A DNA stretch of 64,000 nt. It comes from an uncultured Bacteroidia bacterium (GTDB lineage Bacteria > Bacteroidota > Bacteroidia > Bacteroidales > F082). The notes under the pieces are model-generated. The model was not told the DNA's origin and did no database searches. It worked only from the letters and a program-made list of their open reading frames with translations. Location of the stretch: contig CADCJT010000005.1 in NCBI GenBank assembly GCA_902801815.1, positions 38,099-102,098 of the forward strand. The letters run 5' to 3'. Below are positions 1 through 64,000 of the stretch, one piece after another. Numbering within the stretch: position 1 is the stretch's first letter; the number at the start of each line of letters is the position of its first letter. The position numbers and the translations under genes were made by a program.

Positions 1-2
1 CA

Positions 3-518
3 GTGTTCCTGGCCTGCGCTATCATCGTGAAGGCCACCTCCAAAGGCCCGGTCTTCTATGCACAGGAACGTATTGGCAAAGGTGGCAAGCCTTTCAAGAT
101 GTCTAAGTTCCGCAGCATGAGGGTCGATGCCGAGTCGAGTGGCACGCCACAGCTGTCGAGCGACGACGACCCGCGCATTACCAAGTTCGGTAAGTTCATG
201 CGCAAGGTGCGCCTCGACGAGATTCCACAGTTCTGGACGGTGCTGAAAGGCGACATGTCGCTGGTGGGCTATCGCCCTGAACGTCAGTATTTCATCGACA
301 AGATCATGGAGAAGGCACCTTATTACCGCCTGCTGCTGAAGGTGAAGCCTGGCATCACCAGCTGGGGCGAGGTGAAATATGGCTATGCCGAGAATGTCGA
401 TGAGATGGTCGAGCGCCTGAAATACGATGTGCTTTATATCGAGAACGTGAGCCTTGCTCTCGATATAAAAATCTTGATTTACACGGTTCTGATTGTTATC
501 CAGGGGCGCGGGAAGTAG
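3..518 (+). CDS. Bacterial sugar transferase (polyprenyl-phosphate glycosyl-1-phosphate transferase family), C-terminal part; 5' end lies outside the window
   Basis: ORF is open to the window edge. Motifs GPVFYAQERIGKGGKPFKMSKFRSM, DPRITKFGKFMRKVRLDEIPQ and LKGDMSLVGYRPE are typical of WbaP/WcaJ-type sugar transferases. Confidence 0.85.
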   Translation: MFLACAIIVKATSKGPVFYAQERIGKGGKPFKMSKFRSMRVDAESSGTPQLSSDDDPRITKFGKFMRKVRLDEIPQFWTVLKGDMSLVGYRPERQYFIDKIMEKAPYYRLLLKVKPGITSWGEVKYGYAENVDEMVERLKYDVLYIENVSLALDIKILIYTVLIVIQGRGK

Positions 519-538
519 AAACGCAAGGCCTTTCGTCT

Positions 539-1135
539 CTATGAAGACAGCCCATTATCCCTTTCCTGTCTTGCCTTCAAATAACACGAGCGGCACAGCG
601 GTTCGTAGCTCTCTGTCTCTCCCAACACCACCAATTTGTCGCCGGCGATGGTACGGTGTGAGAACTGCGCAGGACTGCCGCAACGCACGCAAATGGCGTG
701 TACCTTGGTGACGTCTTCAGCGATGGCCATGAGCTTGGGCATGGGACCGAATGGATTGCCCATGAAGTCCATGTCCAAGCCTGCAATGATGACGCGCACG
801 CCTTGGTTGGCCAACTGTTCGCACACGTTAGGCAGCTCATCGTCAAGGAATTGGGCTTCGTCGATGCCGATGACATCCACGTCGTTGGCATAGAAAAGGA
901 TCTCACTGGCACTCTCCACAGGAATGGAGTGCAAGGCCGTGGCATTGTGCGACACCACGTCCTCCTCGCTATAGCGCGTGTCGACACCCGGCTTGAAGAT
1001 CTCCACCTTCAGCTTGGCGATTTTGGCGCGTTTCAAACGTCGGATCAACTCTTCCGTTTTGCCTGAGAACATGGAGCCGCAAATCACTTCAATCCAGCCC
1101 TGCGACCTGTTGTGAGAATCTTTTTCCAGAAACAT
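539..1135 (-). CDS. tdk: Thymidine kinase
   Basis: 198 aa. P-loop [26 protein letters not shown], and a C-terminal Zn-ribbon (CVRCG...CRSC). Confidence 0.9.
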
Positions 1136-1192
1136 AGCGATGGTAGTTAGAATATTTGTAATTTAGCACCCAAAATTAGAGATTAATCTTAT

Positions 1193-2281
1193 ATGAACGA
1201 CAAATTTGAGAGCCAAAAAGAACGGCTGGTTTCTATTAAGCAGGAAATCAGTTTGTTATACCAACAAGTCAACTACCTTTTAAGAAACGAGAAACCCCTC
1301 GAACTCCTCGACTTGGACGTGCTGATGAACCGCACGCACACCCTTTACGACCAGCTCTGCGCCATCAATGTGGGCGAAGAGGTTGATGACGAGGATCTTC
1401 CTTTCGACGCCGATGACCTTGTCGGGCTGTTTGGCGGCATGACGCAGGAAGAACCTGCCCAACCTACTGAAGAAGAAAGCGCCGTCGTTGAGGAACAAGC
1501 TGTCGTTGAAGAGCCTGTCGCGGAAGCGCTCCAACCCGAGCCCGAACCCGTGGTGGAAGCCCCAACCATGGTTGAGTTCCAACCCGAGCCGGTCAAGGTG
1601 GAGGAACCTGAACCCGAGCCGGTGCCTGTGGTAGAAGAGGTGCAACCTCAGCCAGTGCCTGAACCCGAACCAGAGAGCAAGCCGCTGGGCGATGAGTTTG
1701 GTTTCTTCTTCCGTTTCGAGGACATCCCCGAGAAGAAAGAGCCCGAGGTGGTGACGGAGCAGTCCGAAGGTAGAGTCGTTCATGTGATGGAGGCCATCCC
1801 CGAGGAGGAAATCCCCGAGCGCGACCGTGTGCATGGCGACGACCTGGTGATGGATAACCCACTGGTGATGCCGCGACTGGATGAAGAGAGAAAGGCCGAG
1901 AAGGCTGAAATCGAGCAGCAGTCGTCGGAAGGCATGCCCAATTTCTTCGAGCAGGACGACGCCGGTTTCGAACTGTCGACAGGCGAGACCTTGGGCGAGA
2001 AGATGATGGGCGAGGACAACTCCTTGGCCGCCAAGCTGCAACAAAACCCTGTTCGTGACCTGAAATCAGTGATTGGCATCAACGACAAGTTTTTGTTTGT
2101 CAACGAGTTGTTTGGCGGCAGCATGGAGAAGTACAACAAGTCCATCGAGAACCTCAACGACTTGAAGACCTTGAATGGCGCCATGATCTATCTCAACGAG
2201 CTGAAGATCGAGCTGCAGTGGAACAGCAGCAACGAGGCCTACTTGAAGCTCAAGGAATTGATTTCCCGTAAGTTTGAATAA
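1193..2281 (+). CDS. Hypothetical protein with a long acidic Pro/Glu/Val-rich low-complexity centre
   Basis: 362-aa ORF with PEPEPV-type repeats in the middle and a non-repetitive C-terminal ~90 aa. Opposite-strand ORFs look like shadows. Confidence 0.55.
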   Translation: MNDKFESQKERLVSIKQEISLLYQQVNYLLRNEKPLELLDLDVLMNRTHTLYDQLCAINVGEEVDDEDLPFDADDLVGLFGGMTQEEPAQPTEEESAVVEEQAVVEEPVAEALQPEPEPVVEAPTMVEFQPEPVKVEEPEPEPVPVVEEVQPQPVPEPEPESKPLGDEFGFFFRFEDIPEKKEPEVVTEQSEGRVVHVMEAIPEEEIPERDRVHGDDLVMDNPLVMPRLDEERKAEKAEIEQQSSEGMPNFFEQDDAGFELSTGETLGEKMMGEDNSLAAKLQQNPVRDLKSVIGINDKFLFVNELFGGSMEKYNKSIENLNDLKTLNGAMIYLNELKIELQWNSSNEAYLKLKELISRKFE

Positions 2282-2289
2282 CTATAGCC

Positions 2290-3000
2290 ATGCCGAAACT
2301 CTATCTTGTGCCCACGCCCATCGGCAACCTTGAGGACATCACCTTGCGTGCCATCCGCATCTTGAAGGAGGTGGACGGCATCCTTGCCGAGGACACGCGC
2401 ACGTCGGGCAACCTGTTGCGCCATCTCGACATCAGCAAGCCGATGACGGCCTTCCATATCCGCAACGAGCATCAGGTGGTGGAACGCATCGCCGAACGCA
2501 TCGAGGCAGGGGAGACCTTGGCTTTGGTGACCGATGCAGGCACGCCTGCCATTTCCGACCCAGGCTTCCTGTTGGTGCGCGAGTGCGTCAAGCGCGGCAT
2601 CGAAGTGGAGTGCCTGCCTGGCCCTACGGCTTTTGTACCCGCCTTGGTCAATTCGGGACTGCCGGCCGAGAAGTTCATCTTCGAGGGCTTCTTGCCGCAC
2701 AAGAAAGGCCGTCAGACCAAACTGCAGGCCGTGGCGGAATATCCTTATACGACTATCCTTTATGAATCGCCTTTCCGCCTGCTGAAGACCTTGCAGCAGC
2801 TGGCGGAGGTCTGCGGCCCCGAAAGGAAGGTCTGCGTCTCACGCGAGCTGACCAAGATCCACGAGGAAAACGCGCGCGGCACCTTAGCCGAGGTGATCGA
2901 GCATTTCTCCAAAAAGGAAATCAAAGGCGAAATCGTTATCGTTTTGGAAGGTAGAGACGTTGCGTGCAACGTCTCCTTAGACGACGATTCCGACGAATAA
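2290..3000 (+). CDS. rsmI: 16S rRNA (cytidine1402-2'-O)-methyltransferase
   Basis: 236 aa. N-terminus LYLVPTPIGNLEDITLRAIRILKEVDGILAEDTR and later DAGTPAISDPG are characteristic of RsmI/tetrapyrrole-methylase-fold enzymes. Confidence 0.88.
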   Translation: MPKLYLVPTPIGNLEDITLRAIRILKEVDGILAEDTRTSGNLLRHLDISKPMTAFHIRNEHQVVERIAERIEAGETLALVTDAGTPAISDPGFLLVRECVKRGIEVECLPGPTAFVPALVNSGLPAEKFIFEGFLPHKKGRQTKLQAVAEYPYTTILYESPFRLLKTLQQLAEVCGPERKVCVSRELTKIHEENARGTLAEVIEHFSKKEIKGEIVIVLEGRDVACNVSLDDDSDE

Positions 3001-3005
3001 AAACA

Positions 3006-3033
3006 GTAGAGACGGTGTGCACACCGTCTCTAC
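3006..3033. repeat. 28-bp perfect palindrome GTAGAGACGGTGTGCACACCGTCTCTAC, copy 1; probable bidirectional terminator hairpin
   Basis: Read directly. It lies between the convergent rsmI stop (3000) and the stop of the 3063-3743 gene. Confidence 0.8.
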
Positions 3034-3062
3034 CCATTTATATCCCATATTGTTTTTTCAGG

Positions 3063-3743
3063 TCAAAATGCGACCGACAGCCGCACGTAGTAGTCGGTGA
3101 TGACGTCCATCCTCGGACTGTTGATACCGAGGTCGGCATCCACTACGTCGATGGTCGACATGCCGAAGCTGAGGTAGGTGCGGTAGATCTTGAGACCGAT
3201 GGCACCACCTGTGTACAATCCCATGGATTGGTAGTGATAAACGCCTTCAGGGTCGTTGCAGGTCACCCTGCCCAAAGGCAACGAATAGCCGATACGTCCT
3301 TCGATGAAGGGGCTGATGGGCGAGTTGGGCAATTGGAGTTTCAGGTTGGCATAGATGGGCAGCGTTTGGAGGTAGGTCTCCTGCATGTTGTAGAACAGGT
3401 CGCAGTGCTCGCCGTAGGTGGCATAGTATTCTGCGCCTACACCGATGTTGGTGAGGTAGCCTAATTGGTACTCGGCCATGCCGCCTACGCTGAAGTGGTA
3501 GGGGATTTCGTGCATGATGATGGCACCTAAGTCGTCGTCGCCCAATTCGCCATACACATGGAAACGGAACTCTCCGACGGGATTATAGAGGCGAGGCGCA
3601 CGAGTTTCACGAGGTTCCACCACCGTTCTTCTGGGGTGGTGGCGATAGCGGTGATGAGGTGGGCGGATTTGTGCCTCGGCCGTCATCGACAGCACGAAGA
3701 GGAGGCACAGCGCTAACATGGTCTTTTTCATAGTCAATATCAT
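3063..3743 (-). CDS. Hypothetical secreted/outer-membrane beta-barrel-like protein
   Basis: 226 aa. Signal peptide MKKTMLALCLLFVLSMTAEAQ, alternating hydrophobic/aromatic pattern, C-terminal ...YVRLSVAF. The start may be the internal MKK at 3731. Confidence 0.5.
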   Translation of the reverse strand: MILTMKKTMLALCLLFVLSMTAEAQIRPPHHRYRHHPRRTVVEPRETRAPRLYNPVGEFRFHVYGELGDDDLGAIIMHEIPYHFSVGGMAEYQLGYLTNIGVGAEYYATYGEHCDLFYNMQETYLQTLPIYANLKLQLPNSPISPFIEGRIGYSLPLGRVTCNDPEGVYHYQSMGLYTGGAIGLKIYRTYLSFGMSTIDVVDADLGINSPRMDVITDYYVRLSVAF

Positions 3744-3784
3744 TTTGATGTTGACCTATGAATTACAAATACCATACCAAAATC

Positions 3785-3812
3785 GTAGAGACGGTGTGCA
3801 CACCGTCTCTAC
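3785..3812. repeat. 28-bp perfect palindrome GTAGAGACGGTGTGCACACCGTCTCTAC, copy 2 (identical to 3006-3033)
   Basis: Read directly. It sits just downstream of the stop of the 3819-4310 (-) gene. Confidence 0.8.
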
Positions 3813-3818
3813 AATGTA

Positions 3819-4310
3819 TCATTTCACCTGTTTCTGGTATGCCTTCAGTCGCGCGACAAGGCTGTTTTTCACACCCTTGGAGGTGTAGGTGGCACCGCTG
3901 ACGGCATCCACTTCCTTGGCGAGGGCTTCGTCGACGGTGAGACCGTTCCAAGCTTCGTACAGGCCACCGTCAACGACGCGCTGCGCGAAGTTGGGCGTTT
4001 CCTGGTTGTCCAAGAGGACGACGTTCTTGATGCGCCCTTCGGCATCCAAGGCAATCAACAGAGGCGTGGGGCCGTTGAAGCCTTTCACGTTGTCGGAATA
4101 AGGCGAGGAATACAAGACCGTGCCCAGCTTGGCGCCCTTGGCGTTTTTGACTTCATAGAAAGCCGTGTCGATGGCCTTGGTCTTTGCAGCATCGGCGAAA
4201 TAAGGCTTGACATTTTCAACGGGAAGTTCAGGCAGTTTGGGACCGCAGTTACACAAGCCCAAAACGGCGGCAAGTAGGAATAAACCTGCGAATTTGTGCA
4301 TTGTTTTCAT
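3819..4310 (-). CDS. FMN-binding domain lipoprotein
   Basis: 163 aa. Signal/lipobox ...AVLGLCNC and C-terminal VDAVSGATYTSKGV (the SGAT(Y/F)(S/T) FMN-binding motif). Confidence 0.6.
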   Translation of the reverse strand: MKTMHKFAGLFLLAAVLGLCNCGPKLPELPVENVKPYFADAAKTKAIDTAFYEVKNAKGAKLGTVLYSSPYSDNVKGFNGPTPLLIALDAEGRIKNVVLLDNQETPNFAQRVVDGGLYEAWNGLTVDEALAKEVDAVSGATYTSKGVKNSLVARLKAYQKQVK

Positions 4311-4416
4311 TCTTTTGGCTTTGTAATTTTCGGCAAAACTACTGAAAAAACGAATGCAATAGGTTGTTTTTTTCCATTCCGCATTCTGTATTCCGCATTC
4401 TGAATTAAATTATTCC

Positions 4417-4424
4417 TATCTTTG
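4417..4424 (+). promoter_or_regulatory. Bacteroidota -7 box TATCTTTG upstream of udk, preceded by the 12-bp direct repeat TTCCGCATTCTG x2 (4377-4388, 4391-4402)
   Basis: Matches the TAnnTTTG consensus 23 nt before the udk ATG. The direct repeat was read directly. Confidence 0.45.
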
Positions 4425-4446
4425 TGCCATCTAAAACCATAAGATT

Positions 4447-5055
4447 ATGTTAGTCATTGGAATCGCAGGCGGCTCGGGCTCAGGGAAGACCACCGTCGTC
4501 AAGGAACTGGTTAGCCAGCTGCCAGAGAACTCAGTATCAGTCATTTCGCAGGATGCTTATTACTACGACAACGGCGACAAGACGCCCGAAGAGAAGAAGC
4601 AAATCAACTTCGACCACCCTGATGCCATCGAGTGGGACCTGCTCATCGACCATCTCGACCGCCTGAAAAAAGGCGAGGTCATCCCGATGCCTATCTATAC
4701 CTATGTCACCTGCGCCCGTTCGCAGGAGGTCATCTATGTGCATCCCACCGAGGTCATCATCGTGGAAGGCATCATGGTGCTGACGCAAGAGGAACTGCGC
4801 AATCGCATGGACATCAAGGTGTTTGTGGATACCGACAGCGACGAGCGCCTGATGCGCATCATCCGCCGCGACATCGCCGAGCGCGGCCGCACCTGGGAGG
4901 ACGTATTGCGCCACTACCAGACTTTCGTGAAACCCATGCACCAGCAGTTCATCGAGCCCACCAAGCGCACGGCCGACATCATCCTGCCCCGCGGCTCCAG
5001 CCCCGTGGTGGTCGACATCCTCGCTTCGAGAATCCGCATGCATTTGGGTAAGTGA
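4447..5055 (+). CDS. udk: Uridine kinase
   Basis: 202 aa. IGIAGGSGSGKTT P-loop, NFDHPDA, DTDSDERLMRIIRRD. Confidence 0.92.
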   Translation: MLVIGIAGGSGSGKTTVVKELVSQLPENSVSVISQDAYYYDNGDKTPEEKKQINFDHPDAIEWDLLIDHLDRLKKGEVIPMPIYTYVTCARSQEVIYVHPTEVIIVEGIMVLTQEELRNRMDIKVFVDTDSDERLMRIIRRDIAERGRTWEDVLRHYQTFVKPMHQQFIEPTKRTADIILPRGSSPVVVDILASRIRMHLGK

Positions 5056-5091
5056 TTTTTTTTCAATTAGAACACTAAAACTCAGACCATT

Positions 5092-6039
5092 ATGAAAAGA
5101 CAACTCTATTTTCTGCTAATGGCGTTGCTGATACCCTTTTTCGGCTGCGGCAATGCGACCTCGACCAGTGCTAGCAACAATTCAACGCAACCTGACGTGC
5201 AATATAATATGGCCATTATGGATAAAGGCCATGTGATCCTCTATGACCTGACCAACAGAATTGCAGCCCCAATCGAGGCAGAAACGGACTCTGTGTTTAA
5301 TATGGTTTTTGGATCAGATCGTGTCTATTATTCTGTGAAACAAGGTAATAAAACCTTCTTGAAATATGTGGTTCTTAACGATCCGGACCTCAAACCGCAG
5401 TTGGCTGCTGATTGGGAGGTACCCTACGATTGCTGTGTGGGCACGGCTTATTACTGTTTGGAAGCACCCGCGTTGCAGTATGTCCCGGAGCAAAACATCC
5501 TCGCCATGAACTATATGATGGAGCCCAACTACGGCTATTCCGAATACCGCATCTTTGACCCCGCCACCGGAAAGTCGGTCAATGCCATGGATTGGGAAGG
5601 AGACCTGACCTTCCTCAATTACGACATGTTCGATCCGTTTGAAGGCCAGTTTGCCTGTGCGGAGGACAACGGCGACTTGTACTATCGTCAAGGCGACGAC
5701 ATGATCTTCCTTAGCGACCGACTTGAATTTGAGGTTGACAGTGACACCCCGGACGAGCTTCCCTTTTTCGAGGTGCTCTCCATGGATCCGACTGGAAAAT
5801 ACGTTCTGTTCAAGGCAGCAACCACTTTTGGCGAGGATGATGATTATCATGGTCCACAATGTTATGCCTCGTTGGATGGCAAAGTGCAGAAAGTCTTGGG
5901 CACATACGATGAAAAGTATCCCGGCCAATGGTTGCCCGATGGTTCGCTCGTCTATGGCTCGGAAGGTATCCACCTGCTTGCCCCCAGTGGGAAAGACATA
6001 GTACTGTGTCCTGGCCGCTCCTTTGTGCTTCGCCCATAA
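5092..6039 (+). CDS. Lipoprotein, tandem paralogous family member 1 (single module)
   Basis: SPII lipobox LIPFFGC. Family motifs MAIMDKGHVILYD, EAETDSVFNMVF, YASLDGKVQKVLG, WLPDGSLVY. Confidence 0.7.
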   Translation: MKRQLYFLLMALLIPFFGCGNATSTSASNNSTQPDVQYNMAIMDKGHVILYDLTNRIAAPIEAETDSVFNMVFGSDRVYYSVKQGNKTFLKYVVLNDPDLKPQLAADWEVPYDCCVGTAYYCLEAPALQYVPEQNILAMNYMMEPNYGYSEYRIFDPATGKSVNAMDWEGDLTFLNYDMFDPFEGQFACAEDNGDLYYRQGDDMIFLSDRLEFEVDSDTPDELPFFEVLSMDPTGKYVLFKAATTFGEDDDYHGPQCYASLDGKVQKVLGTYDEKYPGQWLPDGSLVYGSEGIHLLAPSGKDIVLCPGRSFVLRP

Positions 6040-6075
6040 AGGCATTGTTTTTAATGGAACATAATAAATCACAAT

Positions 6076-7863
6076 ATGAAAAGACTTTATTGCATTCTCA
6101 TCACCATAATGGCAGTAGGGATCATGGGTTGTGACCACAACCCCAAGCCTGCCACAAACGTCAACTCCAAGGTCGATATGGTCATCATCCAACATGGGCA
6201 ACTGCAGTTCTACAACCTTGCGACCCAGAAGCTGGCGCCCTACGAAGCCGAAAAAGACAGCGTGGTCAACATGGCGTTCGACCGCAACAACCATCTGTAT
6301 TATACGGCTGCCCATGAACAAGACTTGGCACTGAAATGCATCGATCTTTCGGAAGCCAATCCCCAGCCCAAATTGTGCGCCAACTGGCAGCTGAAACTGA
6401 ACCAGATCACAGACTTTATGTTTGGCACCGGTGCCTCTGGCCTTGTCATGGATGCAAAAGAGGAAAACCTCTATTTGAATAGCTATGATTTCGTAGACGA
6501 GAATCATATTGATGCGGAAAGCTTCAACATGGTATCTGGGCAGACAAATGAAATGACGAATATAGAGTATAACGATGCCGTTTATGGGAAATATGTGCCG
6601 CTGAAAGGATTTTATTACGAACAGCCTAAGTTCTATTATGTGACGCCGGAAGGCAAATTCTGTCTCAACGACAAAATCGACTTTGCCACAATCTTCGATG
6701 AAAATGATTTGGAAGACATGTTTTTCTCTCCAGATTTTATCAGCTCTGACGGTAAGCAGATCATTTATGAAGCAAACGTTGAGATTGGCGAAGGCTGGGG
6801 TAATTATTGCCTTGCCTCGAGCGACGGACAGCATCAAAGCGTATTGAAGGATTCCGATACCTGGACTTTGAGCCCACAGTGGCTTGAAGACGGCACGCTG
6901 GTCTATGTGGGTCTGGAACCTAGACCGGAGGATGACCCAACATTTAATGAGGAATGGAACAACACCCGTCGTTGTATCAAGATCATAACTCCCCAAGGTG
7001 AGACTTCTGTTTTATGCTCCGATGCAGAAGAGTTTGCCCTCAATCCCATCGATAAGCCATTGGATCCGGTCAAGGAGAAACAAGCCCTTTTGGGTGGGTG
7101 CGACATGGCCATTTTTGATGAAGGAAAAGTGACTTTCTACAATTCATCCACCAATACCATCATTCCTTTCGTGGCCGAAGACGATTACGTGATTACTGGA
7201 GTCTTTGTTGATAATTCCTTTTATTACACCGTCGCTATCGGTGACGAATTGTATCTGAAACGGATCTATGCTGCAGACTATCTGAACTATCCCGAATTGC
7301 TCACCGATTGGGATCTGAAGCTGAGTGATTGTGTCAACGATGAATGTGAGAAGGTCGCTTCGATGGTGGGTTATCCAGGTTTCCAGGAGATAGGAATACT
7401 CCATGGGGTGGATCCCGAATATTGTAATTTCAAGGATTACAGATTTTATGACATTTATGCCCAAACCCAATGGGATGGTTGGGGCGATGACGGCATGTTG
7501 GGAAAGCATCTCGAAAATGAGGACTTGTTTAACGAGATTGCCCTGGGTTTGGAAGAGAAGGGAATCTCTGCAGTATTGTTAGAGATGAATCCATCCCATC
7601 AATATATTGCTTTCGGTGATATTAAAGACTGGATGGATCAAGACATAGTCAATATCCCAGGCCATGGCCCGCTTTGCTTCTCTAGTCTTGATGGCAAGAT
7701 GCAGGTGGCTTTGGAAGAAATCGACGTTGCCAATATGTACAACTGGGGCTGGCTGACCGATGACACGTTTGTCTTTTCCGATCGTGAAGGCATCAAGACG
7801 GTGTCTCTTGACGGCACCATAAAGGAGCTTTCGCCAGGCCGTTGGTTCGTGACGGGCTATTGA
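6076..7863 (+). CDS. Lipoprotein, family member 2 (two modules fused)
   Basis: Lipobox GIMGC. Module 1 runs QHGQLQFYN...WLEDGTLVYVG...CIKIITPQG. Module 2 starts at GGCDMAIFDEGKVTFYNSS and ends PLCFSSLDGKMQ...EGIKTVSLDGTIKEL. Confidence 0.75.
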   Translation: MKRLYCILITIMAVGIMGCDHNPKPATNVNSKVDMVIIQHGQLQFYNLATQKLAPYEAEKDSVVNMAFDRNNHLYYTAAHEQDLALKCIDLSEANPQPKLCANWQLKLNQITDFMFGTGASGLVMDAKEENLYLNSYDFVDENHIDAESFNMVSGQTNEMTNIEYNDAVYGKYVPLKGFYYEQPKFYYVTPEGKFCLNDKIDFATIFDENDLEDMFFSPDFISSDGKQIIYEANVEIGEGWGNYCLASSDGQHQSVLKDSDTWTLSPQWLEDGTLVYVGLEPRPEDDPTFNEEWNNTRRCIKIITPQGETSVLCSDAEEFALNPIDKPLDPVKEKQALLGGCDMAIFDEGKVTFYNSSTNTIIPFVAEDDYVITGVFVDNSFYYTVAIGDELYLKRIYAADYLNYPELLTDWDLKLSDCVNDECEKVASMVGYPGFQEIGILHGVDPEYCNFKDYRFYDIYAQTQWDGWGDDGMLGKHLENEDLFNEIALGLEEKGISAVLLEMNPSHQYIAFGDIKDWMDQDIVNIPGHGPLCFSSLDGKMQVALEEIDVANMYNWGWLTDDTFVFSDREGIKTVSLDGTIKELSPGRWFVTGY

Positions 7864-7890
7864 AAATAATAACAACAAATACCTACTACT

Positions 7891-9021
7891 ATGAAAAGAC
7901 ACATTTATTCTCTCCTAATGCTGCTGACGATGGGTTTGGCCAGTTGCAACATTACCATCAAACCCGACCCGAACAGTGTTACGACGAATGTCGATAGTGT
8001 GGAAGTTACCGTCAATATGAAAGTGTATGGAGATTCTATTGTCTCCCAACCTGTCGACCTCACGCAATGCGACATGGCGATGCTCGACATGGGCAGACTC
8101 TTCTTCTACAATACGACTACAGCGGTCATGACGCCTTTTGAGGCCGAAAAGGACAGCGTGGTGAACTGCGTCTTCACCGGCGACAACAAAGTGTATTATT
8201 GCGTGGCCACCGGGCCGAAGATCCTGCTGCGTTGCGTCGACCTGGAACAAGCCGACCCACAGCCGCAGGAGCTCGCCGACTGGGGCGTTCCCTACGAAAA
8301 ATGCGTGACCGAGACCTATGGTACGGTATCACCATTGGAGTATTACCGTGGAAAAAACACCTTGGGCCTGAATCACAACTTTAGTTGGGATGGCTATTGG
8401 TTCACCGACAAAAAGCTCTATAACATTGAAACGGGCGAAATCACAGATTGGACCTGGAAATGGGAAGAAGAATACCAGCGTATGCAAAACAGGGATGACG
8501 AAGAACAGACCGAGGAGAACTACCATTATATCAGCACGGCTAACGAGCTACAAGAGTATCTTACTCGGAGTGAAGGCCAGTATTATTTGACAGACGGCAA
8601 TGGCGACGACATTGCGTGCCTTACCGACCAGATTGACTTCAGCAAATATGTTAGTGATCCCGAATATGCCAGCGACGTGGACTTCGAATATGTCTCTTCG
8701 TCACCCGACAACTTGAAGGTGCTCTATATGGCTATCTTGGAATGGGGCGATTTCGCTCATGGCATCCTGGCTGTCTCCAGCACCGACGGCAAGCTTCAGA
8801 TACCGCTCGAAGACACCGACTGCACAGGCTTCACCGCTGAATGGCTCGACGACGGATCGCTGGTCTATGTCGGCGAGGAACCGCTCTCACCCGATGATCC
8901 CGATTACGATGCCAACTGGCATTATCGCGCCCATTGCATCAAGCGCGTCTATCCTGACGGACACATTGACATTATCGCCCATTGCGGCGAATTTGTGAAA
9001 AAACAATCCTTGCTTCATTAA
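7891..9021 (+). CDS. Lipoprotein, family member 3 (single module)
   Basis: Lipobox GLASC. Motifs CDMAMLDMGRLFFYN, EAEKDSVVNCVF, WLDDGSLVYVGEEP, CIKRVYPDG. Confidence 0.72.
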   Translation: MKRHIYSLLMLLTMGLASCNITIKPDPNSVTTNVDSVEVTVNMKVYGDSIVSQPVDLTQCDMAMLDMGRLFFYNTTTAVMTPFEAEKDSVVNCVFTGDNKVYYCVATGPKILLRCVDLEQADPQPQELADWGVPYEKCVTETYGTVSPLEYYRGKNTLGLNHNFSWDGYWFTDKKLYNIETGEITDWTWKWEEEYQRMQNRDDEEQTEENYHYISTANELQEYLTRSEGQYYLTDGNGDDIACLTDQIDFSKYVSDPEYASDVDFEYVSSSPDNLKVLYMAILEWGDFAHGILAVSSTDGKLQIPLEDTDCTGFTAEWLDDGSLVYVGEEPLSPDDPDYDANWHYRAHCIKRVYPDGHIDIIAHCGEFVKKQSLLH

Positions 9022-9032
9022 AAACTTACCAC

Positions 9033-10832
9033 ATGAAAAAAACACTATTCGTTCTCATTGCAGCATTGGCACTGGGTGTCATGAGCTGCGACCGCACCAT
9101 CCCTCGTGTCGATGTCGTGATCATCAATCACGGGCAGATGCAATTCTACAACCATGCGACACAGAAACTGACGCCGTATGAAGCCGAAACCGACAGCGTG
9201 GTCAACGTCTTATTCGACAAGAGCGACCATCTGTTCTATACGGCAGCCCATCAGCAAGCCTTGACGCTGAAGTCCCTCGATCTTACGGAATCCCATCCGC
9301 AACCCAAGGTATGCGCCAGCTGGAAGCTGACGTTGGATCAGATTACGGATTGGGTGTACGGAACGGGTGCCGAGGGTATGTTCTTGGATGAAGCCCTGGA
9401 AAACCTCTATTTGATGCGGGGTAGCTTCGAGGATGACGATCCTATCTATGCAGAGGCCTTCAATATCGCTTCTGGCACCAAAAAGGAATTGTCGTTCGAG
9501 GAATATGAACCTATCAGCGGCTTAAGCATCGCACTAGACCATTTCTATAGCGAACAAGAGAAGTTCTATTATGCGACTCCTGAAGGCAAAGTGTGCCTCA
9601 ACGATCAAATCGATATCCGTAGCGATAACCATGACAAGTTTGCATGGGGAGACGTGGAGTACCTTCCGGTAAAGATGAGTCAGGATGGAAAGAAGATTGT
9701 GTTTGAATATACCTATGAGGTAGAAGGAGGTTATGGACGATACTGTGTTGCCGACAGCGACGGACAGCATCAAACGTTGCTGAAAGATTCGAATATGTGG
9801 ACCATATCTCCCGAGTGGCTCGCCGATGGCTCCATGATCTATGTCGGAGGAGAACCCAGACCGGAAAGCGACCCGGATTACGATGCTGAATGGAACACGA
9901 CCCGTTATTGCATCAAGATCATCGATCCTCAAGGCGCGACTTCTTTGGTGGCTTCCGATGCCGAAGTTTATTATGTCAATCCGGTCGAGCCATTGAAGCC
10001 AAGAGAGAAACAAAACTCCATGTATGGCTGCGATATGGCCATCGTCGACAACGGAAAGTTGACGTTATACAACTCCACTGACAACACCTTCGTCCCCATG
10101 GTGATCGAAAAGGATCGCGTGGTCAGCGCCACCTTCGTCGAGGAAGACTGCTTGTATTACACCGTTGCGATTGGCGATAGACTCTATCTGAAAACGTTAT
10201 ATACGGCATCCTTCATGGGACCCTACATGGTCACCGACTGGGACCTGAAACTGGGCGATTGCTACTCGGAAAACTGCGGAATGGTTTCACCGATGCATCA
10301 TGTTATCGCAAAATCTGCCGACGACCCCTATGGTGTCCTGTTGGTCGGAATAGATTGTGGCTTGGATGAGGATTTGTGCGTGTTCAGTGGCGTCAAATAC
10401 TATAACAACGAAAGCGGTGTGATAACAGACTACTGGCCCGCAGAATACAACACCGACGATGAGTTTGCGGAGCGTGAAAAACTTATGAAAGAATTGAAGC
10501 TGAAGAACTTGTCAAGGTTCGATCTCAACATCCCTTCAGAGGTTGAGGAAAACAAACTGGAAGTGTATTCCATCTCGCCGTCCCACGATTGCATCGCCTA
10601 CGCCTATTATACGGAATTGGGCCCCAAAGGAGGAAGTGGCCCGCTTTGCTTCGCCACGGTCGATGGCAAGATGAAGATGGCCTTGGAAGGCACCGACGTC
10701 CAGAACATGTATTATGGATGGCTGAGCGACGGTCGACTGGCCTATTCCGACAAAGAAGGCATCAAGGCTGTTGCCGCTGATGGCACCATCACGAAGATTT
10801 CGGATGGCAAAATATTCGTAACCGTACATTGA
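9033..10832 (+). CDS. Lipoprotein, family member 4 (two modules fused; closest paralog of 6076-7863)
   Basis: Start moved to MKKTLFVLIAALALGVMSC (ATG 9033), which gives a lipobox. The ORF-track start at 8982 would overlap the previous gene. Module 2 starts at YGCDMAIVDNGKLTLYNS. Confidence 0.75.
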   Translation: MKKTLFVLIAALALGVMSCDRTIPRVDVVIINHGQMQFYNHATQKLTPYEAETDSVVNVLFDKSDHLFYTAAHQQALTLKSLDLTESHPQPKVCASWKLTLDQITDWVYGTGAEGMFLDEALENLYLMRGSFEDDDPIYAEAFNIASGTKKELSFEEYEPISGLSIALDHFYSEQEKFYYATPEGKVCLNDQIDIRSDNHDKFAWGDVEYLPVKMSQDGKKIVFEYTYEVEGGYGRYCVADSDGQHQTLLKDSNMWTISPEWLADGSMIYVGGEPRPESDPDYDAEWNTTRYCIKIIDPQGATSLVASDAEVYYVNPVEPLKPREKQNSMYGCDMAIVDNGKLTLYNSTDNTFVPMVIEKDRVVSATFVEEDCLYYTVAIGDRLYLKTLYTASFMGPYMVTDWDLKLGDCYSENCGMVSPMHHVIAKSADDPYGVLLVGIDCGLDEDLCVFSGVKYYNNESGVITDYWPAEYNTDDEFAEREKLMKELKLKNLSRFDLNIPSEVEENKLEVYSISPSHDCIAYAYYTELGPKGGSGPLCFATVDGKMKMALEGTDVQNMYYGWLSDGRLAYSDKEGIKAVAADGTITKISDGKIFVTVH

Positions 10833-10859
10833 AAAACAAACCTTAAATAATAATTAAAA

Positions 10860-11864
10860 ATGAAAAAAACATTCATTCTATTCATGATCGCCGCAGCGTT
10901 CGTAATGATGGGCTGCGACAACACTCAAAAAACCAACAATGCAAACCTGACCCAAGCTGAAGAGGTCGTCACCCTCAAGGGCTGCGACATGGCCGTCTTC
11001 GACAACGGAAAGGTGACGTTCTACAATTCATCCACTGACAAGTTTGTCCCGTTCGCCGACGAAAAGGATAACGTGATCAGCGGTGTTTTCAGCGATGAAA
11101 ACGAGTTTTATTACACTGTCTCGGTCAATGACGAGCTCTATCTGAAAAAGGTCGATCTCTCTGCTGACCAACCTGCTCCGGTCCAGATTGTCGATTGGGG
11201 ACTGAAGCTGAACGACTGTGTCGTCGACAGTTGCGAAAAGTGCGCATCAATGGTCTATTATTATATTGATGTCCCATTTGTCGGTATTGAATATAACATG
11301 GGCGAGATGTGCAAGGGTTTCATAGATAATAAATACTATATGATTGAAGGACAAACCCTGAGTGACGGCTGGCCGGAAGGCGTGGATGAGGGTATGGTTG
11401 CGTATCAGAATTTCATTGATAACGTGCATTTCATTGCTTTGCCCATCGAAGAAGGTGGAGAGGAGAAGCGTTACTATTACTGCGATGTAGATTTTGCCGT
11501 GTATCCTGAGGAAGAGTTGCCTAATCATCTGGTCTGCATCAGCGACAAAATCAATTTCCATGAAGGTAAATACGAGGGATATGAAGGCCAACCCGAGTTC
11601 ACGTACCTTGACCTCAGCCCCGAATCCGATTGCGTGGCATACGCTGCCATTATGGAATGGGGTCGCGGCGGCCGTGGTCCGCTGTGCTTCGCCACGCTCG
11701 ACGGCAAGGTGCAGAAGCTGTTGGCCTACGATGCTTGCTACGGATGGCTGAACAATAACAAGCTGGCTTTCTCCGACGACGAAGGCATCAAGACAATTGC
11801 TCCCGATGGTACCATCACGAAACTCTGCCCTGGCAGTAGGTTCGTGACCGTCAATGGGGAATGA
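10860..11864 (+). CDS. Lipoprotein, family member 5 (single B-type module)
   Basis: Lipobox VMMGC. Motifs GCDMAVFDNGKVTFYNSS, DELYLKKVDL, PLCFATLDGKVQ, EGIKTIAPDGTITKL. Confidence 0.72.
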   Translation: MKKTFILFMIAAAFVMMGCDNTQKTNNANLTQAEEVVTLKGCDMAVFDNGKVTFYNSSTDKFVPFADEKDNVISGVFSDENEFYYTVSVNDELYLKKVDLSADQPAPVQIVDWGLKLNDCVVDSCEKCASMVYYYIDVPFVGIEYNMGEMCKGFIDNKYYMIEGQTLSDGWPEGVDEGMVAYQNFIDNVHFIALPIEEGGEEKRYYYCDVDFAVYPEEELPNHLVCISDKINFHEGKYEGYEGQPEFTYLDLSPESDCVAYAAIMEWGRGGRGPLCFATLDGKVQKLLAYDACYGWLNNNKLAFSDDEGIKTIAPDGTITKLCPGSRFVTVNGE

Positions 11865-11883
11865 ACCAATAAAAGAGGTTGAC

Positions 11884-12873
11884 ATGAAAAAGACTCTATT
11901 GCTTCTCTTTGCCGTCCTGGCGTTTGGACTGTCGGGTTGCGACCGCAATCCGTTCCCTACCCAGACCAAAACGTCAGATGCTGTTGCTCCTCTTAAGGGC
12001 TGCGACATGGCTATCTTTGACGACGGAAAGGTGACCTTCTTCAACTCACGCACGAACTCGCTTATTCCTTTCGCTGACGAGCAGGATCGTGTAATCAAAG
12101 GCGTTTTCCTCAACGAAAACGAGTTTTATTACACCGTCGTGATTGATGATGAGCTCTATCTGAAAAAGGTCGACCTCTTGGCTTCTCATCCCGCTCCAGT
12201 CATGCTCACGGACTGGGACCTGAAACTCAGTGATTGCTTCGATGACAATTGCGGTTATGCCCCTATGTTGAGGTACTCCAACGTCCCGATGATTGGAATT
12301 CAGCATAACTTGGAAGAGATGTACTGCGAGTTTGTGGATGACAGATACTATCTGCCAGACGATAATACGAAGAGCGAAGGATGGCCCGATGATGTCAACA
12401 TGGGCGACGGCGCCGACGAGCAGGAGATTCAGCTTTTGAACGACCAAGACCTGTTCAAACAAGTAGATGTGGAGGTGGAAGGTGCCGACGAGGACAAGAG
12501 TTACTATTACTATGTTCCGGATGAGTCGAGTGATGAGCGAATCTGCATCAGCGACAAGATCGACTTTGATAGCTTCAAAGGTGAGTATTCTTATGAGCCT
12601 CAGTTTGAACTTCTTGGGTTGAACCCTCAGCGTAACTGCGTTGTCTACGGTGCGGCTGTTGACTTTGGTCATGTCGGCTACGGACCGCTTTGCTTCGCCA
12701 CGCTCGACGGCAAGGTTCAGAAGGCTTTGTGCTACGATTATAATGGTGCTTGTTTTGGCTGGCTGGCCAACGGCAAACTGGCTTATTTCGGTAATGACGG
12801 CATCTATGTGGTTTCGCCCGATGGGACGGAGCAAAAGATTGCGTCACCCCATGAGTTTGTGACCAGCTATTAG
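11884..12873 (+). CDS. Lipoprotein, family member 6 (single B-type module)
   Basis: Start set at MKKTLLLLFAVLAFGLSGC (ATG 11884). Motifs GCDMAIFDDGKVTFFNS, DELYLKKVDL, PLCFATLDGKVQ. Confidence 0.72.
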   Translation: MKKTLLLLFAVLAFGLSGCDRNPFPTQTKTSDAVAPLKGCDMAIFDDGKVTFFNSRTNSLIPFADEQDRVIKGVFLNENEFYYTVVIDDELYLKKVDLLASHPAPVMLTDWDLKLSDCFDDNCGYAPMLRYSNVPMIGIQHNLEEMYCEFVDDRYYLPDDNTKSEGWPDDVNMGDGADEQEIQLLNDQDLFKQVDVEVEGADEDKSYYYYVPDESSDERICISDKIDFDSFKGEYSYEPQFELLGLNPQRNCVVYGAAVDFGHVGYGPLCFATLDGKVQKALCYDYNGACFGWLANGKLAYFGNDGIYVVSPDGTEQKIASPHEFVTSY

Positions 12874-12902
12874 CACTGAATCAACTGGCTTAAAAACAAA
12901 AA

Positions 12903-12928
12903 AACCTCCGCGAAAACGGAGGTTTTTT
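12903..12928. terminator. Rho-independent, bidirectional terminator (CCTCCG-cgaaaa-CGGAGG flanked by an A-run and a T-run)
   Basis: Hairpin plus TTTTTT read directly. It ends the lipoprotein array and abuts the tRNA 3' end. Confidence 0.8.
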
Positions 12929-12929
12929 G

Positions 12930-13000
12930 TTGCCCAACCAGGATTCGAACCTAGACTAACTGATCCAGAGTCAGTTGTGCTGCCATTACACCATTGGGCA
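12930..13000 (-). tRNA. tRNA-Gln (anticodon CUG)
   Basis: The reverse complement TGCCCAATGGTGTAATGGCAGCACAACTGACTCTGGATCAGTTAGTCTAGGTTCGAATCCTGGTTGGGCAA folds by hand. It gives a 7-bp acceptor stem, anticodon stem ACTGA/TCAGT with loop CTCTGGA, and T arm CTAGG-TTCGAAT-CCTGG. No CCA is encoded. Confidence 0.9.
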
Positions 13001-13013
13001 TCCAAATCGGCTG

Positions 13014-13021
13014 CAAAAATA
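13014..13021 (-). promoter_or_regulatory. -7 box TATTTTTG (minus strand) driving tRNA-Gln
   Basis: The reverse complement of CAAAAATA lies 14 nt upstream of the mature tRNA 5' end. Confidence 0.55.
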
Positions 13022-13112
13022 CGCTTTTTTTGAATGTTGCAACTAAAAACGAGGATTTTTTTTTCGATTTTTTTTGCTTGGCGAGAATGGAGGCGGGATA
13101 AGCCCCTCATTC

Positions 13113-13901
13113 TCAGTATTTGTTGAAACGCGATCCCCAATTGTACGACAGCATGAAGGTGACAAAGAGCCAGCGGTCGCGTTCCGAGTCGATGATGGAG
13201 ACGCCCATGGGGAAGCACTCTACCTTGACGTCGACGTTGATGGCTTGCACCGAGGTGCGCGACTTGGCGAAGTCGAAGCTGAGACCCAACGAGGCATGGG
13301 CGCCAGGCGAGAGCTTGCTCTCGCCAAGGCCTTTGGTGAAAGCCGATCGTCCCAGGATGTCGATGCCTTGCTCGAAGGTCTGCTCTTGCACCGACTCCAC
13401 ATAGCCACCCGAGCCGTTGGGGATGTAGGTGACCACTTGGTAATAATAGGGCTTGAGCCAAGCCAACGATGCGCCAAATTCGTAGGTCCAGCGCGTCTCG
13501 ATGCCGCCCCAATAAGGCTTGCCGAAGATGCGCCGCTCCTCGCCGTAGCCGAAGCGGGCCACGTAGACGTAGTTCAGCTTACCATAGACGAAAGGACGCA
13601 TGTTGACGGTGGAGATGTTCAAGGTCTTGATCTCCTTGAGCGAGCGCAGCGACACCACCTCGGCCTCCCAGTTGCGCGTCAGGTTGATGCTCTTGATGCG
13701 CCCTATCTTGAATCCCGCGCCGAAGCCCCGCGAGTGGATGGCCACGTTGAAGGTGTTCTGGTGGTTGTAGACCAACTTCTCCTCCAAGGGCTTGTCGTCA
13801 TCGCTCTGGATGTCGATGTTTTGCGCAGGCAACAAAAAAGCGCACGCTCCGAAAAGCGTGAGCATGAGGATGCGCAATAGGCGTTGTTTGAGGGCAGTCA
13901 T
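13113..13901 (-). CDS. Hypothetical outer-membrane beta-barrel-like protein
   Basis: 262 aa. Signal peptide MTALKQRLLRILMLTLFGACAFLLPAQ, alternating beta-strand pattern, aromatic C-terminus ...RFNKY. Confidence 0.5.
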   Translation of the reverse strand: MTALKQRLLRILMLTLFGACAFLLPAQNIDIQSDDDKPLEEKLVYNHQNTFNVAIHSRGFGAGFKIGRIKSINLTRNWEAEVVSLRSLKEIKTLNISTVNMRPFVYGKLNYVYVARFGYGEERRIFGKPYWGGIETRWTYEFGASLAWLKPYYYQVVTYIPNGSGGYVESVQEQTFEQGIDILGRSAFTKGLGESKLSPGAHASLGLSFDFAKSRTSVQAINVDVKVECFPMGVSIIDSERDRWLFVTFMLSYNWGSRFNKY

Positions 13902-13924
13902 GGCATTGGGTTATATGTATCACA

Positions 13925-13970
13925 GGTCCCTGAGCCCTGAGCCCGTCGAAGGGCCGAAGGGCCGTGCACC
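13925..13970. repeat. Solo/half copy of the CCCTGAGCCCGTCGAAGGGCC element (same family as the ptrB insertion at 62238-62295)
   Basis: GGTCCCTGAGCCCTGAGCCCGTCGAAGGGCCGAAGGGCC read directly in the intergenic region. Confidence 0.6.
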
Positions 13971-14163
13971 CAACACCTAAATTAATAGCGCGTCTCCTTG
14001 ATGTATTTTGACGATTCGCCGTAGGCCGGGCAGGTTTTGCTTGACCCACAAGAAGTCAGGATAATGCCTGAGACAAAGGCGATTAACAGGGCGATGACAA
14101 GTTTTCTCTTCATAGAAATCAAATTTGATTTGCAAAGTAACGCATTTTTCTCCGAAAAATTGC

Positions 14164-14171
14164 CATCTTTG
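14164..14171 (+). promoter_or_regulatory. Imperfect -7 box CATCTTTG upstream of ung
   Basis: 17 nt before ATG 14188. One mismatch to TAnnTTTG. Confidence 0.35.
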
Positions 14172-14187
14172 CAGAAAAATTAAAGAA

Positions 14188-14865
14188 ATGGAAGTAAAGA
14201 AACCCAATATCGACGAAAGCTGGTACCAAGTGCTGCGGCCGCAGTTCGAGGCACCCTATTTCGCCGACCTCAAGTCGTTCCTCGTGAGCGAGAAGCGGCA
14301 GTATGCCGTCTATCCCCCTGGTCCTTTGATCTTCAACGCCTTCAACCTCACGCCTTTCGACAAGGTGAAGGTGGTCATCTTGGGTCAGGACCCGTACCAC
14401 GGCCCGGGACAGGCCCACGGCCTCTCGTTCTCGGTGCCCGACGGCGTGCCTTTCCCGCCCAGCCTGCAGAACATCTTCAAGGAGCTGCACGACGACCTCG
14501 GCGTGCCTATGGCGCGCTCTGGCAACCTCGAGAAGTGGGCTAGGGAAGGGGTGCTGCTCCTCAACGCCTCGCTGACGGTGCGCGCCGGACAGGCCGCCTC
14601 GCACTCGCGCCACGGCTGGGAACAGTTCACCGACGCCGCCATCCGCGCCCTGTCGGAGCAACGCGAGCACCTCGTCTTCATCCTCTGGGGCAACTACGCC
14701 ATCGCCAAGCAGGCCCTGATCGACCCGTTCAAACACTTGATACTGAAGTCAGTGCACCCGTCGCCCCTCTCCGCCAGCCGCGGCTTCTTCGGGTGTCATC
14801 ATTTTTCGCAAACGAATAATTATTTGATACAACACGGAATAGAACCTATTGACTGGAGTTTATAA
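14188..14865 (+). CDS. ung: Uracil-DNA glycosylase
   Basis: Start set at [12 protein letters not shown]. Motifs [22 protein letters not shown] and HPSPLSA. Confidence 0.93.
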
Positions 14866-15024
14866 TGGGATTGCTTCGCAAGAAATCTTTAAAAAATCGA
14901 AAATAAAATCGATCAAAAATCTCTTTTCTACGTCTTTTTACTATGGTGGTGTTTTTGAAAGATTTTAAAAATGATTTTTGATAGATTTCTTGTCCGTAGG
15001 ACAATTCCCCAAAACAAAAGAAAA

Positions 15025-15606
15025 ATGAAACAAATCGTATTTGCCACCAATAATAAGAACAAACTGCGCGAGATGCGCGAAATCATGGAGGGCCTCTACG
15101 AGGTCCTGAGCCTCGACGACATCGGCTGCCACGACGACATTGTCGAAGACGCCGACACCATCGAAGGCAACGCCAAGATCAAGGCGGACTTCGTCACCAA
15201 CAAGTACCATGTGGACTGTTTCTCCGACGACTCCGGCCTTGAAGTGGAGGCCTTGGGCGGCGCCCCAGGCGTCTATTCGGCCCGTTATGCCGGTGAGCAT
15301 TGTACCTATCAGGACAACGTCGACAAGATGTTGGCGGCCATGAAGGGCCAGACCAACCGCAAGGCGGCCTTCCGCACCTGCATCGCGCTGAACCTGGATG
15401 GGAAATCCTATTTCTTCGAAGGCCGTTGCGATGGTCGCATCACTGAGGAGCAACGCGGCACCGATGGCTTCGGCTACGACCCCATCTTCCAGCCCGACGG
15501 CTACGAGCAGACCTTCGCCGAACTGGGCCACGAAGTGAAAAACGCCATCAGCCACCGTGGCAAGGCCACGCGTAAGCTGATCGCGTTTTTGAAGGACTTG
15601 GGTTGA
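15025..15606 (+). CDS. rdgB: dITP/XTP pyrophosphatase (non-canonical purine NTP pyrophosphatase)
   Basis: Start set at MKQIVFATNNKNKLREM. Motifs SDDSGLEVEALGGAPGVYSARYAG, FGYDPIF, ISHRGKA. Confidence 0.9.
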   Translation: MKQIVFATNNKNKLREMREIMEGLYEVLSLDDIGCHDDIVEDADTIEGNAKIKADFVTNKYHVDCFSDDSGLEVEALGGAPGVYSARYAGEHCTYQDNVDKMLAAMKGQTNRKAAFRTCIALNLDGKSYFFEGRCDGRITEEQRGTDGFGYDPIFQPDGYEQTFAELGHEVKNAISHRGKATRKLIAFLKDLG

Positions 15607-15802
15607 GTCGTAAACACAAAAGAAGGCATCCGTCATTCATAGTCAACCGGTCGGTAGTGCGCCGTGCGGCCTAAGCCGTACATTCGGATGACAACGTGCT
15701 GAGCCTGCGCCGTGCTGTTCATCGTGAACGGGTGCTGCCGGCTCCGGGCAACGATCAGTGGTGGGGGTTCGGTTCGCCCTACAAATGCGGATGCCTTGTG
15801 GT

Positions 15803-16258
15803 TCAGACCAGCTCGGTCTGGAAGTTGAGCGCCTGTATCTCCATGTCGAGTTGGCGCAGCTGTGCGGAGCATTCGTCCACCTTCTTGCCGATGGCTTTCA
15901 CGTCGACCACGGTCACCGTCTTGATCTCCGAGCGCGAGTAGCGGTCCTGTCCCGCCGAGGCGGTGTCGAAGATGCTGCGCAGGTTGCTGACACGCATGGT
16001 CAGCACGTCCTTGCGGGCCATGAGTTGGGTGAGGGTGACGCCCTGGGCGTTGGTGGTCTTCATGTTGGTGGCGTTGATGCGCCAGATGAGGTCTTCGAGC
16101 TGCGTGAGGCAGGCGTCGAGTTCCTTCATCAGCTCCGTGGGCTCTTCCGAAGGCGCGTCGCCTTCCTGCACCTTCACGTTGTTTTGTATGCGCTGTCCCA
16201 GCTGTTGGATGCGCTTTTGCAGGTCTTTCCTGATGCTTAATGCTTCTGCGAGTTTCAT
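15803..16258 (-). CDS. DIP1984-family (septicolysin-like) protein
   Basis: Start set at MKLAEALSIRKDLQKRIQQL. KVQEGDAPSEEP and DRYSRSEIKTVTVVDV match my recollection of this family. The N-terminal extension in the ORF track was rejected. Confidence 0.7.
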   Translation of the reverse strand: MKLAEALSIRKDLQKRIQQLGQRIQNNVKVQEGDAPSEEPTELMKELDACLTQLEDLIWRINATNMKTTNAQGVTLTQLMARKDVLTMRVSNLRSIFDTASAGQDRYSRSEIKTVTVVDVKAIGKKVDECSAQLRQLDMEIQALNFQTELV

Positions 16259-16370
16259 AGGGGATGGATTTAACTCCGTTGATTCTTCGAATTTGGCGCA
16301 AAGATAAGAAAAAACTGGGAAAGGGGAACGTTCTAGCTTTGTGGTTTGTGGCCGCATTTTGTGCCCCAAA

Positions 16371-16409
16371 CCTTGCGGGTTGAGAAAAATGTTGTATTTT
16401 TGCAGCCAG
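16371..16409 (+). promoter_or_regulatory. Promoter cassette copy P0 (CCTTGCGGGTT-GAGAAAAATGTTGTATTTTTGCAGCCAG; -7 box TATTTTTG at 16395-16402)
   Basis: Shares CCTTGCGGGTT...GAAAA.GTTGTA.TTTTGCAG with the cassettes at 31291, 31743 and 31939. Confidence 0.5.
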
Positions 16410-16568
16410 AAATAAGTCAGGAATCAGGTATGACCTTCCGAAAGTCCGCGCGGAGGCCTATCGTTTCAGTGCGACTTACCTCCTGCATTCTGCGGCAACA
16501 CTACGGGTGGAAATCGGGATGAGAGAACACCGACAACAGGACTCTTAAGATTTCCATCCGTTTTTGTT
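16408..16568 (+). ncRNA. Candidate ~160-nt small RNA (unclassified)
   Basis: Begins just after the -7 box. Ends with an 11-bp stem GGGTGGAAATC (16505-16515) / GATTTCCATCC (16549-16559) followed by GTTTTTGTT. No ORF. Confidence 0.3.
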
Positions 16569-16632
16569 ATGTCTTAATGACCGTGATGCAATACTGCACT
16601 TTATCGTTTGTCCATCCTTGCGTTGGCATGGA

Positions 16633-16690
16633 CCAGCAGCCATGTCATGCCAACGCGGGCAAGTGCGTGGATGGGCATCTATGGCTGCGG
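16633..16690 (-). repeat. GC-rich palindromic ~57-bp repeat, full copy (inverted orientation)
   Basis: CCAGCAGCCATGTCATGCC...GGGCATCTATGGCTGCGG is the reverse complement of the GCAGCCATAGAT...CATGACATGGCTGCTG family. Confidence 0.8.
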
Positions 16691-17045
16691 CATTTTTTCC
16701 TTCCTTTTCCTTGATGAAAAGTAAGCGAAAAATCAAGGCCGCCTCCATCGGACCTCCCCGCGGCTGTCTAAACGCCTGACTTTCAGGTCGGGTAGTGCCT
16801 ATCGGCAAACGCAAGCGCCCCTCTGTGAAAGTCAACCGTTTAGCCATCCCTTGCGGGCGCTTCCCCGCCCGGCGGCCCCGCCTCCCCGCCCAACCCAGCT
16901 GAGTTTTGGCATTCCCGCTCGTGGCATACGGGCGGGAAACAGCACTCCAACGGACAACGCCCTCCCTTTACCCTCATCGCGGACCTCCCCCTTTCAAAGG
17001 GGGTGCCCGAAGGGCGGGGGATTAAGGGTCCGTGATCTCCTAAAG

Positions 17046-17714
17046 TTACCCGATTATTTCCTTATAAAGCATTACCCCTTTCGCCGTCAGCAGGTATTTC
17101 TGCCTTGGATGGCGGGGCGTGTCGGGATATAAAAGACGGACGAAACCTTTTGAAATAGCGGGGTTAAGGTGAACTTTTAAAAAATTGTCTCGTCCCTTAA
17201 GTTCCATACCCATCATCATTTCTTTTACGGATAGTTTCTGATGTCCGATAACTTGTAAAAGACCAATTACATCTGGGCTAACATAACCAAACTTGTCCTG
17301 TACTTGTCCTGCGCTTGTCCCTAACTTATGGGGTACTTGTTCGGGTACTTGTCCTGAACTTATAGGGGTGCTTGTCGGGTCTACTAGATTAGGTTGTCGT
17401 TCAAACTGCCGACCTCTTCTGCATTCTTCTTTATTCACGGATTCAACTCTGGTGTATGTCTGATACTCTTTCCATGCAGTCCTGTTCTTTCGCTTCTTGG
17501 CATAATGCTTGTCAAGTAGGTCAGACACTTCATCCATGGTCAAATCACCTTCGATGTTTTTGCGTGCGAGTTCAAGAAGATAGTCCGACACCTGCAATCC
17601 ATCCACGGCCTGCAGTCCGATGGCCGTACTCCAAGCATAGGCGGCCTCGCGCTGCGCGGGCTCTCCTTGCCGTATATATTCATCGAAGTCTATGTAATGC
17701 TGCTCTTTGGCCAT
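17046..17714 (-). CDS. VbhA-like antitoxin domain fused to a Fic-associated C-terminal wHTH domain; no Fic (HPFxxGNGR) core
   Basis: The N-terminus EPAQREAAYAWSTAIGLQAVDGLQVSDYLLELARKNIEGDLTMDEV resembles VbhA-type Fic inhibitors. The C-terminus has a degenerate QVP repeat plus SVKEMMMGMELKGRDNFLKVHLNPAISKGFVRLLYPDTPRHPRQKYLLTAKG. Confidence 0.55.
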   Translation of the reverse strand: MAKEQHYIDFDEYIRQGEPAQREAAYAWSTAIGLQAVDGLQVSDYLLELARKNIEGDLTMDEVSDLLDKHYAKKRKNRTAWKEYQTYTRVESVNKEECRRGRQFERQPNLVDPTSTPISSGQVPEQVPHKLGTSAGQVQDKFGYVSPDVIGLLQVIGHQKLSVKEMMMGMELKGRDNFLKVHLNPAISKGFVRLLYPDTPRHPRQKYLLTAKGVMLYKEIIG

Positions 17715-17796
17715 GGCGTGTCATCGTGAATCAGGCTTCAAAGATACGAAATTTTGGTGGATTATGGGCGGTTTTTTCTCGTTTTTATTCAAGGCT

Positions 17797-17850
17797 CAGC
17801 AGCCATGTCGTCCTGATGTAGGCAACGACCAGCAGCCATGTCATGCCATC
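17797..17850 (-). repeat. Two truncated tandem copies of the GC-rich palindromic repeat
   Basis: CAGCAGCCATGTCGTCC... and CCAGCAGCCATGTCATGCCATCC read directly. Confidence 0.6.
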
Positions 17851-17881
17851 CTTTCTGCCCATGTCATCCCCACGTTGGCCT

Positions 17882-17938
17882 CAGCAGCCATGTCATGCCA
17901 ACGCGGGCATGTGCGACGGCGGGCATCTATGGCTGCGG
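17882..17938 (-). repeat. GC-rich palindromic repeat, full copy (inverted orientation)
   Basis: CAGCAGCCATGTCATGCCAACGCGGGCATGTGCGACGGCGGGCATCTATGGCTGCGG. Confidence 0.8.
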
Positions 17939-18234
17939 TTTTGTCTCCATTGTCCGGCAATAAGGAAAGAAGAGGATAGGCTTTCGCATACCCTAGGCAA
18001 GGAGTTGGCAAGGAGTTGGCAAGGTGTAGGCAAGGAGTTGGCATACTCAACCATACCCTTTGAGTATGGCTAGAGCGTAGGAAGGGCGAAGGAAAAGCGA
18101 GAGAAGCCTGTGCTGAGAAGCATTGATGGAGTGTTTGGCGGTGCGGGGAGTTTCGTGGAGGATGGTTTTTGGGTATTGAACTTGGAAAAATGAAAAAAAT
18201 AGCAGTAAAATGAAAATTATTCAAATTTATTGTC

Positions 18235-18242
18235 TATTTTTG
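18235..18242 (+). promoter_or_regulatory. -7 box TATTTTTG upstream of the AAA ATPase gene
   Basis: Perfect TAnnTTTG 28 nt before ATG 18270. Confidence 0.5.
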
Positions 18243-18269
18243 CAGGAAATCTACAAAATCAATAGTCAA

Positions 18270-19499
18270 ATGATACTCAAAATTGAATTTGAAAACTTCT
18301 TCTCGATAAAGGAGCGTATAAGAATTGATTTTAGGGCTGCCAACATCAACACTGCCCTTGCCCGTGAACTTAGCCATAATGTAATGGAGTGGAAAGGTGT
18401 GCCTATACTCAAGACAATAGGATTATTTGGCCCCAACGCATCAGGCAAGTCGAATATTCTAAAGGCTATCGTTTTTTGTTGCAGGATGGTTTTGGATTCC
18501 CATCAATATAATGAGGGTAAGATATTCGATTTCGAACCTTTTAAGTTTGATGGTTGGCAGGAGAAGCCAAGTAAGTTTCTTATTGATTTTGTTTGTGATA
18601 ATGTGGAATATGAGTATTCTTTTGAACTTACCCGTGAGCGCATCATCAGTGAGAGTTTGTATCATTATCCATTGGGCAGACGAGCAAAGATGTTCGAACG
18701 CAGGGCCGGTGACAAGTATAGTTTTGGCACAGGCATCATGGCAAAGCCGTCGGACGTGGCAGTTAACACCAGTGAGAAGAACCTCTTCCTTAGCCGAGCC
18801 AGTTCCATGAATCGCGAGTTTGCACAAAAGCTCTATCGCTATTTCCTAAACCAGTTCCTGCTTGGATTGGTGAATGTAAATGACATGGTGGTATTGGATA
18901 ATTTCAACACCTATAAGCCGCTAATTCTCAAGGCACTTGAAATATGCGATACGGATATTACCGACATCGAGGCAAGGACAGAACAAGTTCCAGCTCCTGT
19001 TGTCGTTCCTGGTCAACAAGAACTGTCATATAGATTGGTAGACGTTCTCCGCTTTAAGACATTTCATCGTTATCAGAAGGATGTTATGTTTGACATGGAC
19101 ATGGAAGAGTCTAACGGAACAAGGAAACTATTCCAAATACTTATTCGACTTCTTGATGTGGTCAGGAACAAGAAAAGCATACTGATGGATGAATTTGACA
19201 TGGGGCTACACACGCGTTTGGCCGATTTCGTTCTCGACTTGATCCATGCTTCAGAAAGCAGTCAGTTGTTGTTTACCTCACACAACACGAACCTCATTGA
19301 CGTAAAAAGATTGAGACGTGACCAAATTGTGTTTGTCAACAAATCCGAAAATGGGGTTACGGAAGTTTATTCCTTGTACGACTTCAAGGATTTCCGTGAA
19401 AACATGGATGCAGAGAAGGGTTATATACAAGGCCGTTTCGATGCTATACCTTATGTAGACTCGTCTGTTGAGAGTGTCCAACAATTGCTGGAGGGTTAA
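18270..19499 (+). CDS. AAA_21/ABC-type ATPase (RloA/AbiLi-like, defence-associated)
   Basis: Start set at MILKIEFENFFSIKE, after the promoter. Walker A GLFGPNASGKSNILKAI, Walker B ILMDEFDMGLH, LLFTSHNTNL. Confidence 0.8.
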   Translation: MILKIEFENFFSIKERIRIDFRAANINTALARELSHNVMEWKGVPILKTIGLFGPNASGKSNILKAIVFCCRMVLDSHQYNEGKIFDFEPFKFDGWQEKPSKFLIDFVCDNVEYEYSFELTRERIISESLYHYPLGRRAKMFERRAGDKYSFGTGIMAKPSDVAVNTSEKNLFLSRASSMNREFAQKLYRYFLNQFLLGLVNVNDMVVLDNFNTYKPLILKALEICDTDITDIEARTEQVPAPVVVPGQQELSYRLVDVLRFKTFHRYQKDVMFDMDMEESNGTRKLFQILIRLLDVVRNKKSILMDEFDMGLHTRLADFVLDLIHASESSQLLFTSHNTNLIDVKRLRRDQIVFVNKSENGVTEVYSLYDFKDFRENMDAEKGYIQGRFDAIPYVDSSVESVQQLLEG

Positions 19500-19501
19500 C
19501 C

Positions 19502-19707
19502 ATGGCAAGTAAAAGAGAAAAGGCTCCGTCGAAAAGAATGCGTAGAATTGCGCTTGTTATTTGTGAAGGATGACGCTGTTATTGTAAGCCAGCACGCCAG
19601 ACTTCGAGAACATGGCGAAAGTCATAGAATGGGCGAAAAGGATGGAGGATTACAAGAATTCTTCTTTTTCGGTTTATCGGTTGATTGAGGGGATGGAGAA
19701 GGGATAA
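19502..19707 (+). pseudogene. Remnant of an RloB-like partner gene (N-terminal 23 codons then a stop; a C-terminal tail in another frame)
   Basis: The ATG is 2 nt after the ATPase stop. It encodes MASKREKAPSKRMRRIALVICEG*, and RloB proteins begin ...R-(I/L)L(I/V)VCEGEKTE. 19612-19707 reads NMAKVIEWAKRMEDYKNSSFSVYRLIEGMEKG*. Confidence 0.45.
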
Positions 19708-19749
19708 ATTCCACTTTTGCAATATCTTGTGAGAGACTGAAAAATTGTT

Positions 19750-19757
19750 TATTTTTG
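19750..19757 (+). promoter_or_regulatory. -7 box TATTTTTG; putative promoter of the six-gene HNH/MTase-HIT/jetABCD operon
   Basis: Perfect TAnnTTTG. No other intergenic space exists until 28248. Confidence 0.5.
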
Positions 19758-19783
19758 CGTCAAATTATGAAGGGAGAAATACT

Positions 19784-20842
19784 GTGTTATTACCGCAAAA
19801 TAAAGAATTATCAGTTTCAAGATTATCGGGAGTTTTTGATAAAACGGTTGCGACATACAAGTTCTATTGGTTTGTGTCGTTGCTTGATATTGTGGTGAAA
19901 GAACGGAAGACAAAGATGTCATTATGGGAAATCATTGCAGGAATGGTGGCGGAATCATGGTATCCGATTCACTATTTCAAACTATCATTCGGCAAATCCG
20001 ATTCGCTTTATGTCCAGTCGATGGCTTTACAGCAGGAATTTGGCATTTCGATAGACGCTGATAGAACAAGAATCAAACGGATTTTACTCGACAACATTGA
20101 TAACAGTCGTACAAAGAGCTTGTTGCGAGTTTTCACGCTAAATGTTCCGTATCGTTTTTTGTCGCCTTGGATAACATATACAACAGATAATGATGTGGTG
20201 TCTCGTTCCCAGCGATTTGAAAACAATTGTTTATATGCTATTAGTGGCGAAACAATTGAACTTAATCCCGTATGGAGAGATTACTTGATGGAACATTACG
20301 GTATTTTACGCGATTTTGCATTCTGGAACTTGGCCGTTTTCCTCCAGAAACGTAATCCAAATGTTCCCGATGTTCCTTCAAAACTGATAAAGCCGATTTT
20401 GCGCGATTCATTGACACGTCAGCATAAGTTTTGGGATGCATATATTGAAACCGTTGGTTCAATTCACTGTATATATACCGACAAACCATTGGCTATTAAA
20501 GGCTATGATTTAGACCACTTTATTCCATGGAGTTTTGTGTCACACAATTTGTTATGGAATTTATTACCAGCTGATTCGAGCATTAATTCGTCGAAGAGCA
20601 ACAACCTGCCGTCTTTAGAAAAGTATTTGAAACCATACGCGAATTTGCATCATGAGGCTTTGAAAACCCTTTATCCAAAGAAACCTACTGACAAGATTTT
20701 TGAGGATTATCTTACGGTCTATGATTCAGTTCCAGAATTGATTCGTCTAACTGATGATGATTTTTGTAATGTATTTCAGAGAACTTTTTCGCCAATGGTG
20801 CAAATTGCTGAAAATATGGGATTTAATTATTGGAAAACATGA
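19784..20842 (+). CDS. HNH (beta-beta-alpha-Me) endonuclease with a large uncharacterised N-terminal domain
   Basis: YDLDHFIPWSFVSHNLLWNLLPADSSINSSKSNNLP is a Cas9/McrA-type HNH motif. The ~250-aa N-terminus (LSGVFDKTVATYKFYWFVSLLDIV...) is unrecognised. The start is uncertain: GTG 19784 lies downstream of the promoter, while the ORF-track TTG 19745 lies upstream of the -7 box. Confidence 0.72.
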   Translation: MLLPQNKELSVSRLSGVFDKTVATYKFYWFVSLLDIVVKERKTKMSLWEIIAGMVAESWYPIHYFKLSFGKSDSLYVQSMALQQEFGISIDADRTRIKRILLDNIDNSRTKSLLRVFTLNVPYRFLSPWITYTTDNDVVSRSQRFENNCLYAISGETIELNPVWRDYLMEHYGILRDFAFWNLAVFLQKRNPNVPDVPSKLIKPILRDSLTRQHKFWDAYIETVGSIHCIYTDKPLAIKGYDLDHFIPWSFVSHNLLWNLLPADSSINSSKSNNLPSLEKYLKPYANLHHEALKTLYPKKPTDKIFEDYLTVYDSVPELIRLTDDDFCNVFQRTFSPMVQIAENMGFNYWKT

Positions 20843-21711
20843 AAACAATCAAAAACAATCCTCATTTGACGGCCAAAGAACGCACATCGATTTCGTTCCC
20901 GACACGCTGGCTCAAACAAAATAACCTTCTGAAAGGCGAGATTTTGGATTTCGGCTGTGGATTTGGTTTTGATACGGACGAACTTCAAAAGGAAGGTTTC
21001 GATATTGTAGGGTATGACAATTATTACCGTCCCGAATTTCCGACAAAGCATTTTGACACCATCATTTGCAATTATGTTCTGAATGTACTTGAGCCCAAAG
21101 AACAGGCACAGGTGCTGATGGAAGTTTCGGAGCTGCTCAAGCCAAATGGAACTGCTTATTTCACCGTTCGCCGTGATATAAAATACGAAGGATTCAGAAC
21201 CCATTATGTTCACAAACAACCCACATATCAGTGCAATGTTGTGTTGCCCTATAAAAGTCTGTTCCTCAACGAGAATTGTGAGATATACGAATACAAGCAT
21301 TTTAATAGAACCAGCTACAAAGAGAAATACACATTATCAAGCGGATGCCCGTTTTGCAAATTGAATTCCAAGGTTGAATTAGTTTGTGAAACTGCAACGG
21401 CCGTGGCGTTTTTTGATGGATACCCAGTGAGCAAAGGGCATACATTAATAATACCCAAGCGCCATGTGGCTAACTATTTTGATTTAACATATGGAGAGCA
21501 ACAAGATTTGTGGCAAATGGTGAACCATTGCAAGACTATATTAGAAAAGCGATTTAACCCTGATGGATTCAATGTTGGAATCAATGTAAACCAAGCTGCT
21601 GGTCAGAGTGTGTTTCATGTGCATATACATTTGATACCTCGTTACAATGGTGATGTTGAGAATCCTAAAGGCGGGGTTAGAGGGGTGATAAAGGAAAAAC
21701 AAATTTATTGA
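20830..21711 (+). CDS. Fusion protein: class I SAM-dependent methyltransferase (N-terminal) plus HIT-family histidine-triad nucleotide hydrolase/transferase (C-terminal)
   Basis: Motif I ILDFGCGFGFD, post-I DIVGYD and ICNYVLNVLEPKEQAQVL...LKPNGTAYFTV, then CPFCKL...GHTLIIPKRHV...AGQSVFHVHIHLIPR (HxHxHxx). It overlaps the HNH gene by 13 nt. Confidence 0.8.
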   Translation: MENMKTIKNNPHLTAKERTSISFPTRWLKQNNLLKGEILDFGCGFGFDTDELQKEGFDIVGYDNYYRPEFPTKHFDTIICNYVLNVLEPKEQAQVLMEVSELLKPNGTAYFTVRRDIKYEGFRTHYVHKQPTYQCNVVLPYKSLFLNENCEIYEYKHFNRTSYKEKYTLSSGCPFCKLNSKVELVCETATAVAFFDGYPVSKGHTLIIPKRHVANYFDLTYGEQQDLWQMVNHCKTILEKRFNPDGFNVGINVNQAAGQSVFHVHIHLIPRYNGDVENPKGGVRGVIKEKQIY

Positions 21712-21712
21712 A

Positions 21713-23170
21713 ATGAAACGGCAAGGCAGTATTATAGAAATATTAAATAATTCACCAAGCATTGCATTGTTGCGTGCAAGAAGTTGTAATATCATACTCG
21801 AATTCTTTACAATTGTCTTTGATAACTCAGCGGCTATTTCTCTCGAAAACATTCATTGTCAATTGGCGGATTTCCTAAACGATCATGGTGTTGAGGTCGA
21901 TGAAGAAAATGACATTCAGTTTTCTGACACGTATGAGGAAAAAGCGGCAAAATACATCAAACGATGGACAGACAGCGGCTTCTTGACAAATTATAGAAAT
22001 GAAGATGGTGAGATTTATTATGAGCTATCATCTCATTCAAGTAAAGTTATTGATTGGCTGTCAGGATTGAAGCAAGAAGAATATATTGGCACGGAGTCAA
22101 AGTTTAAATCAATTATTACTCAGTTGAAAGAATTGGTGGAATTCACCAACGAAGACAGGGGAAAGCGCCTGCAATTGTTGGAAGATAAGAAACAAGAAAT
22201 TGAATATCAGATTCAGCAATTGCAGTTGGGAGAGGATGTCAAAGTTTTTGAGGAATACGAGATTGTGCCTAGATTTCAACAAATCAACAAACAAGCAAAA
22301 GAACTGTTGACTGATTTCAAAGACGTTGACGACAACTTCAAGGCTATTATCAAGGAGATTTATCAGAAACAGATTGACCAGACGTTGAATAAAGGCAGTA
22401 TTCTTCAATACACTTTTGATGCACTGGATGAATTGAAATCCAGCTCACAAGGCAAGAGCTTCTATGCTTTTTGGGAGTTTCTGTTGGCGCGTGAAATGCA
22501 GTCGGAGTTAGATGCTCTTGTTTCGGAGCTTTTCCAAACACTAAATAAAAAGAATATTGATAGTAGTGACACCTTCCTGAAAAACATGGTGGAATATCTG
22601 TACGATTCTGGAAGGAAAGTGTATCAGACCAACGACAAGATGGCTGACAAACTAAGCCGTATCATCCGCGAAAGTGAGATGGCACGTTCAGATATGGCCA
22701 AGCGTGTTGTTCAGGAAATTAAGAATACGCTAATTGATATTTCTAAGAAAAGACATAAACCGGACATTTCATTGACAGTTGATGCCGGAATGGAGATTAG
22801 TATCCCCTTTGACAGACAGATTACTTTCGAACAGGATGAGGATACTGAATATGCATTTAATCCTGAATCTGGCAATTTGTCAATAGATGAGTTTGGTGAG
22901 TTGGGCAAAGTATTTGGCAATGTACACGTTGACCGTAAGGTGTTGGAGAGGAATATACGTGAGGCAATGAATGACAAGAGCCAAATAGCGTTATCAGATG
23001 TCATTGAGCAATATCCGTTGAAACAAGGTCTATCAGAATTATTTGCCTACTTTGGAGTATTAAGGCAATTTCCTCACAATTCAATCAACGAAGAAAAGCG
23101 TCAGGCCATAATGTTTGATTATAAGAACAATAAACGAATTCTGATTCCAGAAATAATCATTTCGCTATGA
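21713..23170 (+). CDS. jetA: Wadjet JetA (DUF3375-type kleisin-like subunit)
   Basis: 485 aa. N-terminus SPSIALLRARSCNIILEFFTIVFDN fits the DUF3375 pattern. Operon position and sizes match JetABCD. Confidence 0.82.
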   Translation: MKRQGSIIEILNNSPSIALLRARSCNIILEFFTIVFDNSAAISLENIHCQLADFLNDHGVEVDEENDIQFSDTYEEKAAKYIKRWTDSGFLTNYRNEDGEIYYELSSHSSKVIDWLSGLKQEEYIGTESKFKSIITQLKELVEFTNEDRGKRLQLLEDKKQEIEYQIQQLQLGEDVKVFEEYEIVPRFQQINKQAKELLTDFKDVDDNFKAIIKEIYQKQIDQTLNKGSILQYTFDALDELKSSSQGKSFYAFWEFLLAREMQSELDALVSELFQTLNKKNIDSSDTFLKNMVEYLYDSGRKVYQTNDKMADKLSRIIRESEMARSDMAKRVVQEIKNTLIDISKKRHKPDISLTVDAGMEISIPFDRQITFEQDEDTEYAFNPESGNLSIDEFGELGKVFGNVHVDRKVLERNIREAMNDKSQIALSDVIEQYPLKQGLSELFAYFGVLRQFPHNSINEEKRQAIMFDYKNNKRILIPEIIISL

Positions 23171-23736
23171 ACGAGCAGAAACCATATTCGAAAGCAATCA
23201 TCCTTTTACTAAAGAAAACCGTTGAAAAAGGTTCGCCGGTTTGGGATGACATCATAAACTATCAGATAGAGATTCAGGAATATTTGGCAGTTATAGGACT
23301 GGAATTGATTTTGAAAAAAGAAGAGGGTTTTGCCTTCGTAAAACAAATTGTGTTTGATGACAATGCCACATTGAATCTAGTTTCCAGACGGCAATTAGGA
23401 TTCGAGGTTTCCATTGTGGTAATTGTACTTCGCCAGATTCTGGAGGATTACGACAACAACCCCGTGGAAACCCAATCGGTGGACAGAATCATAACTAACA
23501 ATGAGATAAAAGATGAAGTTCGGTTGTTTTTGCCCGAGAATTTCAACAAGGTAAAACTTGAAAAAGACTTGGACCGATATATACAGACTGTGGCTGATTT
23601 GGGCTTTTTGAAAGAAGTGAAACGTAATGGCGATGAAGTGCGTTACAAGATTCACCGTATCATCAAAGAAAAAGTAACACTCGAAGATTTGGACGTATTC
23701 AAGAAAAATTTGGAAGAGTATGCAGGAACAATATGA
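23167..23736 (+). CDS. jetB: Wadjet JetB (DUF4194-type KITE-like subunit)
   Basis: 189 aa. AIILLLKKTVEKGSPVWDDI...EYLAVIGLELILKKEEGFAFVKQ. ATGA overlap with jetA. Confidence 0.82.
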   Translation: MNEQKPYSKAIILLLKKTVEKGSPVWDDIINYQIEIQEYLAVIGLELILKKEEGFAFVKQIVFDDNATLNLVSRRQLGFEVSIVVIVLRQILEDYDNNPVETQSVDRIITNNEIKDEVRLFLPENFNKVKLEKDLDRYIQTVADLGFLKEVKRNGDEVRYKIHRIIKEKVTLEDLDVFKKNLEEYAGTI

Positions 23737-26700
23737 TTTGTTTACAACCAATGCCGGAACTGCTGGCTATCGGTTGAACTATATGGAAATATATAACTGG
23801 GGTACGTTCAACAACCGAATATTTCGGATTGCTCCAGAAGGTAACAATACGCTGTTGACGGGTGCTAACGCTTCTGGCAAGAGTACCCTAATAGATGCAC
23901 TACTGACATTACTTGTGCCAGCTAAGAAAGACAGATTCTACAACCAGTCATCTGGAAATGAGCGAAAAGGAGATAGAACGGAAGAGACCTACGTTCTTGG
24001 CAATTATGGTAATATACAGGCTGAAGGCGAAATGTCAACCAAGACGCAACAGCTCCGTGATAAAAAGACCTATTCGGTTTTGCTGGCTTCGTTTACTAAC
24101 AATCATGACAATGTGGTGACTTTGTTTCAAGTGCGTTGGTTTGTAAATGGTGAGATGAAATGTTCATATGGATTCTCATCGATGCCGCTATCCATTGGCA
24201 AGGATTTCTCGGGCTTTAATGGTAACAAAGGTGACTGGAAAAAAATGTTGGAGAAACACTATAATGGTAATATGCCGAAAAAACAGATAGAGTTTTATGA
24301 CACTATAAAGGACTATAAAGATAGAATTATTAGTGCATTCGGACTTCGATCTGACAAGGCACTCATACTATTCAACCAAATAATTGGAGTGAAGGTCCTG
24401 AACGATTTGGACGAATTCATCCGCAATAATATGCTTGAACAACGCGATTCGGAAAGCGAATATATTCGTCTGAGTGAGAGTTTTGCCACTTTGATGGAGG
24501 CCAAGACAACCATTGATAAGGTTAAAGAACAGATAGCTCAGTTGGAACCGATAGATGAGAAAGCTAAGAAACTGGAGAAAATAGAATCGACACTAAAGGA
24601 TTTGCAAAACACTCGGGACATGGCCGTGTATTGGTTTGCCCAAAAGAATGTTGAACTAGCGAACGCACGTATAGCCAAACTAAATGAGAAATTAGTTGCC
24701 CTGAAGCAAGAACTTGAACAATTGAATCAAGAGAAAGAAGATCTGAAGAAAAAGGAAAGTGAACTGAGGTTCTCTATAGAAAGTGACGATGTCGGCAGGC
24801 AAATAAGAACGTTGAAAGATGAAATAAGTAGGCTAGAGCAAAAAAAGAAGACTCGCCAGTTTAAACTTGAAGAGTACAATAAGATGGCTCTTGAAGTGGG
24901 CTTCAGTAAGAATCCCACCGAGCGGGTTTTTTTTGAGAATCGAGAGAAGTCAAAAGAAAAAAGGGATGATTGTCAAAGAGATTTAGGAGAAAAAAATGAA
25001 GATTTGCGTCATGCGCTGAATGAAAAGGAACGTATAGAACAAGAGATAATAGAGAATACTGAAATTGTAAAGACTCTACTAAAGAATAAAAACAATATTT
25101 CTGGTCGAGAAGCTGAAATAAGAGAATTGATTTTGCAAGAGGTTGGAGCAGCGGCAAACGAAATTCCTTTTGTTGGTGAATTGATTCGTGTAAAGGATAG
25201 TGAAAAGGAGTGGGAAAACTCCATCGAGAAAATTCTGCACAATTTTGGCATACGCCTAATTGTGCCAGAGAAATATTATAAAGCCGTTAGTGAATTTGTC
25301 AACTCCAATAACCTGCGGGGGAAGATTGTGTATCATCGTTATGAGACATCATCATCGTTGAGAGGCTTTCAGAATCCACCTGCAAATTGCTTGTTGAACA
25401 AGCTGGAATTTAACACGAAAAGTCCTTATAGTAGTTGGGTTGAAGATGCCATTGCCGACCACTATAATTATGCTTGTGTTTCAGACTTGGATGAGTTCTA
25501 TCTTTACAAGGAAAAAGCTGTAACAATAGAGGGTCTAATTAAGTCCGTGCATAATAAGCACGAAAAAGACGACCGACCGAAGACAAGCAGTAGAGAAAAC
25601 TATGTTCTGGGGTGGGACAACAAGGAAAAAATAGCATCCATTCGTGCTATAGTAAAGAATTTGCAGAACCAGCAAACTCAAAACAAGGAGGCTATCCGTA
25701 AGATTAAGGCTGAAATTGATACAATTGAAAAACGAAAAGAAATATATGATGATATTTTCAAACTATTTTCTAGATTTGAGGAGGTAAATTGGGAAGAGAC
25801 CGCAAGATTTATTCAAGAAAAAGAAGACAGAAAGAAAGAGCTTGAGACGACTAACGACAAGGTAAAAGCTCTGCAAAGACAACTGGAAATTGTTCAAGGA
25901 GATTTATCGAAATTGGAAAAAGAAACTATTGTCGAAAAAAATGGCGAAATCTTCCAAATAGAAAAAGTTGATTTAGTGAATGCTAACAAAAGGTTGTCAG
26001 AAAACAAGCCAATACTTGATAACCTTGGGATTATCGATGTCGCTGTCTTTGAAGAAAACAATATAACTTGGCTCGATGTAACTTTCGAAACAATTGAATC
26101 GAAAAAGACGGCTCTCCAGTCGGACATTATGCAGAAAGAAGATACTGCGAAATCTGAGAAAGCAAGTGTCGAAGGAGAGACTGCCGACCTGATAAGGAAA
26201 TTCAAAAACCCATCAGAAGAAATTATCCAAAGATTCAAGGATTGGCGTTCCGACGTTCATACCTTGCCAGAAGCAAGTAGCATCAACCTGATTGGTGAAT
26301 ACCAGAAGTTCTATAATAGGCTGGTAAAAGAGGATCTTGTGCGTCATGAAAAAAAGTTTGATGAATACCTCCAAGAAACAGTAACGAATAAAGTCTCAGC
26401 TTTCAGGATGTTTTTCAACAATTGGGAAAAGTCAATTAGAGAAACGATTGAAATGCTGAACAAATCGCTTTATGGAATAGACTTCAACACATCTCCTGTG
26501 ACATATATCCAACTGGTCAACTCTAAACGTTTTAATCCAGAAATAGCGGACTTCAGGAGAGAGCTTGACAATGCAATTCCAAATATCCATGAAACCAATG
26601 CAACCATTGACGGTAAACGTGTCCATTTTGAACAAAAGATACAACCTCTTATGGAACATCTTAAAAACGAACAATGGAGACGTAAAGTGATGGATGTAAG

Positions 26701-27136
26701 GAGTTGGTTCTCGTATAAGGCTGAAGAGTTCTACAAAGAAACTGGACAGAAGTTCAAGACATACGAAAGTATGGGACAACTGTCTGGAGGTGAAAAGGCT
26801 CAGCTCACTTATACCATTTTAGGCTCAGCCATAGCCTATCAGTTTGGACTCACAAAAGACGGTTTGCAAGCTAAATCTTTGCGTTTTATAGCAATTGACG
26901 AGGCTTTCAAAGCTCAAGATGAAGACAAGGCTCGCTATTTGATTTCGCTATGCAAACAATTGAACTTACAATTGCTGGTTGTAACCCCCAGCGATAACAT
27001 ACATATTGTAGAAAATGATATCTCATTTGTCCATTATGTTGAACGTCGGGGAAACGAATCAATCTCAATTGATATGTCAATTGAGCAGTTTAAGCAAGAA
27101 CGTGAAAAATTTCTAGCCAATGATAACCCCAGCTGA
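23720..27136 (+). CDS. jetC: Wadjet JetC (SMC-like ABC ATPase)
   Basis: 1138 aa. Walker A LLTGANASGKSTLIDAL, long coiled-coil middle, signature QLSGGEKAQLTYTILGSAI, Walker B LRFIAIDEAF. Confidence 0.9.
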   Translation: MQEQYDLFTTNAGTAGYRLNYMEIYNWGTFNNRIFRIAPEGNNTLLTGANASGKSTLIDALLTLLVPAKKDRFYNQSSGNERKGDRTEETYVLGNYGNIQAEGEMSTKTQQLRDKKTYSVLLASFTNNHDNVVTLFQVRWFVNGEMKCSYGFSSMPLSIGKDFSGFNGNKGDWKKMLEKHYNGNMPKKQIEFYDTIKDYKDRIISAFGLRSDKALILFNQIIGVKVLNDLDEFIRNNMLEQRDSESEYIRLSESFATLMEAKTTIDKVKEQIAQLEPIDEKAKKLEKIESTLKDLQNTRDMAVYWFAQKNVELANARIAKLNEKLVALKQELEQLNQEKEDLKKKESELRFSIESDDVGRQIRTLKDEISRLEQKKKTRQFKLEEYNKMALEVGFSKNPTERVFFENREKSKEKRDDCQRDLGEKNEDLRHALNEKERIEQEIIENTEIVKTLLKNKNNISGREAEIRELILQEVGAAANEIPFVGELIRVKDSEKEWENSIEKILHNFGIRLIVPEKYYKAVSEFVNSNNLRGKIVYHRYETSSSLRGFQNPPANCLLNKLEFNTKSPYSSWVEDAIADHYNYACVSDLDEFYLYKEKAVTIEGLIKSVHNKHEKDDRPKTSSRENYVLGWDNKEKIASIRAIVKNLQNQQTQNKEAIRKIKAEIDTIEKRKEIYDDIFKLFSRFEEVNWEETARFIQEKEDRKKELETTNDKVKALQRQLEIVQGDLSKLEKETIVEKNGEIFQIEKVDLVNANKRLSENKPILDNLGIIDVAVFEENNITWLDVTFETIESKKTALQSDIMQKEDTAKSEKASVEGETADLIRKFKNPSEEIIQRFKDWRSDVHTLPEASSINLIGEYQKFYNRLVKEDLVRHEKKFDEYLQETVTNKVSAFRMFFNNWEKSIRETIEMLNKSLYGIDFNTSPVTYIQLVNSKRFNPEIADFRRELDNAIPNIHETNATIDGKRVHFEQKIQPLMEHLKNEQWRRKVMDVRSWFSYKAEEFYKETGQKFKTYESMGQLSGGEKAQLTYTILGSAIAYQFGLTKDGLQAKSLRFIAIDEAFKAQDEDKARYLISLCKQLNLQLLVVTPSDNIHIVENDISFVHYVERRGNESISIDMSIEQFKQEREKFLANDNPS

Positions 27137-28247
27137 AATAAAGAAGAAAGCAGCAAATAAGTACAAGGTATATTTGCAATCTATCGTTGAAGGAAAGCCT
27201 TTCAACCCAATTGTTATTGTTGGTGATAAGAAGCCTAACGAGGATACTGGAAGATTTGAGGCAGAGTTGACAGAGTTAATAAGCTATTCTAAGGAAAGAA
27301 AGGGATATGGTTATATAATTGAATTCCAAACCGTAAAAACTAAAAGACACGGATTACAAGATATTCCAACATCTATAAGTTTTCAAACAGAATTTGATTA
27401 TTTGAAATATATTAACGAAGAAAATAATACTGCAAAATTCAAAGAAGACATAGCCTATATTCTTTCATTATTCCCAGAATTGAAGGGATGGATATCCAAA
27501 TATCCCATTAAAGTAATAGAGAATGATTGGGAGAGCCTACTAAAAGTATGTGAGTATTTCAAGGAGACGCCCCATCCTCATCTCTATATTCGTGAATTAC
27601 CTATAAAGGTGCATACTAAATTCATAGAAAGCAATAAAGGCATTATTAGAGAATTGCTTGATATAATTATTGCGGAACATATCAATGTAGATGAAAAGCA
27701 TTTTGAAAGACGTTTCGATCTCAAATACGACGAACCTTTAGTGCGTTTTCGGATATTAGACAAGAACATCAGTTTGCAACAATTTGGAGGTATTGATGAT
27801 TTAAGTATTTCGATAAGTGAGTTTCAACATTTGTCTGTTCCCATCCAGACTGTGTATTTGGTCGAGAATAAGATTAATATGTTGACCTTTCCCAATAAAA
27901 GAGACAGCATTGTCATTTGGGGACACGGATTTGGAGTCGATATAATGAAAGATGTTGAATGGCTCCAGACGAAAAAGATTTATTACTGGGGAGATATAGA
28001 TGCTCAAGGATTCCAAATTCTTTCAGAAATCAGAACTCATTTCAGACAGGTAGAGAGTTTTTTGATGGATAAAGATACTTTTGGAAAGTATTATGAAGGC
28101 GATAAAGGTACGAAGACAAATGTTGAAATAGAATTGTGCCTTACACAAGAAGAATTGGAATTGTTCAGACGCCTAAAAGAAAACAATTCGCGATTGGAGC
28201 AAGAGAAGATACCATTTGAATATGTTGTGACAAAAATACCAACATAG
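27120..28247 (+). CDS. jetD: Wadjet JetD (DUF3322 + DUF2220 Toprim-like nuclease subunit)
   Basis: 375 aa. VYLVENKINMLTF (Toprim Glu) and IYYWGDIDAQGFQILSEIR (DxD). 17-nt overlap with jetC. Confidence 0.88.
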   Translation: MITPAEIKKKAANKYKVYLQSIVEGKPFNPIVIVGDKKPNEDTGRFEAELTELISYSKERKGYGYIIEFQTVKTKRHGLQDIPTSISFQTEFDYLKYINEENNTAKFKEDIAYILSLFPELKGWISKYPIKVIENDWESLLKVCEYFKETPHPHLYIRELPIKVHTKFIESNKGIIRELLDIIIAEHINVDEKHFERRFDLKYDEPLVRFRILDKNISLQQFGGIDDLSISISEFQHLSVPIQTVYLVENKINMLTFPNKRDSIVIWGHGFGVDIMKDVEWLQTKKIYYWGDIDAQGFQILSEIRTHFRQVESFLMDKDTFGKYYEGDKGTKTNVEIELCLTQEELELFRRLKENNSRLEQEKIPFEYVVTKIPT

Positions 28248-28430
28248 AAATCAACAGCTTTTATTGGTATTAGCTGAAAAACTCAAAGAAGATGAGGGCT
28301 ATTTTTATAACAAGAACTCATTCCTTGACATCTTCAAAGGCTTAACCCGTCTAAAACAAGAAAAGGACGATGAATCTGAAGAGGCTCCTGAGTCGTTGGA
28401 TTAGTTTTTTTTAAATATCCCTTGCTGCAT

Positions 28431-28470
28431 AGGAGATCGCGGGTCTGCGCCCGCGATGACGGCAAGGGGC
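28431..28470. repeat. AGGAGATCGCGGG...CCCGCGATGACGGCAAGGG hairpin repeat (second copy at 29959-30015)
   Basis: 8-bp stem ATCGCGGG (28436-28443) / CCCGCGAT (28450-28457) read directly. Confidence 0.6.
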
Positions 28471-28656
28471 GAGGGCGTTGTCATAAAGTGTGAATGAGGG
28501 GCGGTGCATCAGAGTCCTGAAATCGAAGATTAGCTACGCTGAAATCGAAGATTCGATGAAATCAATGCGGAGCATTTCGACGGAGTCAAAGGACGACCCT
28601 ACCACACCCCGATATGCAATGTAGGGTTTTATATTGAGAAGGGCGGATTCCTAGGT

Positions 28657-28714
28657 GCCGCAGCCATAGATCCCAAGCCACCGCACAGGCCAGCGCGGGG
28701 ATGACATGGCTGCT
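28657..28714 (+). repeat. GC-rich palindromic repeat, full copy
   Basis: CCGCAGCCATAGATCCCAAGCCACCGCACAGGCCAGCGCGGGGATGACATGGCTGCTG. Confidence 0.85.
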
Positions 28715-28721
28715 GAATTCT

Positions 28722-28778
28722 GTCGCAGCCATAGATGCCCGCCACCACACCTATCCGCGTCGGCATGACATGGCTGCT
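28722..28778 (+). repeat. GC-rich palindromic repeat, full copy (tandem with the previous one)
   Basis: TCGCAGCCATAGATGCCCGCCACCACACCTATCCGCGTCGGCATGACATGGCTGCTG. Confidence 0.85.
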
Positions 28779-28828
28779 GGAACCTTGCGTAGGGATGACC
28801 TTCTTTCTAAAATGCTACAAAAGTCTTC

Positions 28829-29728
28829 TCAGATTACTTGTCCCAGTAGCAATTCCTTGTCCAACCCCATTTTACTGAAGGCAAAAAGTTTCCTTCCCAA
28901 GTCCTTGAGCGATGCTCCTAGATGATAGACTTGGCTGTCGATGATAAGGAAACGGTCGTGCACGCGTGTGCGGGTGGTTTGTAGCTCGGTCTTACGGCCA
29001 GTCTGCACGAGACAATCGGACTGCAACACCAATAGGGCTGGGGTGATTCTCTCCACAAAGATGGTTGCCTCCACGCCAACACTTCGGCATTCAAGGATGT
29101 CGAAGTCCGAGGCGTCGATGTAATTGTCGATGAGGATGACCTCGTGCTGCGCCGTCTTTATCAAGTTTTCAGCAAACAGGCGAGCATCCAAGACTTGCCC
29201 TTCAAACAACACACCCTCCACGGGCGGCAGATTGGTACGGATGAAGAAGTCTATCTTCTCTGAATGGAGATCGGTTTTTTCTTCCAATAGACGAATCCTG
29301 TTGCTTTGTTCGTCAAAACGAGCATCCAACTGCATTTGAAAAGCCTGCAATTGTTGGCGAATGGCATATCCTCGCAACAAGTAATCTTTCAAAACTTGGT
29401 TGGCCCATCGGCGGAAAGCCGTTGCATTGATACTGTTTACGCGGTAACCAACTGACAAGATGACATCAAGGTTATAGAACTTGGTGGAGTACATTTGTCT
29501 ACCATCATTACCCATAAGTTCCAAAATGGAACATGTGCTGCTTTCTTCCAGTTCGCCACTGGAATAGATGTTTTTCAGGTGCTTTGTGATGGCGGGACGC
29601 TTTGTTCCGAATAGGTCGGCAATTTGTTGCTGTGTAAGCCAAACCGAATCCTCTTGTACCCGCACTTCAAGCTTGACCATTTCGTTAGGTTGATAAAGCA
29701 CAATCTCGTTTTCTTTTCCTGTTTCCAT
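28829..29728 (-). CDS. RhuM-family protein with an extra C-terminal domain carrying an HDRFLIID...GASLKDLG motif
   Basis: The N-terminal 130 aa (LTQQQIADLFGTKRPAITKHLKNIY...YNLDVILSVGYRVNSINATAFRRWANQVLKDYLLRGYA) are typical of RhuM. The C-terminal ~150 aa end with HDRFLIIDSQVYHLGASLKDLGRKLFAFSKMG. Confidence 0.78.
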   Translation of the reverse strand: METGKENEIVLYQPNEMVKLEVRVQEDSVWLTQQQIADLFGTKRPAITKHLKNIYSSGELEESSTCSILELMGNDGRQMYSTKFYNLDVILSVGYRVNSINATAFRRWANQVLKDYLLRGYAIRQQLQAFQMQLDARFDEQSNRIRLLEEKTDLHSEKIDFFIRTNLPPVEGVLFEGQVLDARLFAENLIKTAQHEVILIDNYIDASDFDILECRSVGVEATIFVERITPALLVLQSDCLVQTGRKTELQTTRTRVHDRFLIIDSQVYHLGASLKDLGRKLFAFSKMGLDKELLLGQVI

Positions 29729-29746
29729 AATACAAGTAGTTTTACG

Positions 29747-29844
29747 CTACAAAGATGCAACCCTTGTCAAGACTAAGCCGTTGAACAAACGTTTGTAGTC
29801 GACTGTAGTCGTTTGTAGTCGTTTGCTGTCGGGTAAGTAATTGG
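29747..29844 (-). promoter_or_regulatory. Duplicated promoter module, copy 1: -7-like box CATCTTTG plus four tandem 10-bp units (minus strand GACAGCAAAC GACTACAAAC GACTACAGTC GACTACAAAC)
   Basis: About 90% identical by eye to 32584-32680. It lies immediately upstream of the RhuM ATG (29728). Confidence 0.6.
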
Positions 29845-29896
29845 AAATGAAATGGATTTTTTTTGGAAATAAATCTTCCGCAAATCTATCATAAAT

Positions 29897-29922
29897 GGAC
29901 TGCTTCGTGCCTCGCAGTGACG
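29897..29922. repeat. Half copy of the CGTCA(T/C)TGCGAGG...GAAGCA repeat family
   Basis: GGACTGCTTCGTGCCTCGCAGTGACG matches the right arm at 45716-45743. Confidence 0.5.
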
Positions 29923-29958
29923 CGAAGCGACGACAAGGAGATAGCACTCTTGCGGTGT

Positions 29959-30015
29959 AGGAGATCGCGGGTCGCCTCATTCCACGGAGGCGGAACCGCG
30001 ATGACGGCAAGGGCG
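29959..30015. repeat. Second copy of the GAGATCGCGGG...CCGCGATGACGGCAAGGG repeat
   Basis: Read directly. It lies inside the ~210-bp segment present only in copy 1 of the duplicated promoter module. Confidence 0.55.
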
Positions 30016-30056
30016 GGAGTATGCCGTTAAGAATGGAAGTGATAACAACGGACACC

Positions 30057-30165
30057 GTGTGCGGGAAGGCCAAAGACTGACCGGGTTGGGCGCGCTGGCC
30101 CGGCCGACATGGGGGAGGAGCGGTTGCCTAGTGCGGTAGGCCCTTGATGTCGGCCTTGATTCTTT
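30057..30165. repeat. Duplicated GC-rich block, copy 1 (partner at 32686-32790)
   Basis: ...GGCCAAAGAC.GACCGGGT...GGCCCGGCCGACATGGGGGAGGAGCGGT.GCCT.GTGCGGTAGGCCCTTGATGTCGGCCTTGAT is shared by both copies. Confidence 0.7.
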
Positions 30166-30276
30166 AGCTTCGCTGATTTTGCTTTGTCTCAGCATAGCCC
30201 GAACAAGCTCGGCTCTGCGTTCGGCTTGCGCAAAATTGGCCCTTTCTTATCAAGAAGAAAGGGCGAAAACAAATGG

Positions 30277-30329
30277 CGCAGCCGTAGATGCCCGCCAACG
30301 CACATGCCTGCGCAGGCATGACATGGCCT
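30277..30329 (+). repeat. GC-rich palindromic repeat, slightly diverged copy
   Basis: GCGCAGCCGTAGATGCCCGCCAACGCACATGCCTGCGCAGGCATGACATGGCC. Confidence 0.7.
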
Positions 30330-30412
30330 CTAAACTTTTTTCCTATGTCATAAGCTGAAAGGAGAAATAGTTTTTCTATTTTTGCAGTCAAACCCACAAA
30401 AACAAACACATT

Positions 30413-31144
30413 ATGGAAGAAAATGGGAGAAGGCCGCATCGGTTTCTTAAGACTTTGTTGATTATCGGCCTGGTGCTGCTGGCAGTATACCTGATTCGAA
30501 ACAGGGACCTCATCAAATCCAAGTTCTCTTCTTGGACAAAGGACCATGACCAAGAAACAGTGGAAGAACGACCCACCGTTACGTCACCATCGTACGAATG
30601 GGAAACGTTGCAAGGACAAGTCAACGATTTGCGCAACGAGGTGGAACGGCTCAAACAAGAGGTTCAACAATTGAAAAACACCAAACCCACTGCAAGCCCC
30701 AAACAAATCCCAACCGCCACATCGACTCCAGCTGCTCCTGTGCCACAGCCTTCAACACCTGCAGCACAACAAACCACCTCGGCATCTCAGTCATCCACGC
30801 CTGTGGCACAGCAGTCATCGGCATCCTTTGATCCCAATGCCATTACCTTGGCGAATTATACCCATGATTGGGTGCAATCCAAGGCATCCGTCTCATTCAA
30901 AAACAATACAAGCCGTCGCATTACCCAGGTTTCGGGGCGCATGGTTTATTACGACATGAGCGGAAATATGCTCGATTATTATGATTTCACCAAGTCCATC
31001 GATATAGAACCTGGGATGGTGAAGAATATTGAACTGCCGGGATATGGGCATAAAGATAGTTATGCGTATTATAAAAGTGAGATTAGTGTAACGAAGCCCG
31101 ACCGCAAGTATAAGGTGAGCTTTGAGCTGAAGTCATATAAATGA
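30413..31144 (+). CDS. Hypothetical membrane-anchored protein (N-terminal TM helix, coiled coil, Thr/Ser/Pro/Gln-rich linker, ~100-aa C-terminal domain)
   Basis: 243-aa ORF. TM helix LLIIGLVLLAVYLI, coiled coil LQGQVNDLRNEVERLKQEVQQLKN, then a low-complexity linker. A -7 box TATTTTTG lies ~30 nt upstream. Confidence 0.5.
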   Translation: MEENGRRPHRFLKTLLIIGLVLLAVYLIRNRDLIKSKFSSWTKDHDQETVEERPTVTSPSYEWETLQGQVNDLRNEVERLKQEVQQLKNTKPTASPKQIPTATSTPAAPVPQPSTPAAQQTTSASQSSTPVAQQSSASFDPNAITLANYTHDWVQSKASVSFKNNTSRRITQVSGRMVYYDMSGNMLDYYDFTKSIDIEPGMVKNIELPGYGHKDSYAYYKSEISVTKPDRKYKVSFELKSYK

Positions 31145-31227
31145 GAGCAGGGAAATGTCTCTTGATTAAGCAAATTCATAAAACCAATAAAAGTTGCGCC
31201 CGACACAAAATAGGGATGAGATTATGG

Positions 31228-31285
31228 CAGCAGCCATAGATGCTCGCCTCCGCACAGGCCAGCGTTGGCATGACATGGCTGCTGG
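31228..31285 (+). repeat. GC-rich palindromic repeat, full copy
   Basis: CAGCAGCCATAGATGCTCGCCTCCGCACAGGCCAGCGTTGGCATGACATGGCTGCTGG. Confidence 0.85.
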
Positions 31286-31290
31286 TGTCT

Positions 31291-31352
31291 CGGTAAAAAG
31301 AGAAAAATCCCCCATCCCCTTGCGGGTTTCCGGAAAAGTTGTAATTCTGCAC
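31291..31352 (+). promoter_or_regulatory. Promoter cassette copy P1 (degenerate -7 box TAATTCTG at 31342-31349)
   Basis: CGGTAAAAAGAGAAAAATCCCCCATCCCCTTGCGGGTTTCCGGAAAAGTTGTAATTCTGCAC. Confidence 0.45.
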
Positions 31353-31470
31353 TGTCGTTTCGGCACGTTAAGGACGTACAGCGTCACGGCCCCCAAGGGT
31401 ATAGCACCGAAAGACGAAAAACATTGGCGGTTAGAGCCTCGATAGGTTGTTAGCCGCCAATTTTTGTTTT
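31349..31470 (+). ncRNA. Candidate ~120-nt small RNA 1
   Basis: No ORF. Intrinsic terminator ATTGGCGG (31423-31430) / CCGCCAAT (31454-31461) plus TTTTTGTTTTG. Confidence 0.3.
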
Positions 31471-31535
31471 GTAAAAGGTCTTCATGGCCAACCTTTTCCT
31501 TCCTGTACGGGTGCATTCCACATAATAGTACATGT

Positions 31536-31560
31536 CAGCGCAGGGATGACATGCCTGCTA
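31536..31560 (+). repeat. 3' half copy of the GC-rich palindromic repeat
   Basis: CAGCGCAGGGATGACATGCCTGCTA. Confidence 0.5.
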
Positions 31561-31580
31561 AGCCCACCTGGTGTCGAACA

Positions 31581-31643
31581 AAAAAAGACCCGGGTCTTTT
31601 TGTCGGCAGACCCGGGTCTGCCCGCGAGCAAACCCGGGTTTGC
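31581..31643. promoter_or_regulatory. Three consecutive perfect palindromes centred on CCCGGG
   Basis: AAAAAAGACCCGGGTCTTTTT (31581-31601), GCAGACCCGGGTCTGC (31606-31621), GCAAACCCGGGTTTGC (31628-31643). Confidence 0.6.
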
Positions 31644-31678
31644 CCACGGGCAGATATGGGTCTTCTCACAGGCAAAAA

Positions 31679-31735
31679 CCGCAGACATAGATCCCAAGCC
31701 ACCGCACAGGCCAGCGCAGGGATGACATGGCTGCT
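31679..31735 (+). repeat. GC-rich palindromic repeat, full copy
   Basis: CCGCAGACATAGATCCCAAGCCACCGCACAGGCCAGCGCAGGGATGACATGGCTGCT. Confidence 0.85.
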
Positions 31736-31742
31736 GGTGCCT

Positions 31743-31808
31743 TGGTAAAAAGAGAAAAATCCCCCATCCCCTTGCGGGTTTGTGGAAAAGTTGTAATTTT
31801 GCAGGCAG
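31743..31808 (+). promoter_or_regulatory. Promoter cassette copy P2 (-7 box TAATTTTG at 31794-31801)
   Basis: TGGTAAAAAGAGAAAAATCCCCCATCCCCTTGCGGGTTTGTGGAAAAGTTGTAATTTTGCAGGCAG. Confidence 0.55.
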
Positions 31809-31872
31809 AAAACCAATCGTATGTGTTCCCTTCAAGTAGGGTAATCGCTGGATACGATTGGTTTTTTGTTTT
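31805..31872 (+). ncRNA. Candidate ~65-nt hairpin small RNA 2
   Basis: 14-bp stem AAAACCAATCGTAT (31809-31822) / ATACGATTGGTTTT (31852-31865) with an inner CCCT-tcaagt-AGGG hairpin, then TTGTTTTG. Confidence 0.35.
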
Positions 31873-31906
31873 GTGTCTCTATCTTGTTCACGCAGTATTG
31901 AATATG

Positions 31907-31932
31907 CCCACGTCGGCATGACATGGCTGCTG
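31907..31932 (+). repeat. 3' half copy of the GC-rich palindromic repeat
   Basis: CCCACGTCGGCATGACATGGCTGCTG. Confidence 0.55.
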
Positions 31933-31938
31933 AGCCTC

Positions 31939-32003
31939 GGTAATAAGAGAAAAATCATCCATCCCCTTGTGGGTTTGTGGAAAAGTTGTATTTTTGCAGG
32001 CAG
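31939..32003 (+). promoter_or_regulatory. Promoter cassette copy P3 (-7 box TATTTTTG at 31989-31996)
   Basis: GGTAATAAGAGAAAAATCATCCATCCCCTTGTGGGTTTGTGGAAAAGTTGTATTTTTGCAGGCAG. Confidence 0.55.
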
Positions 32004-32120
32004 TTGGTCGCGGACACGGAATGAAAAACCAGTGGATTATCAAGACGTAAGGGGCGGCCGAAAGGATGTTCCCTCCAGCGATAACAGATTAACCCCTCTC
32101 TTTTGAGGGGTTTCCTTTTT
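32003..32120 (+). ncRNA. Candidate ~115-nt RNA 3, convergent with and overlapping the 3' end of the 32089-32562 gene
   Basis: Hairpin AACCCCTC (32091-32098) / GAGGGGTT (32105-32112) plus TCCTTTTT. No ORF. Confidence 0.3.
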
Positions 32121-32562
32121 CCCGTTTTATGAGACTTTTGAATGCCAAGCTTTTGTTTCGCTTACGTATTTCCTCAACATAGTAATAGGTGTCTCCTATC
32201 TGCTTGGTGTATTTCAACACGGTATTATGATGCGAAATGTCAGTTTGTGCTGACACTTCCACTTTATCCCTGTTCTTGATGATGAAAGGGATAAGCAGAT
32301 AGTCTTCGAGAGACAGGGGTGCCCTATCATTGCTTTTCAAGCCATGACGTTTTTCGGCATGTTGTATCCCTGAAGTTTCGATGACATGCTTGAAACCTTT
32401 AAGGTTGATACCATGACTGGCAGCGAGCGACATCAACTCCTCATCGATGTTTTCATCAATAATGCAGAACTTGTAGTCACAACTTGTCCCAATGAGTTCC
32501 ATTAATTCGGAAAATGGAATCTTAGTGGGTTGCTCTTTGTCGAATGGATTCTTTTTGACCAT
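32089..32562 (-). CDS. Hypothetical small protein, possibly a PBECR-type (Barnase/EndoU/RelE-like) nuclease domain
   Basis: Start set at MVKKNPFDKEQ (ATG 32562), downstream of the duplicated promoter. GFKHVIETSGIQHAEKRHG...LSLEDYLLIPFIIKNRDKVEV recalls PBECR/MuF-C-terminal nuclease domains. This assignment is from memory only. Confidence 0.45.
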   Translation of the reverse strand: MVKKNPFDKEQPTKIPFSELMELIGTSCDYKFCIIDENIDEELMSLAASHGINLKGFKHVIETSGIQHAEKRHGLKSNDRAPLSLEDYLLIPFIIKNRDKVEVSAQTDISHHNTVLKYTKQIGDTYYYVEEIRKRNKSLAFKSLIKREKGNPSKERG

Positions 32563-32583
32563 AACAAATGTGTTTGAATTATG

Positions 32584-32680
32584 TCGCAAAGATGCAATGT
32601 CTGTCAAGACCAAGCCGTTGAACAAACGTTTGTAGTCGACTGTAGTCGTTTGTAGTCGTTTGCTGTCGGATAAGTGGTTG
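32584..32680 (-). promoter_or_regulatory. Duplicated promoter module, copy 2 (same CATCTTTG box and four 10-bp tandem units)
   Basis: TCGCAAAGATGCAATGTCTGTCAAGACCAAGCCGTTGAACAAACGTTTGTAGTCGACTGTAGTCGTTTGTAGTCGTTTGCTGTCGG... matches 29747-29844. Confidence 0.6.
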
Positions 32681-32685
32681 GTAAT

Positions 32686-32790
32686 GTGTGGGAACGCCAA
32701 AGACCAACCGGGTATGGTGCGCGGGCCCGGCCGACATGGGGGAGGAGCGGTCGCCTGGTGCGGTAGGCCCTTGATGTCGGCCTTGATCCT
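32686..32790. repeat. Duplicated GC-rich block, copy 2 (partner at 30057-30165)
   Basis: Aligned by eye with copy 1. Confidence 0.7.
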
Positions 32791-32833
32791 TTGGTTCCTT
32801 TCCCATCAAGGGGAAAGGAACGGAAAAAACAAG

Positions 32834-32890
32834 CCGCAGCCATAGATCCCATGCTTCCGCACAGGCCAGCGCAGGGATGACATGGCTGCT
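32834..32890 (+). repeat. GC-rich palindromic repeat, full copy (right-most)
   Basis: CCGCAGCCATAGATCCCATGCTTCCGCACAGGCCAGCGCAGGGATGACATGGCTGCT. Confidence 0.85.
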
Positions 32891-32904
32891 AGAGCATCTA
32901 TGAA

Positions 32905-32944
32905 AAGAGAAAGCCGCCGCGAGGGTCCCTTGCGGCGGCTTTTG
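32905..32944. terminator. Bidirectional terminator hairpin AGCCGCCGC / GCGGCGGCT
   Basis: 9-bp GC stem (32912-32920 / 32932-32940) flanked by an A-rich and a T-rich run. It lies downstream of the 32978-33739 (-) gene. Confidence 0.65.
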
Positions 32945-32977
32945 TCATCTCTTATTGATTGCTCTTTCGGCGAATCC

Positions 32978-33739
32978 TTATTCCATCATCAGATCGATGT
33001 AGTGGTATGACACGGAGTCGTTCTCCGCAGCAGCGGAAATCAACAGGCCGTTGTCGAGGTCGTAGTAGTAGGTGTAACCTTCTCTGATTCTGTTGTGCTT
33101 CGATTGGCGTGTGGCCACGCGGACGCCGTCGCCGTCGAAGATGGAATAGGCCATGGGGAAGCCGGTATAAACACAAGGTCTGTCGTCGTATTCGTAGGTG
33201 TAAGTATGGGTGCCGACCATATCTTCAGGCGCCAGTATCTCTTCCACCACCTGTGTGGCGTCGCCATCCACCCAAGTCAGGTGCCACTTGGTCGTTTTTG
33301 CGCCGGCGTGACACAGGATCTCCTCCACAAGGCCGTCGGTATTGTAAGAAGCACTACCCCAAATAGCCGTGTCGCCCTGGTGAATGTTGAGGAAGCTCAC
33401 TATCAGCCCGTTTTCGTAGGTGAAGTGATGCGACCACTTGCCGCTTTCCTCTTCGACTTTCACGATGTTGTCGCCTTCGTATACCATCTTTTCTTGGGTT
33501 ATGATGGCTGACATGGGCATGAATATCGTGTCGCAAACGCGCTTCAGGTTACCGTTTTCCAACCAGATGTAGTCAGCAGACGAGTTCAGGGTGAGCGCCG
33601 CGCTCGAAGTTGTGATATCCTCCCTGGCCAATCGCTTCACATTTTGCGGTTCGGGGTCTGGAGTCGGAGTGGGGTCTTTGTGGCACGAGGTGAGTGCCAT
33701 CGCAGCGACGAAGGCTGCCAAAATGAGTTTCTTTGTCAT
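32978..33739 (-). CDS. Hypothetical lipoprotein
   Basis: 253 aa. Lipobox AMALTSC. No recognisable catalytic motif. Confidence 0.55.
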   Translation of the reverse strand: MTKKLILAAFVAAMALTSCHKDPTPTPDPEPQNVKRLAREDITTSSAALTLNSSADYIWLENGNLKRVCDTIFMPMSAIITQEKMVYEGDNIVKVEEESGKWSHHFTYENGLIVSFLNIHQGDTAIWGSASYNTDGLVEEILCHAGAKTTKWHLTWVDGDATQVVEEILAPEDMVGTHTYTYEYDDRPCVYTGFPMAYSIFDGDGVRVATRQSKHNRIREGYTYYYDLDNGLLISAAAENDSVSYHYIDLMME

Positions 33740-33766
33740 GGTATTAAGGTTGAATCGTTATTGGCT

Positions 33767-36376
33767 TTAAATCCTTTCTCTCAACATCTGCATTGCCTTC
33801 GGCAGTCCATCGGCATTGCGTCCACCGGCCACGCAGAGGGTCTTCTGTCCGCCGCCACCGCCTTGGATCTCCTTGGCCACCTCACGGATGAGCTTGGTGG
33901 CATCCAGGCCCTTGGCGTCGGCAAAGGCCTCGGGCAGCAACAGGCAGAGCGAAGGCTTGCCTTCGGCCACAGAGCCGAGGATGGCGATGGTGCTCTCGTT
34001 CATCTGTTTCAGCATCAAAGCGATGTTGCGCAGCTGGTCGCCGCCACAAGGCAGGGTCTCCATGATGAGTTTGTAGCCTTCGTGGTCGAGGGCTTTCTCA
34101 TGCAGCCTCTCGGCCATGGCCTGGGCTTTCTCTTGCATCAGGTGTTCCACCTCTTTCTTCAAGGCGGAGTTCTGCTCGTTGAGCGAAGTGACGGCCTTCA
34201 CCAGGTCGGGCGACTTGACGCACTCGCGCAGGCGACCGATGAGGTCGAGCTGCTCGTCGAGGTATTGCTCCACGGCCTCGCCGGTGATGGCCTCGATGCG
34301 GCGGATGCCGGCGGCGATGGCACCTTCACTGACGATCTTGAACATGCCGATGTTGCCCGTGGCGCTGGTGTGACAGCCACCGCAGAGCTCCATGGAGTAG
34401 TCCTTGTCGAAGACCACCACGCGCACCTTGTCGCCGTATTTCTCGCCAAACAATGCCGTGGCACCCATGGCCTTGGCCTCATCGATCGGCATCTCGGCGT
34501 AGGTCACGTTCGGGATGTTCTCACGAATCTTCTGGTTGACGATCTTCTCCACCTTTTGTACTTCCTCGGGCGTCATCTTGGCGAAGTGGCTGAAGTCGAA
34601 GCGCAGGCGCTGGTCGTCGACCAACGAGCCCTTTTGCTCCACGTGGCTACCCAGCACCTGTCTCAAGGCGGCGTGCATCAGGTGGGTGGCGCTGTGGTTG
34701 TTGGCGATGCGCTGACGGCGTTCCACGTCGATGGCGGCAGTGAAAGCCACCTCGGGGTTCTGAGGCAGCTGCTCGGTGATATGGATGACCAGGTTGTTCT
34801 CCTTGACGGTGTTGACGATTTTGATGGTCTCGTTCTCGGAGGTCAGGGTGCCGGTGTCGCCCACCTCACCGCCCATCTCGGCATAGAACGGGGTCTTGTC
34901 GAGGACGATCTCGAAATGGGTCTTCTTCTTGGCCACCACCTCACGGAAACGCAGGATGTGGCTCTCGCAGCTCATGTCGGTGTAGCCGACGAACTCGGTG
35001 GGCTGCTCGCTCTCGTTCACCACCACCCAGTCGCCGTTGGCTTTCTCGGCGGCTTTGCGCGAGCGGTTCTTCTGCTCTTCGAGGTTGGCCTTGAAGCCTT
35101 CCATGTCGACGTTGATGCCCTTCTCGGAGGCCATCAGCTGGGTGAGGTCGATGGGGAAGCCGAAGGTGTCGAACAGCTCGAAGGCGAAGTTGCCGTCGAT
35201 GTCCTGACCCTTGTGTTGTTCCACATAACCTTCAAAACGCTTGATGCCTTGTGCCAAGGTGCGCAGGAAGGAGGCTTCCTCTTCGCGGATGACCTTGCTG
35301 ACGAGTTCTTGCTGCGACTTGATCTCGGGATAGTTGTGTTCCATCTGCTGCACCAGGATGGGCAGGAGCTGGCACACGAACGGCTCTTCGAAGCCGAGGA
35401 AGGTGAAGCCATAGCGCACGGCACGACGCAACACACGGCGGATGACGTAGCCGGCGCCGTTGTTCGACGGCAGCTGTCCGTCGGCGATGGCGAAGCTCAC
35501 GGCACGCAGGTGGTCGGCGATGACGCGCATGGCGACGTCGGTCTTCTCGGCCTTGCCGTATTCGATGCCCGACATCTTGGCGATGGCTTGGATGATGGGC
35601 TGGAACACGTCGGTGTCGTAGTTCGAGGTCTTGCCTTGCAGCACGCGGACGAGGCGCTCAAAGCCCATGCCCGTGTCGACGTGCTTGGCGGGGAGTTCCA
35701 CCAGATGGCCGTCAGCCATGCGGTTGTATTGCATGAACACGAGGTTCCAAATCTCAATCACTTGCGGGTCGTCCATGTTGACGAGGTCGCGCCCCGGGAC
35801 TTGTTTTCTGGCTTCATTATCGCGCAGGTCGATGTGGATCTCCGAGCAGGGACCGCAGGGACCCGTCTCGCCCATCTCCCAGAAGTTGTCCTTCTTGTTG
35901 CCGTAGATGATACGGTCTTCGTTGACGTGCTCCTTCCAGTAGCCATAGGCCTCCATGTCGGCAGGCTGGCCGTCCTTCTCGTCGCCGCCAAAGACGGTGA
36001 CGTAGAGACGGTCCTTGTCGATCTTCACCACCTTAGTGAGGTACTCCCAGGCGTAGGCGATGGCTTCTTTCTTGAAGTAGTCGCCAAACGACCAGTTGCC
36101 GAGCATCTCAAACATGGTGTGGTGGTAGGTGTCGTGGCCCACTTCCTCGAGGTCGTTGTGCTTACCCGACACGCGCAGGCATTTCTGCGAGTCGGCGGCG
36201 CGTTTCCATTTCGAGGGCTGGTTGCCCAGGAAGATGTCCTTGAACTGGTTCATGCCAGCGTTGGTGAACATCAGGGTGGGGTCGTTCTTGACGACGATGG
36301 GTGCCGACGGCACGATGGTGTGCTCCTTCGAACGGAAGAAGTCCAAGAAGCTATTTCTGATTTCGTAAGCGTTCAT
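33767..36376 (-). CDS. alaS: Alanine--tRNA ligase
   Basis: 869 aa. FTNAGMNQFK, class II core, editing-domain HSATHLMH and CGGCH motifs, C-terminal DHHA1-like GGGGGQ. Confidence 0.97.
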   Translation of the reverse strand: MNAYEIRNSFLDFFRSKEHTIVPSAPIVVKNDPTLMFTNAGMNQFKDIFLGNQPSKWKRAADSQKCLRVSGKHNDLEEVGHDTYHHTMFEMLGNWSFGDYFKKEAIAYAWEYLTKVVKIDKDRLYVTVFGGDEKDGQPADMEAYGYWKEHVNEDRIIYGNKKDNFWEMGETGPCGPCSEIHIDLRDNEARKQVPGRDLVNMDDPQVIEIWNLVFMQYNRMADGHLVELPAKHVDTGMGFERLVRVLQGKTSNYDTDVFQPIIQAIAKMSGIEYGKAEKTDVAMRVIADHLRAVSFAIADGQLPSNNGAGYVIRRVLRRAVRYGFTFLGFEEPFVCQLLPILVQQMEHNYPEIKSQQELVSKVIREEEASFLRTLAQGIKRFEGYVEQHKGQDIDGNFAFELFDTFGFPIDLTQLMASEKGINVDMEGFKANLEEQKNRSRKAAEKANGDWVVVNESEQPTEFVGYTDMSCESHILRFREVVAKKKTHFEIVLDKTPFYAEMGGEVGDTGTLTSENETIKIVNTVKENNLVIHITEQLPQNPEVAFTAAIDVERRQRIANNHSATHLMHAALRQVLGSHVEQKGSLVDDQRLRFDFSHFAKMTPEEVQKVEKIVNQKIRENIPNVTYAEMPIDEAKAMGATALFGEKYGDKVRVVVFDKDYSMELCGGCHTSATGNIGMFKIVSEGAIAAGIRRIEAITGEAVEQYLDEQLDLIGRLRECVKSPDLVKAVTSLNEQNSALKKEVEHLMQEKAQAMAERLHEKALDHEGYKLIMETLPCGGDQLRNIALMLKQMNESTIAILGSVAEGKPSLCLLLPEAFADAKGLDATKLIREVAKEIQGGGGGQKTLCVAGGRNADGLPKAMQMLRERI

Positions 36377-36446
36377 TTATAGTGAGTTATATGATTTTAC
36401 TTCAAAAAATGATTTAAAAAAACGTGCAAAGTTACGTTAAATATTC

Positions 36447-36454
36447 TATTTTTG
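36447..36454 (+). promoter_or_regulatory. -7 box TATTTTTG only 5 nt upstream of ATG 36459 (possible leaderless mRNA)
   Basis: Read directly: TCTATTTTTGCACCATGG. Confidence 0.4.
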
Positions 36455-36458
36455 CACC

Positions 36459-37379
36459 ATGGTTTCTAATTTTGGCAACAAAATTTGGCGTGTCGTATTG
36501 ATCTCACTCACTGTTTTGGGTGGGGCATTCCTCTTTGCCGTGTTGCTCTTCACTTTTTTGAAGTCACCAAAGGAGAAGGCACAGGCGCGCGAGTTGGAAT
36601 ACATGAAGCTGAAATACGAGATCTTGAACGACCGTCTCGATGATCTGGAGGCCTTGATGACCGATATGGAGCAACGCGACAACGACATCTATCGCGTGAT
36701 GTTTGAGGCCGATCCCATCCCCAGCCAGGTGCGCCGTTCGGGTTTTCTGGATGCCGACCGTTATGTCGATTTGTATGGCTACATGAACTCGGGCATGGTG
36801 GTGAACACGGCCCGGAAGCTTGACGTCATCGCCAGCCAGCTCTACAACCAGTCGGTGTCGTACGACGAGCTTTTCGACAAGGCTCGCAACAAGTCCGACA
36901 TGTTGGCGCACATCCCCGCCATCTTTCCCTTGAAGGAGTCGGACCTCATATACATCTCGTCCTATTTCGGCTATCGTCCCGACCCGATCTACAAGGTGGA
37001 GAAGTTCCACAGCGGTTTAGACCTTACGGCTCCGCTGGATGCCGAGGCCTACGCGACCGGCGACGGCGAGGTCATCGACGTGCAGAGCAACGAATGGGGC
37101 TATGGCAACATGGTGATCCTCGATCACGGCTATGGCTACAAGACCCGTTATGCCCACCTCAACAAGCCAGCAGTGCGCAAGGGGCAGAAGGTGAAGCGCG
37201 GCGACGTGGTGGGTTACATAGGCGCCACAGGCAAGGCCACGGGCGTCCACCTGCACTACGAGGTGCTGAAGAACGACAAACAAATCGACCCGATCAACTT
37301 CCTCTACGGCGACCTCTCGCCCGACAAATACAGCCAAGTCTTACGGCTTTCGACCTTACCAACCCCGACGATGGACTAG
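36459..37379 (+). CDS. M23-family metallopeptidase (membrane-anchored)
   Basis: N-terminal TM helix. HSGLDLTAP, GNMVILDHGYGYKTRYAHL, GATGKATGVHLHYEV. Confidence 0.85.
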   Translation: MVSNFGNKIWRVVLISLTVLGGAFLFAVLLFTFLKSPKEKAQARELEYMKLKYEILNDRLDDLEALMTDMEQRDNDIYRVMFEADPIPSQVRRSGFLDADRYVDLYGYMNSGMVVNTARKLDVIASQLYNQSVSYDELFDKARNKSDMLAHIPAIFPLKESDLIYISSYFGYRPDPIYKVEKFHSGLDLTAPLDAEAYATGDGEVIDVQSNEWGYGNMVILDHGYGYKTRYAHLNKPAVRKGQKVKRGDVVGYIGATGKATGVHLHYEVLKNDKQIDPINFLYGDLSPDKYSQVLRLSTLPTPTMD

Positions 37380-37403
37380 TAGAGATTCTATAACCATGAA
37401 ACT

Positions 37404-37757
37404 ATGGAAGAAACAAACACCCCCAGCAAATACTACTACAGCATCGGCGAAGTGGCCGCGATGTTCAACGTCAACACTTCGATGATCCGCTATTGGGAAA
37501 AGGAATTCGATGTGTTGCGTCCGCGCAAGAACAAGAAAGGCAACCGCCTCTTCACCGAACGCGACGTCCGTTATGTCCATGTCATCTACCAACTGCTCAA
37601 GGTGAAAGGCTACACGCTGGCTGGCGCCAAACAAGCCCTCAAGGAACGTTTCAGCGACTACGAAGAACGCATTATTATGCTCGAAACCTTGGACAAGACC
37701 CGCAGTTTCCTCCTCGACTTGGATAAGGCTTTGGCAGAGAAACAAAAGAAGGCATGA
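37404..37757 (+). CDS. MerR-family transcriptional regulator
   Basis: 117 aa. YYSIGEVAAMFNVNTSMIRYWEKEF...GNRLFTERDV. Confidence 0.8.
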   Translation: MEETNTPSKYYYSIGEVAAMFNVNTSMIRYWEKEFDVLRPRKNKKGNRLFTERDVRYVHVIYQLLKVKGYTLAGAKQALKERFSDYEERIIMLETLDKTRSFLLDLDKALAEKQKKA

Positions 37758-37765
37758 CGCTTTCG

Positions 37766-37800
37766 CGTCATTGCGAGGAGGCACGACGAAGCAATCTAGG
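37766..37800. repeat. CGTCATTGCGAGGAGGCACGACGAAGCAATCTAGG repeat (family also at 45672-45743 and 29897-29922)
   Basis: Read directly. Confidence 0.6.
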
Positions 37801-37836
37801 GGTGAAGTAATAGTAGTATTCCGCTTCTTTAAACAT

Positions 37837-37901
37837 TCAGCCGTCAGCCGTCAGCTTTAGTGTTATACTAAGCTGATAGCTGACGGCTGATAGCTGACAG
37901 C
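37837..37901. terminator. Long hairpin built from heptamer repeats (TCAGCCG x3 vs GCTGA(T/C)AGCTGACGGCTGA...), followed by a T-run
   Basis: Left arm TCAGCCGTCAGCCGTCAGCTTTA, right arm TAAGCTGATAGCTGACGGCTGATAGCTGACAGC, then TTGTTTTTTT. It lies between the merR-like gene (+) and rluD (-). Confidence 0.6.
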
Positions 37902-37909
37902 TTGTTTTT

Positions 37910-38977
37910 TTATTCTTCCAACAAGTTCCTCGCTTTCAGATACACCCTCCATTTCTCGAGCACCTGCTTCATGTCGTCGGGCAACTCAGAGGTGAACATC
38001 ATCTCTTTGCCCGTGGTGGGATGCACAAAGCCCAGCTCCTTGGCGTGCAAGGCGTGGCGTGGCATGATCTTGAAGCAGTTGTCGATGAACTGCTTGTATT
38101 TCGAGAAGGTGGTGCCTTTCAGGATGACATCACCGCCATACATCGCATCGTTGAACAAAGGATGGCCGATGTATTGCGAGTGGACACGGATCTGGTGGGT
38201 ACGACCGGTCTCCAGACGGTATTCGTTCAGGGTCACGTAACCGAAACGTTCCAACACTTTCCAGTGGGTGATGGCGTCTTTGCCGTAGTCACCGTTGGGA
38301 TAGACGGTCATCTTGCGGCGGTCGCTGGTGCTGCGCCCGATGTTGCCCTCAATGGTGCCTTCGTCTTCCTCGAAGTCGCCCCAAACCAAGGCGTTGTAAC
38401 GGCGGTGGATGCTGTGTACGAAGAACTGGTGGGCCAGCATGGCCTGTGCGGCCTCGTTCTTGGCCACGATCATCAGGCCTGTGGTGTCCTTGTCGATGCG
38501 GTGCACGAGATAGCCGAAACGGTTTTCGATGTTCTGGTGGGTCTGCTCGAAATAGTAGGCCAAGCCGTGCAGCAGGGTGTGCTCGAAGTTGCCGTGACCG
38601 GGGTGTACCACCAAGCCCGCCTGCTTGTTGATGACGATGACGTCGTCGTCTTCGTAGACGATGTTCAGCGGAATCTCTTCCGGCTTGATGTCGGTCTCGC
38701 GCGGCGGATAGGTGAACACGATGGAGATGACGTCGTTGGGCTTCACCTTATAGTTTTGCTTGACGGCCTTCTCGTTGACCAGGATGTTACCCGCCTTGGC
38801 CGCGTTCTGCACGCGGTTGCGCGAGATGTTGGAGAGGTGGTTGGTGAGGTAGGTGTCGATGCGCTCAGGTTGTTGGCCAGGGTCGACGGTCATGCGTATG
38901 TGTTCGTAAAGCTCGGTGCTTTCTTCGTTTTCAGAAAGCATGTCATCCTCGCGGATTTCGTTGAGGTCGTCGTTCAT
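37910..38977 (-). CDS. rluD: 23S rRNA pseudouridine synthase, RluD/RluA family
   Basis: 355 aa. S4 domain (RIDTYLTNHL...SRNRVQ), catalytic HRIDKDTTGLMIVAK, THQIRVH. Confidence 0.88.
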   Translation of the reverse strand: MNDDLNEIREDDMLSENEESTELYEHIRMTVDPGQQPERIDTYLTNHLSNISRNRVQNAAKAGNILVNEKAVKQNYKVKPNDVISIVFTYPPRETDIKPEEIPLNIVYEDDDVIVINKQAGLVVHPGHGNFEHTLLHGLAYYFEQTHQNIENRFGYLVHRIDKDTTGLMIVAKNEAAQAMLAHQFFVHSIHRRYNALVWGDFEEDEGTIEGNIGRSTSDRRKMTVYPNGDYGKDAITHWKVLERFGYVTLNEYRLETGRTHQIRVHSQYIGHPLFNDAMYGGDVILKGTTFSKYKQFIDNCFKIMPRHALHAKELGFVHPTTGKEMMFTSELPDDMKQVLEKWRVYLKARNLLEE

Positions 38978-41094
38978 TTGCGGATGATGAATTTTTGGTT
39001 GAAGACTTGGCCTTCACTGGTGGTGACGCTGAGGAAATACATGCCGTTGGTGAGGTGGTCGACGGAGATCACGGTCTGATACTCGCCTGCATACACCTTT
39101 CGGCCCGTGAGGTCGAAGATGCTGACCTGGCCACTGGTGACCTCACCTTCAAGATGGAGCACGTTGCTGACGGGGTTGGGATAGATCCTCAAGGTAGTCG
39201 AAGGACCGTTCTCTTCCAAACCGATAAAATAGGATGCACCGACCACGGGGCGGATCATCAGCGAGCCGTGCTTGCTGCTCTGTTGCCACGAGCCATTGGT
39301 GTTGATGAAGTTGTATTCGATGTTGTCGATGGACGAGTCGAAGCCGATGTTGATGAGATCGTCGCTCTGTTGCTCGATGCCGATATAGAAGGGGCCGGCA
39401 AGGGCCACGGTCTTGTTGAACTTGTAGTAGCTGAAGCGGTAGATCTGGTCTTGCCATTGTGGGCGTTGGCCATCAAGGCGGTACACCTCTTCGCCGGGTT
39501 TGCCGTTCTCGTCTTTCCAGACCACGATGTCGAAATACTTGTTGTTGGCATCGTTATAGGTGTGGTTGAAGAGCAGCTGCACGCCTTGGATGGTGTCGTA
39601 GTCGGCCAGGTCGAAACGCACGGCAAACCTGCCGCCGGCGGGACGCACGCCGAAGCCCAGCTCCGGGATGCCGTCGTCGTAGGCGTAGTAGTTGTACATG
39701 CCTGTGCGATACACCATCGAGTCGACCAGAGGCGGGTTGGCTGTGGAGTCGTAGAGATAATGGCTGACTTGATACGACACCGAGTCGTACCACATGTTCA
39801 AGGCAAAGAGCTCGCCGACGTAGGGACAGGCGGGCGACTCGCCGTAATCAGGGCATTGCAGGTAGCCGTGGGTCTTGTAAGGATGTACGGTCACAGGATC
39901 CAAGGCACGCGTATAGTGCTGTCCGCCACCGATCTGCTTCACGGTGTAGTAATAGTTGACCTCATGGTCGATGCCGTCGAGGTTGACGACGCCCACTTCG
40001 AGGTTCTCGCGCGTGAAGGCGTTCGGGTTGACGCGGTATTGGCGGTAGGGGATGGACTGGTAGCGCTCGAAGAACGAGGGCTGTTGTCCAGCGAAGCTCA
40101 GCATGGGGTAGTCGGTGTCGTCGGCCGAGCGGTTGATGTTGAGGTAGACGAAGTCGATGTTCCAGTTGTCCTCGTTGCTGCGGTTGCTGGGCAGCGATGA
40201 GCCGACGATGCTGGCGTAGTTGTAGAAGCGGAAATAAAAGTCGTCGCGGAAGTATTTCAGGTCGCGGATGGGGATCATCACCTGCTTGAAATACTGGCCG
40301 TCATTCTCAGCCATGAAGTCCTCGAGGGTCTGGCCGGGGACGCTCCAGATGTGGTACCAGGTGGTGTCGGCCACGGTGGTGAACACCGAGTCGCAGGGCA
40401 CGGCGATGCTGCCTTGCGTGTCGGGCGTCAGCGTGTCGGTGACCAGGGTGAACATGCCGGGTTGGCAGCCTACGGAGGCCCAGATGGTGTCGCCGGGGAA
40501 CAGCGTGTCGACTTGCATCTCTGCAAAGATGTCGGCGATGTCGTAGTTTTGGTAGTCAAGGAAGAGGAACTCTTGTCTTTCCGTGGTAGTGCCGAATTGC
40601 AGCACGAGCGAGTCTTGTGCCTCGGGTGGGTTGCCGTTGCCTTGAGGTTGGTAGTAGAAGCTCAGGTAGATGGAATCGGCAGGGGTGAGGGCACGCGGAT
40701 CGGGATCCATGATGGAGTCGAGGCGGATGCGGGCCGAGGTGAGATATTCGGCGACAAAGGCGTTGCTGATGGCATAGCTGTACACCTTACCTGAGGCGTC
40801 GAGCACATCGAAGGTGGCACCCTTGCGGTTGGGGGCACAGAGCGGGAAGCCGTCGTTCACCAGCACGTTGTTGTCGGTCCACTTCGTGGAGTCGGGATAG
40901 GTGTTGGAGTGGCTGAAGTCGTCGAAGAAAGGCAAAAAACGCGCTGCGGCCACGCCTCTCCTGGCGGGGGCGTCATGCGTCGTGCCAAATGGGGTCAATA
41001 TCTCTTGGGCGAAGGCCGGGCTGGCGATGAGGCCCAAGGCCAAGGTCAGGGCAAACGCCTTAAAACTCGTCTTCAAATTCATCTTCCTCTTCAT
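38974..41094 (-). CDS. Secreted protein with a T9SS C-terminal sorting domain (function unknown)
   Basis: 706 aa. Signal peptide ...LIASPAFAQ. C-terminus LRIYPNPVSNVLHLEG...GMYFLSVTTSEGQVFNQKFIIRK. 4-nt overlap with rluD. Confidence 0.7.
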   Translation of the reverse strand: MKRKMNLKTSFKAFALTLALGLIASPAFAQEILTPFGTTHDAPARRGVAAARFLPFFDDFSHSNTYPDSTKWTDNNVLVNDGFPLCAPNRKGATFDVLDASGKVYSYAISNAFVAEYLTSARIRLDSIMDPDPRALTPADSIYLSFYYQPQGNGNPPEAQDSLVLQFGTTTERQEFLFLDYQNYDIADIFAEMQVDTLFPGDTIWASVGCQPGMFTLVTDTLTPDTQGSIAVPCDSVFTTVADTTWYHIWSVPGQTLEDFMAENDGQYFKQVMIPIRDLKYFRDDFYFRFYNYASIVGSSLPSNRSNEDNWNIDFVYLNINRSADDTDYPMLSFAGQQPSFFERYQSIPYRQYRVNPNAFTRENLEVGVVNLDGIDHEVNYYYTVKQIGGGQHYTRALDPVTVHPYKTHGYLQCPDYGESPACPYVGELFALNMWYDSVSYQVSHYLYDSTANPPLVDSMVYRTGMYNYYAYDDGIPELGFGVRPAGGRFAVRFDLADYDTIQGVQLLFNHTYNDANNKYFDIVVWKDENGKPGEEVYRLDGQRPQWQDQIYRFSYYKFNKTVALAGPFYIGIEQQSDDLINIGFDSSIDNIEYNFINTNGSWQQSSKHGSLMIRPVVGASYFIGLEENGPSTTLRIYPNPVSNVLHLEGEVTSGQVSIFDLTGRKVYAGEYQTVISVDHLTNGMYFLSVTTSEGQVFNQKFIIRK

Positions 41095-41962
41095 AGTCGG
41101 TGGTCTCTATGGTTTCTTTAATTGTGTCAATTTTAATCTCAGGTTGCTTCGCGTTGGCCAACGAATCCTCACGCATCAGCTCTTTCATCTCTTTCTTGAA
41201 GTCTATGGTACGGCTTGAGTGGTACCAGACGTCGACGTAAGTGCCAGGCTTCACGGCACCCGAGCTGGGTCCCGGGCTCATCCTCCTGACGCATAGGTAT
41301 TGGATGCTGTCGTTGTCTTCGTGGGTTTCAACGCCGATGTTCAGGCCTGCCAGATTCAGCAGTTTCTTGGTCTCGTCGGCCGATTTACCGATGAGGTTGG
41401 GCACTTTCACGTTGGACTTGTCGCTGCCAATGCCTACGCGGAGCATGATCTTGCTGCCTTTCACCAACTCGGTGCCTTGGGCAATGGGGGCGCCAAGGTA
41501 ATACTGGTCGATGACGTTGTTCTTGTAGTCATAAGTCACATATTCCAGATGGTCGACGTCAAGTCCGCTCGACTCCAAGCGTCCAATGGCTTCGCGCAGC
41601 GAGATGCCTTTCACGTTGGGCATGGTGGTCTTCTCGGGAGTGACGGCCACGATGATGGCATACACGTTCCTTCCTCTCTTGATCTTGGAGCCGGGCAAGG
41701 GGTCTTGCTGGTAGATGCTGCCAGGCTGCTGTCCCTTGGGATAGACACTGTCGATGAGGATGAAATTGAAGTCTCTCGAGTGCTCGTGCTTCACTTGTTT
41801 GAAGTCCTGGCCCACAAAGTCAGGCATGGTGTAGACCTTGTCGTGACGGGTGTAACTGTTTAACAGCTTGAATGTCAACCATAACAATACAATACTGAGC
41901 AGTACTATGATGAGCAGGTTGAGATAAAATTTCTTTTCCTTCAGGAAGTGGAAGCGTCCCAT
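41060..41962 (-). CDS. PASTA-domain protein (membrane-anchored)
   Basis: 300 aa. TM helix, then three PASTA-like units (MPDFVGQDF..., MPNVKGISLREAIGRLESSGL, VPNLIGKSADETKKLLNLAGL). Confidence 0.75.
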   Translation of the reverse strand: MGRFHFLKEKKFYLNLLIIVLLSIVLLWLTFKLLNSYTRHDKVYTMPDFVGQDFKQVKHEHSRDFNFILIDSVYPKGQQPGSIYQQDPLPGSKIKRGRNVYAIIVAVTPEKTTMPNVKGISLREAIGRLESSGLDVDHLEYVTYDYKNNVIDQYYLGAPIAQGTELVKGSKIMLRVGIGSDKSNVKVPNLIGKSADETKKLLNLAGLNIGVETHEDNDSIQYLCVRRMSPGPSSGAVKPGTYVDVWYHSSRTIDFKKEMKELMREDSLANAKQPEIKIDTIKETIETTDYEEEDEFEDEF

Positions 41963-42049
41963 ATTTTTACTATTTTAGCCGTGTTTTTTACAACTCATTT
42001 TTGAGCAGTTTATTGCTCGTGCTTTTAAACCGACAAAATTACAAAAAAT

Positions 42050-43021
42050 ATGAAAAACGTGGCAATTATTTGTGGCGGAGATTCAGGAGAGTTTGAAATT
42101 TCCGTCAAAAGTGCACAAGTGGTCAAGCAGAACCTGGATCCAGAAAAGTATAATTCGAAGATCATCGTGGTGTCGAAAAAAGGATGGTATGGACTTTTGA
42201 AGGACGGTACCCGAGTGGACGTTGACAAGAACGACTTTTCCATTTCGGTTGGCGGACACAGGACGAAATTCGACGTGGCCTTCAATGCAGTGCACGGCGA
42301 GCCTGGCGAGAACGGACCGCTTTCGGGTTACCTGGAACTGATGGGCATCCCTTGCACTTCGTCGCCCCTGACCACATGCGCCCTCACGTTCCACAAGGAC
42401 TTCTGCAAGCGTTTGGTGGCTTCCTACGGCGTCAAGGTGGCTCCCTCGGTGCTCATCAACGAAGGGGAGAAATATGATGCCGACGAGATCATCAAGCAGT
42501 TGGGACTGCCTTTGTTCGTCAAGCCGACCTGCAACGGCTCAAGCGTGGGCGTGTCGAAGGTGAAGACGGCCGAAGATCTTGCTCCCGCCATCTATACGGC
42601 CCGTGCTGCCGGTCGTCAGATCATGTGCGAGAAGTTTGTCGACGGACGCGAGTTCGGCTGCGGCGCCATGGAGTTTAAAGGCAAGATGATGGTCTTCCCG
42701 CTCACCGAGATTTGCAGCAAGAACGAGTTCTTCGACTACGAAGCCAAATACACCGCAGGCAAATGCGAGGAGGTGACGCCCGCCCAGGTGGACGAGGATA
42801 CCGAAATCGAAATTAAGGCCACGACAGCGATGTTGTATGAGAAGTTGGAATGCAAAGGTTTTGTCCGTATGGACTATATCGTCAGCGACGAAGGCGTGTT
42901 CTTCATCGAGGCCAACATCGTGCCTGGCATGTCGGAAGCCAGCATCATCCCCAAGCAGGCACAATGCTTCGGTGTGTCGTTGAGCCGACTGTTTGAAATG
43001 GCGATAGAGAATGTGTTATAA
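42050..43021 (+). CDS. ddl: D-alanine--D-alanine ligase
   Basis: 323 aa. GGDSGEFEISVKSA, HGEPGENG, ATP-grasp motifs, EANIVPGM. Confidence 0.93.
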   Translation: MKNVAIICGGDSGEFEISVKSAQVVKQNLDPEKYNSKIIVVSKKGWYGLLKDGTRVDVDKNDFSISVGGHRTKFDVAFNAVHGEPGENGPLSGYLELMGIPCTSSPLTTCALTFHKDFCKRLVASYGVKVAPSVLINEGEKYDADEIIKQLGLPLFVKPTCNGSSVGVSKVKTAEDLAPAIYTARAAGRQIMCEKFVDGREFGCGAMEFKGKMMVFPLTEICSKNEFFDYEAKYTAGKCEEVTPAQVDEDTEIEIKATTAMLYEKLECKGFVRMDYIVSDEGVFFIEANIVPGMSEASIIPKQAQCFGVSLSRLFEMAIENVL

Positions 43022-43024
43022 ATG

Positions 43025-43050
43025 AAAAAGGAGCCACTTGGCTCCTTTTT
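43025..43050. terminator. Bidirectional rho-independent terminator AAAAA-GGAGCC-actt-GGCTCC-TTTTT
   Basis: Read directly between convergent ddl and frr. Confidence 0.85.
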
Positions 43051-43053
43051 CAT

Positions 43054-43617
43054 TTATACTGTCAAGATGTCTTTCGACTTCAACTCAGTGAGGTCGTCGA
43101 TCTTCTTGATGTATTTGTCGGTGAGTTTCTGGATCTCCTCTTGCAGGAGTTTCGACTCGTCTTCCGAGATCACGTCTTTCTCCAATTTCTTGGCGTCGTC
43201 GTTGGCGTTGCGGCGGATGCCACGGATGCCGACTTTGGCTTCCTCGGCAGCGTTCTTGGTGCGCTTCACCAGCTCTTTACGGCGTTCCTCGGTGAGGGCG
43301 GGCACTGCGATACGCAGGATCTCGCCGTTGTTGATGGGGTTGAAGCCCAAATTGGCGTTTAGGATGGCCTTGGCGATGTTGTTGAGTGCGCTCTTGTCGA
43401 AAGGTTGCACCACAATCATGCGGGCGTCGGTGCAGCCGATGTTGGCGGTCTGCTCGATGGGCACCGTCGTGCCGTAGTATTCAACCATCACGCCGTTCAG
43501 CATGGCCGGACTGGCCTTGCCTGCCCTGATGCCCTGAAATTCATGCTCCAAGTGCTTGATGGTGTTGTCCATGCTTTCAGTGGCCTCGTCTAATACAAAT
43601 TGAGAATCTTCAGTCAT
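43054..43617 (-). CDS. frr: Ribosome recycling factor
   Basis: 187 aa. IRAGKASPAMLNGVMVEYYG...LTEERRKELVK. Confidence 0.95.
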   Translation of the reverse strand: MTEDSQFVLDEATESMDNTIKHLEHEFQGIRAGKASPAMLNGVMVEYYGTTVPIEQTANIGCTDARMIVVQPFDKSALNNIAKAILNANLGFNPINNGEILRIAVPALTEERRKELVKRTKNAAEEAKVGIRGIRRNANDDAKKLEKDVISEDESKLLQEEIQKLTDKYIKKIDDLTELKSKDILTV

Positions 43618-43728
43618 AGTCGTATGAATTTTGGTGCAAAAATAATGGATTTCTTTTTACTTAACATAAATCGTGCCTGATTTTTTACTCAAAGCATTTT
43701 CATAGATTTTAGGAGTTTCATGGTGTAT

Positions 43729-45654
43729 TTAATTAAGTGGTTCGTAGAGTCCAGTTAGAATCGGGTCTTTATGGGTAAAATAATAGCTTAATTTTGTCAC
43801 AACGAGAGGCTTCTTGCCTTGGTTCCAGAGGTAGGCCTTGATGGTCTTGCCTTCGGGCTTGAAGTCGTCACTGAAGAGGATGGCGTCGGCCACGGCATGG
43901 TTGCCAGGCAGGAAATGTCCATCTTCAGGCAACGAGCTGTGCCATAAAAGGAGGGAGTCGGTCGCCGCATCGTGAACCTCGATGACGGCAACGCATTGGT
44001 TGGCTTCGACCTCGTTGTGGAATTGGACGACGACGCCCAAAGCCTCAACATCCTTCGGCAGCGAGTCGCACGAGAATGAACAGGCTTGTCCCCATTCCTG
44101 GCCTTCAACATAGCAGCAGGAATCGGTGCTCAACTCATTGAGCAGGTATTGTGCGCCTTCCGTCGGGGTCTTGCTCAAGGTGAGGTAACGCGAGGTGAAC
44201 CAGTCTTTCTTTTCGATGAGGTAAGGATAGTTGCCCACGGCGGTGACTTCCCAGATGGGGTTGATGTAATCGGTCCAACCGAAGCCAAGCATTGGGGTTT
44301 CGTGGTGTTCGCTGAGCCAACGGTTGAAGTCACCCAACTCGGCTTCGCGTACTAAATCACCCTTTTCGTTGTAGATACGGTTGAAGACGATGCGATTCTC
44401 GACATCGGTTTTCGCCTGATAGAACTCCGCCGCCTCGCCAATCTCTGTCCTTGTGGCAAACTGTATCTTGTCGCCATATTGGTCCTTGTCTTGCTGCATC
44501 TCGGCGGCAATCTGGTCGAAGCCTTGGTGGTACATCAGGTCGAAGTGGCGGCGCTCCATGATGAGCGAGGTGGTGCCGACAAAGAGGATGGCGGCCACGA
44601 CCAGGGCGGTCTGCCATGGCGACAAGGTGCGGGTGCCAAACATGGAGAAGGCCACGATGATGACGAAGGGATAGCTGAAGATCAGCGTGCTGTGCTGGAT
44701 GATGGGTTCGCGCTTCAAGGAATAGATGAATGCCATGGCGAAGATGATGACAAACCACGCGATGCCGGCCCAACGCAAAGGTTGGCGCAGCTTGCTGCGC
44801 TTGCCGAGGATGAGCGGCAAGAGGATGACGATGCCCACGGCAAACATGAACAGCTGCGAGTAGTTCATCGTGTATTGGATGAAGTCGAGCAGGAAGGTGG
44901 ACTTGGGTGCCGCCAGCCAACCGCCGATGCTACCACTCACGAAGAGCTGCTGGTAGAAGATGGGCAGGGTGGGGGCAAACAACAAAACTGCGGCTATGCC
45001 GCTGAGCCAGTATGCCTTACGACGTTCTTTGGGCAGGAAGAACAAACCCGTCAGGAAGATGAGTCCCGCCTGTGCGATGGAGAAATATTGTATGACGGAA
45101 CAGGCCCAGGCAGATATGGCGAAACCGATGTAAATGCCAAGTTTAGGCTTCTTCTCCTCGAAGACGATCTTATGCCAAAACCAAGCCATCAGCAGTACGA
45201 AGAACAATCCTGCCGAATAGGGTCTCGCTAGCTGGCTATAGAAGATGGTAAACTGGCTGACGGCAAAGAAAGCGGCCGAAAACAGACCCACCTTGCGGTT
45301 GAACCACTGGCGTCCTATTAAATATATAAGGTATATGGAACCGATGCCCATCAGCACGAAGGGCAGCTTGACCCAAAATGCGCTCCAGCCGAAGAGTTTC
45401 ACCCAACCCCAGAGGAACAGCTGCACCCCGATGGGATGGCTGTCGGGCATGATGCCTTGTTGTATGAAGTCGTGGAAGTTGTCGAAACGGGTGCGCAGCA
45501 AGGCACTGAACTCGTCGTGCATGAAAGGCACTTGGCCCAGCTTCCAAAGCCTCAGGACAGCGGCAACGAGGATGATGATGCCGATGAGGATGTGGTCCAT
45601 CCTCTTGCTCGGCACATTATGGGTTTTGCGCAGATGGTTTTTCCTAGTCTTCAT
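43729..45654 (-). CDS. Polytopic membrane glycosyltransferase (GT39/ArnT-like) with a soluble C-terminal domain
   Basis: 641 aa. About 10 predicted TM helices. The N-terminal motif MHDEFSAL sits in the first loop, as in the GT-C fold. Assignment is by architecture only. Confidence 0.55.
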   Translation of the reverse strand: MKTRKNHLRKTHNVPSKRMDHILIGIIILVAAVLRLWKLGQVPFMHDEFSALLRTRFDNFHDFIQQGIMPDSHPIGVQLFLWGWVKLFGWSAFWVKLPFVLMGIGSIYLIYLIGRQWFNRKVGLFSAAFFAVSQFTIFYSQLARPYSAGLFFVLLMAWFWHKIVFEEKKPKLGIYIGFAISAWACSVIQYFSIAQAGLIFLTGLFFLPKERRKAYWLSGIAAVLLFAPTLPIFYQQLFVSGSIGGWLAAPKSTFLLDFIQYTMNYSQLFMFAVGIVILLPLILGKRSKLRQPLRWAGIAWFVIIFAMAFIYSLKREPIIQHSTLIFSYPFVIIVAFSMFGTRTLSPWQTALVVAAILFVGTTSLIMERRHFDLMYHQGFDQIAAEMQQDKDQYGDKIQFATRTEIGEAAEFYQAKTDVENRIVFNRIYNEKGDLVREAELGDFNRWLSEHHETPMLGFGWTDYINPIWEVTAVGNYPYLIEKKDWFTSRYLTLSKTPTEGAQYLLNELSTDSCCYVEGQEWGQACSFSCDSLPKDVEALGVVVQFHNEVEANQCVAVIEVHDAATDSLLLWHSSLPEDGHFLPGNHAVADAILFSDDFKPEGKTIKAYLWNQGKKPLVVTKLSYYFTHKDPILTGLYEPLN

Positions 45655-45671
45655 CTTTACTTGTTGCTTGA

Positions 45672-45743
45672 CGTCATTGCGAGGAGGAACGACGAAGCAA
45701 TCTAGGGTTGGCTCTCTAGACTGCTTCGTTCCTCGCAGTGACG
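45672..45743. repeat. Complete inverted pair of the CGTCATTGCGAGGAGGAACGACGAAGCAATCTAG element
   Basis: Left arm 45672-45705, right arm CTAGACTGCTTCGTTCCTCGCAGTGACG 45716-45743. Confidence 0.65.
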
Positions 45744-45762
45744 CGAGGCGTGTTCGGTGTTT

Positions 45763-46476
45763 TTATTTGGTGACCAGCGTTCCGATGTTCTCGCCGCGCA
45801 ACACCTTCATCAAGTTACCACGCGTGTTCATGTCGAACACATACATCGGCATGTCGTTCTCCTTGCACATGGTGAAGGCGGTCATGTCCATCACCTTCAG
45901 GTTGCGCTGGTAGGCCTCGTCGTAGGTGATGTGTTCGAACTTGGTGGCCGTCGGGTCTTTCTCGGGGTCGGCAGTGTAGATGCCGTCAACGCGGGTGCCT
46001 TTCAGGATGATGTCGGCCTTGATCTCCACGGCGCGAAGGGCAGAGCCTGTGTCGGTGGTGAAGAAGGGGTTGCCGGTGCCGGCGCCCATCACCACGATGT
46101 GGCCTTCTTCAAGCAGACGGATGGCCTTGGCGCTGCTCATCGTGTCGGCGATGCGGTCGATGTAGAGACCGGAGAGCAGGGTGGCTTTCTGTCCCTTGCC
46201 CTGCAGGGTCGACTGCATGGCCATCGAGTTGATGACGGTGGCGAGCATGCCCATATAGTCGCCTTGGATGCGGTCCATGCCTTTCGAGGCACCCTGCAGG
46301 CCGCGGTAGATGTTGCCGCCGCCGATGACGATGCCGATCTGCACGCCCGCCTGGGCGGCTTCGATGATTTCGTCGGCATATTCACCCAGACGCACCGGGT
46401 CGATGCCGTATTGCTGGCTGCCCATGAGGGCCTCGCCGCTGAGTTTCAGGAGTACGCGATTGTATTTCATATTCAA
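45763..46476 (-). CDS. pyrH: UMP kinase
   Basis: 237 aa. RVLLKLSGEAL, GGGNIYRG, VVMGAGTGNPFFTTD. Confidence 0.95.
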   Translation of the reverse strand: MNMKYNRVLLKLSGEALMGSQQYGIDPVRLGEYADEIIEAAQAGVQIGIVIGGGNIYRGLQGASKGMDRIQGDYMGMLATVINSMAMQSTLQGKGQKATLLSGLYIDRIADTMSSAKAIRLLEEGHIVVMGAGTGNPFFTTDTGSALRAVEIKADIILKGTRVDGIYTADPEKDPTATKFEHITYDEAYQRNLKVMDMTAFTMCKENDMPMYVFDMNTRGNLMKVLRGENIGTLVTK

Positions 46477-46504
46477 GAATTTAGCGTTTGATTTTTATAA
46501 TTTG

Positions 46505-46578
46505 GCTGTTAGCTTTTAGCCGTTAGCCATTAGCAGGGTAGCTTGAGTGCTAACAGCTAATGGCTAATAGCTAACAGC
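46505..46578. repeat. Long imperfect hairpin built from heptamer-like units (GCTGTTAGC/TTAGCCG... vs GCTAACAGCTAATGGCTAATAGCTAACAGC)
   Basis: Arms 46505-46534 and 46549-46578, about 26/30 complementary by hand. It lies between pyrH and secA. Confidence 0.6.
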
Positions 46579-46587
46579 TAATAACGA

Positions 46588-49500
46588 TTACTCCACCGCT
46601 TCCATGCGTCCGTGGCAGTTCTTGTACTTCTTGCCGCTACCGCAAGGGCAGGGGTCGTTGCGGCCCACTTTCTTCTCCACGCGGATGGGCTGGGTGACCT
46701 GCTTCTGCTGCGTGTCGCTGTGCGACTGCGCCAGCAGGTCTTGACGCTGCTCGCGGATCTTCGACTTGTCGATGCCTTGCGGACCGCGCGACTCACGCAC
46801 GGCGTTCGGGTCTTGTGTCGGGATGTCGGCACGCATCAGGAAGGAGATGACGTCCTCGTTGATGTTCTCCAACATGGCCTTGAACAGGTTAAACGACTCG
46901 AGCTTGTAGATGACCAGCGGGTCTTTCTGCTCGTAGGAGGCGTTTTGCACCGATTCCTTCAGGTCGTCGAGTTCGCGGAGGTGTTCCTTCCAAGCGTTGT
47001 CGATGAGGCCGAGGGTGATGCTCTTCTCGATGCAGAGGTTCACCTCGCGGGCACCGTTCTCGACAGCCTTCTTCAGGTTGACGATGACGTTCATGCCACG
47101 CTTACCGTCAGTAATCGGGATGGCAATGTTCTCGAAGTGGTGTTGGTTCTCATACACGTTCTTGATGACGGGCAGGGTCTTCTCACCGATGATGCGGGCC
47201 TTCTCGCGATAGTGCTCAAGGGCGGCGTCGAAGAGCTTCTCGGCCAGTTCGTTGGTCTTGCCTCTGTCGAACTCTTCCTCGCTGAAGGGCGGTTCGATAC
47301 CCATGGTGGAGAGCAACTCCATCTTGAGGCCTTCGTAGTCTTTCGAATCTTGGTATTCGTCGATGAGCTTCTCACCGAAGTCGTACATCATGTTGTTGAG
47401 GTCGATGGAGAGACGCTCTCCGAATAAGGCGTGACGACGTTTCTTGTAGATGACTTCGCGCTGGGCGTTCATCACGTCGTCGTATTCGAGCAAGTGCTTA
47501 CGCACGCCGAAGTGGTTCTCTTCGACCTTCTTCTGTGCCTTCTCAATCTGCTTGGTGATCATCGGGTGTTGGATGACTTCGCCTTCCTGCAGGCCCATGC
47601 GGTCCATGATGCCGGCGATACGCTCGGAGCCGAACATACGCATCAGGTTGTCCTCCAACGAGACGTAGAACTGTGAGCTACCCGGGTCGCCTTGACGGCC
47701 GGAACGACCGCGCAGCTGACGGTCGACACGACGCGACTCGTGACGCTCGGTGCCGATGATGGCCAGACCGCCGGCTTCCTTCACGCCAGGGCCGAGCTTA
47801 ATATCGGTACCACGACCAGCCATGTTGGTGGCGATGGTCACGGTGCCTGCCTGACCAGCTTCCTTGACGATTTGTGCTTCCTTGAAGTGCAGCTTGGCGT
47901 TCAACACGTTGTGCGGGATGCCCTTACGCGTCAGCATGCGGCTGAGCAACTCGGAGACTTCCACCGAGGTGGTACCCACCAGCACGGGACGACCCGCGTT
48001 GACCAACTCTTGGATCTCGTCGATGACGGCATTGTATTTCTCGCGCTTGGTCTTGTAGATCATGTCCTCCTGGTCGATACGGGCGATGGGACGGTTGGTC
48101 GGGATGACGACCACGTCGAGTTTGTAGATGTCCCAAAACTCGCCAGCCTCCGTCTCAGCGGTACCAGTCATACCAGCCAGCTTGTGGTACATACGGAAGT
48201 AGTTCTGCAAGGTGATGGTGGCGTAGGTCTGCGTGGCGGCTTCCACCTTCACGTTTTCCTTGGCCTCCACGGCTTGGTGCAGACCATCGCTCCAACGGCG
48301 GCCTTCCATGATACGGCCCGTCTGCTCGTCAACGATCTTGACCTTGTTGTCGATGATGACGTAGTCGACGTCTTTCTCAAACAAGGTATAGGCCTTCAGC
48401 AGCTGCTGCACGGTGTGCAGACGCTCCGACTTCTCGGCGAAGTTACGCATCAGCTCGGCCTTGCGCAGCACCTTCTCATCGTTGCTCAAGTCGGAGTGTT
48501 CCAAATCGGCGACTTCGGCACCCACGTCGGGGATGATGAAGAACGACGGGTCGTTGTAGGCTTGCGCCAATTGCTCGCTACCCTTGTCGGTGAGGGTAAC
48601 GGTATTCAGTTTCTCGTCGATGACGAAATACAGCTCGTCGTCGATGATGTGCATGTTCTCGTTACGGTTCTGCATGTAGAAGCCTTCGGTCTTCTGCATC
48701 AGGCTCTTCATGCCTTCCTCGCTGAGGAACTTGATCAAGGCGTTGTTCTTCGGCAAACCGCGGAAAGCGCGGAAGAGTTGGTCGGCGCCATGTTTCTTCT
48801 CGTCTTCGGTGGCGTTGGGGTCGGTGAGGATCTTCTTGGCCTCGGCCAAAATCGTCGTCACATAACGCTTTTGGGCTTCATACAGCTTGACGACGTCGGG
48901 CTTCAGCTGGTCGAATTCCTGCTGGTCGCCGCGCGGCGTGGGACCGCTGATGATCAAAGGCGTACGGGCATCGTCGATCAACACCGAGTCGACCTCGTCG
49001 ACGATGGCGTAGTGGTGTTTGCGCTGCACCAACTCGTCGGGGTTGCCTGTCATGTTGTCACGCAGGTAGTCGAAACCAAACTCGTTGTTGGTACCGTAGG
49101 TGATGTCGCAGTTGTAGGCGCGGCGACGTGCGGCGGAGTTGGGCTCGTGCTTGTCGATGCAGTCCACGGTGAGGCCGAGGAACTCGTACATCGCGCCCAT
49201 CCACTCGGAGTCACGTTTGGCCAGGTAGTCGTTCACGGTGACTACATGCACGCCCTTGCCTGCCAAGGCATTCAGATAGACGGGTAGGGTAGCCACGAGG
49301 GTCTTACCTTCACCAGTGGCCATCTCAGCGATCTTGCCTTGGTGCAGCACGATACCGCCGATGATCTGGCAGTCGTAGTGCACCATGTCCCAGGTGACCA
49401 TGTTGCCGCCGGCCATCCAGCTGTTCTTGTAGTAAGCCTTGTCGCCTTCGATGGTGACGTGATCGTATTTGGCAGCCAGCTCGCGGTCGAGGTCGGTGGC

Positions 49501-49890
49501 GGTCACTTCCACGGTCTCATGTTCGCAGAAGTATTTGGCAGCGGCCTTCACCACTGAGAACGCCTCGGGCAGGATCTCATTCAATGCCTCCTCGATGTGG
49601 TCAAGCTCTTGTTTTTCGAGCTTGTCGATTTGGTTGTAGAGTTTCTCCTTCTCGTCGGGGTCCATGTCGGGGTTGGCTTCGGCCTTGGCTTTCAGCTCAG
49701 CGATTTCGGCCACCTCGGCAGCGGTCTTGTTCTTGATGTATTCCTTGAATTCTTGTGTCTTATGTCTCAGGCTGTCGATGTCGAGTTTCACGATTTCCTC
49801 GTAAGCCTTGAGTGTCTTTTGCAGTATGGGCTCCAGGGCCTTGTTGTCGCGTGAGGCCTTGTCGCCAAAGAGTTTCTTTAGAAATCCCAT
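46588..49890 (-). CDS. secA: Preprotein translocase ATPase SecA
   Basis: 1100 aa. [44 protein letters not shown]-terminal Zn motif [14 protein letters not shown]. Confidence 0.97.
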
Positions 49891-50182
49891 TTATTTGTAA
49901 TTGATAGTTGAAAATTGATAATTAACTACGTTGAATCTACGATTTTACAATTAGATGTTTGCGGTTTTCGCAAAATTCGTGCAAAGGTACGGATTTTCCA
50001 TGAATTGTCGGAAAAATGTGCCAAAAAGGCAGAGGAAAGTGGTTGTTTTGTACGGATATTAGTCTGGCAATGGCTCAAATCGCCGTTCGAAAACTTCCGA
50101 TTTTATGCAATAAATACGCTGTACTGCATAAAAAAGTATGTTTTTTGTGCAATAGGATGCATAAATTGAATAAAAAGTGGTT

Positions 50183-51559
50183 TTATGGCAATTCTATCTC
50201 CGGAATCATCAAATCCCCCTCATCCCGAACAAAATCTTTCTGATAAAACATACAATAATAAACAGGCAGGTAAGTAATCCCGTTTTTTACAGAGACCTCC
50301 CGTTCATTGTTCAATACTACGGCCTTTTGGATGTGGTAGTCAGGCGTGTTCATGAAATTGTTGAGGGCACTATGCACGGTGTAGTTCTTTCCCGACTTCA
50401 CTTCGATGGGCAGCACAGTCAGGTGCTCATAGTCGTCAATCAGATAGTCCACTTCGCCCTTTTGCTTGTTGTCGTAATAATGCAGCGCAAAGCCATGGGC
50501 GTGGAGTTCCTGCGCCACCACAGTCTCATACACTGATCCAAGGTTGACGCTTTTCTCGTCTCGTAGCACGGCATTGATGTTATGACCGTATAAGATGCTT
50601 GTCAGCAGGCCGACATCATTTATGTATAGCTTGAGCAAGTTTTTGCTCTCCGATTCCAACAATGGGAATCTGGGATTGCTGACGGCTTGCACCCCGAGGG
50701 CAATGCCGGAATTGGTCAGGTACTCAAACTCGTTGGCATAATCGCTGAACTGCTTGTGGCTTTTGGTGTCTTCTACATGCTTCACAATGATCCGCTTTTT
50801 CTTGTTCTCCATGTTGGACGGGATCATGTCGTAAATCTTTCGGATAAGCAACTTTTTCTCCGTGTCGTATTGTGAGGCGTCAATTCTATAAAGATTACGG
50901 ATGTTGCGATGCACCTTTCTCACATGGGCCATATTCCTGTTTTCCAAGAATTTGTTGATGGCTTCTGGCAATCCTCCCACCAACAGGTAGGTTTTGAACT
51001 GCTGCATCATGTAGTTGTGCAATGATTCGTTCAACGCCTCACCCGCAAGGAACTTTTCTCTTATGCTCTCGATGGTTTCTTGCCCACAATCCATGGCCAC
51101 TAGAAACTCTTCGAAGTCAAGCGGGTACATCTCTTCAATCTCAACACTTCCGATAGGCACTGATGCGGTCTCCGATAAGGCTATACCCAACTGCGAGCCG
51201 CTGGCTACGTATGTGTATCGCCCCTCTTGGTTCAAAAACTTCAACATCGTCATCAAATGGGGATAGCTTTGAATCTCGTCCAAAAAGACCAGAGTGTTTT
51301 CCTTGGTGTCGAGACGGTTACCGGCAATTGCACCCAACTGAATGTAAAAATCATTGGTGCTTTTTACGTTAGCAAAAACTCCTAGGCTTTCCTTGTCTTC
51401 CTTGAGATTGATTTCAATGTAGTTCTTGAATAGTTTTTGGCCGACATATCGGATGAGATATGACTTGCCAATCTGTCGGGCACCATTCACCAAAAGTATC
51501 TTGTTTGGCTCCTTGTGGAAGAATTCTTCAATGCGCTTTTCAAACTTCCTATACAGCAT
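50183..51559 (-). CDS. AAA-family ATPase with a DUF4143-type C-terminal domain
   Basis: 458 aa. ILLVNGARQIGKSYLI Walker A, LVFLDEIQ Walker B, and the typical architecture of this widespread Bacteroidota family. Confidence 0.72.
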   Translation of the reverse strand: MLYRKFEKRIEEFFHKEPNKILLVNGARQIGKSYLIRYVGQKLFKNYIEINLKEDKESLGVFANVKSTNDFYIQLGAIAGNRLDTKENTLVFLDEIQSYPHLMTMLKFLNQEGRYTYVASGSQLGIALSETASVPIGSVEIEEMYPLDFEEFLVAMDCGQETIESIREKFLAGEALNESLHNYMMQQFKTYLLVGGLPEAINKFLENRNMAHVRKVHRNIRNLYRIDASQYDTEKKLLIRKIYDMIPSNMENKKKRIIVKHVEDTKSHKQFSDYANEFEYLTNSGIALGVQAVSNPRFPLLESESKNLLKLYINDVGLLTSILYGHNINAVLRDEKSVNLGSVYETVVAQELHAHGFALHYYDNKQKGEVDYLIDDYEHLTVLPIEVKSGKNYTVHSALNNFMNTPDYHIQKAVVLNNEREVSVKNGITYLPVYYCMFYQKDFVRDEGDLMIPEIELP

Positions 51560-51610
51560 GATTTGTTATTTTGCTGCAAAAATATATAAATCAATTCATT
51601 CCTGCAACAA

Positions 51611-51756
51611 AAAGGGACTTTTTCCGAAAAATTTTGCCTAAAAAAGGGACTTTTTCCAATATTCTATAGGTCAAAAAGGGGACTTTTTCCGAAAATTTTG
51701 GCCTAAAAATGGGAATTATTCCATGATTTTAAGGGGTAAATAAGGGACTTTTTCCG
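51611..51756. repeat. Tandem repeat: the motif AGGGACTTTTTCC occurs five times (one copy degenerate) at ~32-33-bp spacing, about 2.2 copies of a ~65-bp unit
   Basis: Copies at 51613, 51645, 51678, 51711 (GGGAATTATTCC) and 51743, read directly. Confidence 0.75.
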
Positions 51757-51768
51757 TTTTTTGGAGAT

Positions 51769-53139
51769 TTACTTGCCGTACATTTTCGTCACACGCTCGC
51801 CTAAATACCGCTCTGGTGAAGGCGCAGGTGCCTCGCCGATCTTGTTGTTGCGCTTGATGAGGATGTACTCGGGGAAGGTGCGCACATTATAGGCTTCCAA
51901 AAGCAGTATTTGGTCAGCGAGGTCGAGGAGGGGCCAGTCTTGTTTTTTCTCTGCGAACTGCTGCTTGAAAAACTCCATCTTGTCGTGTGTGGCGATGGTG
52001 AGGATCTGCACGGAGTCGCGCCATTGGTTGTGGAGGCTCCTCAATTCCGCGAACTGATGTTCCGCGACGGGCGAGATACCATCGACGAACTGCAGCAACA
52101 CCAAGCGATCCTTGTAGTCCGATAGGCTCACTTCCTTGTCTTTGCTGTCTTTCAGGGTAAAATCGGTGGCTGCGGTGCCAGGGGCAAGGCGGTCGTATTT
52201 CGCAAAGAAATCACTGATGATGGTCTTGTGTTCAGCATATTTCGTCTGGCCCTTGATGTAATTCAGATGGTCTTTGGCCAATCGGCTCGTGCCGCGGTCG
52301 CCATAGCAGAGTTTCTGCAGGTTATAGATGGTGATCAGCTCGGCCAATTGCGGGTTGTTTGCCATCAGCGGGTCGGTGTTGAGGTATTTCTTGAGGGCGG
52401 CAGGGCCTTCGCCGAAGGCATCGCTGAGCAGGTGGCTGTCGTAGGCGGCGCTGTTGAAATAACCGTCAAACAGTTCCTTGAATAGGTCGATATAAGCGTT
52501 TTGCGTGTAGAGCACGGGCTGTCCGTCGAAGTAGTCCTTGATGATTTTCTTCCCGCCGTCGCTACTGATGCCCAATTTGATGGCGGCAATCTTGTAGCGG
52601 TTGTGGTTTTTCACATAGTCCGACTTGATGTCGGGCACCTCGCGGTTGATGGTGTTCTGGATGGAGTCGATATAGCGCAGTTGGCGACCTCGGTAGATCT
52701 GGTTGAAATGCTCCGTCATATAGCCGTTTATGATCTCCTCGGAGTAGATGACTTGTCGGTAGACGCCTTTGTCGGTGGCACGTTTTACGCGGATGGTGGG
52801 CAGCTCCTTTTCGAAATAAGAGACGTCTTCCTTCTTCTCAGGCACGATGATTTCGATGTCGTAGTTGGCATTGGGTGTGAGGATGAGGTCGACAGGTTCC
52901 AAACCGACATAGATGCGTGCGGGAAGGTTTTGTTTCACATTGCCTTCAAGGATGAAATTCCCTTTGGCATCAGTCTGGCTCTGGTTGAGCAAAATGCCCG
53001 TCTCGTTGACGAGGTCTTCGTAGACGAAGAGCCTGATCAATGCATTGGTCTTGTTGCTACGTCCGGTGATGGTCACGTTTTGCGCGCTTGCCGCGACGAC
53101 GAGCAAGGATAGTATGAGGGTGATGATCCTGCGTTTCAT
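51769..53139 (-). CDS. Thioredoxin-fold (TlpA/AhpC-like) domain protein lacking the CxxC motif
   Basis: 456 aa with a signal peptide. C-terminal FTLKDSKDKEVSLSDYKDRLVLLQFVDGISPVAEHQFAEL aligns to the FWA(S/T)WCxPC region, with SPVA in place of CxxC. Confidence 0.55.
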   Translation of the reverse strand: MKRRIITLILSLLVVAASAQNVTITGRSNKTNALIRLFVYEDLVNETGILLNQSQTDAKGNFILEGNVKQNLPARIYVGLEPVDLILTPNANYDIEIIVPEKKEDVSYFEKELPTIRVKRATDKGVYRQVIYSEEIINGYMTEHFNQIYRGRQLRYIDSIQNTINREVPDIKSDYVKNHNRYKIAAIKLGISSDGGKKIIKDYFDGQPVLYTQNAYIDLFKELFDGYFNSAAYDSHLLSDAFGEGPAALKKYLNTDPLMANNPQLAELITIYNLQKLCYGDRGTSRLAKDHLNYIKGQTKYAEHKTIISDFFAKYDRLAPGTAATDFTLKDSKDKEVSLSDYKDRLVLLQFVDGISPVAEHQFAELRSLHNQWRDSVQILTIATHDKMEFFKQQFAEKKQDWPLLDLADQILLLEAYNVRTFPEYILIKRNNKIGEAPAPSPERYLGERVTKMYGK

Positions 53140-53165
53140 GTCGTGAGAACGCGGAAAGGATGGAA

Positions 53166-53636
53166 TTATTGTTTTTCAGGCAATTTGACTTCCGAGGGCA
53201 GGAACTTGGAAGTGTCGCCGCCGTTCTTGTAGATGTCGCGGACGACGCTCGACGACACGCCCACCAGCTCGCTCTCGGTGAGCAGGAAGATGGTCTCCAG
53301 CTCGGGGTGCAGGCGTTTGTTGGCGTGGCCGATCATGTTCTCGTACTCGAAGTCGCTGCCGCAACGCAAGCCGCGGATGATGGTGTTGGCACCCACTTTC
53401 TTGCAGAAGTCTGCGGTGAGGCCTTGGTAGCTCTCCACTTTCACGTTCGGGTAGTCGGCAAAGACGGCCTCGCACCACTTGATGCGGTCTTGCAAATCAA
53501 AGGTGGAACGCTTTTCCATGTTGATGCCGACGGCGACATAAATCTCGTCGAACATGGGAAGGGCGCGAAGTACGATGGAACGGTGACCCAAGGTGATGGG
53601 GTCGAAGGAACCGGGGAATACGGCTATTCTTTTCAT
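53166..53636 (-). CDS. coaD: Phosphopantetheine adenylyltransferase
   Basis: 156 aa. IAVFPGSFDPITLGH, ISSSVVRD. Confidence 0.93.
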   Translation of the reverse strand: MKRIAVFPGSFDPITLGHRSIVLRALPMFDEIYVAVGINMEKRSTFDLQDRIKWCEAVFADYPNVKVESYQGLTADFCKKVGANTIIRGLRCGSDFEYENMIGHANKRLHPELETIFLLTESELVGVSSSVVRDIYKNGGDTSKFLPSEVKLPEKQ

Positions 53637-53667
53637 TTCAGTTGGTTTGAAATCGGCTGCAAAAGTA

Positions 53668-54294
53668 TTACTTTGTTACGACTTGGCGCAATTCTTTTCC
53701 GAGAATTTCACTGATGGAACGGAAAGTATTTTTCAGAAAGTCTTCAATTCCTTCATTCCCAATCAGTTTTATCTCAGTGATGCCTTCTTCTGTCTGAGGC
53801 TTGGGCTGGATGGTCTCTTCGCTCTCCATCAGGTACCAATAGGTGCGTTTCAGCGTCCATTCGTCATGCTCTATGTAGCAGTGCCAAGTGGAAGGCAACT
53901 CATTGATGATGTGTAGTTTGCCGATGCCCGTCTCTTCTTCCACCTCGCGTAGGGCGGCCACTTCTGGCGTTTCTCCTTTTTCAATATGTCCCTTGGGAAG
54001 GTCGGGGATGCCTTTGCGCACGATGCTGACAAATTTGCCGTCTTTCACGACGACACCACCGGCTGCGGGAGCCATCCTGAAGGTTTCTTTCAAGGCTAAA
54101 GCTACTGCGTCTTCACCCACTTCGTGGATGAAGGTGTCGCCAGGATCGCGTTCGTCGAGCCATTCTGGTAAAAAATTGCATAGTAGGTCGGCATCGTATC
54201 TGTCGGATTCTTGGGACGTTGCGTCGAATTTCAAAGCATCGCCTTCAATTTTTGGGAAAACCAGTGCTTTGTTTTCGTGAAAAATCTTGTACAT
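53668..54294 (-). CDS. NUDIX hydrolase
   Basis: 208 aa. Nudix box GHIEKGETPEVAALREVEEETGI. Confidence 0.8.
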   Translation of the reverse strand: MYKIFHENKALVFPKIEGDALKFDATSQESDRYDADLLCNFLPEWLDERDPGDTFIHEVGEDAVALALKETFRMAPAAGGVVVKDGKFVSIVRKGIPDLPKGHIEKGETPEVAALREVEEETGIGKLHIINELPSTWHCYIEHDEWTLKRTYWYLMESEETIQPKPQTEEGITEIKLIGNEGIEDFLKNTFRSISEILGKELRQVVTK

Positions 54295-54362
54295 TTGCAG
54301 TCGTTTAAGGTTGTTTCAAGCGACAAAGATACAAATTTTAGTTCCGACAAAGCTCTACTACC

Positions 54363-55010
54363 ATGAAATACGAAGACTCAGCATTGACATTGGCCTTGCA
54401 TCTGCTGCAAATCAAGGCCGTGAAACTCAGCCCGAAAGCGCCCTTTACCTGGGCCTCGGGATTGAAAAGCCCCATTTATTGCGATAACCGCGTCACGCTT
54501 TCCTATCCTGCCGTGCGTACCTACATCCGCCAACAGTTTGTGGAGAAGATCGTGCAAACCTACGGCAAGCCCGATGTGATTGCAGGCGTGGCTACAGGTG
54601 GCATCGCCCAAGGCGCTTTGGTGGCGCAAGAATTGGGTCTGCCCTTTGTGTATGTGCGTTCTGAGAAGAAGTCGCACGGCATGCAGAACCAGATAGAGGG
54701 CGTCATCAATGCGGGTCAGTCGGTGGTGGTCATCGAGGACCTGGTTTCCACAGGCAAGTCGAGCCTCTTGGCTGTCGACGCCTTGCGCGAAGCGGGTGCC
54801 GAGGTGAAAGGCATGGTGGCCATCTTCACCTACCAGATGGATCTTGCCAAGAAGAATTTTGAAGAGAAGGGTTGTGAACTGGTCACTTTGTCGAACTACG
54901 AGACGTTGATCCAAAAGGCTGTGGAAGAGCAGTATGTCACCGAAGAGGATGTGCAGTCCTTGAAGGAGTGGCGCAAGGACCAGCAAGCCTGGAGCGACCG
55001 CTGGAATTAA
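54363..55010 (+). CDS. pyrE: Orotate phosphoribosyltransferase
   Basis: 215 aa. PFTWASGLKSPIYCDNR and PRPP motif VVVIEDLVSTGKS. Confidence 0.92.
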   Translation: MKYEDSALTLALHLLQIKAVKLSPKAPFTWASGLKSPIYCDNRVTLSYPAVRTYIRQQFVEKIVQTYGKPDVIAGVATGGIAQGALVAQELGLPFVYVRSEKKSHGMQNQIEGVINAGQSVVVIEDLVSTGKSSLLAVDALREAGAEVKGMVAIFTYQMDLAKKNFEEKGCELVTLSNYETLIQKAVEEQYVTEEDVQSLKEWRKDQQAWSDRWN

Positions 55011-55057
55011 ATAAGATTAGGGAAACAAATCTGACATAAATCATACATAAATAATAC

Positions 55058-55092
55058 AGAACAGCCGAGCTTTCGTCGGCTGTTCTCTTTTT
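55058..55092 (+). terminator. Rho-independent terminator of pyrE
   Basis: AGAACAGCCGA-gctttcg-TCGGCTGTTCT followed by CTTTTT. Confidence 0.8.
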
Positions 55093-55093
55093 G

Positions 55094-55118
55094 TAGAGAC
55101 GCATTGAATGCGTCTCTA
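55094..55118. repeat. Palindrome TAGAGACGCA-ttgaa-TGCGTCTCTA (same TAGAGACG arms as the 3006/3785 element)
   Basis: Read directly next to the birA stop. Confidence 0.6.
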
Positions 55119-55847
55119 TAATAAGAATTTGATTTCCTTAATGTCAAAACAATAGGAAGTGTCAGCCTCGTCCCTCATCATCAATCGACCAAATGGGTCG
55201 ATCCCCGTCATGAAAAGCCGCAGGGTTTCCCCTTTGACTTCGTATTCGGCCCAAGTGCGGTAACGGAAAAGCCTTTTCAGATAGTCGTGTTCAATGGAGG
55301 TGGGGTCGTTTTTCAGTTGTTTCACCTTTATTATGATACGCTGGGCGATTTGCTCCAAAAGCGGCTGCAGATCATATTCTTTTCCCGTTATCATCTTCAT
55401 TGAGACGGGACGTGTCGGCCAGTCTTGGAAGTGTATCTGGTTGACATTCAATCCGATGCCAATGATGGAAACGTCCATCATGTTGGCTTTTATTGTGCTG
55501 TTGATGAGGATGCCGGCAAGTTTGTGGCTCTCATAATAGATGTCGTTGGGCCATTTGATGCTGAGTTTTTCGGGCGGTAAAATGCCGTCTAGCACCTCGA
55601 TGATGCCTAAGGGCACCGCTTTGGAGAGTTGGAACTGTCTTTCGGCGGGCAGAAAACCCATGCCGACGGCCAAAGAGAAAGTGAGGTTTTTCCCAACCTC
55701 ACTTTCCCAGCCGTTGTTGCCCATGCCTTTGCCTGCGGTCTGCTCGTCGGCGCTGACCACCCAGTTGCGGATGTCGCACTCCGATTGTTGCCTTTGCAGG
55801 TAGGCATTGGTGGAGTCGATTTGGTCGAAATGATGATACTGGAGCAT
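55116..55847 (-). CDS. birA: Biotin--[acetyl-CoA-carboxylase] ligase (no HTH domain)
   Basis: Start set at MLQYHHFDQIDSTNAYL (ATGA overlap with the upstream gene's stop). EQTAGKGMGNNGWESEVGKNL, KWPNDIY. Confidence 0.8.
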   Translation of the reverse strand: MLQYHHFDQIDSTNAYLQRQQSECDIRNWVVSADEQTAGKGMGNNGWESEVGKNLTFSLAVGMGFLPAERQFQLSKAVPLGIIEVLDGILPPEKLSIKWPNDIYYESHKLAGILINSTIKANMMDVSIIGIGLNVNQIHFQDWPTRPVSMKMITGKEYDLQPLLEQIAQRIIIKVKQLKNDPTSIEHDYLKRLFRYRTWAEYEVKGETLRLFMTGIDPFGRLMMRDEADTSYCFDIKEIKFLL

Positions 55848-57475
55848 CACTTCACCACGACGCGCTGTGTCTCGTTGCCGACTATGACGGCGTAAACACC
55901 CGTACCGAAAGCCTTCATGTCGATCTGCAATCTGCCGTCGCATGGGCTTTCGAAGACCTTTTGTCCGACCATGTTAATGATAGTGACGGTTTGTTGGCCT
56001 TTGCACACGATGTTGACCATACCTGAGGTCGGGTTGGGGTAGATGCTCGTGCCACTGACGAGGTTCTCTTCCACATCGGCGGTCACTTCATACGAGAACT
56101 CTGTGCTTTCGCTGCATCCAAAGCGGCTGCCTGAGAAGAGCGTCGTCGATCCGGCTCTCATGCCATAGATGCCCGTGCCCGACATGCCGTCGCAGCCCGA
56201 GTCGTAGATGGTGAAGTCGTAGCAGCCGTCTTCCGTGATGACCAGTTCTTCGGTGTACATGGTGGTGGGATTGTCGTAGGGGCCGCCTTCTTGGATGACT
56301 TCGCCCGTCGAGATTTTAGTCACCTTCCAAGTGGTTTCCTGTGGGTTGCTGTCGGTGTGGATGTTGACTTTCAGGGTCTTGCCAACCGTTTGGGTGGCCT
56401 GCTTGATGGCGAAGGATGTCACGTCGTTGGTTGGGGCTTCGTCGTCGACGCCGTTGACGCCTTTGATTCTCACCTCAAGCTGGTTTTCTTCTTCGACGGG
56501 GAAGGTGATTGCACCCAATTCCACAGTCTCGGAACCAAAGGTAGCAATGTTGCCAGTCCATTCGACGGTCTTCAGCGACTCTCCGTTGACCAGCACTTCC
56601 AACTCGGCTGAGGTCAAGGCATTGCTACCGAAGTTGGTAAGCACGACTTTGGGTTCAGCGTCGCCGCTGCAGTTCATCTTCTTTACGTTGGTGATGTCGG
56701 TAACGGAAGCCTCGTTGGTATAGAAGGTTTCAATGGACGAACTCGACTTGCAGGCTTGGTGCACCACTTTCGTGTCAGGGTTCTGCACCCAGGCGATGGC
56801 ATCCAACTGGTCGTTGTTGTAGACGTTGGCCAGCTCCCAAGTGAAGCTGTAGGCAAAATAGCTGCCTGCTTGCAGTGGGCTGAGGGTGATGCCTGAGCTG
56901 GAGGGCAAGAGTTTCTTCATGACGGCATAGAAGTCGCGCTCACCATTGGCCCCAGGAGGGGTGTTGTAGTGGATCTCGCGCTCGATGACGCCGACATACA
57001 GTTTGTTGTTGCCGGAAACGTTCTCGGTGGCGCGTCCCATGACGTGGACGGTGATGGTGTTGGCGGCTTCATCAACTTCGTAAGCCAGACGCATCTCAAG
57101 AGGTGAGGTGACGTTAAGCCATTGGTTGACGGTGTTTTGGTTGATACCAGAAGGCATGCCGTTGTAACGGGTGCCGTCAACCACGGTGTGCGGCACCGAG
57201 TTGATGTTGTAAACGCTGCGACGTGAATTGTTGTCAGCCGTGTTGTGCAAATACATCGGGTCGTTTTCGCCAGGCCAGTTCATGTGGTACTTGATGGCTG
57301 CGATGCGGTCGGCGTTGGCGTTGATGAGCGCATCGAGGGCAGGGTTCTGTGCTGCACATGGCCCGCAACTGGCGTTGGTGAAGCATTCAAAGAGTAGGAT
57401 GCGATCATTTTGTGCATTGACTTTCAGCGAGAAGAGCATCAGCAAAGATGCTACAATGAGTAGGTTTCTTTTCAT
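55847..57475 (-). CDS. Omp28-related/thioredoxin-like N-terminal domain protein with a T9SS C-terminal sorting domain
   Basis: 542 aa. Signal peptide, ECFTNASCGPCAAQNP. C-terminus IYPNPTSGMVNIV...GVYAVIVGNETQRVVVK. Confidence 0.62.
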   Translation of the reverse strand: MKRNLLIVASLLMLFSLKVNAQNDRILLFECFTNASCGPCAAQNPALDALINANADRIAAIKYHMNWPGENDPMYLHNTADNNSRRSVYNINSVPHTVVDGTRYNGMPSGINQNTVNQWLNVTSPLEMRLAYEVDEAANTITVHVMGRATENVSGNNKLYVGVIEREIHYNTPPGANGERDFYAVMKKLLPSSSGITLSPLQAGSYFAYSFTWELANVYNNDQLDAIAWVQNPDTKVVHQACKSSSSIETFYTNEASVTDITNVKKMNCSGDAEPKVVLTNFGSNALTSAELEVLVNGESLKTVEWTGNIATFGSETVELGAITFPVEEENQLEVRIKGVNGVDDEAPTNDVTSFAIKQATQTVGKTLKVNIHTDSNPQETTWKVTKISTGEVIQEGGPYDNPTTMYTEELVITEDGCYDFTIYDSGCDGMSGTGIYGMRAGSTTLFSGSRFGCSESTEFSYEVTADVEENLVSGTSIYPNPTSGMVNIVCKGQQTVTIINMVGQKVFESPCDGRLQIDMKAFGTGVYAVIVGNETQRVVVK

Positions 57476-57616
57476 GAGAATAGATTTTGTGATTGTTTTT
57501 CACCACAAAAGTAGACATTTTTAAAAAAATGGCAATGTTTTTGTTGCACGATTCAAAAAAGATTCGCATTTTTGCAGATTGAATTAGAGAATAGTAACAA
57601 TTTAAAAAACAGAACT

Positions 57617-58348
57617 ATGATGAAAAAAACTTTATTCACACTTGTTTTAATGGCCGTGATGGGTTTCGTTTCGGCACAATCGCTCCAGTTTGAGTGGGAC
57701 GGTAATGTTTACAACGATGGCGATGCCATCGAGTGCGTCAACGATGAATTCGGTTATGGTGAATACATCCAGCACATGCAGATCCGTAATCTCACCTCGG
57801 GTGACCTCAATGTCATCGTCGAGAAAGAAGTGCTGGAAGACCTTGAAGGCGTCATGAACTTCTTCTGCTGGGGCTCGTGCTTTAGTCCCGATGTCTTTGT
57901 CAGCCCCCGTCCTGTGACGGTTGAAGCCAACAGTGTGACCGGCGAGGAAGCCCTTTCGTTCCATGCCCTCTATGATGGTGAAGTCTATGGCTATCTGGTG
58001 ATGAGATACTATGCCTATGACGAGTCAAATCCTGACGAGCGTGTCAGCATCATCATCAAATTCCACAGGTCGGGCGAAGGCGTTGCCGAGAATGCGATTG
58101 AGTTTGGCCAAGCCTATCCCAATCCCGCCTCCTCGATGGTGTCGTTTGACTACGCACTCTCAGCGGGCGACAAGGTGTCGGTCTCGGTCTACAACCTTCT
58201 TGGTCAAGAGGTGATGGGCCAGCAACTGAACAACCTGCAAGGAAAGGTCTCCTTCTCGGTGGCCGACCTTAACGAAGGCATCTATTTCTGCAACTTGTTT
58301 GTGAATGGATGCGCCGTGAAGACGGAAAAATTCGTTGTCAAGAAATAA
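57617..58348 (+). CDS. Secreted protein with a T9SS C-terminal sorting domain
   Basis: Start set at MMKKTLFTLVLMAVMGFVSAQ. C-terminus AYPNPASSMVSFDY...GIYFCNLFVNGCAVKTEKFVVKK. Confidence 0.65.
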   Translation: MMKKTLFTLVLMAVMGFVSAQSLQFEWDGNVYNDGDAIECVNDEFGYGEYIQHMQIRNLTSGDLNVIVEKEVLEDLEGVMNFFCWGSCFSPDVFVSPRPVTVEANSVTGEEALSFHALYDGEVYGYLVMRYYAYDESNPDERVSIIIKFHRSGEGVAENAIEFGQAYPNPASSMVSFDYALSAGDKVSVSVYNLLGQEVMGQQLNNLQGKVSFSVADLNEGIYFCNLFVNGCAVKTEKFVVKK

Positions 58349-58373
58349 GAGTTCTTGACACAAAGAAAGCTAA

Positions 58374-58404
58374 AGGGCGATGTCTTCTGACGTCGCCCTT
58401 TTTG
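58374..58404 (+). terminator. Rho-independent terminator
   Basis: AGGGCGATGTC-ttct-GACGTCGCCCT followed by TTTTG. Confidence 0.75.
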
Positions 58405-58537
58405 TGTTTTAAATGCCATTATTGGGCTTGAACTGGTTTTCTTTGCGTTTTTTATGATTTTTTCGCCAAGTTTCAATTATTTTTGTTTTCTTTGCAGATT
58501 ATTTCACTAAGTAAAACCCTATTTTGTTTTTTCGAAT

Positions 58538-60886
58538 ATGAACAAACGCTTTAATACTAGACTGATTCTATTAGCATTGTTTTTCTTGTTGAACGGTGTG
58601 GTTGCCATGGCCCAAGACGATAACAGCATCAAGGGCTTCGTGTATGAAGAGTCGACGGGTGAGCCCATGATGTTTACCAATGTCTATCTGAGGGGCACCA
58701 CCTTTGGCGGTGCAACCAATGAGAATGGCTATTTCAACATCAACCGCATCCCTGACGGACGTTATACCTTGTTGATCACCAGCGTGGGTTACGACACCAT
58801 CAGCGAGACGTTCAACTTGTCGAAAGGCCAAAGCATCAACCGTAAGTATTACATGAAGGAGACCAGCCAAAAGTTGGAAACGGTGACCATCACTGCCGAC
58901 AAGATCGAGGCACGCACCGAGACCAAGACCTCGGTCATTACGGTCACTCCCAAGACCATCACCAAGATCCCAAGCGTAGGCGGTCAGGCCGACTTTGCCC
59001 AATACCTGCAAGTGGTGCCGGGCGTCATCTTTACTGGCGACCAAGGCGGTCAACTCTATATCCGTGGCGGTTCGCCCATCCAGAACAAGGTGCTGCTCGA
59101 TGGCATGGTGGTCTACAATCCTTTCCACTCCATCGGTCTGTTCTCGGTGTTCGATACCGATATCATCCGCAATGCCGATGTCTACACCGGTGGTTTCGGT
59201 GCCGAATATAGCGGCCGTATCTCCTCCATCATGGACATCTCCACCCGTGATGGTAACAAGAAACGACTTTCTGGTAAACTCGGTGCCAACTGCTTTGGCG
59301 CCAAGGTGATGCTTGAAGGTCCGCTGAAGAAGGCCAAAACACCTGATGACGTCACGCTGTCCTTTATCCTCTCTGCAAAGAATTCTTATCTCGAACAATC
59401 CAGCAAGTTCTTGTATCCATACGCATCAAAGACCGGTCTTCCTTTCAACTACCAGGACTTATACGGCAAGCTGTCGCTGAATGCCCCCAATGGAAGTAAG
59501 GTCAACCTGTTTGGCTTCTCGTTCAACGACCAGGTGAACAACTATATGTCTCTGTCCGACTTCGGCTGGAATTCGTACGGTGCTGGTGCTAATTTCCTCG
59601 TCATCCCTGGCAAGGCTCCCGTGATGATTGAAGGTAACATCGCTTACTCGAGCTATACCTCACGCATGAAAGAGTCAGATAACCCTGATCGTTACAGCAA
59701 CATCAACGGATTCAACATGGGCTTTGACTTCAGCCAGTTCATGGGCAAGAATACCATGAAATATGGTATCGAGATGTTGGGCTACACGACCGACTATCAA
59801 ACCTATAGCGTTTATGGTCACAACAGCATCGGTGCCAAACTGAATTCTACTGAGATTGGTGCTTACGTCAAATACAAGGCTGTGTTGGGCAAGTTTTTGC
59901 TGGAGCCGAGTTTCCGTTTGCAGTTCTATGCCTCCTTGTCCGACCTCTCTCCAGAGCCGCGTATCGCATTGAAGTACAACGCGTCCGATCGTCTGCGTCT
60001 GAAGGCTGCTGCTGGCATGTATTCGCAAAACTTTGTGGCAGCCACCAGCGACCGCGATGTGGTCAACTTGTTTTATGGATTCCTTTCGGGCATCGACAAC
60101 CTGCCTGAGACCTTCAATGGTGAGAAGACAAAGAGCTACTTGCAGAAAGCCAACCATTTTATCTTGGGTGGTGAGTTCGATTTGTCGCGTAACGCCACCA
60201 TGAACATCGAAGGCTATTGGAAGGACTTCAATCAGCTGACCAATATCAATCGCAACAAACTCTATCCCGACACTCCTGATAACGCGCAAATCCCCGACTT
60301 GTTGAAGAAAGACTTCACCAAGGAGACGGGCAGCGCATACGGCTTCGACGTGTCGTTGAAGTATGAGGACAAGCATTGGTACCTTTGGGCAGTGTATGCC
60401 TTGGGTTTCGTGAACCGCCAATACGAGAAGGTCGTCGAGGAAGGTGTCGAATTGGTTGAATATGCTCCGCATTTCGATCGCCGCCATAATGTCAATGTCA
60501 TTTTGACCTACACGGCTGGTTCGAAGCGCCAGTGGGAGTTCAGCGGACGCTGGAACTTCGGTACGGGCTTCCCGTTCACTCAGGTGCAAGGGTTCTATGA
60601 ATACTACTCCTTCCAGGATGGCATCAACTTCGACTACACCACCACCAACGGTGATTTGGGCGTGCTTTATGGAGACCTCAATGCAGGCCGTTTGCCCACC
60701 TACCACCGCTTCGACATTGATGTGAAACGCAAGTTCTATTTCACTGAGAACATCATGCTGGAGGCCGACCTCAGTGTGACCAACGTCTATAACCGCAACA
60801 ACGTGTTCTATGTCAATATGGTCACTAGCCAGATTGCGCGCCAACTGCCCATCCTGCCCACCTTCGGATTGACGTTCTCGTTCTGA
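58538..60886 (+). CDS. TonB-dependent receptor (CarboxypepD_reg-like domain, plug and barrel)
   Basis: 782 aa. IKGFVYEESTGEPMMFTNVYLRGT...NGYFNI, plug region DFAQYLQVVPGV...IRGGSPIQNKVLLDGMVVYNP, C-terminal ...PTFGLTFSF. Confidence 0.8.
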   Translation: MNKRFNTRLILLALFFLLNGVVAMAQDDNSIKGFVYEESTGEPMMFTNVYLRGTTFGGATNENGYFNINRIPDGRYTLLITSVGYDTISETFNLSKGQSINRKYYMKETSQKLETVTITADKIEARTETKTSVITVTPKTITKIPSVGGQADFAQYLQVVPGVIFTGDQGGQLYIRGGSPIQNKVLLDGMVVYNPFHSIGLFSVFDTDIIRNADVYTGGFGAEYSGRISSIMDISTRDGNKKRLSGKLGANCFGAKVMLEGPLKKAKTPDDVTLSFILSAKNSYLEQSSKFLYPYASKTGLPFNYQDLYGKLSLNAPNGSKVNLFGFSFNDQVNNYMSLSDFGWNSYGAGANFLVIPGKAPVMIEGNIAYSSYTSRMKESDNPDRYSNINGFNMGFDFSQFMGKNTMKYGIEMLGYTTDYQTYSVYGHNSIGAKLNSTEIGAYVKYKAVLGKFLLEPSFRLQFYASLSDLSPEPRIALKYNASDRLRLKAAAGMYSQNFVAATSDRDVVNLFYGFLSGIDNLPETFNGEKTKSYLQKANHFILGGEFDLSRNATMNIEGYWKDFNQLTNINRNKLYPDTPDNAQIPDLLKKDFTKETGSAYGFDVSLKYEDKHWYLWAVYALGFVNRQYEKVVEEGVELVEYAPHFDRRHNVNVILTYTAGSKRQWEFSGRWNFGTGFPFTQVQGFYEYYSFQDGINFDYTTTNGDLGVLYGDLNAGRLPTYHRFDIDVKRKFYFTENIMLEADLSVTNVYNRNNVFYVNMVTSQIARQLPILPTFGLTFSF

Positions 60887-63030
60887 TGCGTTCTGCAATG
60901 AATAACACGCTGACTCCCCCTAAAGCCGCCATCCATCCCCATGAGATGACGATACATGGCCATACCCGTGTCGACAACTATTATTGGCTCAACGAGCGCG
61001 AAAACCCTGAGGTTATCGCTTATCTCGAAGCAGAAAACCAATATGAGGAAGCATGCCTGAAACATACCGAACCGCTTCAGGAGCAGTTGTTTAAGGAGAT
61101 CACGGGCCGCATCAAGCAAGACGACAACTCGGTGCCGATTAAGATTCGTGAGTATTACCACTACACGCGTTACGAGGAGGGGAAGGAGTATCCCATCTAT
61201 TGCCGCAAACACCATAGCCTTGATGCGCCAGAAGAGATTTTACTCGATGGCAATGTGCTGGCCAAAGGCCATGCCTTTTTCGAGATTGGCGAGCTTAGCC
61301 TTAGCGAGGACGACAAGCTGCTGGCCTATTCTGTCGATACCGTGAGTCGCCGTATCTATACCGTTTATGTCAAAGACTTGGAAACGGGCGAGCTGGTCGG
61401 TGAGCCCATCTCCGGCACTTCGGGCAATGTGGTCTGGGCTAGCGACAACACGACGCTTTTCTATGGCGTGAAAGACGAGACCTTGCGGCCTTGCAAGATT
61501 ATGCGCCACCGTTTGGGAACGGCTGCTGCCGATGATGTGTTGGTTTACGAAGAGACCGATGAGACTTTCGTGTGTTACATCAGCAAGACGAAATCAAGAA
61601 AATATCTGATCATCAACTCGGATTCGACGCTGTCGTCGGAATGCCGCATCCTCGAGAGCAGCCAGCCCACTAATGAGTTCCGTGTGTTTCAGGAGCGTCA
61701 GCCCGACATGCTGTATGGTATCGACCATTACAAGGAGCATTTCTATATCCAAACCAATGCCGATGGTGCGAAGAACTACAAGATCATGCGGACACCCGTC
61801 GAAGAGACCGAAATGACGCATTGGATGGAAGTCATCGCCCACCGTGAGAAGGTGATGATTGAAAGCTTCACTATCTTCAGCAAGTTTTTTGTCATCGAGG
61901 AACGCGAGAACGGCTTGGTGAAGATTCGTGTTCGTTCTTGGGACGGCAGCACTGACTATTATCTTGATTTCGGTGAGCCGGCCTATACCGCTGGTGTGGG
62001 TGCCAATCCCGACTTTGATGCCGTCACCTTGCGTTATGCCTACAACTCCATGACTACGCCTTCGTCGGTCTACGAATGGGATATGGAACATCGCACCAAG
62101 ACCTTGCTCAAACGTCAGGAAATCGTGGGTGGCTATAACCCAGAGGAGTATGTCACCGAGCGCTTGATGGCACCTTCGCATGACGGCGTGTTGGTGCCGA
62201 TTTCGATCGTTTATAAGAAAAACGTGGATACCACGGTCCCTGAGCCCGTCGAAGGGCCGCGCACAAAAGGGTCGGGCCCTTCGACGGGCTCAGGGCCCCT
62301 TAATCGACCATTGGTGTTATATGGTTATGGCTCCTACGGCTCCAGCATGGATGCCTACTTCTCAGTGGCACGCCTCAGCCTCTTGAATCGTGGCTTCGTC
62401 TGGGCCATCGCCCACATCCGTGGCGGCGAGGAGATGGGACGACAGTGGTACGACGATGGTAAGATGCTGAACAAGAAGAACACCTTCCTCGATTTTATCG
62501 CCTGTGCCGAATACCTTATTAATAAAGGCTACACTGCTCCGCAAAAAATGTTCGCCATGGGCGGCAGCGCTGGTGGATTGTTGGTAGGCGCTGTGGTCAA
62601 CATGCGTCCCGACTTGTGGAAGGGCGTCATCGCCCAAGTGCCTTTCGTTGACGTGGTCACCACCATGCTTGACGAGAGCATTCCGTTGACGACGGGCGAA
62701 TACGACGAGTGGGGCAACCCCAATGAGAAGCAGTATTACGACTACATGCTTTCCTATTCGCCTTACGACAATGTGGAGGCTAAGGACTATCCTGCCATGC
62801 TCATCACCACGGGATTGCACGACAGTCAGGTGCAGTATTGGGAGCCTGCCAAGTGGGCGGCCAAGCTTCGTGCCTTGAAGACGGACAAGAATCCTTTGTA
62901 CCTGAAGACCGAGATGGATTACGGACATGGTGGCGCTTCGGGTCGTTTCGAAGGATACAAGGAAGTTGTTTTGGAATATGCTTTCATGTTGGACGAACTG
63001 GGAATGATATCATCTAAAAACGAAGAATAA
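60886..63030 (+). CDS. ptrB: S9A serine peptidase, oligopeptidase B-like
   Basis: 714 aa. YGYGSYGSS, catalytic GGSAGGLL, VPFVDVVTTMLDESIPLTTGEYDEWGNP, TGLHDSQVQYWEPAKW, GHGG. Confidence 0.85.
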   Translation: MRSAMNNTLTPPKAAIHPHEMTIHGHTRVDNYYWLNERENPEVIAYLEAENQYEEACLKHTEPLQEQLFKEITGRIKQDDNSVPIKIREYYHYTRYEEGKEYPIYCRKHHSLDAPEEILLDGNVLAKGHAFFEIGELSLSEDDKLLAYSVDTVSRRIYTVYVKDLETGELVGEPISGTSGNVVWASDNTTLFYGVKDETLRPCKIMRHRLGTAAADDVLVYEETDETFVCYISKTKSRKYLIINSDSTLSSECRILESSQPTNEFRVFQERQPDMLYGIDHYKEHFYIQTNADGAKNYKIMRTPVEETEMTHWMEVIAHREKVMIESFTIFSKFFVIEERENGLVKIRVRSWDGSTDYYLDFGEPAYTAGVGANPDFDAVTLRYAYNSMTTPSSVYEWDMEHRTKTLLKRQEIVGGYNPEEYVTERLMAPSHDGVLVPISIVYKKNVDTTVPEPVEGPRTKGSGPSTGSGPLNRPLVLYGYGSYGSSMDAYFSVARLSLLNRGFVWAIAHIRGGEEMGRQWYDDGKMLNKKNTFLDFIACAEYLINKGYTAPQKMFAMGGSAGGLLVGAVVNMRPDLWKGVIAQVPFVDVVTTMLDESIPLTTGEYDEWGNPNEKQYYDYMLSYSPYDNVEAKDYPAMLITTGLHDSQVQYWEPAKWAAKLRALKTDKNPLYLKTEMDYGHGGASGRFEGYKEVVLEYAFMLDELGMISSKNEE
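62238..62295. repeat. Perfect 21-bp inverted repeat CCCTGAGCCCGTCGAAGGGCC / GGCCCTTCGACGGGCTCAGGG with a 16-nt spacer, inside the ptrB reading frame
   Basis: Read directly. It is translated in frame as PEPVEGPRTKGSGPSTGSG. Confidence 0.85.
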
Positions 63031-63347
63031 TGAAACTATGTAAAGAAGGAAACTACTGGAAAGCTTGTTATGACCAACAACGCAACAAGTACTATGGCTA
63101 TCTCATGTACACCAATCGAGAAGGGCAGACTCGCTTCCTTTATGAGATTACCAAGGAAATCTTCGATAGGTTGGGGTCATTCCCTGACGACTATGACAAC
63201 GACCAACTGATTCAAACGGGTCGGTTGCTCTTCCATTTCGAGAACACTATGTATGGGACCATGGGCCCCGAGCGCCATGTCCTAGACGACAGCTACACTG
63301 AAAGCGATTTTGACAAGGCGTTTGAGGAATTGAAGAAGAAACGATAG
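63030..63347 (+). CDS. Hypothetical small protein
   Basis: 105-aa ORF. Its start overlaps the ptrB stop by one base (TAATG); the A at 63030 is shared. No recognisable motif. Confidence 0.45.
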   Translation: MKLCKEGNYWKACYDQQRNKYYGYLMYTNREGQTRFLYEITKEIFDRLGSFPDDYDNDQLIQTGRLLFHFENTMYGTMGPERHVLDDSYTESDFDKAFEELKKKR

Positions 63348-63426
63348 GGGAGAATTGCATAATTCCTTGGCAAAAGAGAATAAGTTTTGCTATTTTTGCG
63401 CACTCAAACCGAAGGAAAAATCTGAT

Positions 63427-64000
63427 ATGAAGAGAATAGCATTGGTTGTTGCCGCTATATTGTTGGCATTTAGTGGTTTCGCTCAAAAACAACCCAAGTT
63501 TACCGAAGAAGATGCCAAGCAGTTTTACCGCACGATGCAGGGCGATTATGTCATGCAGGTGAACGATTCTACGACGGCGATGGTGCATTTTGTCCCGATT
63601 TGGGAGCGACCCGACAACCGTTTCCAATGGATGTATGTGGAGGCGTCGATCGGTAAAAATGTGGTCTTTCAGAAAATCCTTGAATTGCAACCGAAGACCG
63701 ACAAGAAGTTCCGTGTATATCTTTATGACTTGAAGAATCCTGCAGAATTTGCCGGAAAATGGGCCAACCGCAACTATTTCGACGGCTTCAACACCAGCAT
63801 CCTCAAGGGCAAGAAACGCATGACGTTTGTGAAGACCTCCGACTTCTCCTATCAGACGAATGATGGTCCAACGCGCTATGGCGCTTTGGACTGTTTCCCG
63901 AAAGGCGACCTGCTGCATGTCAAGTTCGTGCAGGAGGACGAGCGCTTCTACATCAAACGTGTGCCTAAAGGAACGAGTCGAATCATTGGCTATCAAGGCC
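63427..64000 (+). CDS. Hypothetical secreted protein, 3' end outside the window
   Basis: Not in the ORF track. ATG 63427 opens MKRIALVVAAILLAFSGFAQ (signal peptide) and the frame stays open to the window end. A -7 box TATTTTTG lies ~35 nt upstream. I prefer it to the antisense ORF 63247-63996. Confidence 0.55.
   Translation, partial: MKRIALVVAAILLAFSGFAQKQPKFTEEDAKQFYRTMQGDYVMQVNDSTTAMVHFVPIWERPDNRFQWMYVEASIGKNVVFQKILELQPKTDKKFRVYLYDLKNPAEFAGKWANRNYFDGFNTSILKGKKRMTFVKTSDFSYQTNDGPTRYGALDCFPKGDLLHVKFVQEDERFYIKRVPKGTSRIIGYQG

Follow-up and report, generated by a model that had tools for sequence, protein, structure and literature searches.

TolB and other PD40 proteins (PF07676) are extracytoplasmic six-bladed β-propellers with four-stranded blades and repeated DG turns. 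TolB is soluble, carries an N-terminal domain and is encoded in the tol-pal operon. Two lipid-anchored propellers of Bacteroidota act as non-catalytic partners of envelope complexes; BtuG is reportedly a surface B12-binding propeller lipoprotein and the partner of BtuB. BamI is a six-bladed propeller lipoprotein of a Bacteroidota outer-membrane machine (PMC12578637). Both occur in one copy, lie exposed on the surface and are encoded or assembled together with a partner, BtuB and BamA, respectively. PorZ, a component of the type IX secretion machinery (T9SS), is a double propeller in the Bacteroidota envelope, with seven-bladed propellers and a sorting domain for the T9SS at its C terminus, and is not known to carry a lipobox. 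Two consecutive ligand-binding propellers per chain are also found in the YWTD pairs of LRP6 and in the periplasmic sensor domains of BT4663 and BT4673, which are Bacteroides hybrid two-component systems.

Here we describe an array of six genes (g1–g6) encoding predicted propeller lipoproteins, located in the window, the whole 64-kb stretch of DNA that was analysed, which comes from an uncultured Bacteroidales bacterium of the rumen. The array proteins share the propeller features of TolB, but they are lipid-anchored, lack its N-terminal domain and operon, and form multi-gene arrays whose proteins have either one propeller or two in tandem. Like BamI and BtuG they are lipid-anchored propellers of Bacteroidota, yet they lack an export signal and a partner gene, and their copy number varies. 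The two-module (A-B) proteins recall PorZ, and some family members adjoin T9SS cargo; unlike PorZ, the array proteins carry a lipobox, and none of the six matches the Por_Secre_tail sorting domain in Pfam. The architecture of g2 resembles that of LRP6 and BT4663/BT4673, without EGF modules, kinase or response-regulator parts. We are highly confident of the fold, family and evolutionary dynamics, taken jointly as described below.

Genes and module classes of the array

The array is preceded by rsmI, an OMP-like gene, an FMN_bind gene and udk, and followed by tRNA-Gln, ung and rdgB. Six plus-strand open reading frames occupy 5092–12873, exactly where the original prediction had placed them. Its tandem spacing of 11–36 nt was also confirmed: the gaps from g1 to g6 measure 36, 27, 11, 27 and 19 nt, and g1 follows udk after 36 nt. 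The features of the locus are as follows.

4417–4424, plus strand: candidate −7 promoter box, TATCTTTG, fitting the Bacteroidetes −7 box, 30 nt 5' of udk
4447–5055, plus strand: udk (uridine kinase), context gene; conserved upstream anchor of this site
5092–6039, plus strand: g1, 315 aa, lipobox FFGC, single propeller module of the g1-type class
6076–7863, plus strand: g2, 595 aa, lipobox IMGC, two modules
g2 residues ~33–322: module A, followed by a linker (residues 323–341)
6154–7035, plus strand: g2 module A segment, 882 bp (294 codons), missing in RUG382 (L001)
g2 from Cys342 (nt 7099): module B; GGCDMAIF begins at residue 340
7891–9021, plus strand: g3, 376 aa, lipobox LASC, one predicted six-bladed propeller of the g3-type class
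g3 residues ~163–293: variable cassette, replaceable
9033–10832, plus strand: g4, 599 aa, lipobox VMSC, two-module A-B
g4 from Cys333 (nt 10029): module B; YGCDMAIV begins at residue 331
10860–11864, plus strand: g5, 334 aa, lipobox MMGC, single B-class module
11884–12873, plus strand: g6, 329 aa, lipobox LSGC, single B-class module, start at MKKTLLLL
12899–12928, no strand: bidirectional intrinsic-terminator-like hairpin, 13-bp stem, A-run 5' and T-run 3'
12929–13000, minus strand: tRNA-Gln (CTG), context gene; conserved downstream anchor of this site

The terminator expected at the array end is a real hairpin, which separates the array from the convergent tRNA-Gln gene and is common to both. 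On the plus strand between 4200 and 13000, TATCTTTG is the sole non-coding match to TAnnTTTG; two other matches fall within the coding sequences of g2 and g6, and the gaps between the array genes contain none. The array and udk probably share one transcript (udk–g1…g6), which would start from the udk promoter, for which this box is a candidate, and stop at the hairpin.

The six genes comprise eight homologous modules of ~250–320 aa each. The proposed paralogy held: all-vs-all BLASTP was significant for every pair (E from 1e-12 to 0), the least significant being g1 against the C-terminal half of g4 (E = 1.9e-12). As predicted, the genes starting at 6076 (g2) and 9033 (g4) are two-module fusions, with second modules beginning at residues 340 and 331. 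These two proteins are 47% identical (E = 0), as are g5 and g6 (E = 2e-98); g5 and g6 share 34–39% identity with the B halves (E ~1e-50). The proposed A, A-B, A, A-B, B, B layout stood for the two A-B fusions and for g5 and g6, but g1 and g3 proved to be classes of their own. Each is merely 26–35% identical to the A and to the B modules, and each forms a separate clade in a neighbour-joining module tree without support values. The opening motif thought to be shared by all modules (CDMA…FYN) is exact in five of the eight and deviates in g1 (YNMAIMD..LYD), g2 module A (VDMVII) and g4 module A (VDVVII). Sequence comparison sorts the modules into four classes, all of them old: g1-type, A, g3-type and B. 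In the loci examined, each complete A module has B sequence after it, within the same fused protein or, in one case, in the next gene.

The array had been described as recently expanding. This does not fit the divergence of the paralogs (26–57% amino acid and 66–74% nucleotide identity): because they are so dissimilar in amino acid sequence and each class has orthologs in other genomes, the duplications are old. The recent changes are gene gain and loss, the in-frame deletion of one whole module and mosaic allele replacement.

Predicted fold and relatives of the family

AlphaFold2 (AF2) models of g2 (pLDDT 87.5, pTM 0.83) and g3 (pLDDT 81.8) consist of four-stranded repeats, with about six such units per module; blade counts and the A-B interface were read from secondary structure and pTM only. 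The best single-domain Foldseek matches were TolB propellers, followed by six-bladed Kelch and designer propellers. Probabilities reached 1.00 for TolB, Kelch, YWTD and designed six-bladed propellers, at modest TM-scores (0.3–0.47), and BamI was not among the top 50 matches. For the two-module g2 model, tandem propellers such as LRP6 and BT4663 came first, at 8–12% identity (no sequence relationship) and global TM-scores of 0.16–0.26.

PD40 was matched by 13 of 52 close homologs (best E = 5.6e-7), though by none of the six window proteins at E ≤ 1 (Pfam), and the family profile retrieves multi-PD40 proteins (E from 1e-19 to 1e-13) via profile positions 218–284. Sequence matches in the PDB were weak and to TolB only (E = 0.003–0.02). 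The models, the TolB-led Foldseek matches and the reach of the profile bear out the earlier guess of a TolB/PD40-like propeller, and modelling indicates that each module is a roughly six-bladed propeller of this kind. The proteins are not TolB proper: a TIGR02800 score was obtained for g4 only, 11.1 bits with the cut-off at 343; the TolB N-terminal domain is absent, the propeller beginning 15–40 residues past the lipobox Cys; and no tol-pal genes occur among the array neighbours.

No curated family in Pfam or NCBIfam matched any of the six proteins at E ≤ 1, and the named homologs are all labelled 'hypothetical protein', so the family is uncharacterized, as anticipated. DUF5128, TolB_like, DUF5050 and BF3164-type propeller lipoproteins gave no match to the six proteins (E ≤ 1) or to the 52 homologs (E ≤ 0.1), and PHROGs phage models returned signal-peptide-level noise only (E ≥ 0.002). 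The family comprises at least 77 clusters (50% identity) at E ≤ 1e-30 and 209 at E ≤ 1e-10. Members were found solely in metagenome-assembled genomes (MAGs) of ruminant-gut Bacteroidales and are abundant in such metagenomes, in line with the expected lineage-specific distribution.

One rival reading makes the family envelope enzymes on a six-bladed propeller scaffold (lactonase, phosphotriesterase, sialidase or phytase-like hydrolases, or lyases), with a metal site in the central channel. Several acidic and polar residues (D61, E86, D88, D299, Q303 and D310, g3 numbering) are near-invariant family-wide and across the four classes, and might make up a metal or active site. The array proteins, rich in Cys and aromatic residues, are also strongly acidic (pI 4.1–4.5), which is compatible with Ca2+ binding. 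However, no enzyme family was recovered from Pfam or NCBIfam, and the best fold matches are binding propellers (TolB, Kelch and YWTD). Moreover, several of the conserved residues belong to the DG turn motif that typically recurs in PD40 blades, a location pointing to a structural role. An enzymatic function is the least probable reading that we considered. Because Pfam and NCBIfam returned no catalytic family and the fold matches were not led by a propeller enzyme, we read the proteins as non-catalytic binding modules; 'non-catalytic' here derives from negative evidence only, and we regard this role as about as likely as not.

Variation at the udk/tRNA-Gln site

Between udk and tRNA-Gln, congeneric rumen Bacteroidales carry one to six family genes. 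The flanks are 90–99% identical across this copy-number series, and udk is 96–99.5% identical at the amino acid level across all syntenic loci. In several Ca. Limimorpha genomes, g3 is the lone family gene at the site. RUG382, ~97% identical to the window, has lost 6154–7035 in frame, that is, the entire module A of g2, with a 4-nt microhomology (TGCC) at the deletion junction. Alleles are also replaced: the central cassette of g3 is 45–68% identical between strains, while its flanking ends are 93–95% identical. Across the family, blades 1–2 and 5–6 are conserved, and blades 3–4 and their acidic helical insertion are hypervariable. The proposal that copy number and alleles vary between strains is thus borne out, and the differences at the site arise through gene gain and loss, in-frame module loss and recombinational replacement of genes or cassettes.

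Diversifying selection, also proposed, fared less well. Gene-wide dN/dS is 0.2–0.5 for array genes and 0.01–0.15 for the flanks, nowhere exceeding 1, and where strains differ strongly, recombination has replaced alleles or cassettes, with dS saturated. In the comparison of the window with L005, dS forms a mosaic, 0.01–0.06 for g1, g2, g4 and g5 against 0.25–0.47 for the flanks, although the comparison genomes are all MAGs and part of this mosaicism could reflect binning or assembly chimerism. The low dS of the array relative to its flanks suggests recent transfer.

Cellular location and candidate roles

A lipoprotein signal, a basic/hydrophobic N-terminal stretch leading to a lipobox with a terminal Cys, opens all six array proteins, each of the six predicted lipoboxes being found, and 229 of 252 retrieved homologs have one. 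The further claim that these are surface lipoproteins did not hold up as well. The Bacteroidetes surface-export signal consists of a polar or basic residue followed by at least two acidic residues at +2 to +6 (K-(D/E)2, SDDDD; PMC5080379); it was derived from Capnocytophaga, Bacteroides and Flavobacterium. Two adjacent acidic residues at these positions occur in 0 of the 229 members; in 218 of them this stretch contains no more than one acidic residue, and in the window proteins it contains zero or one. None of 24 other lipoproteins of the comparison loci carries the signal either, so the rule is uncalibrated for this lineage. Because the acidic signal is absent, we tentatively place the proteins facing the periplasm, a sequence-based prediction that falls a little short of an even chance.

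Exposure on the outside of the outer membrane under diversifying or frequency-dependent selection, whether as variable antigens, as receptors or decoys for phage, or as proteins that bind nutrients or the host, would account for several features. Strain-level gain and loss, allele replacement and a hypervariable centre are typical of surface molecules, the dN/dS of the array is 3–10-fold above that of the flanks, and surface propeller lipoproteins such as BamI exist in Bacteroidota (PMC12578637); the export rule, moreover, is neither absolute nor calibrated here. Nevertheless, with the signal missing, gene-wide dN/dS never above 1 and no TonB-dependent transporter, SusC/D or phage gene adjoining the array, we consider this reading unlikely.

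A periplasmic, lipid-anchored location would also suit immunity or decoy proteins acting against envelope-targeting interbacterial toxins, as in orphan-immunity islands. Variable gene content, recombinational spread and a variable region between conserved scaffold parts agree with such a role. Against it, no toxin, T6SS, MACPF or recombinase gene adjoins any array, PADLOC anti-phage defence models gave 0 matches, and for immunity proteins their size is large. That all four classes are conserved at long distances is better matched by an accessory role of a housekeeping-like kind, and we consider an immunity role very unlikely.

The proteins might instead assist or anchor type IX secretion cargo, such as a CTD-bearing M28 aminopeptidase, with the propeller presenting or gating substrate as in S9 peptidases and the tricorn protease. 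In seven second-lineage loci (L009, L014, L017, L018, L019, L031 and L032), a Peptidase_M28 + Por_Secre_tail gene lies directly 5' of a lone A-B gene or an array, at a distance of at most ~150 nt or with slight reading-frame overlap, and L003 has a 2167-aa CTD-bearing ORF directly 3' of its array. However, the 64 kb of the window hold no M28 homolog, and CTD cargo genes are frequent in the genomes concerned. Other second-lineage loci have a glycosyltransferase (L037), a porin (L033) or family genes (L035) upstream, and the tsaC-like downstream anchor is constant in this lineage. Because the upstream neighbour varies and that anchor does not, the M28 adjacency looks like local synteny, and we regard a cargo-partner role as highly improbable.

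Our preferred reading, held with modest confidence, is that the proteins are envelope-anchored, non-catalytic binding modules, probably periplasm-facing, with an A+B unit and specificity in blades 3–4. Tethered to an envelope membrane, A and B would act together as one double-propeller unit, and the variable blades 3–4 would touch a partner that itself differs among strains or environments. A bolder version, which we consider quite unlikely, treats the array as a recombination-shuffled repertoire of specificity modules directed against strain-variable partners. Blades 1–2 and 5–6 would then be a fixed scaffold and blades 3–4 a swappable cassette; each propeller module would behave as a unit in gain, A-B fusion and in-frame deletion; and rumen Bacteroidales would use the repertoire to recognize or neutralize partners such as competitor toxins, phage proteins or variable envelope proteins. 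If true, the array would represent a modular system for recognition or immunity at the envelope that has not been described before.

At present the gain is mainly one of annotation: a new family of PD40-like lipoproteins rather than a new mechanism. The locus also offers a natural series of 1, 2, 3, 4, 5 and 6 genes at one syntenic site, completed by fused and unfused A and B modules and by a whole-propeller deletion in a near-identical genome, which lends itself to studies of the assembly and reshuffling of multi-domain envelope proteins. If the variable blades do bind strain-specific partners, the locus would mark ecological differentiation among strains in the rumen.

Array layout and module classes

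The six lipoprotein genes (g1 to g6) lie between udk, which encodes uridine kinase, and a convergent tRNA-Gln gene.

Features of the array and its downstream end
5092–6039, + strand: g1, 315 aa
6076–7863, + strand: g2, 595 aa, two modules
7891–9021, + strand: g3, 376 aa
9033–10832, + strand: g4, 599 aa, two modules
10860–11864, + strand: g5, 334 aa
11884–12873, + strand: g6, 329 aa
12899–12928: hairpin, 13-bp stem, A-run on one side and T-run on the other
12929–13000: tRNA-Gln, convergent to the array

A 36-nt gap separates udk from g1, and successive array genes are 36, 27, 11, 27 and 19 nt apart. All six proteins carry a basic/hydrophobic N-terminal signal that ends in a lipobox cysteine, and the second modules start with GGCDMAIF (residue 340 of g2) and YGCDMAIV (residue 331 of g4). 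Gene number, strand, coordinates, lipoboxes, spacing and the two-module genes were all found as originally predicted. Five of the eight modules match the proposed sequence motifs exactly, and g1 and the N-terminal modules of g2 and g4 (g2A and g4A) match them more loosely. As the hairpin lies between the convergent array and tRNA-Gln, it can terminate both.

The proposed paralogy was significant for every pair of array proteins in an all-against-all BLASTP comparison (weakest E = 1.9e-12). The closest relationships are between g2 and g4 (47% identity, E = 0) and between g5 and g6 (47%, 2e-98), and identity between g5 or g6 and the C-terminal half of either g2 or g4 is 34–39% (~1e-50). In + strand non-coding sequence around the array, a Bacteroidetes −7 box occurs just once, 30 nt upstream of udk, and the intergenic gaps of the array contain none, which makes co-transcription with udk plausible. 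The two-box Bacteroidetes promoter pattern had no match near the array, and a sigma-70 scan, a model unsuited to Bacteroidetes, was discarded, as its 13 hits against 10.9 expected were not above chance.

Core-to-core identity is 57% between g2A and g4A and 39–51% among g5, g6 and the C-terminal modules of g2 and g4, while g1 and g3 each share only 26–35% with all other modules. In a neighbour-joining tree computed without support values, 86 modules from 30-odd loci fall into four clades: B, g3-type (sister to B), A and g1-type (sister to A). The B clade holds the C-terminal halves of the fusions together with the g5- and g6-type single modules; the A clade holds the N-terminal halves. Of the hidden Markov models built from the two halves of A–B proteins, the B model gives both g1 and g3 higher scores than the A model does. 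Identities, tree and model scores give the array order g1-type, A–B, g3-type, A–B, B, B, replacing the two-class labels first assigned to g1 and g3.

B sequence follows every complete A module found, and the two are fused in all cases but one, a locus (L023) in which A and B are separate genes 8 nt apart, with A first. A and B tend to occur paired or fused in this family. This constant order, together with the high pTM of a two-domain model described below, suggests that A and B act as one unit. We also observed a recurrent ~484-aa form, in which a full A module is followed by no more than the initial ~140 residues of a B module (L009 8521–9981, L011 8522–9982, L013 8523–9983 and L035 6527–7981; proteins P0097, P0109, P0115–P0118 and P0136). 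It is conserved across many contigs, always just upstream of a full A–B gene, and is for that reason probably a functional variant rather than a pseudogene.

Fold of the modules

Pfam and NCBIfam scans of the six array proteins gave no meaningful match. An AlphaFold2 model of g2, which used 52 homologs, is confident (pLDDT 87.5, pTM 0.83) and all-beta, with strands in runs of four. Its Foldseek matches are tandem beta-propellers, namely LRP6 YWTD pairs, tricorn protease and the BT4663 sensor domain (E ~1e-13), with the low global TM-scores expected where two domains differ in orientation. For g3, with its single module, the model (pLDDT 81.8) has about six blades of four strands each and an acidic, helical and partly disordered insertion at residues 189–223; among PDB structures it matches TolB propellers best, then six-bladed Kelch and designed propellers. 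A search of a viral structure library returned generic Kelch/WD40 propellers only.

The sequence evidence agrees. Pfam PD40 is matched by 13 of the 52 homologs (best 5.6e-7). Against PDB sequences, the A–B profile gave weak, single-blade TolB matches only and the g3-type profile gave none. The family profile, searched exhaustively against 1.84 billion representative proteins, reached large proteins through one or two blades (E 1e-19 to 1e-13), and all seven of those scanned with Pfam were multi-PD40 proteins. The TolB/PD40-like fold originally proposed is thus right at the fold and superfamily level: the array family consists of lipid-anchored PD40/TolB-like beta-propellers, real and previously unannotated. 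TolB proper was ruled out, as the array proteins share its propeller fold but are lipoproteins, lack the N-terminal TolB domain and lie outside a tol-pal cluster.

Variation at the udk/tRNA-Gln site

We compared the site among genomes whose flanking proteins are mostly 75–100% identical (udk, 96–99.5%). As the suggested copy-number check revealed, one to six family genes occupy this one site.

Family genes between udk and tRNA-Gln
1 (g3-type only): L024, L026–L029
2: L006
3: L002
4: L004
5: L003
6: the window, L001, L005

The short spacers of the one-gene 'Candidatus Limimorpha' loci and the three-gene L002 gave zero tblastn matches to pseudogene remnants. The g2 of RUG382 (L001) has lost module A whole and in frame (882 bp, 294 codons), with 4-nt microhomology at the junction, leaving a product of signal peptide, linker and module B. 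Single-B genes can arise from A–B genes, and this deletion shows the route directly. The paralogs themselves are old, sharing at most 57% protein and 66–74% nucleotide identity, with orthologs of each module class in several genomes; 'recently expanding' is therefore the wrong description of the family.

Nor did dN/dS (Nei–Gojobori) bear out the suggested diversifying selection: values were 0.2–0.5 for array genes against 0.01–0.15 for flanking genes, and gene-wide never exceeded 1. A sliding-window scan found a single 40-codon window in g6 (omega 7.6 on dS = 0.02), not considered significant. Between the window and L005 (RUG11296), dS was 0.01–0.06 for g1, g2, g4 and g5, far below the 0.25–0.47 of the housekeeping flanks, and 0.70 for g3 and 0.26 for g6. 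The low values imply either that most of the array recently passed between diverged strains by recombination or that a metagenome-assembled genome (MAG) was chimerically assembled. The ends of g3 are 93–95% identical between genomes, whereas residues ~163–293 are only 45–68% identical with saturated dS, which shows that a central cassette has been replaced by recombination; as every comparison genome is a MAG, chimeric assembly could account for part of the mosaicism. Strains differ markedly in how many family genes they carry, in their module content and in their central-cassette alleles.

In L003 (RUG13948), an insertion of ~8.5 kb (12229–20420) separates the array end from tRNA-Gln. It contains a T9SS cargo-like 2,167-aa ORF that has a GLUG motif and weakly matches Por_Secre_tail, a stray 111-codon B-module fragment (19133–19465) and a 258-aa ORF without a family match.

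Cellular location, gene neighbours and function

Bacteroidetes lipoproteins destined for export carry a polar or basic residue followed by at least two acidic residues right after the lipidated cysteine, as in K-(D/E)2 of Capnocytophaga and SDDDD of B. fragilis (PMC5080379). Among 229 family members, no protein carries an adjacent pair of acidic residues at +2 to +6; their consensus is C-(D/N)-(R/N/H)-x-P-K-P. The mature array proteins are very acidic (pI 4.1–4.5), rich in cysteine (7–13 per protein) and rich in aromatic residues, and their acidic, Cys-rich composition fits an extracytoplasmic, disulfide-forming compartment. The missing signal and this composition favour lipoproteins that may face the periplasm, an orientation we hold tentatively, at slightly under even chances, because the acidic signal was equally missing from all 24 other lipoproteins found in the lineage and the rule is thus uncalibrated there. 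The rival placement is that of variable proteins exposed on the cell surface.

D-S-V is nearly invariant in an E-x-D-S-V loop between blades 1 and 2 of g1-type, A and g3-type modules (g1 residue 66, g2 residue 61, g3 residue 88, g4 residue 54); in B modules the D is retained and the S/T is not. The general O-glycosylation sequon of Bacteroidetes is D-(S/T)-(A/I/L/V/M/T). As D-S-V fits it, the loop may be a conserved O-glycosylation site.

The array neighbours in the window are rsmI, an OMP-like gene, an FMN_bind protein, udk, tRNA-Gln, ung and rdgB, and no link to any pathway was found within the window. Two signal-peptide proteins flanking the locus (3063–3743 and 13113–13901, both − strand) look like small OMPs without a Pfam match, and vary far more between related genomes (75–80% identity) than udk, ung and rsmI (94–99%). 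In a second lineage, the family occupies another site upstream of a tsaC-like gene, often immediately downstream of a gene for a Peptidase_M28 protein that carries a type IX secretion tail, an arrangement that would suit partners of T9SS cargo. On related contigs a glycosyltransferase, a porin or further family genes replace the M28 neighbour, the downstream anchor does not change and no M28 homolog occurs in the window, so we downgraded this lead to local synteny. In two tsaC-site loci, the A–B gene is followed by a gene for a ~520-aa TPM-domain (PF04536) protein, after a 13-nt gap (L033 9892–11442) or with a 4-nt overlap (L035 9896–11464). This protein could be a partner of the A–B protein; the window has no equivalent.

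Toxin immunity is a further rival function; PADLOC and PHROGs scans of the six array proteins gave no meaningful match. Elsewhere in the window, a low-GC island (18210–28247; GC 0.37–0.41 against ~0.5 elsewhere) holds defence genes. These include an AAA_21 ATPase (18210–19499) beside an HNH_4 nuclease (19745–20842), which looks like a Septu PtuA/PtuB pair, a methyltransferase–HIT fusion (20830–21711) and a Wadjet set of DUF3375/JetA (21713–23170), SbcC-like JetC (23720–27136) and JetD (27120–28247), where the short gap between JetA and JetC could hold JetB.

Positions conserved across all module classes lie on blades 1–2 and 5–6, with nearly none on blades 3–4. The array proteins could alternatively be enzymes. 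The best-supported reading, from sequences and models, is that they would act by non-catalytic binding through the variable blades 3–4, the likeliest site being the periplasmic side of the envelope.

All genome matches are MAGs of uncultured Bacteroidales, 'Candidatus Limimorpha' among them, from cattle, sheep, goat, yak and buffalo guts, and RUG382 is about 96–98% identical to the window. The family is small, with 77 representative clusters (50% identity) at E ≤ 1e-30 and 209 at E ≤ 1e-10. Every homolog is named 'hypothetical protein' at its source, and no account of the family turned up in a literature search. The array proteins are a new family of a well-known kind of protein, which will not surprise a specialist, and the family merits a formal definition.

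Follow-up and report, generated by a model that had tools for sequence, protein, structure and literature searches.

The DNA analysed here, a 64 kb stretch referred to below as the window, carries six same-strand open reading frames that run from 19.7 to 28.2 kb with practically no intergenic space. The last four are the Wadjet genes jetABCD, and the first two encode an HNH nuclease and a methyltransferase (MTase) fused to a HIT domain. An earlier note on this DNA had described the six packed, co-directional ORFs, which extend to 28247 and are borne out by ORF calling, and had offered two readings of the leading pair: either an accessory or sensor module of Wadjet or an independent two-gene system in the same transcript. 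It had also seen restriction–modification logic in the combination of a nuclease with a modifying enzyme, and an analogy to Septu in the ATPase gene that lies upstream. The question raised by the locus is what kind of unit the pair forms and whether it belongs to the genes behind it.

Organization of the gene pair

The HNH gene occupies positions 19784–20842 of the forward strand and encodes 352 amino acids from a GTG start codon. This start replaces the previously proposed position 19745 because the GTG at 19784 aligns with the ATG of relatives; the start-codon column of the DNA alignment reads GTG in the window and in loci L009 and L012 and ATG in the other relatives, and the homologues are 350–352 residues long. 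The MTase–HIT gene (20839–21711, forward strand) encodes 290 residues from an ATG start, its homologues comprise 285–290 residues, and with its ATG at 20839 the overlap between the two genes, formerly given as 13 nt, is corrected to 4 nt (ATGA). Of the 80 species loci, 67 share this −4 junction, and the two genes are predicted to be translationally coupled.

Other details of the earlier description were confirmed. The MTase–HIT stop codon (21709–21711) lies 1 nt from the jetA ATG at 21713, and jetA/B, jetB/C and jetC/D overlap by 4, 17 and 17 nt, respectively. The TAnnTTTG box (tatttttg; 19750–19757, forward strand) is present 27 nt 5′ of the HNH start codon, is kept in L009, L010 and L012, and would constitute a Bacteroidota-type −7 promoter element. 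Judging from the spacing, the pair is probably co-transcribed with jetABCD. A terminator scan gave no signal above chance either way, and the sigma-70 model used in a promoter scan does not apply to Bacteroidota. The GC content of the island is 34–42%, compared with 50–60% in the flanks, and an Rfam search with the GC-rich repeats returned no family.

The HNH nuclease and its N-terminal domain

The nuclease core (20468–20611, forward strand) was recognized by Pfam, by a PDB profile search and by Foldseek. Its D-L-D-H…N…N motif is intact (Pfam HNH_4, E = 1.2e-10), and Asp244, His245, Asn259 and Asn268 (352-residue numbering) do not vary among 133 sequences that reach down to 34% identity. Only Cas9 HNH domains were matched in the PDB profile search with the HNH protein, and isolated Cas9 HNH domains were matched by Foldseek with a probability of up to 0.85. 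The catalytic Asp-His, the Asn residues and the fold place the protein among the HNH_4/Cas9-type ββα-metal nucleases, and it looks like an active member of them. The AlphaFold2 model, computed from the 133-sequence alignment, has a mean pLDDT of 94.9; it replaces an earlier model based on 30 close homologues (mean pLDDT 66.9), in which the HNH core was unmodelled and which gave only noise in Foldseek, such as P450s and membrane proteins.

An orphan N-terminal domain precedes the core (residues 1 to about 205; 19784–20398, forward strand). The earlier note had reported an N-terminal domain of about 250 residues that could not be placed; the length is revised to about 205 residues, and the difficulty of placing it stands. 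A Pfam scan of the N-terminal 219 residues at E ≤ 10 gave no match, and a Foldseek search of the pLDDT 94.9 model against the PDB and BFVD returned HNH cores only, with no match of the N-terminal domain among PDB structures, the solved sulfur-binding domain included. In the AlphaFold2 model the domain is mostly helical, with one helix–helix–helix–β-hairpin element at residues ∼108–160. The possibility that it is a diverged triple winged-helix–turn–helix of the SspB/DUF4007 type was rejected (hhalign probability of 0.2% against SspB). The domain is present in 1339 representative sequence clusters and is elsewhere fused to sigma-70 r2/r4, HTH_40 or LRR_5; presumably it serves in DNA or target recognition and is the source of nuclease specificity.

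The MTase–HIT protein

The first domain of the partner (20851–21318, forward strand) is a class I SAM-dependent MTase with motif I ILDFGCGFG (Leu36-Asp37-Phe38-Gly39-x-Gly41-x-Gly43). It matches Pfam Methyltransf_23, 25, 11 and 12 (E = 1e-11 for Methyltransf_23), generic families of the small-molecule type. The (D/N/S)PP(Y/F/W) and PC motifs had been described as lacking, and neither PP[YFW] nor PCQ occurs in the 290-residue translation, so that motif IV of a DNA MTase, as looked for in a classical restriction–modification enzyme, is absent. The suggested connection to TIGR04096 proved to be right. The domain is 36% identical (E = 1e-13) to the RefSeq-annotated TIGR04096 protein of Synechocystis pSYSM and scores 59.8 bits against the family model, over model positions 5–97 of 478 only and under the curated NCBIfam cut-off of 150; it is nevertheless clearly homologous to TIGR04096.

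The second domain (21370–21648, forward strand) is a HIT domain of the Fhit/Hint branch, with a CPFC motif upstream of the triad HVHIHLIP (21616–21639). The Pfam HIT (PF01230) match has an E value of 5.7e-26 to 2.7e-25, bacterial HIT proteins, Fhit and Ap4A phosphorylase come closest among PDB sequences, and the histidine triad lies within the HIT fold as in the rest of the superfamily. HIT enzymes hydrolyse nucleotide phosphoramidates and adenylates, and Hint is also able to desulfurize nucleoside 5′-phosphorothioates.

Translation and Pfam agree with the earlier statement that the HNH, MTase and HIT catalytic motifs are intact. Among Bacteroidota, all 74 loci with an MTase domain retain its motif I, and the HIT triad is intact in 77 of 77 loci. 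The nuclease is always co-encoded with a partner gene, but in six of 80 Bacteroidota loci the partner is HIT-only, and the MTase domain is dispensable there; some Chloroflexota have Cys or Tyr in place of the central histidine of the HIT triad, or a degenerate HIT end. The restriction–modification logic put forward before is one possible reading of a nuclease coupled with an MTase, and a simple scheme in which the MTase protects and the nuclease cuts cannot hold everywhere because the MTase domain or the HIT histidine is missing in some loci.

Co-occurrence of the two genes

In a survey anchored on the HNH gene, a HIT-containing gene lies directly 3′ in all 80 species loci. A second survey, anchored on MTase–HIT, covered 80 metagenome loci, of which 75 carry the HNH gene; of the remaining five, four have no upstream sequence and one carries a transposase-like ORF in the HNH position, which leaves adjacency in 75 of the 76 loci with enough upstream sequence. 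This is far beyond chance. The pair is conserved across at least two phyla, and among about 185 000 species genomes at least 305 contain relatives. Housekeeping genes flank the pair in L001 and in loci of Roseiflexus, Caldilinea and other Chloroflexota. No MTase–HIT gene adjoins the more distant HNH relatives that are carried on plasmids of cyanobacteria and proteobacteria, and a search for the pair in phages gave a single match of 24% identity in an unannotated 9.7 kb record. Where the neighbours are purely housekeeping genes, a non-defence role is possible.

PADLOC-DB 2.0.0 (2023) gave no convincing match to a named system, the best being ThsC for the HIT domain (1.1e-10) and Cas9 for the HNH domain (3.5e-05). 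A full-text search of a literature library found no HNH plus HIT or MTase–HIT defence pair and no HIT partner of Wadjet, and the pair is not mentioned in the phosphorothioate reappraisal, BREX diversity or gut-microbiome phosphorothioate papers. The co-conservation, mostly apart from jetABCD, the stand-alone loci in different phyla and the lack of a PADLOC match or literature description support the second of the two initial readings, an independent two-gene system in the same transcript. We consider it somewhat probable that the pair is an autonomous, widespread and undescribed candidate nuclease-plus-modifier module, the mechanism of which can only be proposed.

Neighbouring genes and the exchangeable slot

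Immediately upstream, on the same strand, an AbiLi-type AAA_21 ATPase gene (18270–19499; PADLOC AbiLi, E = 6.4e-80; Pfam AAA_21) is followed by an AbiLii/RloB pseudogene with its interior deleted (19503–19706). The latter consists of a 5′ stub of 24 codons (19503–19574; MASKREKAPSKRMRRIALVICEG, ending in a stop), which we take to be RloB-like from the RloB N-terminus, and a 3′ piece of ∼100 nt (19606–19706) that aligns to the RloB 3′ end in L009 and L012. The neighbouring AbiL system thus retains an intact AbiLi and a reduced AbiLii. In L009, L010, L012 and L013 an AbiLi homologue and then an intact RloB (180–183 residues) lie 5′ of the pair.

A Septu-like system made up of the upstream ATPase and the HNH gene, as the initial analogy implied, is refuted by the protein families involved and by the survey of loci. 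The AAA ATPase does precede the HNH gene, and weak PADLOC matches to PtuA (E = 4e-06, the best PtuA model) and PtuB (E = 0.0019 for the HNH protein) exist. However, the ATPase is AbiLi, AbiLii/RloB remnants separate it from the HNH gene, an AbiLi homologue is directly 5′ of the pair in only four of the 80 species loci, each time with intact RloB, and the constant partner of the HNH gene is the HIT-containing gene. No PtuA ATPase adjacent to a PtuB HNH gene, the composition of Septu, was found.

Downstream, jetABCD is a complete type I Wadjet system, with full-length matches of all four products to PADLOC and Pfam models. It comprises, on the forward strand, jetA (DUF3375; 21713–23170; PADLOC JetA1, E = 1.1e-189, 629 bits; Pfam DUF3375), jetB (DUF4194/MksE-like; 23167–23736; JetB1, E = 7e-57, 190 bits), jetC (SMC/MukB-like ATPase; 23720–27136; JetC1, 1095 bits) and jetD (Toprim nuclease subunit; 27120–28247; JetD1, E = 6e-148, 491 bits; JetD_C and DUF3322). 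Similarity to the closest relatives stops at 21690–21713, at the MTase–HIT stop codon, and resumes at 28261, 14 nt past jetD, in a 3′ remnant (28262–28406, forward strand; blastn and alignment) of the '191-aa' gene, with which a Pbe-type cluster ends. This remnant aligns with L007, L012, L013, L014, L037 and L040 up to a common end, …PESLD and a stop, and the homologue of the 191-aa gene in L093 carries Pfam DNA_S_mod_dnd_assoc_4. The Wadjet genes fill a variable slot, both edges of which are mapped to the nucleotide, with the remnant of the 191-aa gene as the right edge. The slot is empty in L037 and L040, where an SspB remnant, the pair and a remnant of the 191-aa gene follow one another; at other loci it has no cargo or is occupied by Hachiman (HamAB), DruE-type, TIR-APAZ and pAgo, DdmD-like, LmuB-like, Mks-type or SspD–PbeA genes, and several cargoes match nothing known.

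These breaks bear on the proposed role of the pair as an accessory to, or a sensor for, JetABCD. A spacing of 1 nt to jetA and one plausible promoter for six genes would fit such a role, as would the recurrence of the pair-then-jetABCD order in L023, L050 and L054 at about 70% identity and the place of SMC-type cargoes among the commoner slot occupants (type I Wadjet at three loci, Mks-type at four). Consistent co-occurrence was nevertheless not observed: jetABCD adjoins the pair at three of 80 species loci and one of 80 metagenome loci, leaving 77 and 79 without it, the closest relatives of the pair in the window (L009, L010, L012 and L013, 83–96% identity) have other cargo, and homology breaks bound jetABCD on both sides of a slot that can be empty. 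We therefore regard a Wadjet function of the pair as very unlikely, and the first of the two initial readings is not sustained. For Wadjet the outcome is negative, with no new accessory.

Association with phosphorothioate-type clusters

A historical link of the pair to Ssp/Pbe phosphorothioate (PT)-type clusters had not been part of the earlier note. Ssp/Pbe genes or their remnants surround the pair in 30 of 83 loci, about a third, and in 18 of 80. The fullest order is seen in L062 (SspB, SspC, SspD, pair, PbeA, PbeC, 191-aa gene), and the distant L093 repeats the arrangement with DUF4007, HNH, MTase, helicase, ABC ATPase and dnd_assoc_4. An HNH relative on a Hymenobacter plasmid stands beside a cysteine desulfurase, DUF4007, an SspC-like gene and PAPS reductase, and one on Synechocystis pSYSM has DUF4007/SspC-like genes on one side, a cysteine desulfurase on the other and a TIGR04096 MTase nearby. 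On the Hymenobacter plasmid, the 638-residue gene product after SspD was considered as a TIGR04096 MTase and set aside; its neighbours, a 522-residue protein and an FtsK/SpoIIIE-domain protein, suggest a DndFGH/SspFGH-like set instead.

The pair might on these grounds be a component of PT defence that depends on ssp, dnd or BREX type 4 PT genes, nearby or elsewhere in the genome, with the HNH protein as a PT-sensing restriction effector by analogy to SspE and MTase–HIT processing PT-related nucleotides or adenylated DNA intermediates. The flanking genes and remnants, the L062 and L093 orders, the two plasmids and the homology of the window's MTase to that of pSYSM all speak for it. On the other side, most loci have no Ssp/Pbe gene within 6–10 kb, the Ssp genes are deleted around an intact pair in L037, L040 and the window, SspB, SspC and SspD are present together only in L062, and a search of the 64 kb for SspB/C/D or PbeA/C gave no match. 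The nuclease does not match the PADLOC SspE models and has neither DUF262 plus DUF1524 nor an SRA domain, and its N-terminal domain, as described above, gave no Foldseek match to a solved reader domain, the sulfur-binding domain included. Dependence on PT deserves to be taken seriously, and we hold it to be unlikely.

Discussion

The observed gene structure, co-conservation, motif conservation, slot anatomy and association with Ssp/Pbe clusters are, in our estimation, best explained as a whole by a defence role with self-marking and co-transcription, an explanation that we favour by a modest degree. The HNH and MTase–HIT genes would form an autonomous, translationally coupled module whose ancestral seat lay inside Ssp/Pbe clusters and which outlives them as they decay. 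MTase–HIT may make or maintain a self-mark, or otherwise restrain the nuclease, and the HNH protein would cut DNA without the mark; restriction–modification-like action of this kind would make the pair hard to lose. The Wadjet genes would be independent cargo that replaced the sspD–pbeA…pbeC interior right after the MTase–HIT stop, and they probably use the promoter of the pair and not its function.

The persistence of the pair while both flanks turn over could also reflect a toxin–antitoxin-like addiction module, in which MTase–HIT holds an HNH toxin in check, the HIT fold is possibly a binding or nucleotide-sensing subunit, and the main effect is stabilization of the island, with the pair marking a recombination hot spot, and not direct restriction of invaders. 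The tight translational coupling, the retention of the HIT fold even without its catalytic histidine or the MTase domain, and the occurrence of the pair alone in housekeeping contexts are consistent with it. Strict conservation of both enzymatic active sites in Bacteroidota would not be expected of an antitoxin that acts by steric means alone, no known toxin–antitoxin family was found in Pfam, NCBIfam or PADLOC searches, and persistence is equally expected of a restriction–modification-like unit; addiction is accordingly quite improbable.

A more elaborate form of self-marking, which we put forward only tentatively and think rather unlikely, is a new self/non-self system in which HIT-type nucleotidyl or phosphoryl chemistry on DNA or a nucleotide produces the mark and the N-terminal domain reads it. 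The mark might be a capped, adenylylated or methylated backbone or end modification or might arise by processing of a PT intermediate. The module would then anchor an exchange hot spot, with swapped defence systems behind its stop codon read from the promoter of the pair.

Should the pair prove to work in defence or addiction, it would be a widespread system that is unusual in two respects: its nuclease is constantly partnered by a HIT nucleotide hydrolase/transferase, and its recognition domain has no known relative in fold. The TIGR04096 'phosphorothioation-associated' type of MTase, a family that to our knowledge is known only from genomic association, would thereby acquire a function. The mapped slot downstream of the pair is a clear natural case of cassette exchange in a Bacteroidales defence island, and it can be mined for further unknown systems because several of its cargoes match nothing known.

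Comparison with known systems

Type I Wadjet adjoins the pair, and is probably co-transcribed with it, in the window and in three other species, whereas jetABCD is missing from more than 95% of the loci with the pair and, in the window, sits in an exchangeable slot. Thoeris type II shares with the pair a HIT-family protein in a defence locus, yet the weak PADLOC match to ThsC covers the HIT core and is due to the generic HIT fold; the pair has no ThsA or ThsB nearby, its HIT domain is fused to an MTase and its partner is an HNH nuclease. Type II-like restriction–modification systems with HNH and MTase components resemble it in the coupling of a nuclease gene with a SAM-dependent MTase gene, in a pair that lies in defence islands and persists as neighbours decay, and differ in that the MTase of the pair lacks motif IV, is fused to HIT and can be missing, while the nuclease bears an orphan N-terminal domain. 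With the TIGR04096 'DNA phosphorothioation-associated putative methyltransferase' the pair shares homology over the N-terminal ∼95 residues and the Rossmann core of the MTase; TIGR04096 proteins comprise about 480–690 residues with non-HIT extra regions, in contrast to the HIT-fused domain of about 160 residues in the window. Compared with SspABCD–SspE and other PT-sensing nucleases, among them SBD-SRA-HNH enzymes such as ScoMcrA, the HNH protein lacks DUF262/DUF1524, SRA and a PADLOC SspE match, its N-terminal domain matches no solved structure, a HIT-containing partner is obligatory in its subfamily, and the pair is mostly found away from ssp genes. The likeness to these systems is that an HNH-family nuclease stands beside SspB/C/D in a substantial minority of loci, a position analogous to that of an alternative restriction partner of Ssp, and one also seen on the Hymenobacter and Synechocystis plasmids.

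Gene structure of the six-gene block

Both the ORF table and inspection of the bare sequence bear out the six same-strand genes, tightly packed with almost zero spacing, that the earlier note had read at 19.7–28.2 kb of the window. The last four were rightly taken for jetABCD, and in profile searches they form a complete type I Wadjet system: jetA (21713–23170), jetB (23167–23736), jetC (23720–27136) and jetD (27120–28247). The first two, here called the pair, encode an HNH nuclease (19784–20842, 352 aa) and a methyltransferase–HIT fusion (MTase-HIT; 20839–21711), both on the + strand. Their starts had originally been placed too far 5′, in disagreement with homologue lengths (350–352 aa for the HNH protein and 285–290 aa for MTase-HIT) and with DNA alignment, in which the HNH gene starts at GTG 19784 in the window and in loci L009 and L012 (L-numbers denote retrieved loci carrying relatives of the pair) and at an ATG in the same place in other relatives. 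MTase-HIT starts at ATG 20839, giving a 290-aa product. With the corrected start codons, the overlap of the two genes is a 4-nt ATGA instead of the 13 nt proposed, a junction common to 67 of 80 species loci. The TAnnTTTG box described at 19750–19757 is present and is kept in the nearest relatives of the window. The GC content is 34–42% over 18.4–28.0 kb, compared with 50–60% in the flanks.

The ATPase upstream (18270–19499) is assigned to AbiLi by PADLOC (E = 6.4e-80), the best PtuA model reaching just 4e-06. Between it and the HNH gene, at 19503–19706, lie a 24-codon 5′ stub (19503–19574) and a 3′ piece of ~100 nt (19606–19706) that aligns with the 3′ end of RloB/AbiLii, which is intact in L009 and L012; AbiLii is therefore an internally deleted pseudogene, and the AbiL system of the window is probably inactive. 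The idea that the ATPase and the HNH gene echo Septu thus fails, as the ATPase is AbiLi and its own partner has decayed between the two genes.

Conservation of the pair

An HNH-anchored scan using one genome per species yielded 305 stretches with relatives, nearly all from Bacteroidales, Paludibacteraceae and allied Bacteroidota, and 80 loci were retrieved. A HIT-containing gene lies directly 3′ of the HNH gene in all 80; in six of them this partner is HIT-only (124–154 aa) and has no methyltransferase domain. Conversely, a scan of metagenome contigs that started from the MTase-HIT protein gave 80 loci, 75 of which contain the HNH gene, and in four of the five others the upstream sequence is shorter than 300 nt. 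The sole MTase-HIT locus with room but no HNH gene, L174, has a 356-aa transposase-like ORF in its position (522–1592), which suggests an IS insertion. A family-diverse profile reached Chloroflexota at 34–40% identity; there the HNH and MTase-HIT genes stand between ordinary housekeeping genes in four loci, among them those of Roseiflexus and Caldilinea. Cultured bacteria with the pair include Seramator thermalis SYSU GA16112 (L042), Geofilum rhodophaeum HF401 (L078) and Roseiflexus (L089). The neighbourhood survey found jetABCD behind the pair only in L023, L050 and L054 among the 80 species loci, and jet genes in one of the 80 metagenome loci. From these surveys it follows that the pair is an autonomous unit and Wadjet an occasional neighbour. 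Of the readings offered in the earlier note, the independent two-gene system is thus supported and the accessory or sensor of Wadjet is essentially excluded.

An exchangeable slot behind the pair

Synteny tables show the pair to be constant and both of its flanks to be variable across loci. The gene directly 3′ of the pair is on the same strand in 61 of 76 loci and within 100 nt in 46 of 76. The cargo of this slot, the position right behind the MTase-HIT stop, includes Hachiman HamAB, a DruE-type helicase with a partner, TIR-APAZ with a short pAgo, a DdmD-like protein with a 661-aa protein, LmuB-like ATPases, a Metallophos-STAND protein, a Mks-type condensin set (MksE, DUF3584 and DUF7281), type I Wadjet, and SspD followed by PbeA, a small protein, PbeC and a 191-aa gene. 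The window's pair is closest to those of L009, L010, L012 and L013 (83–96% protein identity), each of which carries a different cargo; nucleotide similarity of the window to these loci spans both pair genes, ends at 21690–21713 and returns at 28261, 14 nt past the jetD stop. The slot is empty in L037 and L040, which consist of a 27-residue SspB remnant, the pair and a remnant of the 191-aa gene, with nothing between. Given these homology breaks and the empty slot, jetABCD in the window is a discrete cargo at a site of cassette exchange. In L023 a remnant of the 191-aa gene also follows jetD, and its six-gene block is ~70% identical to that of the window, so the combination of pair and jetABCD is not recent.

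In the window, the 3′ remnant of the 191-aa gene (28262–28406) matches L007, L012, L013, L014, L037 and L040, with a shared ...PESLD* end; it derives from the gene that closes a Pbe-type (CxC-ABC ATPase/DndE-like) cluster and forms the right edge of the slot. In L093 the corresponding gene bears the Pfam domain DNA_S_mod_dnd_assoc_4.

A four-gene set (~400, 183, 1230 and 282 aa) fills the slot in L026, L043 (11990–18254), L059 and L067, with Pfam matches to MksE and DUF3584 and a sub-threshold match to DUF7281; PADLOC 2.0 found no Jet proteins in it apart from a weak match to the JetC N-terminus, and the set is possibly a compact Mks/Wadjet-like variant. Other recurrent cargoes are annotated poorly or not at all and are candidates for unknown defence genes. 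L012 (11950–17714), like L013, L021 and L053, holds a 1260-aa protein partially similar to DdmD and a 661-aa protein with no match. The 601-aa slot protein of L027 (11936–13741; also L041) and the 906-aa partner of the DruE-type helicase in L042 (11922–14642) likewise have no match.

Features around the low-GC block

GC-rich imperfect hairpin repeats of ~60–80 nt, with the core CAGCAGCCATGTCATGCC...GGCATCTATGGCTGC, flank the low-GC AbiL–pair–Wadjet block in inverted orientation, at 16632–16700 and 17790–17948 in one orientation and, as a dense downstream cluster, at 28655–28780, 30257–30333, 31224–31305, 31530–31560, 31676–31757, 31902–31934 and 32831–32912 in the other. L012 and L041 also contain relatives of these repeats. 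The repeats match no Rfam family; they may be REP- or MITE-like elements, act as terminators or serve for recombination. Some 5 kb upstream of the low-GC island lies a tRNA gene (12930–13000, − strand; Rfam 64 bits), which may be an integration landmark. The 299-aa ORF at 28829–29728 (− strand; neighbour-gene cluster C6), whose L004 homologue bears Pfam Virulence_RhuM, may be a right-hand recombination anchor, since its gene also adjoins the slot in L037, L040, L049 and L051.

The HNH and MTase-HIT proteins

In profile searches a Cas9-type HNH_4 core is the sole recognisable part of the HNH protein, and residues D244, H245, N259 and N268 do not vary among 133 sequences. An AlphaFold2 model built on a 133-sequence alignment (mean pLDDT 94.9, pTM 0.88) matches only Cas9 and phage HNH domains over its C-terminal half in Foldseek. 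The N-terminal domain, which the earlier note could not place, is equally an orphan here: residues 1 to ~205 have no Foldseek match in the PDB or BFVD, there is no Pfam match at E ≤ 10, and profile–profile comparison with SspB was negative. The domain alone retrieves 1,339 representative clusters, mostly of the same architecture; a few are fused to sigma-70 regions 2 and 4, HTH_40 or LRR_5. A DNA-recognition role would fit the sigma-70 and HTH_40 fusions and a helix-helix-helix-hairpin element at residues ~108–160.

The second protein joins a class I SAM methyltransferase to a HIT domain whose closest sequence relatives are generic bacterial HIT proteins, Fhit and Ap4A phosphorylase. Motif I, which includes D37 and G39, is intact in 74 of 74 and the HIT triad in 77 of 77 Bacteroidota loci; the central HIT histidine (H262 in the window) is Cys or Tyr in L089 and L091, and the HIT end is degenerate in L093. 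As first noticed, the methyltransferase contains no DNA-MTase motif.

Link to phosphorothioate-type clusters

Genes of phosphorothioate (PT)-type defence clusters surround the pair in 30 of 83 loci of the first set (SspB (DUF4007), SspC, SspD, PbeA, PbeC or the 191-aa gene) and in 18 of 80 metagenome loci, many of them being truncated remnants. We infer an ancestral order of SspB, SspC, (YhcG), HNH, MTase-HIT, SspD, PbeA, small protein, PbeC and 191-aa gene, of which L062 is the most complete example. The more distant L093 (HNH 38% identical) has DUF4007, HNH, MTase, an SNF2 helicase, an ABC ATPase and dnd_assoc_4. A Hymenobacter plasmid has a 33%-identical HNH relative beside genes for cysteine desulfurase, DUF4007, an SspC-like protein and PAPS reductase. 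In Synechocystis pSYSM another relative has DUF4007/SspC-like genes on one side and a cysteine desulfurase on the other, 5 kb from a RefSeq-annotated 'DNA phosphorothioation-associated putative methyltransferase'. Residues 5–99 of the window's methyltransferase are 36% identical to the latter (E = 1e-13), and the protein scores 59.8 bits on the corresponding family TIGR04096, under the 150-bit cut-off. These neighbours and this homology tie both halves of the module historically to PT-type clusters. In the region 3722–6660 of pSYSM (L094), the SspC-like gene beside DUF4007 encodes only 563 aa and a LAGLIDADG endonuclease gene comes after it on the opposite strand, so that this ssp-type cluster looks interrupted.

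Such neighbours would suit a role that depends on PT, in which the HNH protein would be an effector resembling SspE and the HIT domain would process PT nucleotides or adenylated intermediates. Most copies of the pair have no Ssp/Pbe genes nearby, the pair stays intact while these genes decay, and the 64 kb of the window contain no match to SspB/C/D or PbeA/C; we consider this role unlikely.

Possible function and relation to known systems

The pair couples, at the level of translation, a nuclease of conserved catalytic residues with an enzyme of two domains; it resides in defence islands, is retained while its neighbours vanish and is conserved as a unit across phyla. On the likeliest reading, the MTase-HIT enzyme would make or keep a self-mark, or otherwise restrain the HNH nuclease, which would attack DNA devoid of that mark. 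This restriction–modification logic would account for the persistence as well. The scheme cannot be a simple one: the methyltransferase is devoid of a DNA-MTase motif, and some lineages do without one or the other enzymatic half. A toxin–antitoxin-like addiction module is an alternative that we regard as improbable.

Among known systems, Wadjet accessories and Septu are essentially excluded by the survey, the slot anatomy and the AbiLi identity of the ATPase. PADLOC 2.0 gave no convincing model for the pair, and a full-text literature search, including closely related comparative-genomics papers, returned no description of it. Judged from its sequence, the pair combines a nuclease bearing an orphan domain and a modifying enzyme with an unusual HIT partner in a putative defence function.
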